From positions 26,412,001-26,476,000 of the forward strand of contig NW_027361727.1 of the NCBI RefSeq assembly GCF_039654945.1: 64,000 nucleotides of DNA, in the 5' to 3' direction. Source of the DNA: Dendrobates tinctorius (lineage: Eukaryota). Below are positions 1 through 64,000 of this stretch, piece by piece. A model generated the notes under the pieces. It was not told where the DNA came from. It saw only the letters and a list, made by a program, of their open reading frames with translations, and did no database searches. The stretch's first letter is position 1, and every line of letters starts with the position of its first letter. A program made the translations under genes and the position numbers.

Positions 1-2
1 TC

Positions 3-1031
3 ATGCAAACTTTGACGCACCTTAAGGAGCAGGCGTCTGCAGCCAATGTTGATGAGGAGGAAGAGGAGGAGGGAATCCTTGATGACATTCAGCCATTGTT
101 TGCTCAGGGACCTCTCCTGGACGAGGTGGAGGAAGAAGAGGAGGAGGAGGAGGATGATGGGGATGATTACTTAGGGGAGGAGGATGCATCTCGTGGGGCA
201 AGTGAAAATGTTGGCGTGGCAAGGTCTGGTACAGGGTTTGTGCGTGACTGGAGGGATGTGGATTTGCCAGAAAGTGCTCCTCCACCCAGCACTCGCAGTG
301 CATCATTGACACCGGGAACATTGGCCCACATGTCAGATTATGCCTTGCGGATCCTAAAAAGGGACCCCCGCATTGCCAAAATGATGAACGATGACGACTA
401 CTGGTTGGCCAGCATCCTGGATCCACGCTATAAAGGCAAATTACAAAACATCATGCCACAGGAGAACCTTGACCTAATATTGGCTAATAAACAAGCAACT
501 CTGGTAAATCAGTTGCTTGAGGCATTCCCAGCACACAGCAGCGGTGATGGTTCTCACACGAGCCGTACGGGCCGGGGGCAGCTTGGCAGAGGTGTTCGTG
601 GTGCACACAGCAGAAGTGGCGTTGGAGACAGGGGTTTCATGACAATGTTGTGGACTGATTTTTCAAATACCGCTCACACAACTGGTAATACTGCATCGAT
701 GGAAAGTGACAGGAGACAGCAGTTGTCAACTATGGTTACAAACTACTTTTCCTCCCATATCGATGTTCTCCCACACAGGTCATTCCCCTTTGACTATTGG
801 GCCGCTAAACTGGACACCTGGCCTGAATTGGCCCAATATGCCTTACAGGAGCTCGCTTGCCCAGCTGCAAGTGTGCTATCGGAAAGAGTCTTCAGTGCAG
901 CTGGATCAATCCTGACGACAGAAAAAAGGACCCGTCTGTCAACCCAAAATGTGGATGATCTAACCTTCATTAAAATGAACCACGCATGGGTTTCCAAGGA
1001 TTTTGTCCCACCTTCCCCTGATGACACATAG
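3..1031 (+). CDS. hAT (ZBED-like) transposase, C-terminal fragment including the hAT dimerization domain; ORF open to the window edge
   Basis: Motifs ASILDPRYK and FDYWAAKLDTWPELAQYALQELACPAASVLSERVFSAAG...KRTRLSTQNVDDLTFIKMN, including the catalytic E of SERVFS. Confidence 0.92.
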   Translation: MQTLTHLKEQASAANVDEEEEEEGILDDIQPLFAQGPLLDEVEEEEEEEEDDGDDYLGEEDASRGASENVGVARSGTGFVRDWRDVDLPESAPPPSTRSASLTPGTLAHMSDYALRILKRDPRIAKMMNDDDYWLASILDPRYKGKLQNIMPQENLDLILANKQATLVNQLLEAFPAHSSGDGSHTSRTGRGQLGRGVRGAHSRSGVGDRGFMTMLWTDFSNTAHTTGNTASMESDRRQQLSTMVTNYFSSHIDVLPHRSFPFDYWAAKLDTWPELAQYALQELACPAASVLSERVFSAAGSILTTEKRTRLSTQNVDDLTFIKMNHAWVSKDFVPPSPDDT

Positions 1032-1240
1032 GGTGACAGAAAAATGGCTTGCTTTGGTCCACCTCTTCCTGGTACTTCACCTATTTCGCCTTTTGCATCA
1101 GCTGAATGTCCAACATCAACATATGCCACTTTCTAAAACTCCCTAACTGTGCTGCCTCCCCCCCCATGGCCGGGGTCACCACCTACCGCATGACACCGTG
1201 CGAGTGCCGTTGCCCTGGACAGGTGGGTAGGCTGACTCTT

Positions 1241-1362
1241 GGGCGCGGGCACTGGCACAGGGTCCCTCATAGCGCAATCAAGTGTCTCTGACGGTGGTGG
1301 TGCACACCCGCCGTCAGACACACCGCTGTACTATGAGGGGCCGAGTGCCAGTACCGACGCCC
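1241..1362. other. GC-rich ~120-bp imperfect palindrome downstream of the transposase stop
   Basis: Arms pair as gggcg/cgccc, gcactggcac/gtgccagtac, ccctcatag/ctatgaggg and gtgtctctgacgg/ccgtcagacacac. Confidence 0.75.
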
Positions 1363-1450
1363 ACGAGTGGGCCCCCCTTGCTTGGGCAGGGCCCCAGCAT
1401 TTGCAATCTTTACCTCTCCCTGCTCCTCCGCTGTGTAATCTGGGCCGTCA

Positions 1451-3076
1451 AATCCATACTGTGCCTGACACCGTCTGAGCCTGCCTCCTGAGACATATAT
1501 TTTGAATGTGTACGCTATCCATACATGTTATCCGGGGATACGGTACCCTTTCTAACCTTTGTGCAATCACGTGCAATCCATACTGGGCCTAACACCGTCT
1601 GAGCCTGCCTCCTGAGACATATATTTTGAATGTGTACGCTATCCATACATGTTATCCGGGGATACGGTACCCTTTCTAACCTTTGTGCAATCACGTGCAA
1701 TCCATACTGTGCCTTACACCGTCTGAGCCTGCCTCCTGAGACATATATTTTGAATGTGTACGCTATCCATACATGTTATCCAGGGATACGGTACCCTTTC
1801 TAACCTTTGTGCAATCACGTGCAATCCATACTGGACCTGACACCGTCTGAGCCTGCCTCCTGAGACATATATTTTGAATGTGTACGCTATCCATACATGT
1901 TATCCAGGGATACGGTACCCTTTCTAACCTTTGTGCAATCACGTGCAATCCATACTGGGCCTAACACCGTCTGAGCCTGCCTCCTGAGACATATATTTTG
2001 AGTGTGTACGCTATCCATACATGTTATCCAGGGATACGATACCCTTTCTAACCTTTGTGCAATCACGTGCAATCCATACTGGGCCTGACACCGTCTGAGC
2101 CTTCCTCCTGAGACATATATTTTGAATGTGTACGCTATCCATACATGTTATCCAGGGATACGATACCCTTTCTAACCTTTGTGCAATCACGTGCAATCCA
2201 TACTGGGCCTAACACCGTCTGAGCCTGCCTCCTGAGACATATATTTTGAGTGTGTACGCTATCCATACATGTTATCCAGGGATACGGTACCCTTTGTAAC
2301 CTTTGTGCAATCACGTGCAATCCATACTGGGCCTAACACCGTCTGAGCCTGCCTCCTGAGACATATATTTTGAATGTGTACGCTATCCATACATGTTATC
2401 CGGGGATACGGTACCCTTTCTAACCTTTGTGCAATCACGTGCAATCCATACTGGGCCTAACACCGTCTGAGCCTGCCTCCTGAGACATATATTTTGAATG
2501 TGTACGCTATCCATACATGTTATCCGGGGATACGGTACCCTTTCTAACCTTTGTGCAATCACGTGCAATCCATACTGTGCCTGACACCGTCTGAGCCTGC
2601 CTCCTGAGACATATATTTTGAATGTGTACGCTATCCATACATGTTATCCAGGGATACGGTACCCTTTCTAACCTTTGTGCAATCACGTGCAATCCATACT
2701 GGGCCTAACACCGTCTGAGCCTGCCTCCTGAGACATATATTTTGAATGTGTACGCTATCCATACATGTTATCCGGGGATACGGTACCCTTTCTAACCTTT
2801 GTGCAATCACGTGCAATCCATACTGGGCCTAACACCGTCTGAGCCTGCCTCCTGAGACATATATTTTGAATGTGTACGCTATCCATACATGTTATCCGGG
2901 GATACGGTACCCTTTCTAACCTTTGTGCAATCACGTGCAATCCATACTGTGCCTGACACCGTCTGAGCCTGCCTCCTGAGACATATATTTTGAATGCGTA
3001 CGCTATCCATACATGTTATCCAGGGATACGGTACCCTTTCTAACCTTTGTGCAATCACGTGCAATCCATACTGGGC
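1451..3076. repeat. 124-bp tandem repeat (~13 copies) internal to the hAT element
   Basis: Unit aatccatactgggcctaacaccgtctgagcctgcctcctgagacatatattttg...gtgcaatcacgtgc recurs with an exact 124-bp period and few substitutions. Confidence 0.97.
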
Positions 3077-3921
3077 GTGAGAACGGCTGGCGAGCTGTTA
3101 AGCAAGCTACAGCACCTGTCCAGACAAGTACAGGGATTCCCTAGCGAGGAGACTTATTTGATTGTTTTCAATGTTGGGACAGCAATTTTTGGGGAGCACT
3201 ATACTCTGGAGAATGATAGATGGGGCCCACCATACACTGGAACATTCCAAAGGTGGACATCAGACACTGGAGCAGCATTTACAGGGCCCATTATACACTA
3301 GAGCATTAGAAATGGGGCCCATTATGTTTGGAGCATTATTTGGGCCCATAAGACAGTGGAGCTTCATCCATGGGGACCAACATATACTGTAGCATTATGT
3401 GGAGCTCATCATATACTGTTTCAAACATTATATGGGACCAATGATTCTGTATGGAGAAATAGATGGGCCTTGTCATGAGATGTAAAAAGTGAGGTATTTT
3501 TCATTGTACTATACCGCTATTTATCTGCCGTATCGGAGCATGATGAGTTGTGGTATGTGTTAAAGGGGCGCTCTTTCGCCCATGGCACATGAAAACCTGC
3601 AGCCAGCCCTCCCCCCCACAACTTTAGCCAAATAACCCCCATTTTTCAGTGAGTAACTTGTATTATGAAGTTAATTAAGGTTGACAAGCTTAAGTAAGAA
3701 GAATTGATGCTTTTGGCATTCAAATGGGCACTGTAGGTGTGTTTCCTGTCCTCCTCTCACTGCCGACTTTTATTCCCCATTGACTTACATTGGGTTTCGT
3801 GTTTCGGGACGACCCCGACTTTTCCCTATAATCGGACGATCTTGCTCGACCCGACTTTTGGAAAAGTCGGGTTTCACGAAACGAAACGCGACCCTAAAAA
3901 AACAAAAGTCGCTCAACTCTA

Positions 3922-4797
3922 CGGTTCAGAGTCCATTACCATTGACGGTTCAGAGTCCATTATTACTGCAGTGTGATCTCTGTTCACTGACATGGAAAGC
4001 TCAGAGTCCATTATAATGTTTGTATCTGTTGCAGACATACATTCACTAGCACCAGTGAGCGGGGTCTCACACACAGCACTGAGCGGGGTCTCGCACACAG
4101 TGACAGTACAGGGGACATTTACTTCATCACTTACAGGAGCTGAGCTCCATTCATTGCTGCACACAGAGTCCACTGCGGTTAACCCCTCGGTTGCTGACAC
4201 ACTTTCCTCTGTAGCGCTCACAGCATTGTCTGCTGCCTCAGACCCCTCACATTGTGCGGCTGATATAAGTGCTGCATTTCTTACCAGACATCCTTGCCCC
4301 ACACTGTGCACAATTTCAGATTTAATGTCCTTATTACTAATGGAGTGTTTTCTATTCTCCTTCTGGGCTCTGGCTCCCCTCTTTTTCTCCATAGCCCAAG
4401 TTTCCTTTCTGGGCACAGAGTTCACATCTATGTCCAGGTTTCCTTTCCGAATGTCCAGCTCTCGTCTGCAAACATCCAGGCTCTCACATTTCATCAGTTT
4501 TATCTTTGGATTAGTCTCATTCTTAATTTCATCTTGTAATTTGCTGATTTGCATTTCCAGCTTAAAAATGCTTTGCCTTGTAACTTTACCACTCAATCCA
4601 GCAACATAACAAGCAGGTTTAGAAGACTGACCAGCCACCATTTCCAGCTTTCCATTACCATCAGGTCCATGCGGCAGGCCACACTCCAGGCTAGGGGCTT
4701 TCCCTGGATCATTAGCCCAGCTTCCCTCCCCTCCAACTGGGTCAGAAGCCATGCCTCCGCCCTGCTGGGAGCTCACAAACACACGTCTATCCTCTCC
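3922..4797 (-). mobile_element. 5' portion of a Tx1-like non-LTR retrotransposon (ORF1 N-terminus, ATG at 4752), truncated by the hAT insertion
   Basis: Uninterrupted ~277-aa frame with a predicted coiled coil and Ser/Glu-rich repeats, cut exactly at the hAT TIR. Its 5' end GAGAGGATAGACGTGTGTTTGTGAGCTC and N-terminus MASDPVGGEGSWANDPGKA resemble those of the element at 9421 (GAGAGGTTGTGTGTTTGTAGCTC; MSGASPGGGHPGRGNSPSKA). The diagnostic zinc-knuckle domain is not in the window. Confidence 0.6.
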
Positions 4798-7700
4798 TAT
4801 GGACAAGAATATAACTACTATAATACTGCTCCTACGTCCAAGAATATAACTACTATAATATTGCTCCTATGTACAAGAATATAGCTACTATAATACTGCT
4901 CCTATGTACAAGAATATAACTACTATAATACTGCCCCTATGTACAAGAATATAACTACTATAATACTGCTCCTATGTACAAGAATATAACTACTATAATA
5001 CTGCCCCTATGTACAAGAATATAACTACTATAATACTGCTCCTATGTACAAGAATATAACTACTATAATACTGCTCCTACGTCCAAGAATATAACTACTA
5101 TAATATTGCTCCTATGTACAAGAATATAGCTACTATAATACTGCCCCTATGTACAAGAATATAACTACTATAATACTGCTCCTATGTACAAGAATATAAC
5201 TACTATAATACTGCTCCTATGTACAAGAATATAACTACTATAATACTGCTCCTACGTCCAAGAATATAACTACTATAATATTGCTCCTATGTACAAGAAT
5301 ATAGCTACTATAATACTGCCCCCTATGTACAAGAATATAACTACTATAATACTGCCCCTATGTACAAGAATATAACTACTATAATACTGCCTCCTATGTA
5401 CAAGCATATAACTACTATAATACTGCCCCTATGTACAAGAAGATAATTACTATAATACTGCCCCTATGTACAAGACTATCACTACTATAATACTGCCCCT
5501 ATGTACAAGAATATAACTACTATAATACTGCTCCTATGTACAAGAATATAACTACTATAATACTGCCCCTATGTACAAGAATATAACTACTATAATACTG
5601 CTCCTATGTACAAGAATATAACTACTATAATACTGCCCCTATGTACAAGAATATAACTACTATAATACTGCTCCTATGTACAAGAATATAACTACTATAA
5701 TACTGCTCCTACGTCCAAGAATATAACTACTATAATATTGCTCCTATGTACAAGAATATAGCTACTATAATACTGCCCCTATGTACAAGAATATAACTAC
5801 TATAATACTGCTCCTATGTACAAGAATATAACTACTATAATACTGCTCCTATGTACAAGAATATAACTACTATAATACTGCTCCTACGTCCAAGAATATA
5901 ACTACTATAATATTGCTCCTATGTACAAGAATATAGCTACTATAATACTGCCCCCTATGTACAAGAATATAACTACTATAATACTGCCCCTATGTACAAG
6001 AATATAACTACTCTAATACTGCCTCCTATGTACAAGCATATAACTACTATAATACTGCCCCTATGTACAAGAAGATAATTACTATAATACTGCCCCTATG
6101 TACAAGACTATCACTACTATAATACTGCCCCTATGTACAAGACTATCACTACTATAATACTGCTCCTATGTACAAGAATATAACTACTATAATACTGCTC
6201 CTATGTACAAGAATATAACTATTATAATACTGCTCCTATGTACAAGACTATAATTACTATAATACTGCCCCTATGTACAAGAATATAACTACTATAATAC
6301 TGCTCCTATGTAAAAGAATATAACTACTATAATACTGCTCCTATGTACAAGAATATAACTATTATAATACTGCTCCTATGTACAAGACTATAACTACTAT
6401 AATGCTGCCCCTATGTACAAGAAGATAATTACTATAATACTGCCCCCTATGTACAAGAATATAACTACTATAATATTGCCCCCTATGTACAAGAATATAA
6501 CTACTATAATACTGCCCCTATGTACAAGAATATAACTACTATAATACTGCCCCCTATGTACAAGAATATAACTACTATAATACTACCCCTATGTACAAGA
6601 ATATAACTACTATAATACTGCTCCTATGTACAAGAATATAACTACTATAATACTGCTCCTATGTACAAGAATATAACTACTATAATACTGCTCCTATGTA
6701 CAAGAATATAACTACTATAATACTGCTCCTACGTCCAAGAATATAACTACTATAATATTGCTCCTATGTACAAGAATATAGCTACTATAATACTGCCCCC
6801 TATGTACAAGAATATAACTACTATAATACTGCCCCTATGTACAAGAATATAACTACTATAATACTGCCTCCTATGTACAAGCATATAACTACTATAATAC
6901 TGCCCCTATGTACAAGAAGATAATTACTATAATACTGCTCCTATGTAAAAGAATATAACTATTATAATACTGCTCCTATGTACAAGACTATAACTACTAT
7001 AATACTGCCCCTATGTACAAGAATATAACTACTATAATACTGCTCCTATGTATAAGACTATAACTACTATAATAAAGCCCCTATATACAAGAATATAACT
7101 ATTATAATACTGCTCCTATGTACAAGACTATAACTACTATAATACTGCCCACTATATACAAGAATATAACTAAAATAATACTGCTCCTATGTACAAGAAT
7201 ATAACTACTATAATACTGCCACTATGTACAAGAATATAACTACTATAATACTGCTCCTATGTACAAGAATATAACTACTATAATACTTCCCCTATGTACA
7301 TGAATATAACTACTATAATACTGTTCCTATGTAAAAGAATATAACTACTATAATTCTGCCCACTATGTATAAGACTATAACTACTATAATAATGCCCCTA
7401 TATACAAGAATATAACTACTGTAATACTGCCCCTATGTACAAGAATATAACTACTATAATACTGCCCACTATGTACAAGAATATAACTACTATAATACTG
7501 CCCACTATGTACAAGAATATAACAACTATAATACTGCCCCTATGTACATGAATATAACTACGATAATACTGCTCCTTTGTACAAGAACATAACTACTATA
7601 ATACTGCCCACTATGTATAAGAATATAACTACTATAATACTGCCCCTATATACAAGAATATAACTACTATAATACCGCTCCTATGTAGAAGAATATAACT

Positions 7701-9420
7701 ACTATAATACTGCCCCTATGTACAAGAATATAACTACTAAAATACTGCCCACTATGTACAAGATTATAACTACTATAATACTGCCCCTATGTACATGAAT
7801 ATAACTACTATAATACTGCTCCTATATACAAGAATATAACTACTATAATACTGCTCCCTATGTACAAGAATATAACGACTGTAATACTGCCCACTATGTA
7901 TAAGAATATAACTACTATAATACTGCCCCTATATACAAGAATATAACTACTATAATACTGCTCCCTAAGTACAAGAATATAACTACTATAATACTGCTCC
8001 CTATGTACAAGAATTTAACTACTATAATACTGCCCACTATGTATTAGAATATAACTACTATAATACTGCCCCTATGTACATGAATATAACTACGATAATA
8101 TTGCTCCTATGTACAAGAATATAACTACTATAATACTGCTCCCTATGTGCAAGAATATAACGACTGTAATACTGCCCACTATGTATAAGAATATAACTGC
8201 TATAATACTGCCCCTGGATGCAAGTATATAACTACTATAATACTGTCCCTATGTACAAGAATATAACTACTATAATACTTCTCCCTATGTACAAGAATAT
8301 AACTACTATAATATTGCCCACTATGTATAAGAATATAACTACTATAATACTGCCCCTATATGCAAGAATATAACTACTATAATACTGCCCCTATATACAA
8401 GAATATAACTACTATAATACTGCCCCTATATACAAGGATATAACTACTATAATACTGCCCACTATGTACAAGAATTTAACTACTATAATACTGCTCCCTA
8501 TGTACAAGAATATAACGACTGTAATACTGCCCACTATGTATAAGAATATAACTACTATAATACTGCCCCTATATACAACAATATAACTACTATAATACTG
8601 CTCCCTAAGTACAAGAATATAACTACTATAATACTGCTCCCTATGTACAAGAATTTAACTACTATAATACTGCCCACTATGTATTAGAATATAACTACTA
8701 TAATACTGCCCCTATGTACATGAATATAACTACGATAATACTGCTCCTATGTACAAGAATATAACTACTATAATACTGCTCCCTATGTGCAAGAATATAA
8801 CGACTGTAATACTGCCCACTATGTATAAGAATATAACTGCTATAATACTGCCCCTGGATGCAAGTATATAACTACTATAATACTGTCCCTATGTACAAGA
8901 ATATAACTACTATAATACTGCTCCCTATGTACAAGAATATAACTACTATAATATTGCCCACTATGTATAAGAATATAACTACTATAATACTGCCCCTATA
9001 TGCAAGAATATAACTACTATAATACTGCCCCTATATACAAGAATATAACTACTATAATACTGCCCCTATATACAAGGATATAACTACTATAATACTGCCC
9101 ACTATGTACAAGAATATAACTACTATAATACTGCCCCTATATACAAGAATATGACTACTATAATACTGCCCTTATGTACAAGAATATAACTACTATAATA
9201 CTGCCCCTATATACAAGAATATAATTACTATAATACTGCTCCAATGTACAAGAATATAACTACTATAATACCGCTCCGATGTAGAAGAATATAACTACTA
9301 TAATACTGCCCCTATGTACAAGAATATAACTACTATAATACTGCCACTATGTACATGAATATAACTACGATAATACTGCTCCTATGTACAAGAATATAAC
9401 TACTATAATACTGCCTCCTA
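4794..9420. repeat. 35/36-bp AT-rich satellite, left array (~130 copies)
   Basis: Unit TATGTACAAGAATATAACTACTATAATACTGC(T/C)CC, with a variable C-rich segment. Confidence 0.98.
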
Positions 9421-12400
9421 GCTGAGAGGTTGTGTGTTTGTAGCTCTCCTGATGTCTGGAGCAAGCCCAGGGGGAGGCCACCCTGGGCGGGGTAACTCCC
9501 CAAGCAAGGCCCAGGCTTCCAGGCCTAGACTTGGAAGTAACGCTCAAGTTGTGTCTAAGGCGGATGCAAGTCCCAAAGTTGTTTCTGAGGGAAAGAAAGC
9601 TCAGAATGGAAGCAGCAGCAGCAAGAAAGATGAAGCTGTGAAAGTGCAAAAAGTAACGGAACAAGGAAAAGCCATGGCTGTGGGTAAGAAAGTTCCGGTT
9701 AAGCAGTCGGCCAGCCAAGGCAAACAGAGTGAAGGACAACTAGGAGAAATCCAGAAGAAATCTACTGGTGAGAAGCTGAATGGAGGAAAGCAGCCTGCAG
9801 CTCAGGAGGTGCCATCACCAACTTCAGGTGTGCAGCTGACTCCCAGCAGACAGAGGAGAACCTCACTGGAGAGACAGACGCTCCAGGAGAACCTGCAGCA
9901 GAAGCATGTGGTGGCCAGCATAGCGAGCTCTGGGCGCACAAGGTCGCAGTCAGGTGGCAGCAGTAAAAGTGCTGTGGAGCCTGGAATCACGAAACCAGCG
10001 GTGGTGAAAGTTAAGGAGACGTCTGGTTTCAAGCATCCAGGGACATTGCTGAAAGCAGGATCCCAGGAGGAGACGCCATGTGCACCCGAGCTTCAGATCG
10101 CAGAGGAGATCCCAGGACTGGTCAAGAGGCTCGGTGAGTTACAGCAGCACAAAGACTTGCTGCAGAAGCAAATAGACATGGGCTATAAGGTAAAGGCTGC
10201 TAATCCTGGTGGAGATCACACCTTTTGTGATCAGACTCTGAACATGCTTGGCATACAGCTGGCAAAAGTGGTGACGGACATGGACTGTGTCCTAGAGAAG
10301 ATGGGGCCCCTGGCAGAGACTTATAGGAGCCAGGAACTGTTTATGTCACACAAGCAGGACTCTGCAGGTTCCAGCTCAGACATTGTCCCAGGTGAGCCCC
10401 AGAAGCCGGTGCGGCCAGTGCTGCAGCCTGCAAGTTTCTGCTTCCAAAAGGGTCAAATACTGCAGCCGCAGCAGCATGTTATGCAGATTCCATCAGGTGT
10501 ACCACAAGTCTCAGAATGCCCAGCACAGCAGCCTGCAGCAGATTCCAAGCAGCAGCATGGACTGCACTTTCCAGCAGAGGGACTACAAGTCTCAGAATGC
10601 CAAGCACAACAGTTGGGCAGTGGACATGTGCCGGTCATTTCTGATGGTGCCCAGCAGGGCCCTGATGCTGGGGATAACCGCACTGTATCTGGGGGGTTGG
10701 GGGCTTGGCACAGTATCTTTGGTGGACGCTGCACAGTCTGATAATGACATTGATGCTGATGATAACAATGTGCATGATAATGTCTGTGATTTCCCCCCTT
10801 TAATTTCAAGCACACAAGGTGTGGCTGCCCCTCCTGCTGCAGACCTTCACCCCGTCAGTCAACCCAATGTGACCCCGCACGGTACCCCCAGTAATGCCTG
10901 GAGTCGTGGTGCTCCGTCCTTTACCTCTGGTACCAACTATACAGGCCAGGCGTTTAAAAGGAGAAACGTGGTGCGTTTCCGGCACAGAGGTGCCAAGGAG
11001 GACCTACCAGACAGGAGATTTGTCGTCAGGGAGCTCTTGTGCCACCAGATGGGGTTTGTGCCAGTCAGCATCCTGGAGTGATTAATCTTCCAGACAGGCA
11101 GGGCTATGATGTCAGCTTTAAGCTCATGTCTGACCTGGACAGATTCTGGTCTAGTTTCCCCAAGTTTAGAGACACGGAGGGCTGGAGTAAGTTCAGCTTT
11201 ATTCCTATCTCTAAGCCAGATACTGTCACCGTAAATGTCATCTTCTGGAATGAGTCTGTTCCCCCGCAGGTGTGGCTCCGGAGGCATTGTGACCTGGTCT
11301 CTGACCTCACCAAAAGCAGAGACAGTGATGGGATCTGGACGGGAGGGTGGCGGGTTTTGGTGAAACTGCGCCAATGCAATAACATCACTGCCCATTTACC
11401 CAACTCCTTCTTTATTGGGAGGGAGAGGGGTGTGTGTTTCTATCCAGGGCAGCCTCGTAAGTGCTTTAAATGTGGCAAGGCAGGTCACCTGGCAATTACC
11501 TGTACTGTGGTGAAGTGCAACCTGTGTGGGGAGGTCGGCCATCTAGCTGCAGACTGCCAGAACATCAGGTGCAACCTCTGTGGGAAGATCGGTCACCCTC
11601 ACAGGGACTGTCCAGACGCCTGGCACAATATCTGTAAGGACTTTCCTGACGAGGACTTGGTGGCAGGGGCAGAGATTCTGGAGGAGGCAGCTTTACTGTC
11701 AGGGGAAATACTGACCAGACCAGAGGTCCACCAGGGGTCTACTCAGCTAACACCAGAGCAGCAGGGTTCAGAGAGAGAACAGGGGAGAATGGAGGTTGTA
11801 CCTCAGGGGCAGCGGTCACAGGAAGGCATTACTTCAGTGCTACCATCTGTGTCTGAAGAGTATAGCAATAATCAGAAAAGGAAGAAAAAGGACAAGGCCT
11901 CCCGTAAACCTGAGGGGTATGACACTGGCCAAGGAGCCGGGAAGAAATTCCAGAGTTCTGCAGGTGTAATGGTCGTATCTAACAGGTTTGATGTTCTGTC
12001 TGAGTCTGACGGCGATTTTGAAGATGACCTTAAGAGAATTGACGCAGAGTGTGATAGGGACGTAGAGGACTGTCCTCCGCCAAAGCGGAAGCCCTTACCT
12101 GAGGGCACTCGGGTAGAGTCTGAGATGGAGACCGGTGGTGAACAGAATAACTCCGACTCAGATCTGTGACGCTGTCAACCAGATAATGTCCAAACTCAGA
12201 TAGGGAAAATCATTAGGAGAAATTAGGAAATGTTAAGATAGAGAAGGATGAGTCACTGGGTAGGAACATGATGAGCTCTGTTTGCAAAGTGTTTTTTTTT
12301 TTTTTTTTTCTCTCCTCAAACTAGGAGTATGGACTCTAAGTTAATTTGATATGTATAAACTGGATATGTAATGAATGTATGTACAATCCTAGTGAATTCA

Positions 12401-12455
12401 GTTTTGTATTATTGGAGGAATGTTATTTGGATTTGTTTGGTTTTTACAATAAAAA
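9421..12455 (+). mobile_element. Tx1-clade non-LTR element, ORF1-only (non-autonomous), inserted in the 35-bp satellite
   Basis: 31-nt 5'UTR, ORF1 from 9452 to 12169, a ~290-nt T-rich 3' region ending in AATAAAAA, and satellite on both sides with overlapping TGC(C/T)CCTA (imperfect TSD). No endonuclease or RT sequence is present. Confidence 0.88.
9452..12169 (+). pseudogene. Tx1-type ORF1 (ZCCHC3-like: coiled coil, RRM-like region, 3 CCHC knuckles) with two frameshifts (~10690-10740 and ~11075)
   Basis: Joined frames give FKRRNVVRF...YDVSF...VIFWNESV...WLRRHCD...DGIWTGGWRVLVKLR...HLPNSFFIGRERGVCFYPGQPRKCFKCGKAGHLAITC..CNLCGEVGHLAADC..CNLCGKIGHPHRDC. This closely resembles the ZCCHC3/Tx1 ORF1 domain (recognised from memory). 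Confidence 0.88.
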
Positions 12456-15090
12456 TTGCCCCTATGTACAAGAATATAACTACTATAATACTGCCCACCA
12501 TGTATAAGAATATAACTACTATAATACTGCCCCTATGTACAAGAATATAATTACTATAATACTGTCCCTATGTACAAGAATATAACTACTATAATACTGC
12601 CTCTATGACCAATAATATAACTACTATAATACTGCCCCTATGAACAAGAATATAACTACTATAATACCGCTACTATGTAGAAGAATATAACTACTATAAT
12701 ACTGCCCCTATGTACAAGAATATAACTACTATAATACTGCCCACTATGTACAAGAATATAACTACTAGAATACTGCCCCTATGTACATGAATATAACTAC
12801 TATAATACTGCTCCTATATACAAGAATATAACTACTATAATACTGCTCCCTATGTACATGAATATAGCTACTATAATACTGCTCCTATATACAAGAATAT
12901 AACTACTATAATACTGCTCCTATATACAAGAATATAACTACTATAATACTGCCCCTATGTACATGAATATAACTACGATAATACTGCTCCTATGTACAAG
13001 AATATAACTACTATAATACTGCTCCCTATGTGCAAGAATATAACGACTGTAATACTACCCACTATGTATAAGAATATAACTACTATAATACTGCCCCTGT
13101 ATGCAAGTATATAACTACTATAATACTGTCCCTATGTACAAGAATATAACTACTATAATACTGCTCCCTATGTACAAGAATATAGCTACTATAATACTGC
13201 CCACTATGTATAAGAATATAACTACTATATTACTGCCCACTATGTACAGGAATAAAACTACTGTAATACTGCTCCTATGTACAAGAATATAACTACTATA
13301 ATACTGCCCCTTATACAAGAATATAACTACTATAATACTGCCCCTATATACAAGAATATAACTACTATAATACTGCCCCCTATATACAAGAATATAACTA
13401 CTATAATACTGCTCCCTATGTACAAGAATATAACTACTATAATACTGCCCACTATGTATAAGAATATAACTACTATATTACTGCCCACTATGTACAGGAA
13501 TAAAACTACTGTAATACTGCTCATATGTACAAGAATATAACTACTATAATACTGCCCCTTATACAAGAATATAACTACTATAATACTGCCCCTATATACA
13601 AGAATATAACTACTATAATACTGCCCCCTATATACAAGAATATAACTACTATAATACTGCCCACTGTGTACAAGAATATAACTACTATAATACTGCTCCT
13701 ATGTACAAGAATATAATTACTATAATACTGCCCTTATGTACAAGAATATAACTACTATAATACTGCCCCTATCTACAAGAATATAACTACTATAATACTG
13801 CCCCTATATACAAGAAAATATAACTACTATAATACTGCCCACTATGTACAAGAATATAACTACTATAATACTGCCCCTATATACAAGAATATAACTACTA
13901 TAATACTGCCCCTATATACAAGAATATAACTACTATAATACTGCTCCCCATATACAAGAATATAACTACTATAATACTGCCCACTATATACAAGAATGTA
14001 ATTACTATAATACTGCTCCTATGTACAAGAATATAGCTACTATAATACTGCCCCTTATACAAGAATATAACTACTATAATACTGCCCCTATATACAAGAA
14101 TATAACTACTTTAATACTGCCCCTATATACAAGAATATAACTACTATAATACTGCCCCTACTGTATATACAAGAATATAACTACTAAAATACTGTCCACT
14201 ATGTACAAGAATATAACTACTATAATACTGCCCACTATGTACAAGAATAAAACTACTATAATACTGCTCCTATGTACAAGAATATAACTGCTATAATACT
14301 GCCCCTATGTACAAGAATATAACTGCTATAATACTGCCCCTATATACAAGAATATAACTACTATAATACTGCCCCTATATACAAGAATATAACTACTATA
14401 TTACTGCCCCCTATATACAAGGATATAACTACTGTAATACTGCCCCTATGTACAAGAATATAACTACTGTAATACTGCCCCCTATGTACAAGAATATAAC
14501 TACTATAATACTGCCCACTATGTACAAGAATATAACTACTATAATACTGCCCATATGTACAAGAATATAGCTACTATAATACTTCCCCTATATACAAGAA
14601 TATACTATAATACTGCCCCCTATGTACAAGAATATAACTACTATAATACTGCTCCTATGTACAAGAATATAACTACTATAATACTGCCCCTATATACAAG
14701 AATATATCTACTATAATACTGCCCACTATGTACAAGAATATAACTACTATAATACTGCCCCTATGTACAAGAATATAACTACTATAATACTGCCCCTATA
14801 TACAAGAATATATCTACTATAATACTGCCCCCTATGTACAAGAATATAACTACTATAATACTGCTCCTATGTACAAGAATATAACTACTATAATACTGCC
14901 CCTATATACAAGAATATATCTACTATAATACTGCCCCCTATGTACAAGAATATAACTACTATAATACTGCCCCTATGTACAAGAATATAACTACTATAAT
15001 ACTGCCCCTATGTACAAGAATATAACTACTATAATACTGCTCCTATGTACAAGAATATAACTACTATAATACTGCCCCTATGTACAAGAA
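12456..15090. repeat. 35/36-bp satellite, right array (~74 copies)
   Basis: Same unit and orientation as 4794-9420. Confidence 0.98.
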
Positions 15091-15659
15091 AATACTGTCT
15101 TGTATTTCTGTAATTCATTGAAGTAATACGTTTGTGATTTTCTATTTTTATGTTCTCTCTATAATAACCTCATCGCTCAGAGTGTGCAATTTAATATTCC
15201 AAATAGTCCTATTTATCTGTTCATTTTCTTTTCGTTTTTACATGCTCAGTGAAATCAATATGGAAGTTCTCTCTATTGTGATGAGGTCAGTTTGTGTAAT
15301 GTAACAATATTTGCAGGACTTAATAGAATATTTGCTAAACATTGGTCTCATTAAGAGCTCGTGGCTTCTGGGTGTTTTCGATTTATAGTGCAATTCTTCA
15401 AAGTCTCCTGTAAGTTTCGGTGCAGTTCATAATAGGAGGACAAAGCAATTAATGGAACTATTTGGAAACGCTTTTACAGGGGCTGGAATTTTGCTGCATC
15501 TTTAAGTTTATATTTGAAAGGTTTATCAGTTTAGTTTATATAAAGTATACTTTTATTTTATACTTAGTTCAACAGATATATGTTGTAGTCATACCCTTAT
15601 CTGGAGTCTTTATAACTCTAAAATATTCACACCTGATTATTATGTCCTTTTTCGGTGTT

Positions 15660-15722
15660 TTTGCTCCAATAGGTGGCGCTAGAGTTCAGGTCCTCTTCCT
15701 TTCTTAAGAGGCAATTTGCATA
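15660..15722 (+). mobile_element. Fragment of the retrozyme-like short repeat family (CTCF-like and octamer motifs)
   Basis: ccaataggtggcgctagagttc...gaggcaatttgcata overlaps in sequence with 32530-32560 and with the reverse complement of 41945-41985. Confidence 0.6.
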
Positions 15723-15848
15723 GAAACACAGATATGTATTCATTGAAGTTGTGTCATTAGAAATTGGAATTCTGGGTATAATTAATGGAAAGGTAAAGGT
15801 GGACATATCTATAGCAAACTTTTATGAATCAGATTTCAAAATACTTAA

Positions 15849-16405
15849 AGGGGTTTAACCAAGAATAAAGTTACTTTTAAAGTTTATTTTAATCTATACA
15901 TCTTGGAATAGTAATAGTTTCCACAATCGGATGTGTTTAAAAAAAAATGTTCCTGTGCTGAGATAATCTTATAAAGGTATCCCTGCTGTGTACTGTGTAA
16001 TGGTCGTGTTCGACCATACAGGAATATGGCCTGATCATACTACATCTCCTGGGCAGGGGAGGAAGTAAGAGAGAGTATATAGACATTACAGCAGGGGATC
16101 ACAGATGATTCTTTTTTATGGAGTAAAACATTTCCCTGCCTGTTTATAAAAATATGTTTACCTGAAAGAAAGAATTATTTGTCACCCCATGCTGTAATAT
16201 CTGTATACCTTTTTACTTCCTCCCCTGCCCAGGAGCTGTGGTATGATCAGACCATGTCCCTGTATGGTCAGAGACGACCATTACACAGTACACAGCAGGG
16301 GCACATTTATAAGATTATCTCAGCACAGGAACATTTTTTTTAAAACACATCCAATTGTGGAAGTTATTATTATTCCAAGATCTATTCATTAAAATGTACT
16401 TTGGC
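15849..16405. mobile_element. Fold-back MITE, TTAA/AGGGG-type (T2/Kolobok-like)
   Basis: Starts TTAA|AGGGG and has ~250-bp inverted arms, e.g. tgttcctgtgctgagataatcttataaa / tttataagattatctcagcacaggaaca. The right terminus is degraded. Confidence 0.8.
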
Positions 16406-17637
16406 TTTTCGAATTTTTTTTTTAATCAAAAAAAGTGTGTACTAAGTACCCTATGTTATTGATATGCATAATTGCTTTTTACTTACTTATAGCAGGGTAT
16501 ATGTTCATTTTGTTTCTATCTTAGGTTTTGTCTATGGAACTATAATGTATTCTTGCCCCTAATAGAAGCGGGTTCTCTACTCTGGAGCCACCCAAACCAA
16601 AGAGCAGCTAACAAAGAACGTTTTCTTCTCTGGAGGACCCGGCAAATCCATAAATTACATAGACAGCCATTTAATTTTAATATAATCAGTGCAATGCCTC
16701 ATATGTCCAGTGGTGGCACTGCAGAGAAACGAAACATGTGCTTCTGATCACTGATCGCCGGCTGATCTTATAGGTATAACCTGTTACCATCTTACTGCTC
16801 AGGGACCCTTGTAAAAAAAAAAAAATTAAAAAAAAAAGTTAGGATAAGGAATTAAGCTCATGATAAAACATTTAAGGACTTTTAAATAAAAATCCCTCTA
16901 ATTTACAATATATAAATATTTGCGTCTTTAATTCCTTTTATTAAATAGACTTGTGCTGGCTGTAACTTCTCTTTAAAATTGCATTTTGGCCTCAGCAGAT
17001 GTTTTACACCAGTAATACAGATAATTGCTTGACTTTCCTTTTTCCAACCTGTATGTCAAGCAGCCACTTTTTTTTGTGTAACTGGGTCAATCCTTCACCC
17101 ACGCGATGAAATACTGAAGTTTTTGGCTGCGTTAATAGAATCTAGCAGCCAATATTCCCTGATAAGTCATTATCTCCAACATGGTTACCAATCTGCTATG
17201 TAAGAGAATTCCAGGGTCCCTGATTACTTCAGTCTTTTCTGTGAATTCGCCCATTTTTAATGAAATATATCTGGTTAGCTGATCCGTATACCGAGCGCAA
17301 CTCAAAATGAAGTGAATATTTTCAATAAACACAGGTTAATTTTAGTATATTTTCTGTTTCGTACACGACAATTATGAAATTGACCTTTCGTTGAGGACTG
17401 TATAAACAAATATATTTTGCATGAATAAATAATTGGAAGGTAAAGGGGCTACTTGGGTTTGAAGATAATGGACAATTAAAAAAAAAAAAATACTCTTGTC
17501 CGTAGACTTTGTACCTCAACCTCATTTAATTACTGTGGCAGAGCTGCAATACCAGATACAGCCTATAGATATGAGTGGTGCTGTTTCACACCATACCACA
17601 AATGAACGTACCTGTACGTCTGCGCTGGAGTCCGCAT

Positions 17638-18150
17638 TGTTGTGAGTTCATTTTTCCCTTCACCAGTGAGGTCTGATGAACTCCCTCTTCTGGCGAAGGA
17701 AGGTAGTGAGGCTGATTACCAAACAGCTGAGCAGGTACATGATGACTGGGTCACAGGAACTGATGACTGGATATAAGGCAGCCGACGCCCTGCTGCCTTG
17801 CTGGTGATTTTGTCCTATTTAGTTAGCTTGGGCCGCATCATTTGCTCAACCTATATTTCTATCTGTGTTAGTGTTTTTCATCTTGCTTCACAGTCATTAT
17901 ATGTTGGGGGCTGCCTATTGCTTTGGGGTCTGCTCTGGGGCAGTTTAGATTTCCCCTTTCTGTCTTTAGGCTAATTTAGTTCTCCGGCTGTGATCGAGGG
18001 GTCTAGGGCACTGTAGGAACCCCCCACGGCTACTGATAGTTGTTGTGGATAGGTTCAGGGGTCTGCAATCCGATAGCTGCCAACTTCTCTGGTTTTCTGG
18101 ACTTAGCTATTATTTTTGTTTTTTCCTCCTTCGGTGAGTCATCCATAACA
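17638..18150. mobile_element. Solo LTR (513 bp)
   Basis: TGTTGTG...CATAACA termini, flanked by a perfect 6-bp duplication CCGCAT. Confidence 0.85.
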
Positions 18151-19164
18151 CCGCATGTGTGGAGTGGACACAAGAACTAGCGCCATAATTGTAGGGTTCC
18201 AATTCCAGTTGAGGGCATTCTAAAGGTCCCCATGCTTACCACCTTGGAACTTCAGTGAAGCCCAGCCATAGGCTGAGCTTCAAAGGACGCCTTGATTTAC
18301 ATTATATCTTGTAATACAGTAGAACAAGCGATGAAAGAGTCACAGGTTCAGGTGCCCTATGGGGACTAAAAAAGTAAAACAGAGAAAAATAAAACTTTTT
18401 TTTTCAAATAAAAAAATATATAAACATTAGAAGTTAACCACTTTTTTCATGTTTAAAATATGGAAATAAATAAAAATACTAAAAACAATTAAGAAAAATA
18501 TGAAACAATTATTAAAATAAAAAAACAATTATCCCGAAGAGTAAGCAATGATAAAATAAAAAAATATGGGTCTTGAAAAAACTAAACTAAAATATTTTTT
18601 TATTATAGAAACTTTAAATAAAAAGAAACGATGCAAGTTTGGTTCAGTCATAACCTGGGGAATCATGACTACATTCTGAGTACATTGATGTATCTAAAGG
18701 CAGACTGGTAGAGTGTGGGGAAAGTAGGGCTTTGGAAGCCACTTATATGCCTTTTTTTTTTTTTACATGAACAAAGACAAATTCCGTAATATAATAGTTT
18801 GTAAAGTTTCACAACTTTCCACGCCAAGCAAATTTCAAAATAAAAAAGTTTAGTTAAAATAAAAGAATCTATTTTTTCTTTCAGTTTTAATCTTTAAAAA
18901 AATAACGTTATGCCGTGAATCCTTATGATAAAAAGCACATGAATAACTACTATGGTCACAATCACAGAGTCATAAAAAAGGATGAAAAAATATTCTGAAC
19001 AGTTTCCACAAGTTTGGCCCCAAGTTTCCCAAATGACTAAATTATAAGTCTGCCTCTTTATATCAATAATCCATCCATCCATGACTCCAGTATCTCTTGG
19101 AAATCCATGAGACAAAGCTGCCATGTCTGCAGAGTCTTTAAGGAAGTCCATGTGGATCTTTGTC

Positions 19165-20690
19165 TCTCTACAGGAAGTGGGGCGGGTTTTTACCTTACTA
19201 TAGGAAGTTGGGTCTGATCTCTACCTCTCTACAAGATGTTAAGGTGGGGTTATAGCTCTCTACAGTAAGTGGGGGCTGGTCTTTGTATCTTTATGTGAAG
19301 CAGAGATAGGTCTTTATCTCTCTACAGGAAGAGAGCACAGGTCATTACCTCTCAACAAGAAATAGGGGTGGGTCTTTGCTTTTCTACTTTAAGTGGGGGT
19401 GGGTCTCTTTCTCTCTATAGTAAGTGGGGGTGGGTCTCTATCTCTGCAGTAAGTGGGGGTGGGTCTCTTTCTCTCTATAGTAAGTGGGGGTGGGTCTGTT
19501 TCTCTCTATAGTAAGTGGGGGTGGGTCTCTTTCTATAGTAAGTGGGGGTGGGTCTCTTTCTCTCTGCAGTAAGTGGGGGAGGGTCTCTTTCTCTCTATAG
19601 TAAGTGGGGGTGGGTCTCTTTCTCTCTATAGTAAGTGGGGGTGGGTCTCTTTCTCTCTATAGTAAGTGGGGGTGGGTCTCTTTCTATAGTAAGTGGGGGT
19701 GGGTCTCTTTCTCTCTATAGTAAGTGGGGGTGGGTCTCTTTCTCTCTATAGTAAGTGGGGGTGAGTCTCTTTCTCTCTATAGTAAGTGGGGATGGGTCTC
19801 TTTCTCTCTATAGTAAGTGGGGTGGGTCTCTATCTCTGCAGTAAGTGGGGGTGGGTCTCTTTCTCTCTGCAGTAAGTGGGGGTGGGTCTCTTTCTCTCTG
19901 CAGTAAGTGGGGGTGGGTCTCTTTCTCTCTATAGTAAGTGGGGGTGGGTCTCTTTCTCTCTGCAGTAAGTGGGGGTGGGTCTCTTTCTCTCTCTAGTAAG
20001 TGGGGTGGGTTTCTTTCTCTCTATAGTAAGTGGGGGTGGTTCTCTTTCTCTCTATAGTAAGTGGGGGTGGGTCTCTTTCTCTCTATAGTAAGTGGGGGTG
20101 GGTCTCTTTCTCTCTATAGTAAGTGGGGGTGGGTCTCTTTCTCTCTATAGTAAGTGGGGGTGGGTCTCTTTCTCTCTGCAGTAAGTAGGGGTGGGTCTCT
20201 TTCTCTCTGCAGTAAGTAGGGGTGGGTCTCTTTCTCTCTATAGTAAGTGGGGGTGGGTCTTTGTTTCTCTACAGGAAGAAGAGGTGGATCTTTGTCTCTG
20301 AAGGAAAAGGGAGAAGATCTTTAACTCTATGCTGGAAATTGGGGCAGGTTTTTGTCTCTACATAAAGTGAGGGTGGGTATTTATCTCTCTATAGAAAGTG
20401 GGGGCAGATAGTTGAGTCACTAGAGGAAGTTAGGGTGGGTCTTTACCTCTCTACAGGAAGTGAGGGTGGATCTTAAGAAGTTAGGTGAACTTTTTGACTC
20501 CCTACAAGAATTGGGGGTGGGTTTAAATCTTCTACAGAAAGAGGGAGCAGATCTTTGTCTCCTCACAGGAAGTGGGGACGCATTTATATTTCTATACAGG
20601 AAGTTTGGGTGGGTTTATGTATTTCTACTGAAAATTGGGGCAGGAGGGATTATCTCCCTAAAGAAATTGGGGCTGGTCTATAAGAAATGG
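19165..20690. repeat. G-rich ~31-bp minisatellite (homogeneous core ~19390-20260, degenerate flanks)
   Basis: Unit GTAAGTGGGGGTGGGTCTCTTTCTCTCTATA. Confidence 0.95.
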
Positions 20691-21852
20691 AGTTGTTCTT
20701 TACCTTCTTGCGCCTGTTCTCCAGTGTATCCAAACTGCAAACAGGCAGTACTGTGGAGAGGCAGGCTTTTAGTTCAAGTCGAGAGTGAGAGAATGACAAT
20801 TGAGACAGTTCCTGTTAGACATGGGAGACAGATCTTTGGAGCATGAGAGTTTAATAACGTGCAGGTGCTGAGTATGTCACCACAGAACAGACGGACCAAC
20901 AGTTAAAGGGAGGTTTATTTACAGGGATGTAAACTGGTAATATAGCAATGTGAGTATTGGAAAAGTGAAACAGGTTATCAGATAGGCAAACAGTATGAAC
21001 AGTCATAAACGGTATCTCTTGGAAAGAACTTATCAGTCTGAAGGTGACTTGCTTGCAGGGTCGTCTTCTCCAACGTAGGCGCCGAACAACAGCGGCACTT
21101 GTCATCTACAGTCTCTGTGAACTCTGTGGTCTTAACAATCCTCCGCTGGGGTCTCAAGGGTTGCTGCAATAGTCAGAGGGGGTACTGGGCAAATGGGGTC
21201 CCCTCAGCTCTGAGTCTTTAAGCACAACAGCCTCTCCCAGGGGAAACAAAACTCTGTCTCTTGATAGGTCTCTCAGCAGGAATCAGGGGCTCTGTACTAG
21301 CACCGTGGGTATTGGGACTACGTGTGGAGGTCACGGTTCCTGCACAGGTCACTGTCTCTGCACGGGCTGCTGTCTCTGCATGGGATGCTGTCTCTGCATG
21401 GGGCACTGTCTCTGCATGGGCCACACTCTTTGCACTGGTCACACTCTCTGCACAGGGCACTGTCTCTGCATGGGGGTCAGGACGCACCTCTCCTGTCACT
21501 GCAGATTCCGATTCCATGTGCCATCTCCCAGTGCAGTCCACCCGTGTCGGTCCTCTGAATGGGAGTTCTCTTTACTCTCCTGAGCGCAGCTGCGTCCTGC
21601 CCTGACCCATGCCCAAGCTGCTCTGAGGTCTGCGTGCCCACTTTTTCTGCTCTCTGCCCGGCTTCCTTCCTGTGCAGAACCACTTGCTCCTCCCCACTGC
21701 TACTGACAGGCCCATGATGCAGTCGGTCCAGGTTCAAGAGTCTTCCCCCTGGGAACCCTACTGAGCAGCTAAATGGTTCCGGGCATGGAGCAGAGGAGGT
21801 AAACCCTTTCTTGTCCTTCTTGTGCTTCAGCCCCTTACATTCCCCCTCTCTT

Positions 21853-23951
21853 AAATCTCGCCATTCCACGGGAGAGGGGTCGTCGTACTCCGCTATGTTC
21901 TGCTGAGAATGGACAACTGCCCACATCCTTCGCAACTCGTCTTTTTCTTCTGACTCTAAATTCTTCAAGTGAGGCCGGTCGAAGATATCCCCGTCTTCAT
22001 CTTCATCTTCATCAGTCATGGAGGAAAATACTTTGGAAGAACTCGGCTTAGTCTTCTTCTTTTTCCTCTTCCTTTTTGCCTTGCTGCTGGTAGCCACTTG
22101 AGTAGACGATTCGTCCCTTCCTCTGTCGTTAATAACAACTTCAGGGGTTCCTGGCTCGGGTCCCTCGGTCTGGAAGCTTAGTACGAGTGACTCTTCTACA
22201 CAGCTCCCCCCTCTTTGACAGGGGCACTCTCGTCCAAACTAGGACTGGATGGATTTAGATCATCCAAGGGGGAACCTTCACCATCCGTGCTGGGCTCCGC
22301 GTGCATCACTTCCCAGGGCTTCTCAGCTGCACTCCCTGTCTCGCACAACTGTTCCATCTCCTCTGTCCAGCCTGGATCTTGTGAGCTTTCAGCTGACACA
22401 TTCTTCACCTCAGAGGATGATACTAGCGGCTCCTTCTTCTCATTGACCAGAACTGTAGGAGCGTGTGTCTAAGAAGCTCTTTTCACCTCTTCTCCTTTGT
22501 CAGTAGCTTGTGGCAGGCCTATTAGCAACTCACTTCGATGGGCTACTTGGGCAATCATCTCTTCCTCCTCTTCGGGTCGAACCTCACGGTTGCGACCTCT
22601 TGACCCAGGTTGGGGTTCTATTAATCCGATCTCTACATGCCGGGACAGTATAGACATTTGTTCATGGACAGACAACATCTTCTCTACTTCTTATCGGCGT
22701 CTGACACAGTAACACTGTCTTGCTCTGAGTGGAGCTCTCCTCCCACCGTACCATTTTCTCCAGGGGCGATGCTCCCTCCAATTATCAGGACCCTCAGAGG
22801 GGTGAGGGGATCTCTGCCACTGCCTTTCTCGGGTAGGGCAATTTCTGCACAGGTGTCCCACTCTTCTGCATGCCCAGCACTCACATCTACTTCTGTCTGG
22901 CGGACGCTTTGATCTGGAACGTCGACCTCGGAGGGAAGCATCTCTCATCATTGGTTGCTCTTCACTCCAGGATACGGGACTACGCTCTGGAACCGCCACT
23001 GAAGTCTTCCTCATGCTCCACACCTCTCCTCTATCTTCCTCTTTCTGCTTCCACATGTTACCTTGGGGCATGCTGCTGGTCCCCAAGACAGCAGTAAGGG
23101 CTTTCCCTAGACTCTCAATCTTCTCCCAGATTCTTCTTATGTTCAGCCGGGAATCCTGGGTCCCTGCCGTCTCTTCTTCATTCGGGCTGAGTACTTCGCA
23201 GTTGTAGCATGTAGTCGGTCTCTGTCCCCAAGCGGCACTAGTCTCACATTGGGGGGCAGGCTCTACAGCAGGGGCCCTCTTATATTCAGCCATTTCTTCA
23301 TGGACCTGCTTAATCTCTTCTTTCAAATCTTCTACCCATTGAGGGGCAGCTACCTCCTCGCTTCATACCTTCCCCACCGATGCTATCACTCCCTGTTCCT
23401 GCTCGCGAGTGCGCGCCTCACTCCCAACCTGAGAGAAAGCCATGTCTGTTTTTTTCCGCATGCGCTCTTGCAGGGCCTGCTTCATCAACACGTCTCCCAA
23501 GCCTGTCACCAATTGATCTCGTGGCACAATGTCAATTGGCCCTACACCTATGTCATCCTTCCGTACGATGGCAGTATGGAGTTCCTGCAGGGCATTCATA
23601 AACTGCGTCACGGTCTCCCCCTCTCTTTGTACCCGGCGAAACAGTCGCATGTACAGTTCCCCTATGTCAGTGGGGTCCCCATGCGTCTCTTCAAGTATCC
23701 GTAATACTTTGTCCAGGGTATCTCTCCCAGGGGGACCTATGCATGACAGAATCCCATGCCTCCCCCTCCAGGGCCATCAATGCAATCTCTGCCTCCCGGG
23801 CTGGTGTCATGGGATGCATCCGCATCATTCCCCGGATACGCTCCGTCCAATCCCACAACATCACATTGCTCCCAGCAAACCTCGGCAAATTATTCAACAT
23901 GACTCCCAGTGGAATTCTAGTCCTGGGGCCTTCCAGACCAACGTGTGACAT
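21853..23951 (-). pseudogene. Degenerate Gypsy/PNMA-like gag with zinc knuckle and a long acidic C-terminal extension
   Basis: LPRFAG...WTERIRGMM...LEGEA; LFRRVQREGETVTQFMNALQEL...RDQLVTGL; CX2CX4HX4C knuckle CWACRRVGHLCRNC. Several in-frame stops and frameshifts. No protease, RT or IN motifs seen. Confidence 0.8.
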
Positions 23952-24754
23952 CCTGCCAACTACGCCAAATGTAATGACGTCCAGGTGCTGAGTATGTTAC
24001 CACTGAACAGATGGACCAACAGTTAAAGGGAGGTTTATTTACAGGGATGTAAACTGGTAATATAACAGTGTATTGGAAAAGTGAAACAGGTTGCAGGGTC
24101 GTCTTATCCAATGTAGGTGCCGAACAACAGCGGCACTTGTTGTCTATAGTCTCTGTGAACTCTGTGGTCTTAACAATCTTCCGCTGGGGTCTCAAAGGTT
24201 ACTGCAAGAGGCAGAGGGGGTACTGGGCAAATGAGGTCCCCTCTGCTCTAAGTCTTTTGTTTAAGCACAGCAACCTCTCCCAGGAGAAACAACACTCCAT
24301 CCCTTGTTAGGTCTCTCAGCAGGAATCAGGGCCTCTGTACTAGCTCCGCGGGTATCGGGGCTATGCGCGGGGGTCACTATCTCTGCACGGACCACTGTCT
24401 CTGCACAGGGCACTGTCTCTGCACGGGTCACACTCTCTGCACGGGGCACACTCTTTGCACTGGTCACACTCTTTGCACGGGGCACTGTCTCTGCACGGGG
24501 GTTAGGATGCACCTCTCCTGTCTCTGTAGACTCCGGTTGCATGTGCTCACACGATGCCATCTCCTAGTGCAATCCACCTGTGTTGGTCCTCTGAATAGGA
24601 GTTCTCTTTACTCTCCCGAGCGCAGCTGCGTCCTGCCCTGACCGCTGCCCAAGCTGCTCTGAGGTTTGTGCGCCCACTTTTCCCGCTCTCTGCCTGGCTT
24701 CCTTCCTGTGCAGCACCACTTCCTCCTCCCCACTGCTATTGACAGACCCATGAT

Positions 24755-25066
24755 TGAGACACAGAAAAAAAACAGTATGACAAATGTGCATGAATACTCT
24801 GTTGTAAAATATATGTAACAGTAAGCAGCAAGTGCTAGTAAAAGATGGTAACAAAAACAGGGTATTTAGTTGATACGTTTTTTGCAAAAAATGTACATTT
24901 CATCTTTTGCCAGCACTTGCTGCTTACTGTTACATATATTTTACAACAGAGTATTCATGCACGTTTGTCATACTGGTTTTTTTTTCTGTGTCTCAGTCTT
25001 TGGGTGATGTGAACATTGTCTTACTGACCTGTTCATTTTTGTGCATGCCTCATGTGTTTTTAATTT
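24755..25066. mobile_element. Short hairpin-plus-tail insertion (Penelope-like signature) inside the 5'LTR
   Basis: Absent from the other LTR. Flanked by a 16-bp duplication TTGACAGACCCATGAT (24739-24754 and 25067-25082). ~95-bp inverted arms (24755-24848 / 24901-24995) plus a ~70-bp tail. Confidence 0.8.
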
Positions 25067-25267
25067 TTGACAGACCCATGATGCAGTCGGTCCAGGTCCA
25101 AGAGTCTTCCCCCTGGCAACCCTACTGCGCAGCTAAATGGTTCCAGGCATGGAGCAGAGGAGGTAAACCCTTTCTTGTCCTTCTTGTGCTTCAACCCCTT
25201 ACATTAGTAGCAAGAGTAGGCATTTATATAGGTACACTTTAAACATCTGTCGGATGTTTTGCTGGAT

Positions 25268-26829
25268 TAGTATGGCCCCATGTGGGATCAGTATGGTCCA
25301 ATGTGGGATCAGTATGGTCCAATGTGGGATCAGTATGGCTCAATGTAGGATCAGTATGGTCCAATGTGGGATCAGTATGGTCCAATGTGGGATCAGTATG
25401 GTCCAATGTGGGATCAGTATGGCCCAATGTAGGATCAGTATGGTCCAATATAGGATCAGTATGGTCCAATGTGGGATCAGTATGGCCCAATGTGGGATCA
25501 GCATGGTCCAATGTGGGATCAGTATGGTCTAATGTGGGATCAGTATGGTCCAATGTAGGATCAGTATGGTCCAATATAGGATCAGTATGGTCCAATGTAG
25601 GATCAGTATGGCCCAATGTGGGATCAGTATGGCCCAATGTGGGATCAGTATGGCCCAATGTGGGATCAGTATGGTCCAATGTAGGATCAGTATGGTCCAG
25701 TGTAGGATCAGTATGGTCCAAGGTAGGATCAGTATGGTCCAATGTGGGATCAGTATGGCCCAATGTGGGATCAGTATGGTCTAATGTGGGATCAGTATGG
25801 TCTAATGTGGGATCAATATGGTCCAATGTGGGATCAGTATGGCCCAATGTGGAATCAATATGGCCCAATGTGGGATCAGTATGGCCCAATGTGGGATCAG
25901 TATAGTCTAATGTGGGATCAGTATGGTCCAATGTGGGATCAGTTTGGTCCAATGTGGGATCAGTATGGTCCAATGTGGGATCAGTATGGTTGAATGTGGG
26001 ATCAATATGGCCCAATGTGGGATCAGTATGGTCAAATGTGGGATCAGTATGGCCCAATGTGGGATCAGTATGGTCTAATGTGGGATCTGTATGGTCTAAT
26101 GTGGGATCAGTTTGGTCCAATCTGGGATCAGTATGGTCCAATGTGGGATCAGTATGGTCCAATGTGGGATCAGTATGGTCCAATGTGGGATCAGTATGGC
26201 CCAATGTGGGATCAGTATGGTCTAATGTGGGATCAGTATGGTCTAATGTGGGATCAGTATGGTCTAATGTGGGATCAGTTTGGTCCAATCTGGGATCAGT
26301 ATGGTCCAATGTGGGATCAGTATGGTCCAATGTGGGATCAGTATGGTCCAATGTGGGATCAGTATGGTCCAATGTGGGATCAGTATGGCTCAATGTGGGA
26401 TCAGTATTGTCTAATGTGGGATCAGTATGGTCCAATGTGGGATCAGTATGGTCCAATGTGGGATCAGTATTGCTCAATGTGGGATCAGTATGGTCCAATG
26501 TGGGATCAGTATTGTCTAATGTGGGATCAGTATGGTCCAATGTGGGATCAGTATGGTCCAATGTGGGATCAGTATTGCTCAATGTGGGATCAGTATGGTC
26601 CAATGTGGGATCAGTATGGTCTAATGTGGGATCAGTATGGTCCAATGTGGGATCAGTATGGTCCAATGTGGGATCAGTATGGTCCAATGTGGGATCAGTA
26701 TGGTCCAATGTGGGATCAGTATGGTGTAATGTGGGATCAGTATGGTGTAATGTGGGATCAGTATGGTCCAATGTGGGATCAGTATGGTGTAATGTGGGAT
26801 CAGTATGGTGTAATGTGGGATCAGTATGG
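25268..26829. repeat. 21-bp minisatellite (~74 copies)
   Basis: Unit ATGTGGGATCAGTATGGTCCA. Confidence 0.98.
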
Positions 26830-27904
26830 GTACTATTGTTGACACTTTGAGGGTAACTCTGGATATTAAAAAGTGTTCAATGTATAGTACAATGTAGTGA
26901 AATAATGGTACTATCTAGTGACAATATGGCTATATATAGGCTAATTAAGATATTATGTGGGCGCTGTTTAACTTTTTGTGAGAAGTCATCAGAGAAAATG
27001 AGATCTCCTTTGAAGTATGCAGCTTTCTTTGCTGAACGCCATAGGATACATTGACCTTAGGAAGCTTTGTTGGTCGTTTTGATGGAGGTGTTTAGAAAAG
27101 GGTATGCTATATCTACATAAAAATGCTTTAGTGACTATTTACATGCAAATTAGTGACGCCACATCCCGATGAACTAAGGACAGAAAAAAAATTCCGACGC
27201 ATCACTTGACACACTTTATAGAGCACCAAATATCCAAGCTATCCTACGGATGGTGGCATTATTATGTAGTTCAGCCAGCGGCATGCATTTCCTATTTCCA
27301 TAATGCAGCAGTCTGTATCGGGCGCCATATAAAAGTTATGATGTACACTTGAAACATAATCCGGATAAAAAAGAAGCCGTTGATTGTGAATGTATCATCC
27401 ACTCAGATCAATAGGGACAATCTTTTCAAATTTCGTTTCAGCAATGTGGTGAAGTTCTACACATAGTAAATGAAATTAGAGTACAATCTGGAGAGCTCCG
27501 CATATTGTTTACTTCAAAACAAGAGAATAATCTAAAGATGTGAGAGGGATAAAGCCGGCAGTGGGGCATTAAAAGCGCTTTTGATCTATTTCGGTTAATA
27601 CTCCCGCAGCATTGTACATTAATTATACTGAAGCCTCAAATGCTTTGGAAAAAAATAAAAATTACAGTGGACATTTTTATAGTATTGAAACTCTGAATAT
27701 TTATGGCATTTTCTTCGCTGCACAAATAAATAATAGTTTGAAGAATCAACCATTTTTTAAGCGTCTTCCGTCAACCTTACTAAAAATTTTGGTAAGTGCG
27801 ACCATCTCACACAATTTCATTACATTATTGCAACACCCACAATAGATTGAAATTCACATTACAACAATAGGGTGGTTAGATATAAACACATATGACATAA
27901 ACAT

Positions 27905-28166
27905 TAGGAATGAGAGGACCCGTGGAAGTTCGTGTTCTGTATCCGACCGAACTTTTCCTCCAAAGTTTTTTTCGGGTACCAGAACTTAACCTGAATTGGA
28001 ACACGCCCCCGAATTCCATTGAAATGTATGAGGACGCAAACTTCGAAGCCGGAAATTATTCTCTCTCTCCCTCCTCCTGAACTTCCCCCCAGAACTCCGA
28101 ACATTAAAGCAAACTTTTTGCTGGGTACGAACCCCTAACTTTTAAGTGCGGGTCCACTCATCTCTA
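27905..28166. mobile_element. hAT MITE
   Basis: TAGGAATGAG...CTCATCTCTA TIRs and a perfect 8-bp TSD ATAAACAT. Confidence 0.88.
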
Positions 28167-28216
28167 ATAAACATCTCTTGGCAGAGTATCACAAAGTCTT
28201 TTTTTTAAATTAGAAC

Positions 28217-28452
28217 TAGGGATGAGCGGACCCTTGGAAATTTGTGTTCTGGTACCCAACACAAACTTTATTCCAAAGTTCGGTTCGGGGAACCAAAACT
28301 CTGCCCGAATATGAACAAGATCCCAAACTCCATTGAAAATAAACTTTTGATTAGGAAAATTCTCTCTCTCTCCTCCCGGACTTCCCTCGGAACTCCAAAC
28401 ATTGCAACAGACTTCCGAGAGAAGTCCATGTTCGGCATTTAGCACCGGACAC
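28217..28452. mobile_element. hAT MITE (left part), interrupted by a Harbinger MITE
   Basis: Begins TAGGGATGAGCGGACCC; internal sequence is similar to 27905-28166. Confidence 0.7.
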
Positions 28453-28455
28453 TAA

Positions 28456-28651
28456 GGCTGGGGTCAGATTTGCGAGAAACTCGGACGAGTTTCGCACGCC
28501 AATATCCGGCACTGCTGCCGGCACTCGGGACCGGAGTGTGCGGCTGCATGTCTTTCTATTCATCCGCACACTCCAGTCCCAAGTGCCGTCAGCAGTGCCG
28601 GGTAATGACGTGCAATACTCGTCCGAGTTTCTCGCAAATCTGACCCCAGCC
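28456..28651. mobile_element. PIF/Harbinger MITE (196 bp)
   Basis: ~35-bp perfect TIR GGCTGGGGTCAGATTTGCGAGAAACTCGGACGAGT and a TAA TSD. Confidence 0.9.
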
Positions 28652-28676
28652 TAACTGTCCTGTGTGATCTAGTCAT

Positions 28677-28920
28677 TAGAGATGAGCGATCCCAAATCGG
28701 TGCTGAACTCTGGACACCAACTTCTCCTTAAAGTCCATTTTACAGTTCAGGAAGGAGAGAGAGAGAGAGAGAGAGAGAGAAGAATTTTCAGGCTACAACG
28801 TTTGGATCACCATTTACTTTTATGGGGTTCAGGTTCAAGTTCTGGTAACTGAACCGAATTTTGAACTGAAGTTTAGTTGAACCTGACAAACCCAAACTTC
28901 CACGTGTCCAATCGTCCCTC
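28677..28920. mobile_element. hAT MITE containing a (GA)n run
   Basis: TAGAGATGAGCG start and an 8-bp TSD CTAGTCAT on both sides. Confidence 0.85.
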
Positions 28921-29120
28921 CTAGTCATCTCCCACCACTGATTTCAGGACTGGTTAAACCGAGAGTAAATTAAGAAAGGACATATCAGTATTAACTAGTA
29001 TATTCACCATCAAAACTCTAATGGAGGTATTCTTCTAAATTCTTAAGGTATAAATGTCTCTAGTTACAAATGTTTCAGCCTTTGAGATTTTGGAATAGAT
29101 ACTATATTGTCTTTAGCCAA

Positions 29121-29420
29121 GAGGGGCAATTCCCCGAAACAGCTGTCTGTGGATGGATACCATGTTTTGGCATAGGTGGTTTCCTTCATTGGAGACTGCC
29201 CTTCCCGTGGTTGTTCCTTCCCGGTGAAAGACCTGGCTTGTCTTTGCTTGCATTGAGAAACATGTGATGGTGTCTCCGCGGCTCTTGATTTACATGTTTT
29301 TGCATATTTCCCATAAGGGATGGGGGCAATGCTCTAGCATCAATGCGTTGAGAAACATGTGATGGTGTCTCCGCAGTGTTGGATGTTGATCTCCATGAGT
29401 TCATTCATCCTCACTTTTCT
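29121..29420 (+). mobile_element. 5'-truncated retrozyme/Penelope-like repeat with a partial hammerhead motif
   Basis: GA-GGGG-caatt-CCCC-GAAA-CAGCTG-TC (stem II, GAAA, palindromic stem III, GUC), but no CUGA core. Contains an internal duplication of ttgagaaacatgtgatggtgtctccgc and a TTTGCAT motif. Confidence 0.6.
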
Positions 29421-30565
29421 TAGTCACCGGTGTGGTCATCACTAGGCCATCTGCAATGTATTCTAGCGCCCTGTATCCTTGGTGTCTCTTCTGATAACCA
29501 GGACACATTATGACGTTTGGCAACATCATGGCTTGTGTCGTGTAAATTCATTACATCATAGTCTAATCCACAAAGGAAACACCAAGGATGCTGAGCACCA
29601 GAATATAAAAAGAGAAGATGGCCCAATAAAGACCACATTGATTACCAGACTGAAGAAGACAATCAGACTGGAGCAGGGCTGCACCGCGAGGCGAGTCAGT
29701 GCTGATGGAGGATATATTTTTTTGAGCATATCATAATATCCATTTAATTCTCATTGATTAAATTCAATGGACATTGAATTTCTTGACCAAATTTGAATAA
29801 ACGTACAGATTTGAATTTCAACACATTCCTTCGTCACTAGCTCCGACCTTTGCTATAAGTGTTAGGTCCCCCATACAAATTAGACCTCTTCCAAACAGCA
29901 AGAAAATGGAGCAGTGACATCACGCACGTCAGCAGATTCCACCCACTTTTACTGTAGTCGTAAAGCAAGCTAGGAGGAAGTTAGGCTTTAATGAAAAATT
30001 TGAGCAGCTGCTCCCCCTTGTGTTTAAAGGTAGAGAATATCCAACATTTTAAACTTATTTTTCATATTTTATACCATAAAAAATGTTAGCATATAAAAAG
30101 AAAACATTAATATTTTATATTTTTCTAATAGTCGAAAACAAAAATCAGTCATCTGAGATCAAAGGATTAGGCCAACGGTCTATTGTGTATGGAGGCTTTG
30201 GCTGACTGATGGTCAGGAGAGATGTCAATTGCGCATGTCCAATTTTAGACTTCGAATTTCTTTTTCCTACTGGAGATAACCCACCTGCTGACATGCCAGC
30301 CCGGGGTTTTCACATAGAGAACATGGAGGGTTCGGCCAAACGAGTACTTCTGTTTATGGGAGAGACGACTGAGATGACTGTCAAGTGTCAACCAAATGAT
30401 TGACCAAAGCATCGTTCAGCCGACAGCTAACTATTGTGTATGGCCGGCTTTAGTTGTGTCCTCGGTCCAGAGTTTCAAATCTTGAGAACTCCGCTCATGT
30501 TAGTGTAGAAATGATCAACATCATATTTATTGGTCATTTATTCCCATCAATATAAAGATACTTTT

Positions 30566-30964
30566 CCAAGTGAAAGAGGAAATTCGGCACTGCTGTGTCT
30601 CCCTTAGTATAGTCCCGTGATTAAGGTGCAAATTCACACACCTGGACTGTGCGCCATTCTACCTTTTGGAACGGGTGCTCAATCCAGCAGATGCACAAGA
30701 CTGTATCATAAAAAGGAAGAAAGGATGGCACTCACCATTCTGTCATGATGATTTTTATTGGATAAAAGCATAGGCTTGGGAGAGATGTGCAAGGTGTGGA
30801 CAACGGCCGTTTCACGCACTTGCGCTTCAACAGGACCCATTGAAGCGCAAGTGCGTGAAACGGCCGTTGTCCACACCTTGTACATCTCTCCCGAGCTTAT
30901 GCTTTTTATCCAATAAAAATCATCGCAACAGAACGGTGAGTGCCATCCTTACTTCCTTTTTATG
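30566..30964. mobile_element. Penelope-like inverted-duplication insertion centred on a degenerate hammerhead
   Basis: 14-bp flanking duplication ATAAAGATACTTTT (30552-30565 and 30965-30978). ~127-bp arms at 30704-30830 / 30840-30967. CTGTTGA-AGCGC-aagt-GCGT-GAAA-CGGCCG-TT at the centre, and AATAAA in the arms. Confidence 0.8.
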
Positions 30965-31702
30965 ATAAAGATACTTTTTATTACCTGAAGCACTGAGCAG
31001 ATAGACCGACGTAAGACCAATGTGATACATGAGATGACATGTCAAATAGAACTTACAGCCACAACAAGATGAAATCATTTAGTTGTAATCCTCAAGAATT
31101 CACTTTGTTTTGTTCTTCAGATGAATTGACCCCCGACTTATATACTTTATATCATCAGAGGAATACCAATAAAGGGGAATATCACTGTGTGTAACCCAAT
31201 CAATATCCCTCTGCCAGACGTACCATGTCTTCGTCAATATCTTGACGTATTTCTTCATCTGCAAAGTTCCATAAGTGCAGGCGAGAAGGGTAATTGGTCT
31301 TTGTTGTAAATTCTGTATTTTCACTGTATACTGAATTGTTGGGTCTCATTATAGAGGTATTCGGAGATTCTGCGCACACAAGAGTAGTGGCTGCAACAGT
31401 AAATCTTCAAGCCGATGGGGTGATTTATAGAAAAGCATCAGTATCTTTCCTTATTAAAGCTACAGAAGCAGCAGAAGAAGAAAAACTTATTGATGCTGAC
31501 ATTCCATAGACTTTCACATATTCATACAATTATAATTACTGCATAGCACTAAAAAATTCGATATCTTGCAATTTTCACACTGACCGCTGGGGATATTGTA
31601 GACTCTTATTTCCTGTTCTAAGGAAATCTACAATGTACATTAGCAACAGAAGACTGACTGATCCCATCTGTTATATAGAAACTTCTCATGTTATGTGTTA
31701 TT

Positions 31703-32375
31703 AGTCATTGTACAGGAGGAGGAGGTGAGCTGTGACATCACCTATTGTGACTGGTGGATCCTGTGTTATACTGTATATACCTGTGTTGTCAGTCATTGTA
31801 CAGGAGGAGGAGGTGAGCTGTGACATCACCTATTGTGAATGGTGGATCCTGTATTTTCTACTGTATATAGAGGTGTTACCAGTCATTGCACAGAAGGAGG
31901 AGGTGAGCAGTGACATCACCTATTGTGACTGGTGGATCCTGTGTCATCTACTGTATATAGAGGTGTTATCAGTCATTGTACAGGAGGAGGAGGTGAGCTG
32001 TGACATCACCTATTGTGAATGGTGGATCCTGTGTTATACTGTATATAGCTGTGTTATCAGTCATTGTACAGGAGGAGGAGGAGGTGAGCTGTGACATCAC
32101 CTATTGTGAATGGTGAATCCTGTGTTATCTACTGAATATAAAGGTGCTATCAGTCTTTGTACAGGTTGTACAGGAGGAGGAGGTGAGCTGTGATATCACC
32201 TATTGTGAATGGTGGATCCAGTGTTATCCACTGTACATAGAGGTGTTATGAGTCAATGTACAGGAGGAGGAGGTGAGCTGTAACATCACCTATTATGAAT
32301 GGTGGATCCTGTGTTATCTACTGTATATAGAGGTGTTATCAGTCATTGTACAGGAGGAGGAGGTGAGCTGTGAGC
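31703..32375. repeat. ~90-bp tandem repeat (~7 copies)
   Basis: Unit agtcattgtacaggaggaggaggtgagctgtgacatcacctattgtgaatggtggatcctgtg... Confidence 0.93.
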
Positions 32376-32394
32376 TGTCAAGACTGGCATGTCA

Positions 32395-32469
32395 AACCAG
32401 ATCTCACACTTTGCACTGATGAAGGGTAATGATCCCGAAACACAGTGTCTGCAAATTGAGATTCTGGTT
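32395..32469 (+). ncRNA. Type I hammerhead ribozyme (canonical core), retrozyme/PLE-type
   Basis: Stem I TTTGCA/TGCAAA, extended by aaccagatctca/tgagattctggtt; CTGATGA at 32416-22; stem II GGG/CCC; GAAA at 32437-40; minimal stem III CAC-A-GTG; GUC cleavage site at 32449. Confidence 0.85.
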
Positions 32470-32854
32470 CAGCTTTAATCTTAAATCATATGGCAAGGCT
32501 CGTTAAAGGGTCGATATTGACTTTTAGGATTGCTACATCCTATGGGTGGCACTAGAATTCTTTTGTATAAACACGTATATTTAAGCACATTCCCTAATCT
32601 GACTTTTTTCCTTTTCCCCCTGTTTTTCTCATTCCCTAGAAGCTGATCCCTTCGCTCAGTAGTATTTGGTATCTCCCACACAGTGAATATCCTGATACTG
32701 GCGAGTGTCAGGCTGCTGCCGCTTTATGTATAAGCCCCTATTTTTGTAACAGATGCTTACTTCACTTTCCCTCTTATTAACTATATATGCTGCAGAATAA
32801 GTCAGTGCCATATAAATAGCAATTATTATTATTACTATTATTGGCACTTTCAGG

Positions 32855-33345
32855 CCCCTTGAAGAAGGAAGGTCCGAAACGCGCATCGGGGTGGACGTGC
32901 TCATCCTTGGTGTGTGGCACGCTCCCTAACTGCTACAGACCTCTATGGTAAATACTTTGCTTTACTGGGTAATGTCCTGTTTAGCTGCACATATGAGGAA
33001 TACGGGAGTCTGTTAGCAGACACTAGGGTTTGATTGCCTATGTATATGCCAGTTTAGATAAATTTTGGGTAATATCCCGTGTTATTTCATATATATGGCT
33101 ATACATTTGTGCCTGTTTAAACTACCTGTGGATTTGTATCTATGTAATTATGATTGGGTAGTTGTGTATTGATATATTATGTATATACACGTCATGCCTG
33201 GATGAGTACGTCTCTTTGTGCTTGTGTACAACCGCACCAGTAAGAGTTTTTTCTATTCCTTTTCCCCTATCTATTTGGCACTATGGATTTTATGTATTTT
33301 CTACATAAATAAAAATTTTTGATATTATTCTGATATTGGCCTTTT
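32855..33345 (+). mobile_element. Penelope-like pseudo-LTR remnant starting with a minimal hammerhead (32855-32892)
   Basis: CCCC-TTGAAGA-aGGA-agg-TCC-GAAA-CGCGC-ATC-GGGG, followed by an AT-rich region with AATAAA near 33308. Confidence 0.6.
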
Positions 33346-34615
33346 AATCATTTTTTTCTTTGGAATGGATTTATATCGCTTTCTTTGCATTGTTGTGCGG
33401 CACATTTTATGTGCACTCTATATACGGTTTTTGCTCTTGCATTGCTCCTTTCAAACTTCAAGTTAGCGAATTTCTCAGCCGAGTCGTAATCTTTCTGTCG
33501 CTGACAACATTTTCTCGGTTGTCTTGTTGTAGATTTCACACAATGAGGCCAGAACTGATTAAATGAACCATCAAGTAGAAATGTGGGCATGTTGGTGCCA
33601 GGGGCAACACTTGGTTTTCTTCTAAGAAAGATGTACTGGCATCGCCCTCTGCGGAGAATTGTGTCAGCCAATTAAGTCCTGAGTTAATGGCTGCAGTGAA
33701 TTACATACGTTCATATTACATTCTGGATCGACATGGAAAGTTATTTTGCTGTTTTGTTTTCTTTACTTTTGTTTTTTTTATACAGAATCTTTAGGAATAT
33801 CCTGCTGACGGGTGAATCGTCATCGGTAGGGTTGGCATGATTGTTGGTATTGATAAGGAGAGAGTTAAATTAACCCTTCACGGTTGAGCCAGTGATTTCC
33901 AAATTATTCCAGTGTTGCTAGCAACTCAAATGACCACACGGAGACGGGGTCTCTGTACGGGAGGATCGAGGCAGATCACTAAGCCCCTTTATTTTAGTCA
34001 CATCTTTTATAATCTTTTGCTTAATTATGCAAGGTTCTCAAGTACCAATAGCATCATTTCACTTTTAAGCCAATAATATTGCAAGAAAACCGGAAACTAC
34101 ATATATGTCCGTATCCAAATAGAAAGTAGTATAATGGCATATTCAGAGCAATACACTCCCCCCCCCCCCGAGCCCCTTATCTTGCACCTGATGGAAGCAG
34201 TCTGGTTTCATGACAGGCCATGCCAATTATAAAAATTTATCTTACAACAACAAAAACGGAGAAACGAAACCTTACATTGAATGGATAAAACGAAACTTCA
34301 ACTCTGATTTTAGTATTAACCCTTAACAGTATTTCTTGCAGCCAAGAAATTTTCTTGTATAATTCTTGGTTATCTGAATAGGTATGTTGTAAGGTTCAGC
34401 AAAAAAGAATAGAAGGACCATTGTCCAGCCCCTGCTTTGGTAATCCGGTTGCTGGACCACAACCCTACCTCTTACCTGCCGGCATCACTGGTATCTCTTC
34501 TGATTAGTAGGCTTGGGGTTGTATCATCATTTTTGTCATGCATTTTGTCAGGTCTACTAATTAGAAGAGGCACTGGGAATGCTAGGAACTAGGAGGAAGT
34601 TTTTAGGGTCCTGGA

Positions 34616-34867
34616 TAGAGATGAGTGAACCTGAACTGTAGAGTTTATGGTTCGTACCAGACACCTAGTGCCCAGTGCTGAACTCCAAACACGTCTCCTT
34701 GAAGTCCGTTTTACAGTACGGGAAGTTCAGGGACAGAGAGATTTTCCAGCTTCAAAGTTCAGGTAAGGTTCAGATTCAGGTTCAAGTTCTGGAACCTGAA
34801 CCGAGCATTGAATTAAAGTTCAGTCAACCTTGATGAACCCGATCTTCCATGTGTCCGCTCATCCCTA
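34616..34867. mobile_element. hAT MITE
   Basis: TAGAGATGAG...CTCATCCCTA termini; TSD GTCCTGGA/GTTCTGGA. Confidence 0.85.
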
Positions 34868-34984
34868 GTTCTGGACTACCTATGTGGCCACTGGACCAGG
34901 GTTCTGCAAATCATTTTGCTCATCTGAGATAATTTGATTATGTCACTTGTTTAGTCTGATCGACAATGTGAATAGTGCAGCAAT

Positions 34985-35260
34985 TAGGGATGAGCGGACT
35001 CATGGAGGTTTGGGCTCTTTTACCCAACCAAACTTTAGTCCAAAGTTCGGTTTGGGTAGCAGAACTGTGCCCGAACCTGAACGTGAACCCCATTGAAATC
35101 ATAAGAACCCAAACTTTGGAGCTGGACTATTTATTTTCCTCTCCTTCCATGGCTCCTGTACATTAAAGAACTTCCAGGAGTAGTCCACATTCGAAGATCA
35201 GCACTGGACATTCGTACGGTACGAACGCCGAACTTCACAGTTCGGGTTTGCTGATTTCTA
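34985..35260. mobile_element. hAT MITE
   Basis: TAGGGATGAGCG...GCTGATTTCTA termini; degenerate TSD GCAGCAAT/ACAGCAGT. Confidence 0.75.
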
Positions 35261-35321
35261 ACAGCAGTGATAGCAATGGCCAGCGGGTACATGATATGTG
35301 ATTGATTGTGAATCAAACCAC

Positions 35322-35800
35322 TGTGAAAGGTCGACTCACTTAGCTACTCCTCGACGTAGACACATGTGGTTAAAGTCTCTTATTGCATCAAAAACCGAAA
35401 ACCCAAACTGGTAACAGAAAAACAGCCTGTCCGGCTCAAATGAAAGTAAAAAGTTCATGTACCGTCCTGCCCAGTTCCTCTGGCACAGCACGTATGGCAG
35501 CTCTCGCAGGAGCTAGCAGTCAGGAGGCTTCCTTTCCTCCACACATACAGACCGAGAAAAAAAACTAGTTGGATATTTAACTCCCACCAGCCACACCCTG
35601 GAGGTGGAGATACGGTGGGGAGGCGTCGCGCTCATCTCTGACCTACCCACCATGAAAGCTAGGCCCATATAGTGACTGGATTGCTCTTAGCACATATCAT
35701 GCTGGGGAAGACACTTATGGCTTTCACATCATGCAGGAAAGCAACCTTTGTGACACATACAGTATCTCCCCTCATGTATAACACCGGTGACCCTGTCACA
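35322..35800. mobile_element. Solo LTR (479 bp)
   Basis: TGTGAAAGG...CCTGTCACA termini and a 4-bp TSD CCAC. Confidence 0.85.
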
Positions 35801-35917
35801 CCACCTTTAGGCATTCTGCAAGTATGAATAAAATGGCTTTGGGTGGTAGAATCACTAATTAATGAGGCATAAATACGGGGGGGAACTCGGTTGGATTGTT
35901 GCGCAGGAACTCTTTAA

Positions 35918-36533
35918 AGCTGGAGTCACACATAGCGACTTACCAGCGATCCTGACAACGATATCAAAGTGTCAGGATCACTGGTAAGTCGCTATGTGAT
36001 CGCTGGTGAGCTGTCACACAGACAGCTTCACCAGCGATCAGCACACCAACCCCGAGGTGAGGAGCGAGCCCGGGAGCGGCGGACAAGTGTGCCTGCTGTT
36101 CCGGTCCTCCACCAGCAGAGGGCGCGCCTGCATCCCCGGCCTCTCCTGGCGGCGTCCTGCTGCCTCCTGGTCCCCAGCATGCAGCGGCAGGTACACACTC
36201 CGCGGGCTCCTAGTCCACAGCGTGAGGCGGCGGCACCTGTAACTCGCTGGTAACTAACGTACACATCGGGTATCCAAGGGACGCGCATCCCTTGGGGACC
36301 CGATGTGTACGTTAGTTACCAGCTGATCGCTGGTCTCCCGCCTGTCACACGCAGCGATGTGTGCTGGCCAGCGGGAGATCAGCGACGAAAAAAATGTCCA
36401 GAGGTTTCTTGCAGCGATCAGCGATACCGGCAGGGGGGGGGCGGTCGCTGATCGCTGTCACACACAGAGATCTTGCTGGTGAGATCGCTGTTGTGTCACA
36501 AAACTTGTGACTCACCTATGTGTGACGGGGCCC
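35918..36533. mobile_element. GC-rich Harbinger-type MITE with an internal palindrome (36246-36323)
   Basis: TAA flanks, imperfect TIRs (..GTCACAC / GTGTGAC..), repeated cagcgat/atcgctg motifs and a ~78-bp hairpin. Confidence 0.75.
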
Positions 36534-39367
36534 TAAGAAATTACAATACACGTTTGGAACAATCTCAGTGTCAGATGTTTCGCCCCATCCTGCATCTTGA
36601 CATTACTGCATCCAGGCTATGGAATTTTCCTAAACCGTGATGGATTTTCAAAGTAAGTACACCAGCCTCATAAAGTTTCATAGATATACTTATAGGGTTT
36701 TTCCCATTCTCTGCCTTTCATGGCCAAGATAGAAACAACTGCTTACATAAAAAAAACCATTATGCCTTCTATAGAAATAAATGGAAGTGAAAGAAATGGC
36801 ATAGATCAATGAGCGATCGGGAGCAATGTCAAGAGCTGCTCTGTTTCCAAAAATTCCATTATTTTTTTTTCTGGAGTTACACAGAGTAGCGCTTTTTTTT
36901 TTGTTTTGTTTTTTTGCAACCCTTCCTCCCGTGACTGGGACCTTGAAGCAGTTACTCTCATCTACGTCATAAAAAAAGGCAAAGATGGGAATAAGCTTTC
37001 AATAACGTTCGCTTTTGTCCGTTGTAAAATCTGACGGCAGATCACTTTAAAGGGATAAAATAAATAATTGACTTTTTTTTCAGAAATAAAAAAAATTATT
37101 GGTATTCAAAAGCGAAGGACGACATTAACGGGTAACATGTGAGACAGTTTGCGCCGAAAACCTGCTGCGTTTAAATTTCCGAGAAAAGTGGATACGATTT
37201 CATGAAAACTCCAGTCCCACCTTGTGTGTAAAGACGCTGCTGAACTTTCTGTATTTGGCGCATTTTTTTTCTATAGACTTTCATGGGGAACATGAAAAAA
37301 AACAAATAAAAAACGCTTGGAAAATTGAATGAAAAAACACACAGTTGCATTTTTAAGGGAAGAATAAAAACTTTTGTGTACTATAAAATACGTAATAAAA
37401 TCATGTATCAAATAATGGGGAAAACACATAAAAAAAATGCGTAAAATCAGAGACGATTGCTATTACATATTATTATGTGCTAACCTTGCAAATACAAAGC
37501 CGCCTGGTCTTCCAATCGTCTGCCTCCTCATTTTGGGGGGGGTCTTCTGATAAGCGGCGATCTTGAGTAGACCCTATATGGTCCCATGTGGCACAAAACA
37601 TACCATTAACCCTGTAATGTCAAGCGTAAAAAAGCCAAAGAGCTGGAGATCTAAAGCATGGGGATAAATCGAATCTTGACAAATATGGTTTCTGCCAAAA
37701 TTTTGGGGAGATTCATAGCGAAATCGATTTCTTTAAAATCAATTCTCTCTTCTCTTTTGAGAAACATTTACTATATTATTTATTATCCTTTTGGATAATG
37801 AATGAACTTTATTTGTTTAGTTCTTATTAATCTTTCTTTTGTGATTGTGAAGAATAATAATAAACCCATAATCCGGCGATTCCTAACATATGCCCCGCAG
37901 AAAAGGCGCTCCTTCCTATTTCTCCCGTTACAAGTCAGCTTTTAATCTATGTTACTCCGCGTTCACATTAATAAAAAAAAATGTCTTTTCGGGACATCTG
38001 TTCAATAACTTTAATGTCTATTTTAGTGGGTAAATTCTAATAGAGCCGTAAAGAATGTTTCCATTAAATGAGTGTTACAGATGTTTTGTGGATGTGTTAA
38101 TGGCGCCTTTTTTATTAAGGCCAATATTGCAGTATTTAGATTTGTGTCTTAAATATGGCCTGATTTCAATTAAGTGTTTTTTTTTTTTTCTGCTCAAACA
38201 GAATCTGCGCCGGAGCGGAGAGTTAATATATTCATAGTATTTTAGAACAAAAAGTGATTACGCATCAAAGTTGTCATGTGTGTTAATCATGGCACTTGGT
38301 CTGCAGGTTGAGAGGAGCCGTGTAAAATGTGCGTGGCAATATCAATTACTTCTGTAGAGACCGCCGAACCTTGACGTACATTATCTGGAAATACCAGAAG
38401 GTCACCGAAGAGTTTTCCGAATGACTGGATGTGCCCAAAGTCAACTTTCCTCTTTGAAAGTAGCAGAGGCGTAACTTAAAAATGGTTGTGCCCTGATGCA
38501 ACATTTTTTAACTGGTCCATCTACGCTACTGGTGTCCTCTTATTTGTCAGATCCCACCAAGCAATGAGTCTAAATGTGACCAATACCGCACTGCAAGAGA
38601 TGAGCAGAGCTTTACCAATTTGAATTCTCCAGCCTTGCCAAAGTTTCCCTGAAAACTCGATGAGAGCAAATTAATTTATCGCAATTCGAAAGTACTCCAA
38701 AGCCTACAACTGCCCTATAAAACTGCATTCAACACTCTGAGGTCTCCCAGGACTGTATACAACCTCTTTCCAGCTCTTTCCTGCAAATACAACCATAGTA
38801 AGGTCCTATCTGTCCCGAGTTTTCGTGGCTCTGCATCCTTCACCTCAGTCCAGTGCCGTCTGTTGTGCTCCATGCTGGGATTTTCTGATTGCCCGGTGTG
38901 GCTCACTGGCGTCGCCTTCCTAGTACTATTTATTGCCCACTGAGACACACACCTTTGTCTTAGTATTAAGACTCTAGGTTCCAGTGTTTGGTGTGCTCCC
39001 ACTCTGATGCTGCATACTTACAGCTCAGCAAGTTAACCCTCGTTTTACCAACTCTGCATTCACCCTTGCTTTGTTCCACTGCACCTGAACTTCCGATCCT
39101 GAGTCTCCTGCGTGTGCCAAATTCTTGTCTTCCACGTGTCTTTTGTGCCTGCTGCACTGATGTCGGGGATCTAGGGCTTGATAAGAATAACCAATACAAC
39201 TATAGGTAACTGGATGGTAATTTTTCATCACTTCTGAGCAATCACACACTATCTGTAATGTTTATTCAGTGTTTCATGGCTTTTTCTCCCTATTTCTATT
39301 CTTCCAGTACTTTATGGTTTTGGATGCCAGAATTCTGGTGGAAGTACCTTAATGATCTGAGTCCTAT

Positions 39368-39752
39368 GGCCTCAATTCATCAGAGCCTTTGCCTCTGTTT
39401 TTTAGTCTAGTTTTTGGTGTTTTGTGCCTTTTTTTTGCTTGTGCCTAATTCATTATTCAATTTTCATTTTTTTTTTTACTATTTTATGTTTTTTTTCATG
39501 TAGTAGAAGTTTAGCATTCCCATGTTTCAACAATTGCGACTTTTTATAAGTTAAATTTTGCGCAACTCCACTCTAGTCTTCTCCTGGAGTATTTTTTAGT
39601 TCACCAAAATTTAGGTAATCTTTGTGATTTTTTTCTTTTTTATACCAACATACAAGTTTTGATGTCAAATTTTTCAAGATGGCAAGAAAGCCTATTTTTT
39701 ACTTTGTGCCAAATTTATGACTCGGCAGGCCCCATTTTGATGAATTTGGGGC
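39368..39752. mobile_element. Degenerate MITE remnant
   Basis: Inverted termini gcctcaattcatca / tgatgaatttggggc. Confidence 0.45.
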
Positions 39753-39907
39753 AAAAAAACAGCAACTAATACCAAAAGAAAAAAAAAGGATTGCAACTTA
39801 AAAATGAAACACAAAAAATCATTCTGGACCTGAATAGCCAAAGACATGTCCTTGGCAGCTTGACCCCACCCTATGCCTTTTGACTGACAGGCCTCATCCT
39901 AGGTACA

Positions 39908-41019
39908 TGTGAAGACAAGGGGATCAGTGGGTGCCCTGGTACGCCAGCCCAAACCATATGGACCAAGGATCATCCCACTGAACACCCGCTCACATGGGTA
40001 TAATACTACTCAGACAACACAGTGTAAGGGTAAAACAAGCAGTGTGGAAATACATTATTGAACAAAAAATGGCAAATAACATATAGAATAGACCCAGCAC
40101 AATACCCAAGATGGTGCGAAATTACAGTCTCACCCTTCTGCTGACTCGCTCAGATAAGAGCGGCTGTGACTTCAAAGCTTGAAGTGCCAACTATCCTGTC
40201 TGCGGCACTCATGGAGAGAAGGTAACAACAAGCTTAGGAGACTGACAGTCCATTGATGTACAAGGCCAGGTGACTGGAAGGTCACAATCTGGCTTCTCCG
40301 AACATCTCCATGGAGCCAGATGACTGGTGGGTCCCATTCCTGGCTTTACCAAAGGTATCCATGGGGCACAGGTGACCAGAGAGTCCAAATCCTGACTTCC
40401 CCAAACATATTCATTGTTTAGTGAGGGTCAGTGGAGCAGATCTGTATTCTTTCAGCTGGGGCGGTGGTCCCCTAAGCTGGCATCCTGTAGAATGTCAAAT
40501 CTGTGTCCCTCGTGATGAAGCCATGATGTCTTAGCTACTGTCTTGTAAAGAGTCTCTGGTTCTTTGAATCTCTTGATGTCTTGAATGTATGCATGCATCT
40601 ATGTTACAAAGGTGCATATTCTCTTTTCATAGTTAACAACAGTCCTTCAAGCCAACATTCAGAAGTCAAGAGAAAGATGTGATGATGTTTGACTTCTTAA
40701 TCAATTTGCAAAGTTTTTACTCCTTTGCTCTGCAAGTCAACAAACTAGCTGGCCTGGACAATGTAATTAACATATCAGCAAACATCATTGTTCAATTGCC
40801 CTGCGTTTCTGTCATCCAGGATAAAAGCACAATATGTTACAGTGAACGTCAATTTAAAAGTCAATATTACAGGCTTATATGAATAAAAGTCTGTGTTTTT
40901 TTGACCAACCAGAAAGGAATACAAAAATTTGAAAGTCAACATAGAGATAACAGTCTATTCCTCCTGGCTTACTGAAAATATATGTCTGATTAATTAAGAT
41001 AGAATGATGTGTCATCACA
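39908..41019. mobile_element. Solo LTR (1112 bp), nested in a TTAA-type MITE ending CCCT|TTAA at ~41202
   Basis: TGTGAAGACA...TGTCATCACA termini and a 5-bp TSD GTACA. Confidence 0.85.
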
Positions 41020-41839
41020 GTACACAAATATGGAGAAAATCATCTAGTCAACTGGTGTGGGGCAGGGAGAACCACCTCTTGGACTAGTTAGCCAAGACAC
41101 TTGATCACCATCCGGCAGGATTTCTGAGTAAAACATACCGGGCTACAATCTCGGGCTCGGTGCATGTAGTTCAGGCAGGATGAATCTGATGACAAGTTCC
41201 CTTTAAAATATAAAATCTTGTCCTCATGTAATACTGATCGGAAATAATAAGTAATAATAACAATAATAGATTGACTTTTTACATTGTGGCTCCAAGTGTT
41301 TGAAGGAAACCTGGGACGTAAACTTTAGCCCTTTCTTGTGCAAAGTGAAGTTAAAGAGCTGAACAAATCAGATGGCACTTGAACTATTTCGAGAACATGA
41401 TCTAATTTACTAATTCATCCGCTCAGTTTGTGTAATTACGTTCCCGGATTCTGATTGTGCACCTGCATCTGAATTTCTCTTCTCATGACATGAAGATTGT
41501 GGCTGTAAAAAATTGTTAATATTTTAATTCATTCTTAACTTCTCGACGCTCTGTCGAGAGATGGATCTTAAATGGAAGAGTTCTGCCGGGAAATCAGTGT
41601 TGTCATATTTTCCATCTTTCAGCTGAAGACATGAAGGAACATGAAATATCAAAGCTCAAAACTTTTGTAGTCAAACAGGCAAATTAATGTCAATCTTAAA
41701 CCTTAAACTGTAATCATCATTTTCATTTTATTTTCTCAGTAGTTCATGTGGAAATAAGAAACTGCAAAAACTGTTATTTGGGAAATCTGCTCCTTTCTCC
41801 TCCTGGACTGATCTTTCATTCTCAAAATTCTTACTTCTT

Positions 41840-42000
41840 GGGTCTAAGGGGTAAAGTTTCTCCTTGCGCGGAGAGTGACAAGCCAGGCCTGGCATGTCAG
41901 GGTAAGGAGACTTATAAGCCATGCATGCTCCTCTCTGGGAAATTAAATATGCAAATTGTCTCTTCAGAGAGGAAGAGGACTAGAAGAGACAATTTGCTAA
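41840..42000 (-). mobile_element. Fragment of the retrozyme-like family (octamer ATGCAAAT) with a short terminal inversion
   Basis: Its reverse complement continues the 15660-15722 sequence. gcaaattgtctcttc ... gaagagacaatttgc forms an inverted duplication. Confidence 0.6.
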
Positions 42001-42711
42001 TTCTTGAGTAAAACTCAAGTGAATACAGATGTTCCCATTACTGAGATAGGGGATGACGTTTGGTGCTCATACAGTTCTATGGAGTACCATAATACACGTA
42101 CGCAGCAGAATGTCTGTGTATGTCTCTAGCTCCTCCCCTCTCTAAAGAATATTGAAAACACCAACTGTCCACGCCTGTCTCAATAATGGGAATATCTATG
42201 TGAATACTGATTTTGCAGATTTTACCGATGTATTGAGAATAAAAGATCAGTTCAGGAGGAGAAAGAAGCTGATTTTGCTGACAAAATACATTACAAAGTT
42301 GCTTATTTTCATCTGTTGTAATGATTAATCAAACAAAAATGAAAGCAACTGTTACTCTTTAAGAAAATGACTTTTCGAGGAAGTGCAGAATTGCTCTCAA
42401 TGATGTCCCACTGACATGACCCGCCATAAACATAATTCTCAGAAATGTGCAAAATGACTGCAGGAGACATTGAGTGCTTTTTGAATATTTCTGCTAAAAG
42501 CAGATTTTCCAGCTCCAATGTATAGGTTTCCATTGATTTCAATGAAGTTCAGGTTCAGTTTCAAGTTCAGGTACAGTTCTCTTACGCGGACCAAACTTTG
42601 GACTAAAGTTCGGTCAGGTACCAGAACCAGAACTTCCATGGGTCTTCTCATCCCTTGTCCTGAGCTGAGTGATGTGAGATGACCAGATGCAACAACAACA
42701 ACAAAAAAAAC

Positions 42712-43190
42712 GCCCCCGGAAGAAGCTAATGCGAAACGTGCGTTGGGGTGGAGGAGGCCGCGCCATTCATTGCCAGCACAGTCTTCAGTGTGTTTTTTTT
42801 CACAGGTATAGTCCATCCTGAATTTCTTTAGGCTTGCTGATTTTGGCATTAATAGGATAAGCTTCTAGGCTCTGATAAACACAATTATTTGAGACACCAG
42901 GCAACTTATTAGAGTGTGTATATTTGTTTAACTGCCTTATCTTTCTATATCCTGCTTTAGATATTTTGTATATTTATGGAGATGATACACTCCTTTTATT
43001 ATAACTAATATATATCTAAATGTTACATCCAGGATTTATGTTTAGATGGACTTTTGCACTGTTTATGTGACTACATTATTTACCTATTGGTGTTTGAGCG
43101 CCTCCTGCTAGGCATTTTGTTATTTTAAATTTCTTTTTATAATATTCAATAAAATATGATATTTTATTCTAGTGTCTTGTGATATAGATC
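42712..43190 (+). mobile_element. Penelope-like pseudo-LTR remnant starting with a degenerate minimal hammerhead (42712-42749)
   Basis: CCCC-CGGAAGA-aGC-taat-GC-GAAA-CGTGCG-TT-GGGG, then an AT-rich body with AATAAA at ~43149. Confidence 0.55.
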
Positions 43191-45059
43191 CGAAAACTTT
43201 AGGTTTGTCAAAAAAAAAAAAAACATGATGGGAGATGTCTACATTATATGTGTCTTTATGTGGCCAAATTTGAGAAAAAGGTAAAAGCGCAGTTGGTTCT
43301 CCACTAAAGTCAAGGTGGGAAAATGTAGGAAAGCTCTTCCAGATGGCAAGCTTGGTGAATCAAAGGCGTACGGTATCAAAGAGATTCTTGCTCTCGTCTG
43401 TAGGACAATGCTCGCCAGGAAAAAGCGTCACCCAGAAGAAAGAACATCTGTCTCTAGTGCCACCATAAGTTGCTCCTTTGTAGACTTGGGTTACCTACTT
43501 ATAGAGCGCCTGGACTTTAGAAACTTGTGTCAAAGAAAAGCCAAAGTTTGGCGACTCGCCACATTTGTGCCTAATGTGTCTCTTTACGGAAACATCTTCT
43601 CTTCTTAAATAAGAACATTTTGTGTCTTGAAAGAAACCAAAAACTGACATCTGTATTCCAGAAAGTTTCTGTTTCTTAGTAACTGTCTCCTGTGTCAAAA
43701 TTTTAAGAGAGAAAGTAGAAAAAAGGGAGATGAAATAAGTAATCATTATCACACAGTTTCCTAATAGCATCTAATAGCTCCTTCGGGTGTCACCCAATCC
43801 TGGCACTTATCTAACTGCGTTTTTTTAAGCCTCATCAGAGGTTCTAAAGAATGGAAGATTTCGTGACATCTTTCCTGATGCCAGAAAAACAAATGAGATT
43901 CCTGAAGTCTCATGCACACCTTGCTTATTTTTTTACTTGCACATTTGGTGCAGTATTGTTATTTCTTTCAGCATTTTTGCGGAAGATTTCAACCCATACT
44001 AACGAGTGAGGAAAAATCTGCAACAAAAACGTATGTAAAAAAAAAAAAAAAGCATCACAAATGTGGCAAAAAAAAAAACATTTTTACATTTTGGCTTCCT
44101 CTTATCTCTTGGACAAAAACTTCAAGACTTCAGATTCTGCACATACAGTTAATAACACCATCGACAGGTGAAATTCCCATCACAACCACTAGGTGGTCAC
44201 ATACAGCATAAACATCTCCTGACGGAGTATCACAAATTATCTTTTTTTTTTTTTTTTAAATCAGGTAACACTTTCCAGGTCTGCCAAAATGTGTGGGAGA
44301 GAGGAACCCATCCCCAGTCCTACACTCCTCTTTCTTCTCATGTACCAGCACCCAGACACCAGAACGCCTATGTGATGGTGCTGGGAGAGTGCAGGGAATG
44401 ATAAGTACATGCACTTGTGGTCATGAGTCTGTATTTTGGGGATAGTCTAGATTGAGGACTGTATGTAAGGGATAATTTTGGGGGAGTCGGGTCTGGGGTC
44501 TCTATAGTGTATTTATTGTTATTTGTTTCAGCTTAGGACCTTGGCCATTTGGGTACAGAGGGGCCTGTTTTCCTCGTAGCACCGCACAATACATCCTATA
44601 GTGCCGGCTACAGTACTGGGGCGTGGGCGGCAGTGCAGGAAGCTTCATGTCCTGGTGTACAAGCATCCAGTAGCACTGCCGGTGGCCTGGCCATACTGTT
44701 TTTTAGAAGATGAATCTGCTGTGGAAGTGATTTAGAAAAATTAAAATCCACTGATGAGTCTCATGTTTCCCAGTTTGACACGGGCCAGGATATTTATATA
44801 GGAGGTTGGGACCCCAATACTGAATCCTTGCTCTATGTAAAGTCAAGCCAACGTGTGCCGGATCCCCTTCACTAGTTCCTCATGGTTCCCCAAGTGTCTT
44901 CAGGTCTATCAACACCATGGGGAGCAGAAAGTTCTGCATTGCGCTCTTTTAGGGAAGACTCAGACGAGGATTGCAGCAGAGTGCTAGGATCGCAACGCAA
45001 TGCTCAGACTGGCCGTCGACTCTCTCGACACAAACGTGGCAGCTGCATAGAAACACATA

Positions 45060-46696
<1,637 letters not shown>

Positions 46697-47065
46697 TACT
46701 ATCACACTCAGGTCGAAAGAGCCAATGGCCAGTCAGAGCATTGTGTTGCGATCCTCATTCGAGTTATACGGCCGTTTGACTCTTCTCTTAGTGATTACTA
46801 ATAATATCTTGTGAAAATATCTATGCAAAAATAAAACGTCTTAGCAATTTCTTCTCTTTTCCCTGAGATATCGACACGATCGAAGAGTTACTCACACTAA
46901 TGATATGGAAGGGAAGCCCGTCTCCTTAGATAATCTCGTGCTGCCTCCTACACAGTCATGGATATACTACTATTTGCTCCATCTCCGCTGTACTGGGCTG
47001 TAATTGAAGATAATCTGTACATTTTTTCTGGTCTTCCTTTGTTTTTTTGTCAGCCATATAAGTTA

Positions 47066-47197
47066 CTAGCTGAAGAGCCCGGTGCTGCCCGGGCATAGTA
47101 ACTAACTACGGTAAGTTATAACAACTTATAATGATTATATCTATATATATAAAGCTGAGTGTATAGCCCCGCCCACTCCGCATAGTCACATTCACTA
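47066..47197. mobile_element. Helitron-like termini: minus-strand 3' end (hairpin + CTAG) and plus-strand 5'-like end (A|TCTATATATATAAAG at 47140)
   Basis: The reverse complement reads GCCCGG-gcagca-CCGGGC-tcttcag-CTAG|T, the canonical Helitron 3' architecture. Confidence 0.65.
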
Positions 47198-50100
47198 TAA
47201 TATCCCACATCATCCCGTCAGTCAGACCAACTGGAGTACTACCCCAAATATCCCACATCATCCCGTCAGCCAGAGCCACCGGACTACTACCCCTAATATC
47301 CCACATCATCCCGTCAGCCAGAGCCACTGGAGTACTACCCCTAATATCCCACATCATCCCGTCAGCCAGAGCTACCAGACTACTACCCCTAATATCCCAC
47401 ATCATCCCGCCAGCCAGAGCCACTGGAGTACTACCCCTAATATCCCACATCATCCCGTCAGCCAGAGCGACTGGACTACTACCCCTAATATCCCACATCA
47501 TCCCATCAGCCAGAGCCACCGGACTACTACCCCTAATATCCCACATCATCCCGTCAGCCAGAGCCACTGGACTACTACCCCTAATATCCCACATCATCCC
47601 ATCAGCGAGAGCCACCGGACTACTACCCCTAATATCCCACATCATCCCAACAGCCAGAGCCACCGGACTACTACCCCTAATATCCCACATCATCCCGTCA
47701 GCCAGAGCGACCGGACTACTACCCCTAATATCCCACATCATCCCGTCAGCCAGAGCCACCGGACTACTACCCCTAATATCCCACATCATCCCAACAGCCA
47801 GAGCCACCGGACTACTACCCCTAATATCCCACATCATCCCAACAGCCAGAGCCACCGGACTACTACCCCTAATATCCCACATCATCCCGTCAGCCAGAGC
47901 GACCGGACTACTACCCCTAATATCCCACATCATCCCGTCAGCCAGAGCCAACGGACTACTACCCCTAATATCCCACATCATCCCTTCAGCCAGAGCCACC
48001 GGACTACTACCCCTAATATCCCACATCATCCCGTCAGCCAGAGCCACCGGACTACTACCCCTAATATCCCACATCATCCCTTCAGCCAGAGCCACCGGAC
48101 TACTACCCCTAATATCCCACATCATCCCGTCAGCCAGAGCCACCGGACTACTACCCCTAATATCCCACATCATCCCTTCAGCCAGAGCCACCGGACTACT
48201 ACCCCTAATATCCCACATCATCCTGTCAGCCAGAGCCACCGGACTACTACCACTAATATCCCACATCAGCCAGAGCCACCGGACTACTACCCCTAATATC
48301 CCACATCATCCCATCAGCCAGAGCCACCGGACTACTACCCCTAATATCCCACATCATCCCGTCAGCCAGAGCCACTGGACTACTACCCCTAATATCCCAC
48401 ATCATCCCAACAGCCAGAGCCACCGGACTACTACCACTAATATCCCACATCATCCAGTCAGCCAGAGCCACCGGACTACTACCCCTAATATCCCACATCA
48501 TCCCGTCAGCCAGAGCCACCGGACTACTACCCCTAATATCCCACATCATCCCTTCAGCCAGAGCCACCGGACTACTACCCCCAATATCCCACATCATCCC
48601 GTCAGCCAGAGCCACCGGACTACTACCCCTAATATCCCACATCATCCCTTCAGCCAGAGCCACCGGACTACTACCCCTAATATCCCACATCATCCCTTCA
48701 GCCAGAGCCACCGGACTACTACCCCTAATATCCCACATAATCCCGTCAGCCAGAGCCACTGGACTACTAGCCCTAATATCCCACATCATCCCATCAGCCA
48801 GAGCCACCGGACTACTACCCCTAATATCCCACATCATCCCGTCAGCCAGAGCCACCGGACAACTACCCCTAATATCCCACATCATCCTGTCAGCCAGAGC
48901 CACCGGACTACTACCCCTAATATCCCACATCATCCCATCAGCCAGAGCCACCGGACTACTACCCCTAATATCCCACATCATCCCGTCAGCCAGAGCCACC
49001 GGACTACTACCCCTAATATCCCACATCATCCCGTCAGCCAGAGCCACCGGACAACTACCCCTAATATCCCACATCATCCTGTCAGCCAGAGCCACCGGAC
49101 TACTACCCCTAATATCCCACATCATCCCGTCAGCCAGAGCCACCGGACTACTACCCCTAATATCCCACATCATCCCGTCAGCCAGAGCCACCGGACTACT
49201 ACCCCTAATATCCCACATCATCCCGTCAGCCAGAGCCACCGGACAACTACCCCTAATATCCCACATCATCCTGTCTGCCAGAGCCACCGGACTACTACCC
49301 CTAATATCCCACATCATCCCGTCAGCCAGAGCCACCGGACTACTACCACTAATATCCCACATCATCCCGTCAGCCAGAGCCACCGGACTACTACCACTAA
49401 TATCCCACATCATCCCGTCAGCCAGAGCCACCGGACTACTACCCCTAATATCCCACATCATCCCGTCAGCCAGAGCCACCGGACTACTACCCCTAATATC
49501 CCACATCATCCAGTCAGCCAGAGCCACCGGACTACTACTCCTAATATCCCACATCATCCCGTCAGAGCCACCGGACTACTACCCCTAATATCCCACATCA
49601 TCCAGTCAGCCAGAGCCACCGGACTACTACCCCTAATATCCCACATCATCCCGTCAGCCAGAGCCACCGGACTACTACCCATAATATCCCACATCATCCC
49701 TTCAGCCAGAGCCACCGGACTACTACCCCTAATATCCCACATCATCCCGTCAGCCAGAGCCACCGGACTACTACCCCTAATATCCCACATCATCCCTTCA
49801 GCCAGAGCCACCGGACTACTACCCCTAATATCCCACATCATCCCTTCAGCCAGAGCCACCGGACTACTACCCCTAATATCCCACATCATCCCGTCAGCCA
49901 GAGCCACTGGACTACTAGCCCTAATATCCCACATCATCCCATCAGCCAGAGCCACCGGACTACTACCCCTAATATCCCACATCATCCCGTCAGCCAGAGC
50001 CACCGGACTACTACCCCTAATATCCCACATCATCCCGTCAGCCAGAGCCACCGGACTACTACCCCTAATATCCCACATCATCCCTTCAGCCAGAGCCACC

Positions 50101-53100
50101 GGACTACTACCCCTAATATCCCACATCATCCCGTCAGCCAGAGCCACCGGACTACTACCCCTAATATCCCACATCATCCCTTCAGCCAGAGCCACCGGAC
50201 TACTACCCCTAATATCCCACATCATCCAGTCAGCCAGAGCCACTGGCTACTACTCATAATATCCCACATAATCCCATCAGCCAGAGCCACCGGACTACTA
50301 CCCCTAATATCCCACATCATCCCGTCAGCCAGAGCCACCAGACTACTATCACTAATATCCCACATCATCCCGTCAGCCAGAGCCACCGGACTACTACCCC
50401 TAATATCCCACATCATCCTGTCAGCCAGAGCCACCGGACTACTACTCCTAATATCCCACATCATCCCATCAGCCAGAGCCACCGGACTACTACCCCTAAT
50501 ATCCCACATCATCCTGTCAGCCAGAGCCACCGGACTACTACCCCTAATATCCCACATCATCCTGTCAGCCAGAGCCAACGGACTACTACCCCTAATATCC
50601 CACATCATCCCGTCAGCCAGAGCCACCGGACTACTACCACTAATATCCCACATCAGCCAGAGCCACCGGACTACTACCCCTAATATCCCACATCATCCCG
50701 TCAGCCAGAGCCACTGGCTACTACTCCTAATATCCCACATAATCCCATCAGCCAGAGCCACCGGACTACTACCCCTAATATCCCACATCATCCCGTCAGC
50801 TAGAGCCACCGGACTACTACCCCTAATATCCCACATCATCCCGTCAGCCAGAGCCACCGGACTACTACCCCTAATATCCCACATCATCCTGTCAGCCAGA
50901 GCCACCGGACTACTACTCCTAATATCCCACATAATCCCATCAGCCAGAGCCACCGGACTACTACCCCTAATATCCCACATCATCCCGTCAGCCAGAGCCA
51001 CCGGACTACTACCCCTAATATCCCACATCATCCTGTCAGCCAGAGCCACCGGACTACTACCCCTAATATCCCACATCATCCCGTCAGCCAGAGCCACCGG
51101 ACTACTACCCCTAATATCCCACATCATCCCGTCAGCCAGAGCCACTGGCTACTACCCCTAATATCCCACATCATCCCGTCAGCCAGAGCCACCGGACTAC
51201 TACCACTAATATCCCACATCATCCCGTCAGCCAGAGCCACCGGACTACTACCCCTAATATCCCACATCATCCTGTCAGCCAGAGCCACCGGACTACTACC
51301 ACTAATATCCCACATCATCCCGTCAGCCAGAGCTACCGGACTACTACCCCTAATATCCCACATCATCCTGTCAGCCAGAGCCACCGGACTACTACCCCTA
51401 ATATCCCACATCATCCCGTCAGCCAGAGCCACCGGACTACTACCCCTAATATCCCACATCATCCCGTCAGCCAGAGCCACCGGACTACTACCTCTAATAT
51501 CCCACATCATCCTGTCAGCCAGAGCCACCGGACTACTACCCCTAATATCCCACATCATCCCGTCAGCCAGAGCCACCGGACTACTACCCCTAATATCCCA
51601 CATCATCCTGTCAGCCAGAGCCAACGGACTACTACCCCTAATATCCCACATCATCCTGTCAGCCAGAGCCACCGGACTACTACCCCTAATATCCCACATC
51701 ATCCTGTCAGCCAGAGCCAACGGACTACTACCCCTAATATCCCACATCATCCTGTCAGCCAGAGCCACCGGACTACTACTCCTAATATCCCACATCATCC
51801 CGTCAGCCAGAGCCACCGGACAACTACCCCTAATATCCCACATCATCCTGTCAGCCAGAGCCAACGGACTACTACCCCTAATATCCCACATCATCCTGTC
51901 AGCCAGAGCCACCGGACTACTACCCCTAATATCCCACATCATCCCGTCAGCCAGAGCCACCGGACAACTACCCCTAATATCCCACATCATCCTGTCAGCC
52001 AGAGCCACCGGACTACTACCCCTAATATCCCACATCATCCCATCAGCCAGAGCCACCGGACTACTACCCCTAATATCCCACATCATCCCGTCAGCCAGAG
52101 CCACCGGACTACTACCCCTAATATCCCACATCATCCCGTCAGCCAGAGCCACCGGACTACTACCCCTAGTATATGCCACATCATCCCGTCAGCCAGAGCC
52201 ACCGGACTACTACCCCTAATATCCCACATCATCCTGTCAGCCAGAGCCAACGGACTACTACCCCTAATATCCCACATCATCCTGTCAGCCAGAGCCACCG
52301 GACTACTACCACTAATATCCCACATCATCCCTTCAGCCAGAGCCACCGGACTACTACCCCTAATATCCCACATCATCCCGTCAGCCAGAGCCACCGGACT
52401 ACTACCCCTAATATCCCACATCATCCTGTCAGCCAGAGCCACCGGACTACTACCCCTAATATCCCACATCATCCCAACAGCCAGAGCCACCGGACTACTA
52501 CCCCTAATATCCCACATCATCCTGTCAGCCAGAGCCACCGGACTACTACCACTAATATCCCACATCAGCCAGAGCCACCGGACTACTATCCCTAATATCC
52601 CACATCATCCCATCAGCCAGAGCCACCGGACTACTACCCCTAATATCCCACATCATCCCGTCAGCCAGAGCCACTGGACTACTACCCCTAATATCCCACA
52701 TCATCCCATCAGCCAGAGCCACCGGACTACTACCACTAATATCCCACATCATCCAGTCAGCCAGAGCCACCGGACTACTACCCCTAATATCCCACATCAT
52801 CCCGTCAGCCAGAGCCACCGGACTACTACCCCTAATATCCCACATCATCCCTTCAGCCAGAGCCACCGGACTACTACCCCCAATATCCCACATCATCCCG
52901 TCAGCCAGAGCCACCGGACTACTACCCCTAATATCCCACATCATCCCTTCAGCCAGAGCCACCGGACTACTACCCCTAATATCCCACATAATCCCGTCAG
53001 CCAGAGCCACTGGACTACTAGCCCTAATATCCCACATCATCCCATCAGCCAGAGCCACCGGACTACTACCCCTAATATCCCACATCATCCCGTCAGCCAG

Positions 53101-56100
53101 AGCCACCGGACTACTACCCCTAATATCCCACATCATCCCGTCAGCCAGAGCCACCGGACAACTACCCCTAATATCCCACATCATCCCTTCAGCCAGAGCC
53201 ACCGGACTACTACCCCTAATATCCCACATCATCCTGTCAGCCAGAGCCACCGGACTACTACCCCTAATATCCCACATCATCCCGTCAGCCAGAGCCACCG
53301 GACTACTACCCCTAATATCCCACATCATCCCTTCAGCCAGAGCCACCGGACAACTACCCCTAATATCCCACATCATCCTGTCTGCCAGAGCCACCGGACT
53401 ACTACCACTAATATCCCACATCAGCCAGAGCCACCGGACTACTACCCCTAATATCCCACATCATCCAGTCAGCCAGAGCCACTGGCTACTACTCCTAATA
53501 TCCCACATAATCCCATCAGCCAGAGCCACCGGACTACTACCGCTAATATCCCACATCATCCCGTCAGCCAGAGCCACTGGCTACTACCCCTAATATCCCA
53601 CATCATCCCGTCAGCCAGAGCCACCGGACTACTACCACTAATATCCCACATCATCCCGTCAGCCAGAGCCACTGGACTACTACCCCTAATATCCCACATC
53701 ATCCCATCAGCCAGAGCCACCGGACTACTACCCCTAATATCCCACATCATTCTGTCAGCCAGAGCCACCGGACTACTACTCCTAATATCCCACATCATCC
53801 CGTCAGAGCCACCGGACTACTACCCCTAATATCCCACATCATCCCGTCAGCCAGAGCCACCGGACTACTACCCCTAATATCCCACATCATCCCGTCAGCC
53901 AGAGCCACCGGACTACTACCCATAATATCCCACATCATCCCTTCAGCCAGAGCCACCGGACTACTACCCCTAATATCCCACATCATCCCGTCAGCCAGAG
54001 CCACCGGACTACTACCCCTAATATCCCACATCATCCCTTCAGCCAGAGCCACCGGACTACTACCCCTAATATCCCACATCATCCCTTCAGCCAGAGCCAC
54101 CGGACTACTACCCCTAATATCCCACATCATCCCGTCAGCCAGAGCCACCGGACTACTACCCCTAATATCCCACATCATCCCGTCAGCCAGAGCCACCGGA
54201 CTACTACCCCTAATATCCCACATCATCCCGTCAGCCAGAGCCACCGGACTACTACCCCTAATATCCCACATCATCCCTTCAGCCAGAGCCACCGGACAAC
54301 TACCCCTAATATCCCACATCATCCTGTCTGCCAGAGCCACCGGACTACTACCCCTAATATCCCACATCATCCCATCAGCCAGAGCCACCGGACTACTACC
54401 CCTAATATCCCACATCATCCCGTCAGCCAGAGCCACTGGCTACTACCCCTAATATCCCACATCATCCCTTCAGCCAGAGCCACCGGACAACTACCCCTAA
54501 TATCCCACATCATCCTGTCTGCCAGAGCCACCGGACTACTACCCCTAATATCCCACATCATCCCATCAGCCAGAGCCACCGGACTACTACCCCTAATATC
54601 CCACATCATCCCGTCAGCCAGAGCCACCGGACTACTACCCCTAATATCCCACATCATCCCTTCAGCCAGAGCCACCGGACAACTACCCCTAATATCCCAC
54701 ATCATCCTGTCTGCCAGAGCCACCGGACAACTACCACTAATATCCCACATCATCCCATCAGCCAGAGCCACCGGACTACTACCCCTAATATCCCACATCA
54801 TCCCGTCAGCCAGAGCCACTGGCTACTACCCCTAATATCCCACATCATCCCGTCAGCCAGAGCCACCAGACTACTACCACTAATATCCCACATCATCCCG
54901 TCAGCCAGAGCCACCGGACTACTACCCCTAATATCCCACATCATCCTGTCAGCCAGAGCCACCGGACTACTACTCCTAATATCCCACATAATCCCATCAG
55001 CCAGAGCCACCGGACTACTACCCCTAATATCCCACATCATCCCGTCAGCCAGAGCCACCGGACTACTACCACTAATATCCCACATCATCCCGTCAGCCAG
55101 AACCACCAGACTACTACCCCTAATATCCCACATCATCCCGTCAGCCAGAGCCACCGGACTACTACCACTAATATCCCACATCATCCCGTCAGCCAGAGCC
55201 ACCAGACTACTACCCCTAATATCCCACATCATCTCGTCAGCCAGAGCCACCGGACTACTACCCCTAGTATCCCACATCATCCCGTCAGCCAGAGCCACCG
55301 GACTACTACCCCTAATATCCCACATCATCCTGTCAGCCAGAGCCAACGGACTACTACCCCTAATATCCCACATCATCCTGTCAGCCAGAGCCACCGGACT
55401 ACTACCACTAATATCCCACATCATCCCGTCAGCCAGAACCACCAGACTACTACCCCTAATATCCCACATCATCCTGTCAGCCAGAGCCACCGGACTACTA
55501 CCCCTAATATCCCACATCATCCCGTCAGCCAGAGCCACCGGACTACTACCCCTAATATCCCACATCATCCTGTCAGCCAGAGCCACCGGACTACTACCCC
55601 TAATATCCCACATCATCCAGTCAGCCAGAGCTACCAGACTACTACCCCTAATATCCCACATCATCCCGTCAGCCAGAGCCACCGGACTACTACCCCTAAT
55701 ATCCCACATCATCCTGTCAGCCAGAGCCAACGGACTACTACCCCTAATATCCCACATCATCCCGTCAGCCAGAGCCACCGGACTACTACCCCTAATATCC
55801 CACATCATCCTGTCAGCCAGAGCCACCGGACTACTACCCCTAATATCCCACATCATCCTGTCAGCCAGAGCCACCGGACTACTACCCCTAATATCCAACA
55901 TCATCCCGTCAGCCAGAGCCACCGGACTACTACCCCTAATATCCCACATCATCCTGTCAGCCAGAGGCACCGGACTACTACCCCTAATATCCCACATCAT
56001 CCCATCAGCCATAGCCACCGGACTACTACTCCTAATATCCCACATCATCCTGTCAGCCAGAGCTACCGGACTACTACCCCTAATATCCCACATCATCCCA

Positions 56101-59100
56101 TCAGCCATAGCCACCGGACTACTACCCCTAATATCCCACATCATCCCATCAGCCATAGCCACCGGACTACTACCCCTAATATCCCACATCATCCCGTCAG
56201 CCAGAGCCACCGGACTACTACCACTAATATCCCACATCATCCCATCAGCCAGAGCCACCGGACTACTACCCCTAATATCCCACATCATCCCTTCAGCCAG
56301 AGCCACCGGACTACTACCCCTAATATCCCACATCATCCCGTCAGCCAGAGCCACCGGACTACTACCCCTAATATCCCACATAATCCCGTCTGCCAGAGCC
56401 ACCGGACTACTACCACTAATATCCCACATCAGCCAGAGCCACCGAATTACTACCCCTAATATCCCACATCATCCCGTCAGCCAGAGCCACTGGCTACTAC
56501 CCCTAATATCCCACATAATCCCGTCAGCCAGAGCCACCGGACTACTACCCCTAATATCCCACATCATCCCGTCAGCCAGAGCCACCGGACTACTACCCCT
56601 AATATCCCACATCATCCTGTCAGCCAGAGCCACCGGACTACTACCCCTAATATCCCACATCATCCCATCAGCCAGAGCCACCGGACTACTACCCCTAATA
56701 TCCCACATCATCCCGTCAGCCAGAGCCACCGGACTACTACCCCTAATATCCCACATCATCCTGTCAGCCAGAGCCACCGGACTACTACCCCTAATATCCC
56801 ACATCATCCCGTCAGCCAGAGCCACTGGCTACTACTCCTAATATCCCACATAATTCCATCAGCCAGAGCCACCGGACTACTACCCATAATATCCCACATC
56901 ATCCCGTCAGCCAGAGCCACCGGACTACTACCCCTAATATCCCACATCATCCTGTCAGCCAGAGCCACCGGACTACTACCCCTAATATCCCACATCATCC
57001 CGTCAGCCAGAGCCACTGGCTACTACTCCTAATATCCCACATAATCCCATCAGCCAGAGCCACCGGACTACTACCCCTAATATCCCACATCATCCCGTCA
57101 GCCAGAGCCACCGGACTACTACCCCTAATATCCCACATCATCCTGTCAGCCAGAGCCAACGGACTACTACCCCTAATATCCCACATCATCCCGTCAGCCA
57201 GAGCCACTGGCTACTACTCCTAATATCCCACATAATCCCATCAGCCAGAGCCACCGGACTACTACCCCTAATATCCCACATCATCCCGTCAGCCAGAGCC
57301 ACTGGCTACTACCCCTAATATCCCACATCATCCCGTCAGCCAGAGCCACCGGACTACTACCCCTAATATCCCACATCATCCCGTCAGCCAGAGCCACCAG
57401 ACTACTACCCCTAATATCCCACATCATCCCGTCAGCCAGAGCCACCGGACTACTACCCCTAATATCCCACTTCATCCCGTCAGCCAGAGCCACCGGACTA
57501 CTACCCCTAATATCCCACATCATCCTGTCAGCCAGAGCCACCGGACTACTACTCCTAATATCCCACATAATCCCATCAGCCAGAGCCACCGGACTACTAC
57601 CCCTAATATCCCACATCATCCCATCAGCCAGAGCCACCGGACTACTACCCCTAATATCCCACATCATCCCGTCAGCCAGAGCCAACGGACTACTACCACT
57701 AATATCCCACATCATCCTGTCAGCCAGAGCCAACGGACTACTACCACTAATATCCCACATCATCCCGTCAGCCAGAGCCAACGGACTACTACCCCTAATA
57801 TCCCACATCATCCTGTCAGCCAGAGCCAATGGACTACTACTCCTAATATCCCACATCATCCCGTCAGCCAGAGCCAACGGACTACTACCCCTAATATCCC
57901 ACATAATCCCATCAGCCAGAGCCACCGGACTACTACCCCTAATATCCCACATCATCCCATCAGCCAGAGCCAACGGACTACTACCACTAATATCCCACAT
58001 CATCCTGTCAGCCAGAGCCAACGGACTACTACCACTAATATCCCACATCATCCCGTCAGCCAGAGCCACCGGACTACTACCCCTAAAATCACACATCATC
58101 CCGTCAGCCAGAGCCAACGGACTACTACTCCTAATATCCCACATAATCCCATCAGCCAGAGCCACCGGACTACTACCCCTAATATCCCACATCATCCCAT
58201 CAGCCAGAGCCAACGGACTACTACCCCTAATATCCCACATCATCCCGTCAGCCAGAGCCACCGGACTACTACCCCTAATATCCCACATCATCCCATCAGC
58301 CAGAGCCAACGGACTACTACCCCTAATATCCCACATCATCCCGTCAGCCAGAGCCACCGGACTACTACCCCTAATATCCCACATCATCCCATCAGCCAGA
58401 GCCAACGGACTACTACCCCTAATATCCCACATCATCCCGTCAGCCAGAGCCACCGGACTACTACCCCTAATATCCCACATCATCCCGTCAGCCAGAGCCA
58501 CCGGACTACTACCCCTAATATCCCACATCATCCTGTCAGCCAGAGCCAACGGACTACTACCACTAATATCCCACATCATCCTGTCAGCCAGAGCCACCGG
58601 ACTACTGCCCCTAATATCCCACATCATCCCGTCAGCCAGAGCCACCGGACTACTCCCCCTAATATCCCACATCATCCCATCAGCCAGAGCCACCGGACTA
58701 CTACCCCTAATATCCCACATCATCCCGTCAGCCAGAGCCAACGGACTACTACTCCTAATATCCCACATAATCCCATCAGCCAGAGCCACCGGACTACTAC
58801 CCCTAATATCCCACATCATCCCATCAGCCAGAGCCAACGGACTACTACCCCTAATATCCCACATCATCCCGTCAGCCAGAGCCACCGGACTACTACCCCT
58901 AATATCCCACATCATCCCGTCAGCCAGAGCCACCGGACTACTACCCCTAATATCCCACATCATCCCGTCAGCCAGAGCCACCGGACTACTACCCCTAATA
59001 TCCCACATCATCCTGTCAGCCAGAGCCACCGGACTACTCCCCCTAATATCCCACATCATCCCATCAGCCAGAGCCACCGGACTACTACCCCTAATACCCA

Positions 59101-59116
59101 CATGATCCTGTCAGCC
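47198..59116. repeat. 48-bp satellite, ~11.9 kb (~250 copies)
   Basis: Unit TAATATCCCACATCATCCCGTCAGCCAGAGCCACCGGACTACTACCCC, strongly C/A strand-biased. Confidence 0.99.
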
Positions 59117-59420
59117 TGTGGTCAGAATCAGAGCGCTGAGTGGATTTGCCCTGACTTCCATACCGGAGATCCCTTTAAGAGAGGCCTGGGGTCAGTAGAA
59201 AGCACAGAGTGATGTTTCGGCTCTGCGCTCTATGCGCTTTCCAACCTGTGTTACCTGATAACGACTATTTGGGGGTCGGCCACCACATCTCCAAGATCCT
59301 ATCCCAAAGTGCAATAATAATAATATTAGCAAATACCGCAATTAAAAATTTAACATAGTTTTTCTGATAAGCTATGTCACTCACTCCATGTGGAGGGCAT
59401 TGTTGTAGCTTAGGTATCCA

Positions 59421-62400
59421 TAATAATAATAATAATAAATTTTATTTTTATAGCGCCGACATATTCCGCAGCACTTTACATTTCGGAGGGGATTTGTACA
59501 GACAATAGACATTACAGCATAACAATAATCACATACAGTAGATTATAACAAATACCAAGAGGAGAGAGGGCCCTGCTCGCAAGCTTACAGTCTATGAGGA
59601 AAGAGGTAGACACGAAAGGTGGGTGGTAACAGTTGCCCTGATTGTATGGACCAGCCATAATGTTAAGTGTGTAACAGTACAGACACAGAGGGCTAATGGA
59701 TGCATAAAGCATGTGGGAACATGATGCTGGGAACCTGGTTATGGTAAAATTTTTGGCTCTGCCACACAGGGATAGGTTAGGTTAATGTGTTGAGGCGATA
59801 GGCCAGTCTGAATAAATGTGTTTTCAGGACACGCTTAAAATTGTGGGGATTGGGGACTAATCGTATTGACCTGGGAAGTGCATTCCAAAGAATTGGCGCG
59901 GCACGTGTAAAGTCTTGGAGACGGGAGTGGGAGGTTCTGACTATTGAGGATACTAACCTCAGGTCATCAGCAGAACGGAGGGCGCAGGTAGGGTGGTATA
60001 CTGAAACAAGGGAGGAGATGTAGGGTGGTGCTGAGCCATGGAGGGCTTTGTGGGTGAGGGTAATAAGTTTATACTGAATTCTGGAGTGGATGGGTAGCCA
60101 GTGTAATGACTGGCACAAGGTAGAGGCATCGGTGTAACGATTGGTGAGGAATATGATCCTGGCTGCAGCATTCAAGACAGATTGGAGAGGGGAGAGTTTT
60201 GTAAGAGGGAGACCGATTAGAAGAGAGTTACAATAGTCGAGATGAGAATGAATAAGAGAAACAGTAAGAGTTTTTGCAGAGTCAAAAGTAAGAAAAGGTC
60301 GAATTCTAGAAATGTTTTTGAGGTGCAGATGACAAGAGCGAGCCAGTGATCGAATGTGGGGGGCAAAGGAAAGCTCGGAATCAAGTATGACCCCAAGACA
60401 GCGGGCATGTTGCTGGGGAGTAATAGTGGAACCACAGACGGAAATGGCAATGTCGGGTGTAGGTACATTAGTAGCGGGAGGAAACACAAGGAGTTCAGTC
60501 TTTGACAGGTTCAGTTTCAGATATAGTGAGGACATGATATTAGACACAGCGTTTAGACAATCGCCAGTGTTTTCTAGAAAGGCTGGCGTGATGTCAGGAG
60601 AAGAAGCGTATAATTGGGTGTCATCAGCATAGAGATGGTACTGGAAACCAAATCTACTGATTGTTTGACCAATAGGGGCAGTGTACAAGGAGAAGAGGAG
60701 GGGGCCTAGAACCGATCCTTGAGGAACCCCAACAGTAAGGGGAAGGTGAGAGGAGGAGGAACCGGCAAAAGAAACAGTAAAGGAGCGGTCGGAGAGATAG
60801 GAGGAGAACCAGGAGAGAACGGTGTCCTTGAGGCCAATGGAATGGAGCATAGTGAGGAGGAGCTGATGATCCACAGTGTCGAATGCTGCAGAGAGATCCA
60901 AGAGAATTAGCATGGAGTAATGACCATTTGATTTAGCTGTTAGCAGATCATTAGAGACTTTAGTGAGGGCAGTTTCAGTGGAGTGTAAAGAGCGGAAACT
61001 GGATTGGAGAGGGTCGAGAACAGAGTTTTCTGAGAGATAGCGGATAAGACGGGAGTGGACCAGGCGTTCCAGGAGTTTAGAGATGAAGGGAAGATTAGAG
61101 ACAGGTCTATAGTTAGCGGCACAGTTTTGGTCGAGGGATGGTTTTTTAAGTAGTGGATGTATGATGGCATGCTTAAATGAGGAGGGAAAAATACCAGAAG
61201 AGAGAGAGAGGTTAAATATTTTAGTTAGGTGAGGGGTGACAGCAGGGGAAAGGGACTGGAGGAGATGTGACGGAAATGGGTCACTGGTGCAAGTAGTTGG
61301 GCGAGAAGATGCAAGGAGCCTGCTTACTTCTTCTTCTGTGACTGGTTCAAAATCAGAGAGTGAGTTAGATGCAGTGGGGGAGGGAGGACAGTGCATGGTA
61401 TGAGGGGATTTGGAGATAATTTCCTGTCGGATCTGGTCAATTTTTTCTTTGAAGTAATTGGCCAGATCGTCAGCTCGGAGCTCAGTGGTTGGGGCCTGTA
61501 CTCTTGGATTGAGTAGAGAATGAAAAGTGTCAAAGAGACGTTTCGGGTTATTGGACAGTGAGATGATGAGGGTGTTGAAATAGGTTTGTTTGGAGAGGTG
61601 AAGGGCAGTGTTGTATGTTCTAAGCATAAACTTAAAATGGATGAAATCTTCGTGTAGATTGGATTTTCTCCACAGACGTTCGGCGCACCTGGAGCACCGC
61701 TGCAGGAAACGTGTTTGCACCGTGTGCCAGGGTTGTCGCCGTCTGCGTTGTGGTGTTCTATTTATAGGGGGTGCAAATTCATCCAGGGCAGTTTGAAGTG
61801 TTTCATTGTAATGCTTCAATGCAGAATCAGGACATGAGAGGGAGGAGATAGGGGCCAATGAAGACTGCAAGTTCTTCAAAAGTTTCTGGGTGTTAATGGC
61901 CTGTGTGTTTCTATAAGTCTGGACAGTGGGGGTGACCTGAGCAGCCTGGCAGTTCTTTATAGAGAATGAAAGAAGATTGTGGTCAGAGAGCGGGAGAGGG
62001 GAGTTTGCAAAATCATCCACTGCACAAAGCCGAGAGAAGACCAAGTCGAGGGAGTTTCCGTCTTCATGCGTTGGAGAATTAGTAAGCTGCGAAAGGCCAA
62101 ATGAGGAGGTTAGAGATAAAAGGTGAGTAGCAGATGGTGAGAGGGGAAGAGCAATGGGGATGTTGAAATCTCCCATGATGAGGGTAGGGATGTCACAGGA
62201 GAGAAAATGTGGAAGCCAAGTGGCAAAATGATCCAGGAACTGATGGGAGGGGCCGGGAGGACGATACACCACCGCCAGTCGCATGGAGAAGGGGGTGTAG
62301 AGTCTGACGGCATGGACCTCAAAAGAAGGGAAGACAAGTGAGGGTACTTGAGGGATAACCTGAAAGGTACATTTTGGTGATAGGAGCAGACCAACGCCTC

Positions 62401-62440
62401 CACCAGCTCTATTGTCTGATCTTGGGGTATGAGAGAAGTG
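59421..62440 (-). mobile_element. 5'-truncated L2-clade LINE
   Basis: ORF2 is followed by a 3'UTR ending TGTAAAGTGCTGCGGAATATGTCGGCGCTATAAAAATAAA and a (TTA)n tail. Confidence 0.92.
59777..62440 (-). CDS. L2 ORF2 (partial APE endonuclease + reverse transcriptase), uninterrupted but lacking its N-terminus
   Basis: GGGVG, VVYRPP, GDFN, LDLV, SDH; [39 protein letters not shown]. The frame is open from 62440 to the stop. Confidence 0.93.
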
Positions 62441-62583
62441 TTACGACCACTCATGTAGTGACAGTTGTTACTGGTTGCAACCAAGCTACTACTATATGCT
62501 GTACTTGGGGTAACAGCAAATCAGAAGAACTATACTATACTCTTTCTAATTGGATGCAATTGCTAATATTATTATTATTATTA

Positions 62584-63291
62584 TGTAAGGCAACAAGCAG
62601 GAATGCGGGATGCAGTGACGGGACGCAGGCAGAGTAAGGGTTAAACAGGTTTATTTACAGGGGAATGTACTCCATGCAGGGAGTGAGGGATTATAGGGTG
62701 ATGATAAGGAATGGGGCAGAACTGGGAGAATGACAGGGTAGGTCAGGGATGAACGAAAGTTCAGTAATAAAGAGGTGAAACTTATCAGTCTGTAGTCTTC
62801 TTGGGTGCAGCCCCAACGGTGCAACGACACTCAACGGGTTCCAACGGTGGCACCGACAACAGCATCACATGACATGTCGGTGAGGTCTGTAACAGGCGGG
62901 GATCCAACGGTGGCACCGACAACAGCAGCACATGACATCTCGGTGAGGTCTGTAACAGGCGGGGATCCAACGGTGGCACTGACAACAGCGGCACGGGACA
63001 TCTCGACGAAGTCTCTGGGAGGCAGGAATATTTCCCGTGCTCAAATGTATCTAGCACGGTACTGAGTCTAGTGTGGGGAACCGCTGGAAAGGGACTTTGC
63101 TCCACAGTGCACACAAGTCCTTGTTAGCGAGGCTCTGTCGTAGCGCTTTCCCGGCTCTCCTGGCTGAGCAGGAAGCTCCGTCCCTCCCCTCCGTCCTCCT
63201 CTCTCAGGCTTCCCACCGGAAACAGAGAATGCAGTCTTTTTAGTTCCGGACCCGGCATGCTGGTACCCGCGGTCCGGTCAACCTCCTTACA
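62584..63291 (-). mobile_element. Solo LTR (708 bp) with ~57-bp internal repeats
   Basis: TGTAAGG...CCTTACA termini and a 4-bp TSD ATTA. Shares GGTTTATTTACAGGG (minus-strand AATAAA) with the LTRs at 20850 and 23970. Confidence 0.88.
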
Positions 63292-63986
63292 ATTACACCT
63301 ACTACATATTGGGAAATATGAAATGAATTTGCTTGATGCTCTCTATTCCGGATATATCCTTTTGGCTTTGTGCACAAACCCAGTGTGAACTTAGTCTAAC
63401 AGAAGCCAGCTGTCTTACAATGTATTATTACATTTTCCTAATTCCTTGCAATACAAAGGCCTTGGGTTTACGAGCAACCGTGGACCACATCGTCATGGAC
63501 TCTGTATGTTGTTTCTCTTGTTTCTCCGATTTGGTAACCATCTTGATAGATTAGAGGCACTGAATGTGAAATCGACCTCATGTCAATGAATCTGATAGAG
63601 AAATAGGATTTTAAGCCCCATTGCAGAAAAAGACTGATGTCACTTACGGTCTTGGTGCCACAATATGAAATTTTGTTATAAAAAAAAATGTAAATATAAT
63701 TGGGGACGGTATGCATAAAATGCGCACATTATGTTAATGAGAGAGAGAACAATGCCTGCAGGGAAATTCTCTTCTTCTGCTATAAGACCCACTGGAAACA
63801 GAATACTTTTACTTTGATTTTTGCGAAGAATGAATTTGCAACCTCAAGAGTAAAAATGCACATAGAAGGGGTGGATAGAAATCCATAAATAACTCCTTCC
63901 CTGTGAAATAAGAGAAAATATCCAGCTCTTTGGGAGGATTAGTAAAGCCGTGCATGCGGAATCCATATTTGTCACTGAGGGGCACA

Positions 63987-64000
63987 GCTGCCATCTAGTG
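63987..64000 (-). promoter_or_regulatory. Possible CTCF site (cut by the window edge)
   Basis: The reverse complement CACTAGATGGCAGC matches the CTCF core consensus. Motif match only. Confidence 0.3.

What the first reader, a model, noticed from the sequence alone, without database searches (positions are those of the whole stretch)
3922..15090. Candidate satellite-targeted Tx1 retrotransposon system: two related families joined to the same site of a 35-bp satellite in opposite orientations
Seen: two different elements with similar 5' ends (GAGAGG..GTGTGTTTGT.AGCTC) and similar N-termini (GG..G..N.P.KA) have their 5' junctions in the same C-rich TGC(C/T)CCTA segment of the monomer. One is on the minus strand (~4794-4797) and one on the plus strand (9420/9421); the plus element's 3' junction (12455) falls in the same segment. 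Known: Tx1-clade endonucleases are often sequence-specific (Xenopus Tx1L/Tx2L into tandem repeats of Tx1D/Tx2D; Keno into U2; Kibi/Koshi into microsatellites), and TRAS/SART insert in opposite orientations into insect telomeric repeats. Inferred: this satellite is a dedicated safe-harbour target shared by at least two Tx1 lineages.
Basis: partly seen in the sequence, partly recalled or inferred. Interest (0 to 1): 0.85.

Follow-up and report, generated by a model that had tools for sequence, protein, structure and literature searches.

The report
Satellite-targeting frog LINE families
A 35-base tandem repeat in a poison-frog genome is the landing site of several related jumping genes, which insert at one fixed point of the repeat unit; this is a clear new example of a known strategy, site-specific retrotransposition into repeated DNA.

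Summary
The window has two arrays of a 35-bp satellite (4796-9420 and 12457-15094).

**Family A** (9421-12456, + strand) is a 3.04-kb element with ORF1 only. **Family B** (3923-4793, - strand) is a 5' fragment of a second ORF1-bearing family.

In the window's own 6.36-Gb genome:
- 30 of 30 fetched A copies and 30 of 30 fetched B copies join the satellite at the same phase, in opposite orientations.
- Exact-pattern counts agree: 276 of 297 A 5' ends, 302 of 322 A 3' ends and 47 of 56 B 5' ends carry the satellite junction.

Neither window element encodes an endonuclease or reverse transcriptase. These are supplied by a third family elsewhere in the genome, here called Auto. Auto is about 6.3 kb, with an ORF1 of about 935 aa and an ORF2 of 1135 aa (APE endonuclease, RT, zinc finger). 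It shares A's 5' leader, 3' tail, junctions and orientation.

The same satellite and junctions occur in Ranitomeya imitator, R. variabilis and Anomaloglossus baeobatrachus.

Insertions avoid the common TGCTCC monomer variant.

Still open: Tx1-clade membership is likely, but no RT tree was built. B's 3' end, and whether B has an ORF2, were not found.

The scan had already noted this stretch and similar ones elsewhere in this genome.

The parts
3923..4793 (-). Family B, 5' fragment (element positions about 1-900). It holds a 25-45 nt 5' UTR and the N-terminal part of ORF1 (ATG near 4752). The copy breaks off at 3923.
   Evidence: blastn against a longer B copy covers window 4800-3923 at 94% identity, and nothing else in the window matches. 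The ORF is at 3919-4806. A matching B ORF1 C-terminal piece lies 11.2 kb further on, on the same strand, outside the window. I therefore infer a nested insertion rather than a true end.
4794..4802 (-). B 'leader': CCATAGGAG on the minus strand. It is satellite-like but nearly invariant among B copies.
   Evidence: 47 of 56 exact B 5' cores are preceded by TGTNCATAGGAGA, with N = C in 38 and A in 9. 22 of 30 loci have the unusual C.
4796..9420 (+). 35-bp satellite array 1, consensus TGCCCCTATGTACAAGAATATAACTACTATAATAC, 131 copies.
   Evidence: TRF. Genome-wide there are 65,304 exact consensus monomers and 58,691 of the TGCTCC variant.
9412..9420 (+). A 'leader': TGCCTCCTA. It is satellite-like, and I read it as carried by the element rather than sampled from the target.
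   Evidence: 276 of 297 exact A 5' cores are preceded by TGCNNCCTAG, with NN = CT in about 96 of the 100 listed. The TGCCTCC variant makes up only 2.2-2.5% of monomers in the flanking arrays.
9421..12456 (+). Family A: an ORF1-only LINE-like element of 3036 bp. It has a 25-nt 5' UTR, ORF1 (9446-12169, broken here by two frameshifts near 10,707 and 11,076), and a 287-nt 3' UTR ending ACAATAAAAAT.
   Evidence: ORFs. Pfam RBD_ZCCHC3_1st, RBD_ZCCHC3_2nd and zf-CCHC. About 40 pairs of 5' and 3' ends lie 3.03-3.14 kb apart. About 60 of 114 scored copies have open frames of 917-931 aa. Other copies differ by indels at 10707 and 11076 (table 4).
12457..15094 (+). 35-bp satellite array 2, in register with array 1 across the insertion; 75 copies.
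   Evidence: TRF. If 9412-12456 is removed, the monomer reads ...ATAATAC|TGCCCCTATG without a break.

Best explanation
The 35-bp satellite is the specific insertion target of a group of L1-superfamily, Tx1-like non-LTR retrotransposons.

**The autonomous element (Auto).** It is about 6.3 kb and is not in this window. Its ORF1 has two ZCCHC3-type RNA-binding domains and three CCHC knuckles. Its ORF2 has an APE endonuclease, a reverse transcriptase and a zinc-binding tail.

**Proposed insertion steps (inferred).**
1. The endonuclease nicks the bottom strand of a monomer between ...ATAATAC and TGCCCC...
2. The freed 3'-OH primes reverse transcription on an RNA ending ...ACAAUAAAAAU.
3. The 5' end is joined with the help of a 9-nt target-like leader (TGCCTCCTA) that the RNA carries.

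**Family A** (in the window) is an ORF1-only relative. It keeps its own intact ORF1 of about 927 aa but shares Auto's first 140 nt or so, its last 35 nt or so, its junctions and its orientation. I infer that it is copied in trans by Auto's ORF2 protein, as HAL1 or HeT-A are thought to be.

**Family B** is a distant ORF1-bearing lineage. It enters the same C-rich core of the monomer on the opposite strand, most likely through a different endonuclease that I could not find.

**Shown:** architecture, junctions, copy statistics, monomer-variant bias, and conservation in three other species.

**Inferred:** nick positions, trans-mobilisation, the role of the leader, and a separate enzyme for B.
For: **Junctions**
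- 30/30 A and 30/30 B loci carry the in-phase satellite junction, with different upstream monomers and different array edges.
- Exact counts (reversed-pattern controls were 0 unless stated): A 5' core 297, of which 276 have the leader. A 3' core 322 (control 48), of which 302 are followed by TGYC. The 3' junction 21-mer occurs 391 times. B 5' core 56, of which 47 have the flank.

**The autonomous partner**
- An Anomaloglossus locus (L064) has the satellite, then an A-like 5' end, then ORF1 and ORF2 with Exo_endo_phos, RVT_1 and zf-RVT.
- Its EN domain finds 9026 candidates in the window's genome. The top 150 are 90-93% identical, and about half sit in 1135-aa open frames.
- Auto-type 5' ends (520 exact matches) lie 2.7-2.9 kb upstream of about 30 of about 37 EN hits on contigs C9-C54.
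- They lie about 6.3 kb upstream of the same 3' junction in about 17 pairs.
- Two Auto 5' ends in hand (L035, L045) show ctgcctccta|GCTGTGAGG.

**Shared termini**
- The first 140 nt of A and Auto align with score 177.
- The last 35 nt or so are conserved among A, an own-genome non-A 3' end (L012), and the R. imitator A-like and Auto copies.

**Target discrimination**
- Of the first 100 of 540 3' flanks, about 68 are TGCCCC, about 24 TGCCCCC and 1 TGCTCC.
- Genome-wide the TGCCCC and TGCTCC monomers are almost equally common, 65,304 against 58,691.

**Other species**
- R. imitator L061 and L067 have the same 3' junction, with satellite on both sides.
- R. variabilis L063 and R. imitator L062 hold a third ORF1-only family about 1.6 kb upstream of the satellite; its ...ACAATAAAAA tail (seen in L063) is about 100 bp from the array.

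**Superfamily**
- ORF2 matches human L1 ORF2p across EN and RT at E = 8.5e-84, against 1e-21 for R2.
- RRM/CCHC-type ORF1 in non-mammalian vertebrates is described as typical of Tx1 (PMC5203782).
- Tx1 elements are known for target specificity (PMC4494074).
Against: - The fetched loci are the best-scoring, youngest copies, and exact-pattern counts also favour young copies. Old or truncated copies were not examined.
- Some copies are clearly segmental duplicates, for example on C21, C77 and C59.
- No RT phylogeny with labelled Tx1 and L1 references could be built. The names of the nearest proteins were uninformative.
- The strong bias of the 3' flank could mean that TTGCCCC is partly copied from the RNA rather than chosen by the endonuclease.
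- For B, no 3' end and no ORF2 were found, and two predicted 3' junction patterns gave nothing consistent.
- Transcription was not shown.
Confidence: 0.85

Rival explanations
1. The elements were not targeted. One or a few chance insertions into the satellite were later multiplied together with the satellite, by array expansion, unequal crossing-over and segmental duplication.
For: - Some copies are evidently duplicated blocks. L017 and L018 share the same upstream flank.
- There are regularly spaced clusters on C21, C59 and C77.
Against: - The upstream arrays differ in length, from 91 bp to more than 1.5 kb, and end against unrelated sequences at different phases in at least 12 distinct contexts.
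- The monomers next to the junction differ between copies.
- Element copies are about 98% alike, while the satellite is about 90%.
- Three or four distinct families share one junction: A, Auto, a third family and B.
- The 3' flank strongly avoids the TGCTCC variant.
- The same junction is kept in three other species.
Confidence: 0.04
2. The satellite is part of the elements, as a repeated 5' or 3' tail made during retrotransposition. The arrays would then be products of the elements rather than their target.
For: - Arrays are dispersed over many contigs, and some are very short: 91-114 bp next to elements.
- The elements carry a satellite-like leader.
Against: - Only 2 of about 14 visible left edges of arrays abut an element 3' end. 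The others abut unrelated DNA or ordinary DNA-transposon insertions.
- A/Auto and B sit in opposite orientations in the same arrays, which a transcribed tail cannot explain for both.
- There are more than 120,000 exact monomers against hundreds to a few thousand element ends.
- Removing the insert restores the satellite register.
Confidence: 0.04
3. Family B uses the same endonuclease as A and Auto. The enzyme would make a staggered break around the C-rich core, and B's RNA would be primed from the other strand's 3'-OH, so no second enzyme would be needed.
For: - The 5' junctions of A and B lie 2-3 bases apart around the same core, in mirror orientation.
- No B-type ORF2 was found.
- In at least two loci there is no room, or barely room, for a full ORF2 downstream of B's ORF1 (coordinates).
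Against: - B's ORF1 is only 37-45% identical to the A and Auto ORF1s, and B shares only a 15-nt 5' motif with them.
- B has no A-type ...CAATAAAAA tail next to the reverse satellite.
- The known opposite-orientation pair TRAS/SART uses separate enzymes (my own knowledge).
- My search could not have seen a divergent B ORF2, because only the top 150 of 9026 EN candidates are scored.
Confidence: 0.2
4. Family A is not a mobile element but a multicopy host gene family or set of retrogenes related to ZCCHC3 that happens to lie in satellite DNA.
For: - Relatives are annotated as 'zinc finger CCHC domain-containing protein 3-like' in several frogs.
- A third family sits at what looks like the same locus in two Ranitomeya species, which looks gene-like.
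Against: - There are hundreds of copies at 97-99% identity with defined termini at one satellite phase.
- The 5' leader and 3' tail are shared with an EN/RT-encoding element.
- In Anomaloglossus the homologous ORF1 is followed directly by an overlapping ORF2.
Confidence: 0.02

Closest known systems
Tx1L of Xenopus laevis, and other target-specific Tx1-clade LINEs: Keno in U2 genes, Kibi and Koshi in (TC)n and (TTC)n, Tx1-Mar in Mariner-N4_AMi, Mutsu in 5S rDNA
   Same: - Two ORFs: a CCHC-knuckle ORF1, and an APE-EN + RT ORF2 of the L1 superfamily.
- Insertion at one position and in one orientation of a repeated target.
- Some Tx1 families carry target-derived or snRNA-derived 5' heads, and target co-transcription has been proposed for them (PMC4494074).
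- Tx1L also sits inside tandem internal repeats of its target, Tx1D.
   Different: - The target here is a free-standing 35-bp satellite with more than 120,000 exact monomers, not a gene, a microsatellite or a DNA transposon.
- Insertions discriminate between two equally common monomer variants.
- Clade membership by RT phylogeny was not tested here.
HAL1 (half-L1) of mammals and HeT-A of Drosophila: ORF1-only non-LTR elements
   Same: - Family A keeps a long intact ORF1 but has no ORF2.
- It is as abundant as its presumed autonomous partner.
- Like HeT-A with TART/TAHRE, it shares a specialised repeated target with that partner.
   Different: - A shares both termini and a precise sequence-specific junction with its partner.
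- Its ORF1 is of the RBD + CCHC (ZCCHC3-like) type, not Transposase_22.
- Trans-mobilisation is inferred only.
TRAS and SART of Bombyx mori, in telomeric TTAGG repeats
   Same: Two LINE lineages occupy the same tandem repeat at fixed positions in opposite orientations.
   Different: - TRAS and SART belong to the R1 clade, and each has a characterised strand-specific endonuclease.
- Here the second lineage (B) is known only from its 5' 1.9 kb. Its 3' junction and enzyme are unknown.
- The repeat is not telomeric as far as can be seen.
ZCCHC3, the vertebrate host protein whose Pfam domains PF23057 and PF23058 match ORF1
   Same: Two RNA-binding domains followed by three CCHC knuckles, in the same order.
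   Different: ZCCHC3 is a single-copy host gene reported to restrict L1 (PMC10351740). Here the architecture is the ORF1 of a multicopy mobile element, preceded by a long, repeat-rich N-terminal region.

Membership tests
L1 superfamily / Tx1 clade non-LTR retrotransposon | ORF2 with an N-terminal APE-type endonuclease followed by a reverse transcriptase | tested here: met
   Met for the autonomous relative (L064): Exo_endo_phos 3.6e-14, RVT_1 1.1e-36, zf-RVT. Copies at 90-93% identity in 1135-aa frames exist in the window's genome. Not present in the window's own two elements.
L1 superfamily / Tx1 clade non-LTR retrotransposon | ORF2 closer to L1-group enzymes than to other LINE groups | tested here: met
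   Human L1 ORF2p E = 8.5e-84 over residues 20-899; R2 proteins 1e-21 over the RT only.
L1 superfamily / Tx1 clade non-LTR retrotransposon | RT-domain phylogeny places the element inside Tx1 rather than L1 proper | not tested
   No labelled Tx1 or L1 references could be obtained. The nearest proteins are unnamed 'reverse transcriptase domain-containing' entries from Xenopus (55%), Pelobates (44%) and Latimeria (31%).
L1 superfamily / Tx1 clade non-LTR retrotransposon | Type I ORF1 (RNA-binding domains plus CCHC knuckles) rather than Transposase_22 | tested here: met
   A. B. Auto relative. PMC5203782 describes this type in non-mammalian animals as consistent with Tx1.
Sequence-specific LINE | Most copies are flanked by the same target at the same position and orientation (Kojima's working threshold is more than 20% of flanks, PMC4494074) | tested here: met
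   30/30 and 30/30 loci. 93% of A 5' ends, 94% of A 3' ends and 84% of B 5' ends by exact patterns.
Sequence-specific LINE | The element's endonuclease cleaves the target at the insertion site | not testable with these tools
   Needs a nicking assay with recombinant EN on monomer duplexes.
ORF1-only non-autonomous LINE (HAL1 / HeT-A type) | Full-length copies have ORF1 and both termini but no ORF2 | tested here: met
   Window copy 9421-12456. About 40 further copies are 3.03-3.14 kb between ends. Open frames of 917-931 aa in about 60 of 114 scored copies. R. imitator L061 has the same structure.
ORF1-only non-autonomous LINE (HAL1 / HeT-A type) | Shares the terminal sequences recognised by an autonomous partner and is mobilised by it | tested here: inconclusive
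   Shared termini and junctions are shown. Mobilisation in trans is an inference.
Opposite-orientation pair in one tandem repeat (TRAS/SART type) | Two lineages, each with its own strand-specific endonuclease, at fixed sites on opposite strands | tested here: inconclusive
   Fixed 5' junctions in opposite orientation are shown. B's ORF2 and 3' junction were not found.

The most novel reading that the evidence does not exclude
One satellite hosts a small, long-lived community of elements:
- an autonomous Tx1-like element;
- an ORF1-only dependant that has kept its own intact and quite different ORF1 since before the split of the window's species from Ranitomeya;
- an unrelated-looking lineage that enters the same 8-9-bp core from the other strand.

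The enzyme reads the monomer finely enough to reject a variant that differs by one base. Elements and satellite variants may therefore be co-evolving, with TGCTCC monomers acting as escape variants. Other first-stage notes, unchecked, suggest that further Tx1 families in this genome each target a different satellite (86-bp, 40-bp). If so, this would be a radiation of satellite-specific LINEs in poison frogs.
Probability: 0.25. Interest if true: 0.7.

Novelty: new member of a known kind. Interest (0 to 1): 0.55.

Why it matters
Site-specific LINEs show how a parasite can multiply without hitting genes. Their endonucleases are also of interest as natural sequence-specific integration tools.

This system offers:
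- A short, well-defined 35-bp target present in huge numbers.
- A natural single-base contrast between accepted and avoided monomers (TGCCCC against TGCTCC).
- Many young copies of both the autonomous element and an ORF1-only dependant, which allows study of how ORF1-only elements borrow ORF2 protein in a vertebrate.
- A second lineage on the opposite strand.
- Part of an account of how repeats pile up in the very large genomes of dendrobatid frogs.

The principle itself, Tx1-type target specificity, is already known.

Tried and rejected
**Fetching more copies.** All later own-genome work used coordinates and exact-pattern counts only.

**Naming the ORF2 clade.** The names of 30 cluster representatives were uninformative. 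No Tx1 or L1 labelled references were available, so I built no tree.

**Finding B relatives in public proteins.** Searching with the whole B ORF1 fragment gave one spurious low-complexity hit. Searching with its RBD region gave none.

**Finding B's ORF2 through divergent ORF2 representatives.**
- P0127 (Anomaloglossus, L066) is a different Tx1-like family with no 35-bp satellite.
- P0214 is from the same Pelobates contig as P0097.

**Predicting B's 3' junction.**
- A non-satellite triplet in front of ACATAGGRGCAG... gave 29 heterogeneous hits.
- An A-type CAATAAAAA tail within 30 nt of the reverse satellite gave 2 hits.
- Both predictions were rejected.

**Bounding B's length.** Perfect-monomer positions at the one visible locus on C9 were inconclusive.

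**Transcription.** No run on record is RNA. The runs laid were assembled contigs, which cannot show starts or strand. The 'joints' that skip about 3.05 kb are satellite contigs and are not evidence of empty sites.

**Other checks.**
- A full-length ORF2 query against the own genome failed twice. The 250-aa EN domain worked.
- X. laevis locus L065 holds a lone ORF1-like gene in an intron, with no ORF2.
- The LINE ORF2 at 59777-62284 in the window is only 22% identical to Auto ORF2 and ends in an (ATT)n tail, so it is unrelated to this system.

Full report
**What is in the window**

TRF finds a 35-bp satellite, consensus TGCCCCTATGTACAAGAATATAACTACTATAATAC, at 4796-9420 and 12457-15094. A 3036-bp insert lies between the two arrays, at 9421-12456 on the plus strand. 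I call it family A.
- It begins GCTGAGAGGTTGTGTGTTTGTAGCTC, directly after ...ATAATAC TGCCTCCTA.
- It ends ...TTTTTACAATAAAAAT, and the satellite resumes with TGCCCCTATG.
- Its only long reading frame, 9446-12169, is broken here into three pieces. It encodes the two ZCCHC3-type RNA-binding domains and CCHC zinc knuckles.
- There is no endonuclease or reverse transcriptase.

At the left edge of the first array, on the minus strand, a second element (family B) begins AGGATAGACGTGTGTTTGTGAGCTC at 4793. On that strand it is preceded by the reverse-complement satellite ending ...CTTGTCCATAGGAG. It runs to 3923, where it breaks off.

**Genome-wide test of the junctions**

The window's genome is 6.36 Gb in 830 contigs. 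It is a dendrobatid frog, and I infer it is close to Dendrobates tinctorius:
- the best ORF1 hit is 89% identical to a Ranitomeya imitator protein;
- the D. tinctorius record is withheld as 'very near'.

I fetched the 30 best copies of each 5' end with 1.5 kb on each side.
- All 30 A copies read ...ATAATACTGCCTCCTAG|CTGTGAGG.
- All 30 B copies read ...TATATTCTTGT(C/A)CATAGGAG|AGGATAGACG.

The monomers further upstream differ between copies. The arrays vary from 91 bp to more than 1.5 kb, and they end against unrelated sequences at different phases. Only one pair of loci shares a flank. These are therefore mostly independent contexts.

Each count comes with a reversed-pattern control.

| Pattern | Exact matches | With satellite flank |
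|---|---|---|
| A 5' core | 297 | 276 with the TGCNNCCTAG flank (93%) |
| A 3' core GTTTTTACAATAAAAAT | 322 (control 48) | 302 followed by TGYC (control 0) |
| 3' junction 21-mer | 391 | n/a |
| B 5' core | 56 | 47 with flank (84%) |

About 40 pairs of A 5' and 3' ends on one strand lie 3.03-3.14 kb apart, so the ORF1-only form is the family's normal form.

**The missing enzyme**

A relative of A's ORF1 in Anomaloglossus baeobatrachus (locus L064) lies in the same satellite.
- Its A-like 5' end reads ...ATAATACTGCCCCCAAG|CTGTGAGGTTGTGTG.
- Its 804-codon ORF1 frame is followed by an overlapping ORF2 with Exo_endo_phos, RVT_1 and zf-RVT domains.

The 250-aa EN domain of that ORF2 finds 9026 candidates in the window's genome. 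The 150 scored are 90-93% identical, and about half lie in open frames of 1135 aa.

A 5' end that differs from A's after GTGTGT (GCTGTGAGGTTGTGTGTC) occurs 520 times.
- On contigs C9-C54 it lies 2.7-2.9 kb upstream of about 30 of about 37 EN hits, on the same strand.
- In about 17 cases it lies 6.28-6.31 kb upstream of the same TACAATAAAAAT|TGCCCC junction.

So the genome holds an autonomous family, which I call Auto, of about 6.3 kb. Its ORF1 is about 935 aa and its ORF2 is 1135 aa. It has the same junctions and orientation as A.

Supporting detail:
- Two Auto 5' ends are in loci I hold (L035, L045). Both read ctgcctccta|GCTGTGAGG.
- A and Auto share their first 140 nt (alignment score 177) and their last 35 nt or so. 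Their ORF1s are about 71% identical in DNA.
- ORF2 matches human L1 ORF2p over EN and RT at 8.5e-84, against 1e-21 for R2. This places it in the L1 superfamily.
- The RBD + CCHC ORF1 and the site specificity fit the Tx1 clade (PMC5203782, PMC4494074). I could not build a labelled RT tree.

**How the junction is built**

Removing 9412-12456 restores a seamless monomer. The TGCCTCCTA at the 5' side and the TGCCCCTA at the 3' side therefore look like an 8-9-bp target-site duplication. They are not two samples of one monomer, however.
- The 5' copy is TGCCTCC in about 96 of the 100 listed junctions. That variant makes up only 2.2-2.5% of monomers in the flanking arrays.
- I conclude that the leader is inherited with the element. 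Either transcription starts in the upstream monomer of a source copy, or the leader serves as a homology patch for joining the 5' end. Similar ideas have been put forward for other target-specific LINEs and for Tx1 heads (PMC4494074).

The 3' flank is also not a random sample.
- Among the first 100 of 540 junctions, about 68 are TGCCCC, about 24 TGCCCCC and only 1 TGCTCC.
- Perfect TGCCCC and TGCTCC monomers are almost equally common in the genome, 65,304 against 58,691.
- Either the endonuclease or priming step rejects T at monomer position 4, or part of TTGCCCC is copied from the RNA. I cannot separate these two.

From the junctions I infer the following:
1. A first nick on the bottom strand, opposite ATAATAC^TGCCCC.
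2. Priming on an RNA ending ...AAAAAU. One T at the junction is not from the satellite.
3. A second cut about 8-9 nt downstream.

**Family A as an ORF1-only dependant**
- Among 114 scored copies of A's ORF1 C-terminal half, identity is 97-100%, and about 60 lie in open frames of 917-931 aa.
- The 30 fetched copies are on average 98.2% identical in their first 800 nt.
- The window's copy is a broken one. Other copies differ by indels at 10707 and 11076 (table 4).
- R. imitator has an A-like, ORF1-only copy (83-87% identical) with the identical 3' junction. Provided the window's species is indeed not R. imitator, the ORF1-only lineage is older than the split between the two species.
- Mobilisation by Auto's ORF2 protein is the natural reading of the shared ends and junctions. 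It is an inference.

**Family B**
- In longer copies, B's ORF1 has the same architecture: RBD1, RBD2 and three CCHC knuckles, after a repeat-rich N-terminal half.
- It is only 37-45% identical to the A, Auto and public ORF1s.
- About 95 copies of its ORF1 C-terminal part exist, with open frames up to about 900-1380 aa.
- B shares with A only a short 5' motif, GTGTGTTTGT(G)AGCTC; 8 of 2000 shuffles reach its score.
- Its satellite-like leader CCATAGGAG carries an unusual C in 38 of 47 copies, so it too seems to be carried by the element.
- A piece of B ORF1 lies 11.2 kb beyond the break at 3923, on the same strand and just outside the window. I therefore infer that the window copy is split by nested insertions rather than truncated.
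- I could not find B's 3' end or any ORF2. Two predicted junction patterns failed, and divergent ORF2 candidates in public data belonged to other families.
- Whether B has its own endonuclease or uses the other strand of Auto's break stays open. I favour a separate enzyme.

**Other species and other families**
- R. imitator locus L067 holds an Auto-like element (ORF2 89% identical to L064's) with the satellite on both sides. Its 3' end reads ...TTTTTATAATAAAAAT|TGCCCC.
- R. imitator L062 and R. variabilis L063 hold a third ORF1-only family (69% identical to A) about 1.6 kb upstream of the same satellite. Its ...ACAATAAAAA tail, seen in L063, lies about 100 bp from the array.
- The satellite consensus is 97-99% identical in all four genomes.
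- Other first-stage notes in this genome report the same ORF1-only element, a near-complete Tx1 element in this 35-bp satellite, and candidate Tx1 families in 86-bp and 40-bp satellites. I tested only the first two kinds.

**Verdict**

The finding is real, and its interpretation holds in the main. It is a well-supported new example of a known kind, the target-specific L1/Tx1-type LINE. Three features add interest:
- an abundant ORF1-only partner with an intact ORF1;
- discrimination between monomer variants;
- a second lineage on the opposite strand.

The main gaps are the RT phylogeny, B's 3' half, and biochemical proof of the nick sites.

Noticed in passing
window 1451-3076: A 124-bp tandem repeat, 13 copies at 97% identity. 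It lies inside the DNA that separates the window's B fragment from its presumed continuation.
   Followed up: no
window 3-1031 (+): An ORF with a hAT-family C-terminal dimerisation domain (PF05699, 4.7e-10): a hAT transposase remnant. It may be part of the nested insertion that splits family B.
   Followed up: partly
window 47198-59116: A 12-kb array of a 48-bp satellite, 250 copies at 94% identity. It produces long artefactual ORFs on the minus strand with spurious Pfam hits.
   Followed up: partly
window 59420-64000 (-): An unrelated LINE. Its ORF2 (59777-62284; RVT_1 and Exo_endo_phos_2) is only 22% identical to the Auto ORF2. It ends in an (ATT)n tail about 300 bp from the 48-bp satellite. 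It is probably of CR1/L2 type.
   Followed up: partly
window 19390-20299, 25264-26829, 31695-32373: Further tandem repeats with units of 31 bp, 21 bp and 90 bp. The last one abuts the stretch where another first-stage note reports a hammerhead ribozyme (32377-32560).
   Followed up: no
L015, L027, L029 (upstream flanks); L009, L036, L039: The 35-bp arrays are also hit by ordinary DNA transposons. These are short inverted-repeat elements inserted after ...CTATAA, and Tc1-like ends at TA. They sit at various phases, unlike the LINE families.
   Followed up: partly
L033, L037 and other B copies, element positions about 990-1125: B's ORF1 contains a 33-bp in-frame tandem repeat (PPAAGEGSG-like) whose copy number varies between copies. 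This explains much of the spread in ORF1 length.
   Followed up: partly
L066 (Anomaloglossus baeobatrachus): Another Tx1-like family: ORF2 is 44% and ORF1 38% identical to Auto. It is not associated with the 35-bp satellite, and its target was not examined.
   Followed up: no
L062 / L063 (R. imitator / R. variabilis): The third ORF1-only family lies in what looks like the same genomic context in both species and is annotated as a gene. It could be an old fixed insertion or a domesticated copy.
   Followed up: no

Follow-up and report, generated by a model that had tools for sequence, protein, structure and literature searches.

Target-specific families of the Tx1 clade of LINEs include Tx1L of Xenopus, Keno, Kibi, Koshi, Dewa and Mutsu. 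LINEs of this clade carry an APE-type endonuclease and target a single sequence within repeated DNA (PMC4640811). Elements that encode only an ORF1 protein have been described in two other settings. In mammals, HAL1 ('half-L1') is a non-autonomous element that encodes ORF1p only, having lost the ORF2 of its autonomous ancestor, and it has several origins (PMC5753468, citing Smit 1999 and Bao & Jurka 2010). At Drosophila telomeres, the target-restricted non-LTR element HeT-A encodes Gag (ORF1) without pol and needs the reverse transcriptase of a relative, while TAHRE has both pol and a HeT-A-like Gag (PMC5537684). Two further systems bear on the comparison: mammalian ZCCHC3, a restraint on L1 encoded by a single-copy host gene (PMC10351740), and the SINEs with LINE-derived 3' tails, which need the 3' end of the partner LINE for recognition by its reverse transcriptase (PMC5786205).

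Here we describe an insert in a satellite of the poison frog Dendrobates tinctorius which, with a probability of roughly 0.7, is a decayed member of a multi-copy family that carries ORF1 alone and derives from an L1/Tx1-type LINE specific to the satellite. Like HAL1, it would be an ORF1-only LINE derivative that has lost ORF2; however, HAL1 has a mammalian L1 parent, a coiled-coil/RRM/CTD ORF1 and dispersed insertions, whereas the present element has an L1/Tx1-type frog parent, a ZCCHC3-like ORF1 (two RNA-binding domains and three CCHC knuckles) and one fixed satellite target. It resembles HeT-A in being target-restricted and ORF1-only, but HeT-A belongs to another clade (Jockey), needs no nicking when it is added at chromosome ends and performs a function for the host, whereas this element occupies an internal satellite target with a target duplication and has no known host role. 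Its relatives in Engystomops pustulosus insert, as the Tx1-clade families do, at one site of a repeated target; those families are autonomous and this element is not. With ZCCHC3 it shares PF23057, PF23058 and zf-CCHC, yet ZCCHC3 has neither LINE termini nor the long N-terminal helical extension present here. SINEs, finally, are short, have no coding sequence and rely on polymerase III for transcription, whereas this element retains a gene of ~900 codons. The literature searched contained no ORF1-only derivative of the target-specific Tx1 families and did not show this 35-bp satellite as a target.

Results

A discrete insert in a 35-bp satellite

The window (the whole 64-kb stretch of D. tinctorius DNA that was analysed) contains a discrete insert of ~3.04 kb, at 9421-12456, which breaks up a 35-bp satellite (TRF and sequence). 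The features of its setting are listed below in window coordinates.

4796-9420, no strand: 35-bp satellite array, 5' flank (TRF: period 35, 131 copies, 90% matches)
9412-9420, plus strand: upstream copy of the apparent target-site duplication, TGCCTCCTA (sequence)
9421-9451, plus strand: 5' end and short 5' UTR of 31 nt, beginning GCTGAGAGGTTGTGTG as in the full-length Engystomops elements (alignment A2; 26/30 identical pairwise)
12457-12464, plus strand: downstream copy of the apparent target-site duplication, TGCCCCTA (sequence)
12457-15094, no strand: 35-bp satellite array, 3' flank (TRF: period 35, 74.6 copies)

The target duplication around the insert is imperfect (8-9 bp), its two halves differ, and the 9-nt monomer variant of the upstream copy is also present elsewhere in the array. 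Removal of the insert together with one copy of the duplication restores the single interrupted satellite monomer, and this restored monomer, combined with ends that match those of full-length elements, is the footprint of target-primed reverse transcription. The initial annotation of this DNA had described both termini as intact, and indeed both match the ends of the full-length relatives to the base (alignments A1 and A2). The element is present as a single copy within the 64-kb window, once in its 10-kb array, and belongs to no higher-order repeat.

A ZCCHC3-like ORF1 broken in this copy

The following features make up ORF1.

9452-10707, plus strand: ORF1 piece 1, with its ATG at 9452 and a long N-terminal extension (ORF list, translation; its start, MSGASPG, is also found in the ORF1 of Engystomops contig L006)
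10680-10735, plus strand: first frame change, at a 28-nt imperfect direct repeat with units from 10680 and 10708 (frames; repeat units)
10709-11076, plus strand: ORF1 piece 2, in another frame, with a linker and the first half of RBD_ZCCHC3_1st (Pfam PF23057 positions 1-37; 95% identical to P0001, a protein model of Ranitomeya imitator)
11076-11077, plus strand: second frame change, inside the first RNA-binding domain and private to this copy (contigs of runs X1, X6 and X16 are one letter longer, at full depth)
11077-12169, plus strand: ORF1 piece 3, with the second half of RBD1, RBD2, the CCHC knuckles, an acidic tail and the stop (Pfam; 89% identical to P0001)
11270-11271, plus strand: loss of three codons in RBD2 (P0001 has DIV; a loose contig end lies at 11270)

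Although ORF1 had initially been annotated as complete with ~900 codons, it is broken into three pieces, and ~905 codons are obtained only by reading these consecutively. On its sequence, this copy cannot make a full-length ORF1 protein, because of the two frame changes (near 10707 and at 11076/11077) and the 9-nt loss that removes three codons at 11270. The assignment of ORF1 as ZCCHC3-like was borne out by Pfam, which found PF23057, PF23058 and three CCHC knuckles; this domain order is split over frames here and intact in L006. Within piece 3, RBD2 spans 11237-11443 (a Pfam match of 69 residues against 72 profile positions), the three knuckles span 11462-11611 and the stop, TGA, is at 12167-12169. 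Piece 1 contains a conserved two-helix block at 10082-10342 (alignment A3), predicted by AlphaFold2 to form a helical hairpin (pLDDT 85).

The second frame change is absent from P0001, in which the frame is uninterrupted. At the first, a minority of the X1 contigs are longer by five letters after 10707, and the X6 and X16 contigs resemble this copy, without the length variant. A broken ORF1 may therefore be common to many copies, and the argument that ORF1 is needed would then be weaker. Coding differences among copies were synonymous in 17/38 and non-synonymous in 21/38 of those listed (p 0.003-0.03 versus neutrality), in a partial list with 51 differences outside it. When the ORF1 domain core was compared with that of L006, dN/dS was 0.07.

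Full-length relatives occupy the same satellite site

Three contigs of E. pustulosus (L003, L005 and L006) hold elements with both ORF1 and ORF2 in the same satellite, and their first and last letters are identical to those of the D. tinctorius element. This full-length kind has a ZCCHC3-like ORF1 of ~1000 codons (1011 aa in L006), the stop of which overlaps the start, MMMG..., of an APE-endonuclease/reverse-transcriptase ORF2 (Exo_endo_phos, RVT_1 and zf-RVT by Pfam in L006), and lies at one fixed position in this 35/36-bp satellite. This copy and four junction sets in the three contigs share one monomer position and one orientation, and the element is collinear with the autonomous LINE at both its 5' and 3' ends (alignments A1 and A2 against L003, L005 and L006). 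An APE-type endonuclease and a reverse transcriptase in the autonomous form, together with a fixed position and orientation in a repeated target, are as expected for the Tx1 clade.

The best ORF2 matches were unnamed reverse-transcriptase proteins of Xenopus tropicalis (54-58% identity), and the ORF2 homolog search returned no dendrobatid ORF2. Neither the 64-kb window nor the contigs shown contain an autonomous partner from D. tinctorius, and we infer the partner from the Engystomops elements. A reverse-transcriptase gene at 59777-62284 (minus strand) was considered for this role; it has a different C-terminus and 3' end, shows no similarity to the tail and is unrelated.

The tail retains the end of ORF2

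Two features follow the ORF1 stop.

12170-12278, plus strand: what is left of the final ~33 ORF2 codons, decayed and interrupted by stops and frame changes (alignment A1)
12279-12456, plus strand: 3' UTR (118/154 identical to the 3' UTR of L006)

The distance from the ORF1 stop to the element terminus, which reads AATAAAAAT, is 286 nt, in agreement with the ~290 nt initially annotated, and neither the ORF list nor Pfam revealed endonuclease or reverse-transcriptase domains within 9421-12456. Aligned to the full-length Engystomops relatives, the tail is collinear with their ORF2 end and 3' UTR (alignment A1). For the ORF2 remnant, 66/95 positions are identical to L006 (6445-6552), with a local score of 31 versus 15.9 +/- 2.6 for shuffles (reached by 1/2000), and an exact 16-mer is shared with contig L004. 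The 3' UTR scores 42 versus 19.9 +/- 3.0, a score reached by 0/2000 shuffles with the last 35 nt excluded; the tail shuffle tests overall gave 1/2000, 2/2000 and 0/2000. The 3' UTR includes a T-run (12292-12309), the conserved block ATGGACTCTAAGTTA (12329-12343) and a conserved terminal block with AATAAA (12439-12456). As the tail consists of the ORF2 C-terminus and the 3' UTR, the alignments show that ORF2 was taken out by a single internal deletion of ~3.3 kb that begins directly behind the ORF1 stop and leaves of ORF2 only its final ~33 codons; the junction is at 12169-12171. By the same alignments, the short form that it made keeps the 5' end, ORF1, 3' UTR and insertion site of the full-length kind.

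The proposal that this region fuses remnants of both the start and the end of ORF2 finds support as regards the end: LGEIRK and KIEKDESLGR both derive from the ORF2 C-terminus. The supposed start, MSKLR followed by a stop (12186), is C-terminal as well, aligning with ...SELRW..., which in the relatives stands ~25 codons short of the ORF2 stop. An ORF2-like similarity upstream of the ORF1 stop (P0078, E 0.24) was taken as chance, because all relatives have the conserved C-terminus of ORF1 here. Rfam gave no structured-RNA match in the whole window; the predicted fold of the 3' UTR is no more stable than that of shuffles (z +1.2), and that of L006 is only mildly more stable (z -1.8).

The deletion junction is shared by many copies

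The passage from the ORF1 stop into the tail is spanned, at a depth like that of ORF1 and with 0-1 differences, by contigs of four runs in two organisms; bridging contigs cover 11886-12282 in X1, 11888-12282 in X14 and 11917-12240 in X6, where the depth at the junction is 689 versus 665-940 for ORF1 contigs. No loose contig end among those listed falls at 12170-12300. The R. imitator protein model P0001 also crosses the junction (22/25 identical, E 6e-15). These contigs show a junction common to many copies in at least two organisms; the refuting condition named in the initial annotation, a junction unique to this locus, thus does not hold.

Between 0.33 and 0.67 of the element's words are held by 20 runs from 8 studies. 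A 100-aa C-terminal query against Logan found no short proteins, and a metagenome scan gave CCHC-knuckle matches only. In runs labelled 'RNA?', the element is at about the same relative depth as in DNA runs (X16) or very thin (X14).

Discussion

The family is best read, from its sequence features, as HAL1-like or HeT-A-like and non-autonomous. The suggestion that an ORF1-only, target-specific derivative of a Tx1/L1-type LINE exists as a family gains support from the shared junction and the common satellite site. Since the copying enzyme has been lost while the RNA-binding gene and both ends have been kept, the family probably spreads through trans mobilisation, with the enzyme of its full-length relatives. 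The short RNA would be transcribed and coated in cis by its own ORF1 protein, and the conserved 3'-terminal blocks would allow it to serve as a template for the ORF2 protein of the full-length partner; this enzyme would then nick the satellite at its usual site and insert the RNA copy by target-primed reverse transcription. The two frame changes and the 9-nt loss would have arisen later in this copy.

The main rival is that, after one deletion, the short form owed its multiplication chiefly to the dynamics of the satellite arrays that carry it (unequal crossing-over and segmental duplication) and not to retrotransposition in trans. As all known copies lie in one satellite, they could also have multiplied by unequal exchange within arrays, and this satellite is hugely amplified, with bin depths of 0.24-2.1 million versus ~700-900 for the element in X6. 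The non-identical halves of the 'target duplication' and the X6 and X16 contigs, which appear to have this copy's state at the first frame change, fit such passive amplification as well. However, the element stands alone in its 10-kb array, outside any higher-order repeat, its ends are exactly those of full-length elements, and the monomer is restored without the insert and one duplication copy. The synonymous excess in the listed differences among copies and the occurrence of the short form in two organisms plus R. imitator also speak against it, and we regard spread by array amplification as unlikely.

Two other readings had been put forward: that ORF2 was deleted once, at this locus and after insertion, or that its absence reflects a collapse of the assembly. 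Either would fit the single copy in the window. Both are rejected by the bridging contigs, which come from four independent runs in two organisms and whose origin from this very locus in every case is excluded by depth, and by the peptide encoded across the junction in P0001; we consider them highly improbable. Even less credible is a host gene domesticated from a LINE ORF1, as mammalian ZCCHC3 would suggest by its domain make-up and as the many frog gene models named 'ZCCHC3-like' might imply: where an intact, single-copy gene without transposon termini would be expected, this copy has two frame changes, LINE 5' and 3' ends, an ORF2 remnant and a satellite location, and the element is highly repeated.

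If the family is indeed an ORF1-only LINE derivative mobilised in trans, ORF1 might have been kept because its protein has to work in cis, on the RNA that encodes it, perhaps guiding the particle to the satellite, as HeT-A Gag does to telomeres, through the conserved helical N-terminal extension. The LINE-satellite pair and its half element would then be older than the split between poison frogs and leptodactylids. We offer this only as a tentative and rather doubtful extension.

The locus itself is an ordinary decayed family member; what this copy newly provides is a mapped deletion junction and a link to the full-length Engystomops elements. ORF1-only LINE derivatives are a natural experiment on the role of the ORF1 protein, in which a LINE RNA dispenses with its own reverse transcriptase but apparently not with its own ORF1. 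The present family would add a second example from vertebrates, one that differs in its type of ORF1 and has a fixed target in a satellite, and insertions at a predictable site make possible a direct test of the cis-preference of ORF1p and the use of ORF2p in trans. It also gives a view of the co-persistence of a LINE and its target satellite, the 35/36-bp repeat and the insertion point being common to two frog families.

Insertion in a satellite array

The element parts two arrays of a 35-bp satellite, and the features of this region are as follows.

4796-9420: 35-bp satellite, array 1
9421-12456: insert of 3,036 bp, parting the two 35-bp satellite arrays
11462-11611: three CCHC knuckles
12457-15094: 35-bp satellite, array 2

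The same part of the monomer stands on both sides of the insert (TGCCTCCTA as the last 9 nt before it, TGCCCCTA as the first 8 nt behind it), and a normal satellite monomer is regained once the insert and one of these flanking copies are taken away. The 8-nt and 9-nt versions of this monomer part are both present elsewhere in the array. The flanking copies are apparently an imperfect 8-9 bp target-site duplication. A single copy of the insert is found in the window.

The satellite (4796-15094) is nearly letter-for-letter conserved in a 36-bp version in Engystomops pustulosus (contigs L006, 1-75 and 6722-7056, and L003, 3550-3626), and the LINE insertion point within it is also conserved between the poison frog and this leptodactylid frog. 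The left edge of the array is adjoined, in opposite orientation, by the 5' portion of a related element (minus strand, 3919-4800). Its leader is similar (GAGAGG..GTGTGTTTGT.AGCTC), its N-terminal ORF of 295 aa has no Pfam hit, and the element ends abruptly at about 3919.

Structure of ORF1

The ORF1 ATG lies at 9452 and the first residues (MSGASPG) are those of the intact ORF1 of Engystomops contig L006. The initial annotation had described a complete ORF1 of ~900 codons; near-completeness holds, since joining the pieces gives about 905 codons, but the frame is broken: a first piece extends from 9452 to ~10707, a second, in a different frame, to 11076, and a third returns to the initial frame and ends with the stop codon at 12167-12169. 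In Pfam searches, the first ZCCHC3-type RNA-binding domain is split over two frames (profile positions 1-37 and 40-78), and the entire 72-position profile of the second domain, PF23058, is matched, three residues short. At 11270, this copy lacks the residues DIV of P0001, a Ranitomeya imitator gene model and the closest protein relative.

The first frame change falls at a 28-nt imperfect direct repeat (first unit from 10680, second from 10708). Among the sequencing runs with matching contigs, a length variant at this site is seen in a minority of X1 contigs and in none from X6 or X16. The second frame change, at 11076, is private to this copy, since contigs from three runs carry one additional letter there at full depth and P0001 continues through the site. 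In the N-terminal extension, the block 10082-10342 is 53% identical to Engystomops proteins and is predicted to form a two-helix hairpin (pLDDT 85); by analogy with the coiled coil of L1 ORF1p, it may be an oligomerisation module.

Full-length relatives and the deletion

Searching by word matches with the C-terminal piece of ORF1 returned 77 relatives, nearly all of them frog proteins sharing its domains, with P0001 the best at 89% identity and Leptodactylus, Anomaloglossus and Engystomops next at 60-67%. ORF1 is followed by ORF2 on six contigs, three from Engystomops pustulosus (L003, L005, L006) and three Logan contigs (L001, L002, L004). The L006 element is nearly intact, with an ORF1 of 1011 aa and an overlapping ORF2 of at least 1112 aa that encodes an APE endonuclease, a reverse transcriptase and a zf-RVT domain. 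The Engystomops elements lie in the 36-bp version of the satellite, with the orientation and monomer position of the window element, and share with it their first 16 and last 18 letters, the latter including AATAAA. On L003 (3273-3640), two full-length elements stand head to tail only two monomers apart, so insertions can be very dense in such arrays.

The region 12170-12278, crowded with stops and frame changes, aligns to the last ~33 codons of Engystomops ORF2 (...AVVSQILSELRWIKSLEIRK...LWRN...*; identity 66/95), with a local score of 31 against 15.9 +/- 2.6 for shuffles, a score reached by 1/2000 of them. The comparison with L004 scores 32 (2/2000 shuffles do as well), and the two share an exact 16-mer. 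The remainder, 12279-12456, aligns to the Engystomops 3' UTR (identity 118/154; score reached by 0/2000 shuffles with the last 35 nt excluded), and two blocks are identical to it, ATGGACTCTAAGTTA at 12329-12343 and the final 18 nt. Since the tail is collinear with the ORF2 end and 3' UTR of the relatives, a single deletion has removed about 1,100 codons (~3.3 kb); it begins within about 2 nt past the stop of ORF1 and leaves about 33 codons in front of the stop of ORF2. Of the fused ORF2 start and end proposed earlier for this tail, the end part is borne out, LGEIRK and KIEKDESLGR being ORF2-end remnants. The supposed start, MSKLR*, instead matches ...SELRW... of the ORF2 end, and ORF2 of the relatives begins MMMG... 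atop the ORF1 stop.

A family of ORF1-only copies

Between 0.33 and 0.67 of the element's sampled words occur in 20 runs from 8 studies and all of them in none, as expected if the contigs are other copies about 1-3% different. In four runs the contigs extend over the entire element. Those of X1 (11886-12282), X14 (11888-12282) and X6 (11917-12240) bridge the ORF1 stop-tail junction with 0-1 differences, the X6 contig at a depth of 689 compared with 665-940 for ORF1 contigs, and contigs of X16, from a second organism, also cover 12110-12214. No loose contig ends at the junction were found among the contigs listed. Independently of the runs, residues 437-461 of P0001 match the junction of the window element read out of frame (22/25 identical, E 6e-15), which places the junction in the Ranitomeya imitator assembly. 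The initial annotation had suggested looking for further copies with the deletion junction; it occurs in run contigs of two organisms and in P0001, and a one-off deletion at this locus and an assembly collapse are excluded, as the junction is bridged in several runs at ORF1-like depth and recurs in P0001. Depth is not copy number, but if X6 is shotgun DNA well below 1x, a rough estimate would be about a thousand copies or more.

Residues 434-540 of P0001 leave the ORF1 frame, cross the junction and enter a repeated PESVAEVLR-like peptide; this stretch appears to be an artefact of gene prediction on a decayed member of the ORF1-only family.

We compared natural copies directly, without a consensus. 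Synonymous changes make up 17 of the 38 listed coding differences between this copy and the run contigs (51 further differences lie outside this partial list), against a neutral expectation of 24-29% (p = 0.003-0.03 by transition bias). Relative to Engystomops ORF1, the domain core has a dN/dS of 0.07, the helical block 0.15 and the N-terminal part 0.58, with dS saturated; these ratios show that the lineage has long been constrained, and do not speak for the time since ORF2 loss.

Other repeats in the window

A fragment of a hAT transposase C-terminus (Dimer_Tnp_hAT, E 5e-10) lies beside a 124-bp tandem repeat of 13 copies, 97% alike (3-1031 and 1451-3076). Both strands of a 21-bp tandem repeat (75 copies, 25264-26829) contain ORFs, the longest 510 aa, that are almost certainly not genes, and a 48-bp satellite (250 copies, 47198-59116) is likewise a source of long spurious ORFs. 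Beside the latter, on the minus strand (59777-62284), an unrelated LINE ORF2 of 835 aa encodes an endonuclease and RT; its product has the C-terminus ...KTHLFRLAY, and the 3' end behind the ORF is a different one. A hammerhead-ribozyme candidate at 32377-32560 stayed below the gathering score of every Rfam family, and the Rfam search of the whole window gave no hit.

Discussion

We have demonstrated the architecture, deletion map, common insertion site and multiplicity of an ORF1-only LINE family in frogs. The Tx1 clade includes target-specific APE LINEs (PMC4640811); in the papers searched, we found no ORF1-only derivative of a target-specific APE LINE and no report of this 35-bp satellite as target. 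The closest kinds are mammalian HAL1, an ORF1-only L1 with several origins (PMC5753468), and HeT-A of Drosophila, a target-restricted element that is Gag-only and has a pol-bearing relative in TAHRE (PMC5537684).

Mobilisation would most likely begin with a short RNA, whose 31-nt 5' UTR suggests an internal promoter or read-through from the satellite. ORF1p would bind its own RNA in cis, the ORF2p of a partner element would recognise the conserved 3' blocks, and the partner enzyme would nick the satellite at the fixed site and reverse-transcribe the RNA there, producing the 8-9 bp duplication. The main alternative, that copies multiply along with the satellite array itself, is unlikely: the LINE ends are exact, the interrupted monomer is restored when the insert is removed, the element occurs only once in this array, and ORF1 differences show a synonymous excess, all of which favour retrotransposition. 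The locus is a real but ordinary member of the family, decayed at three places.
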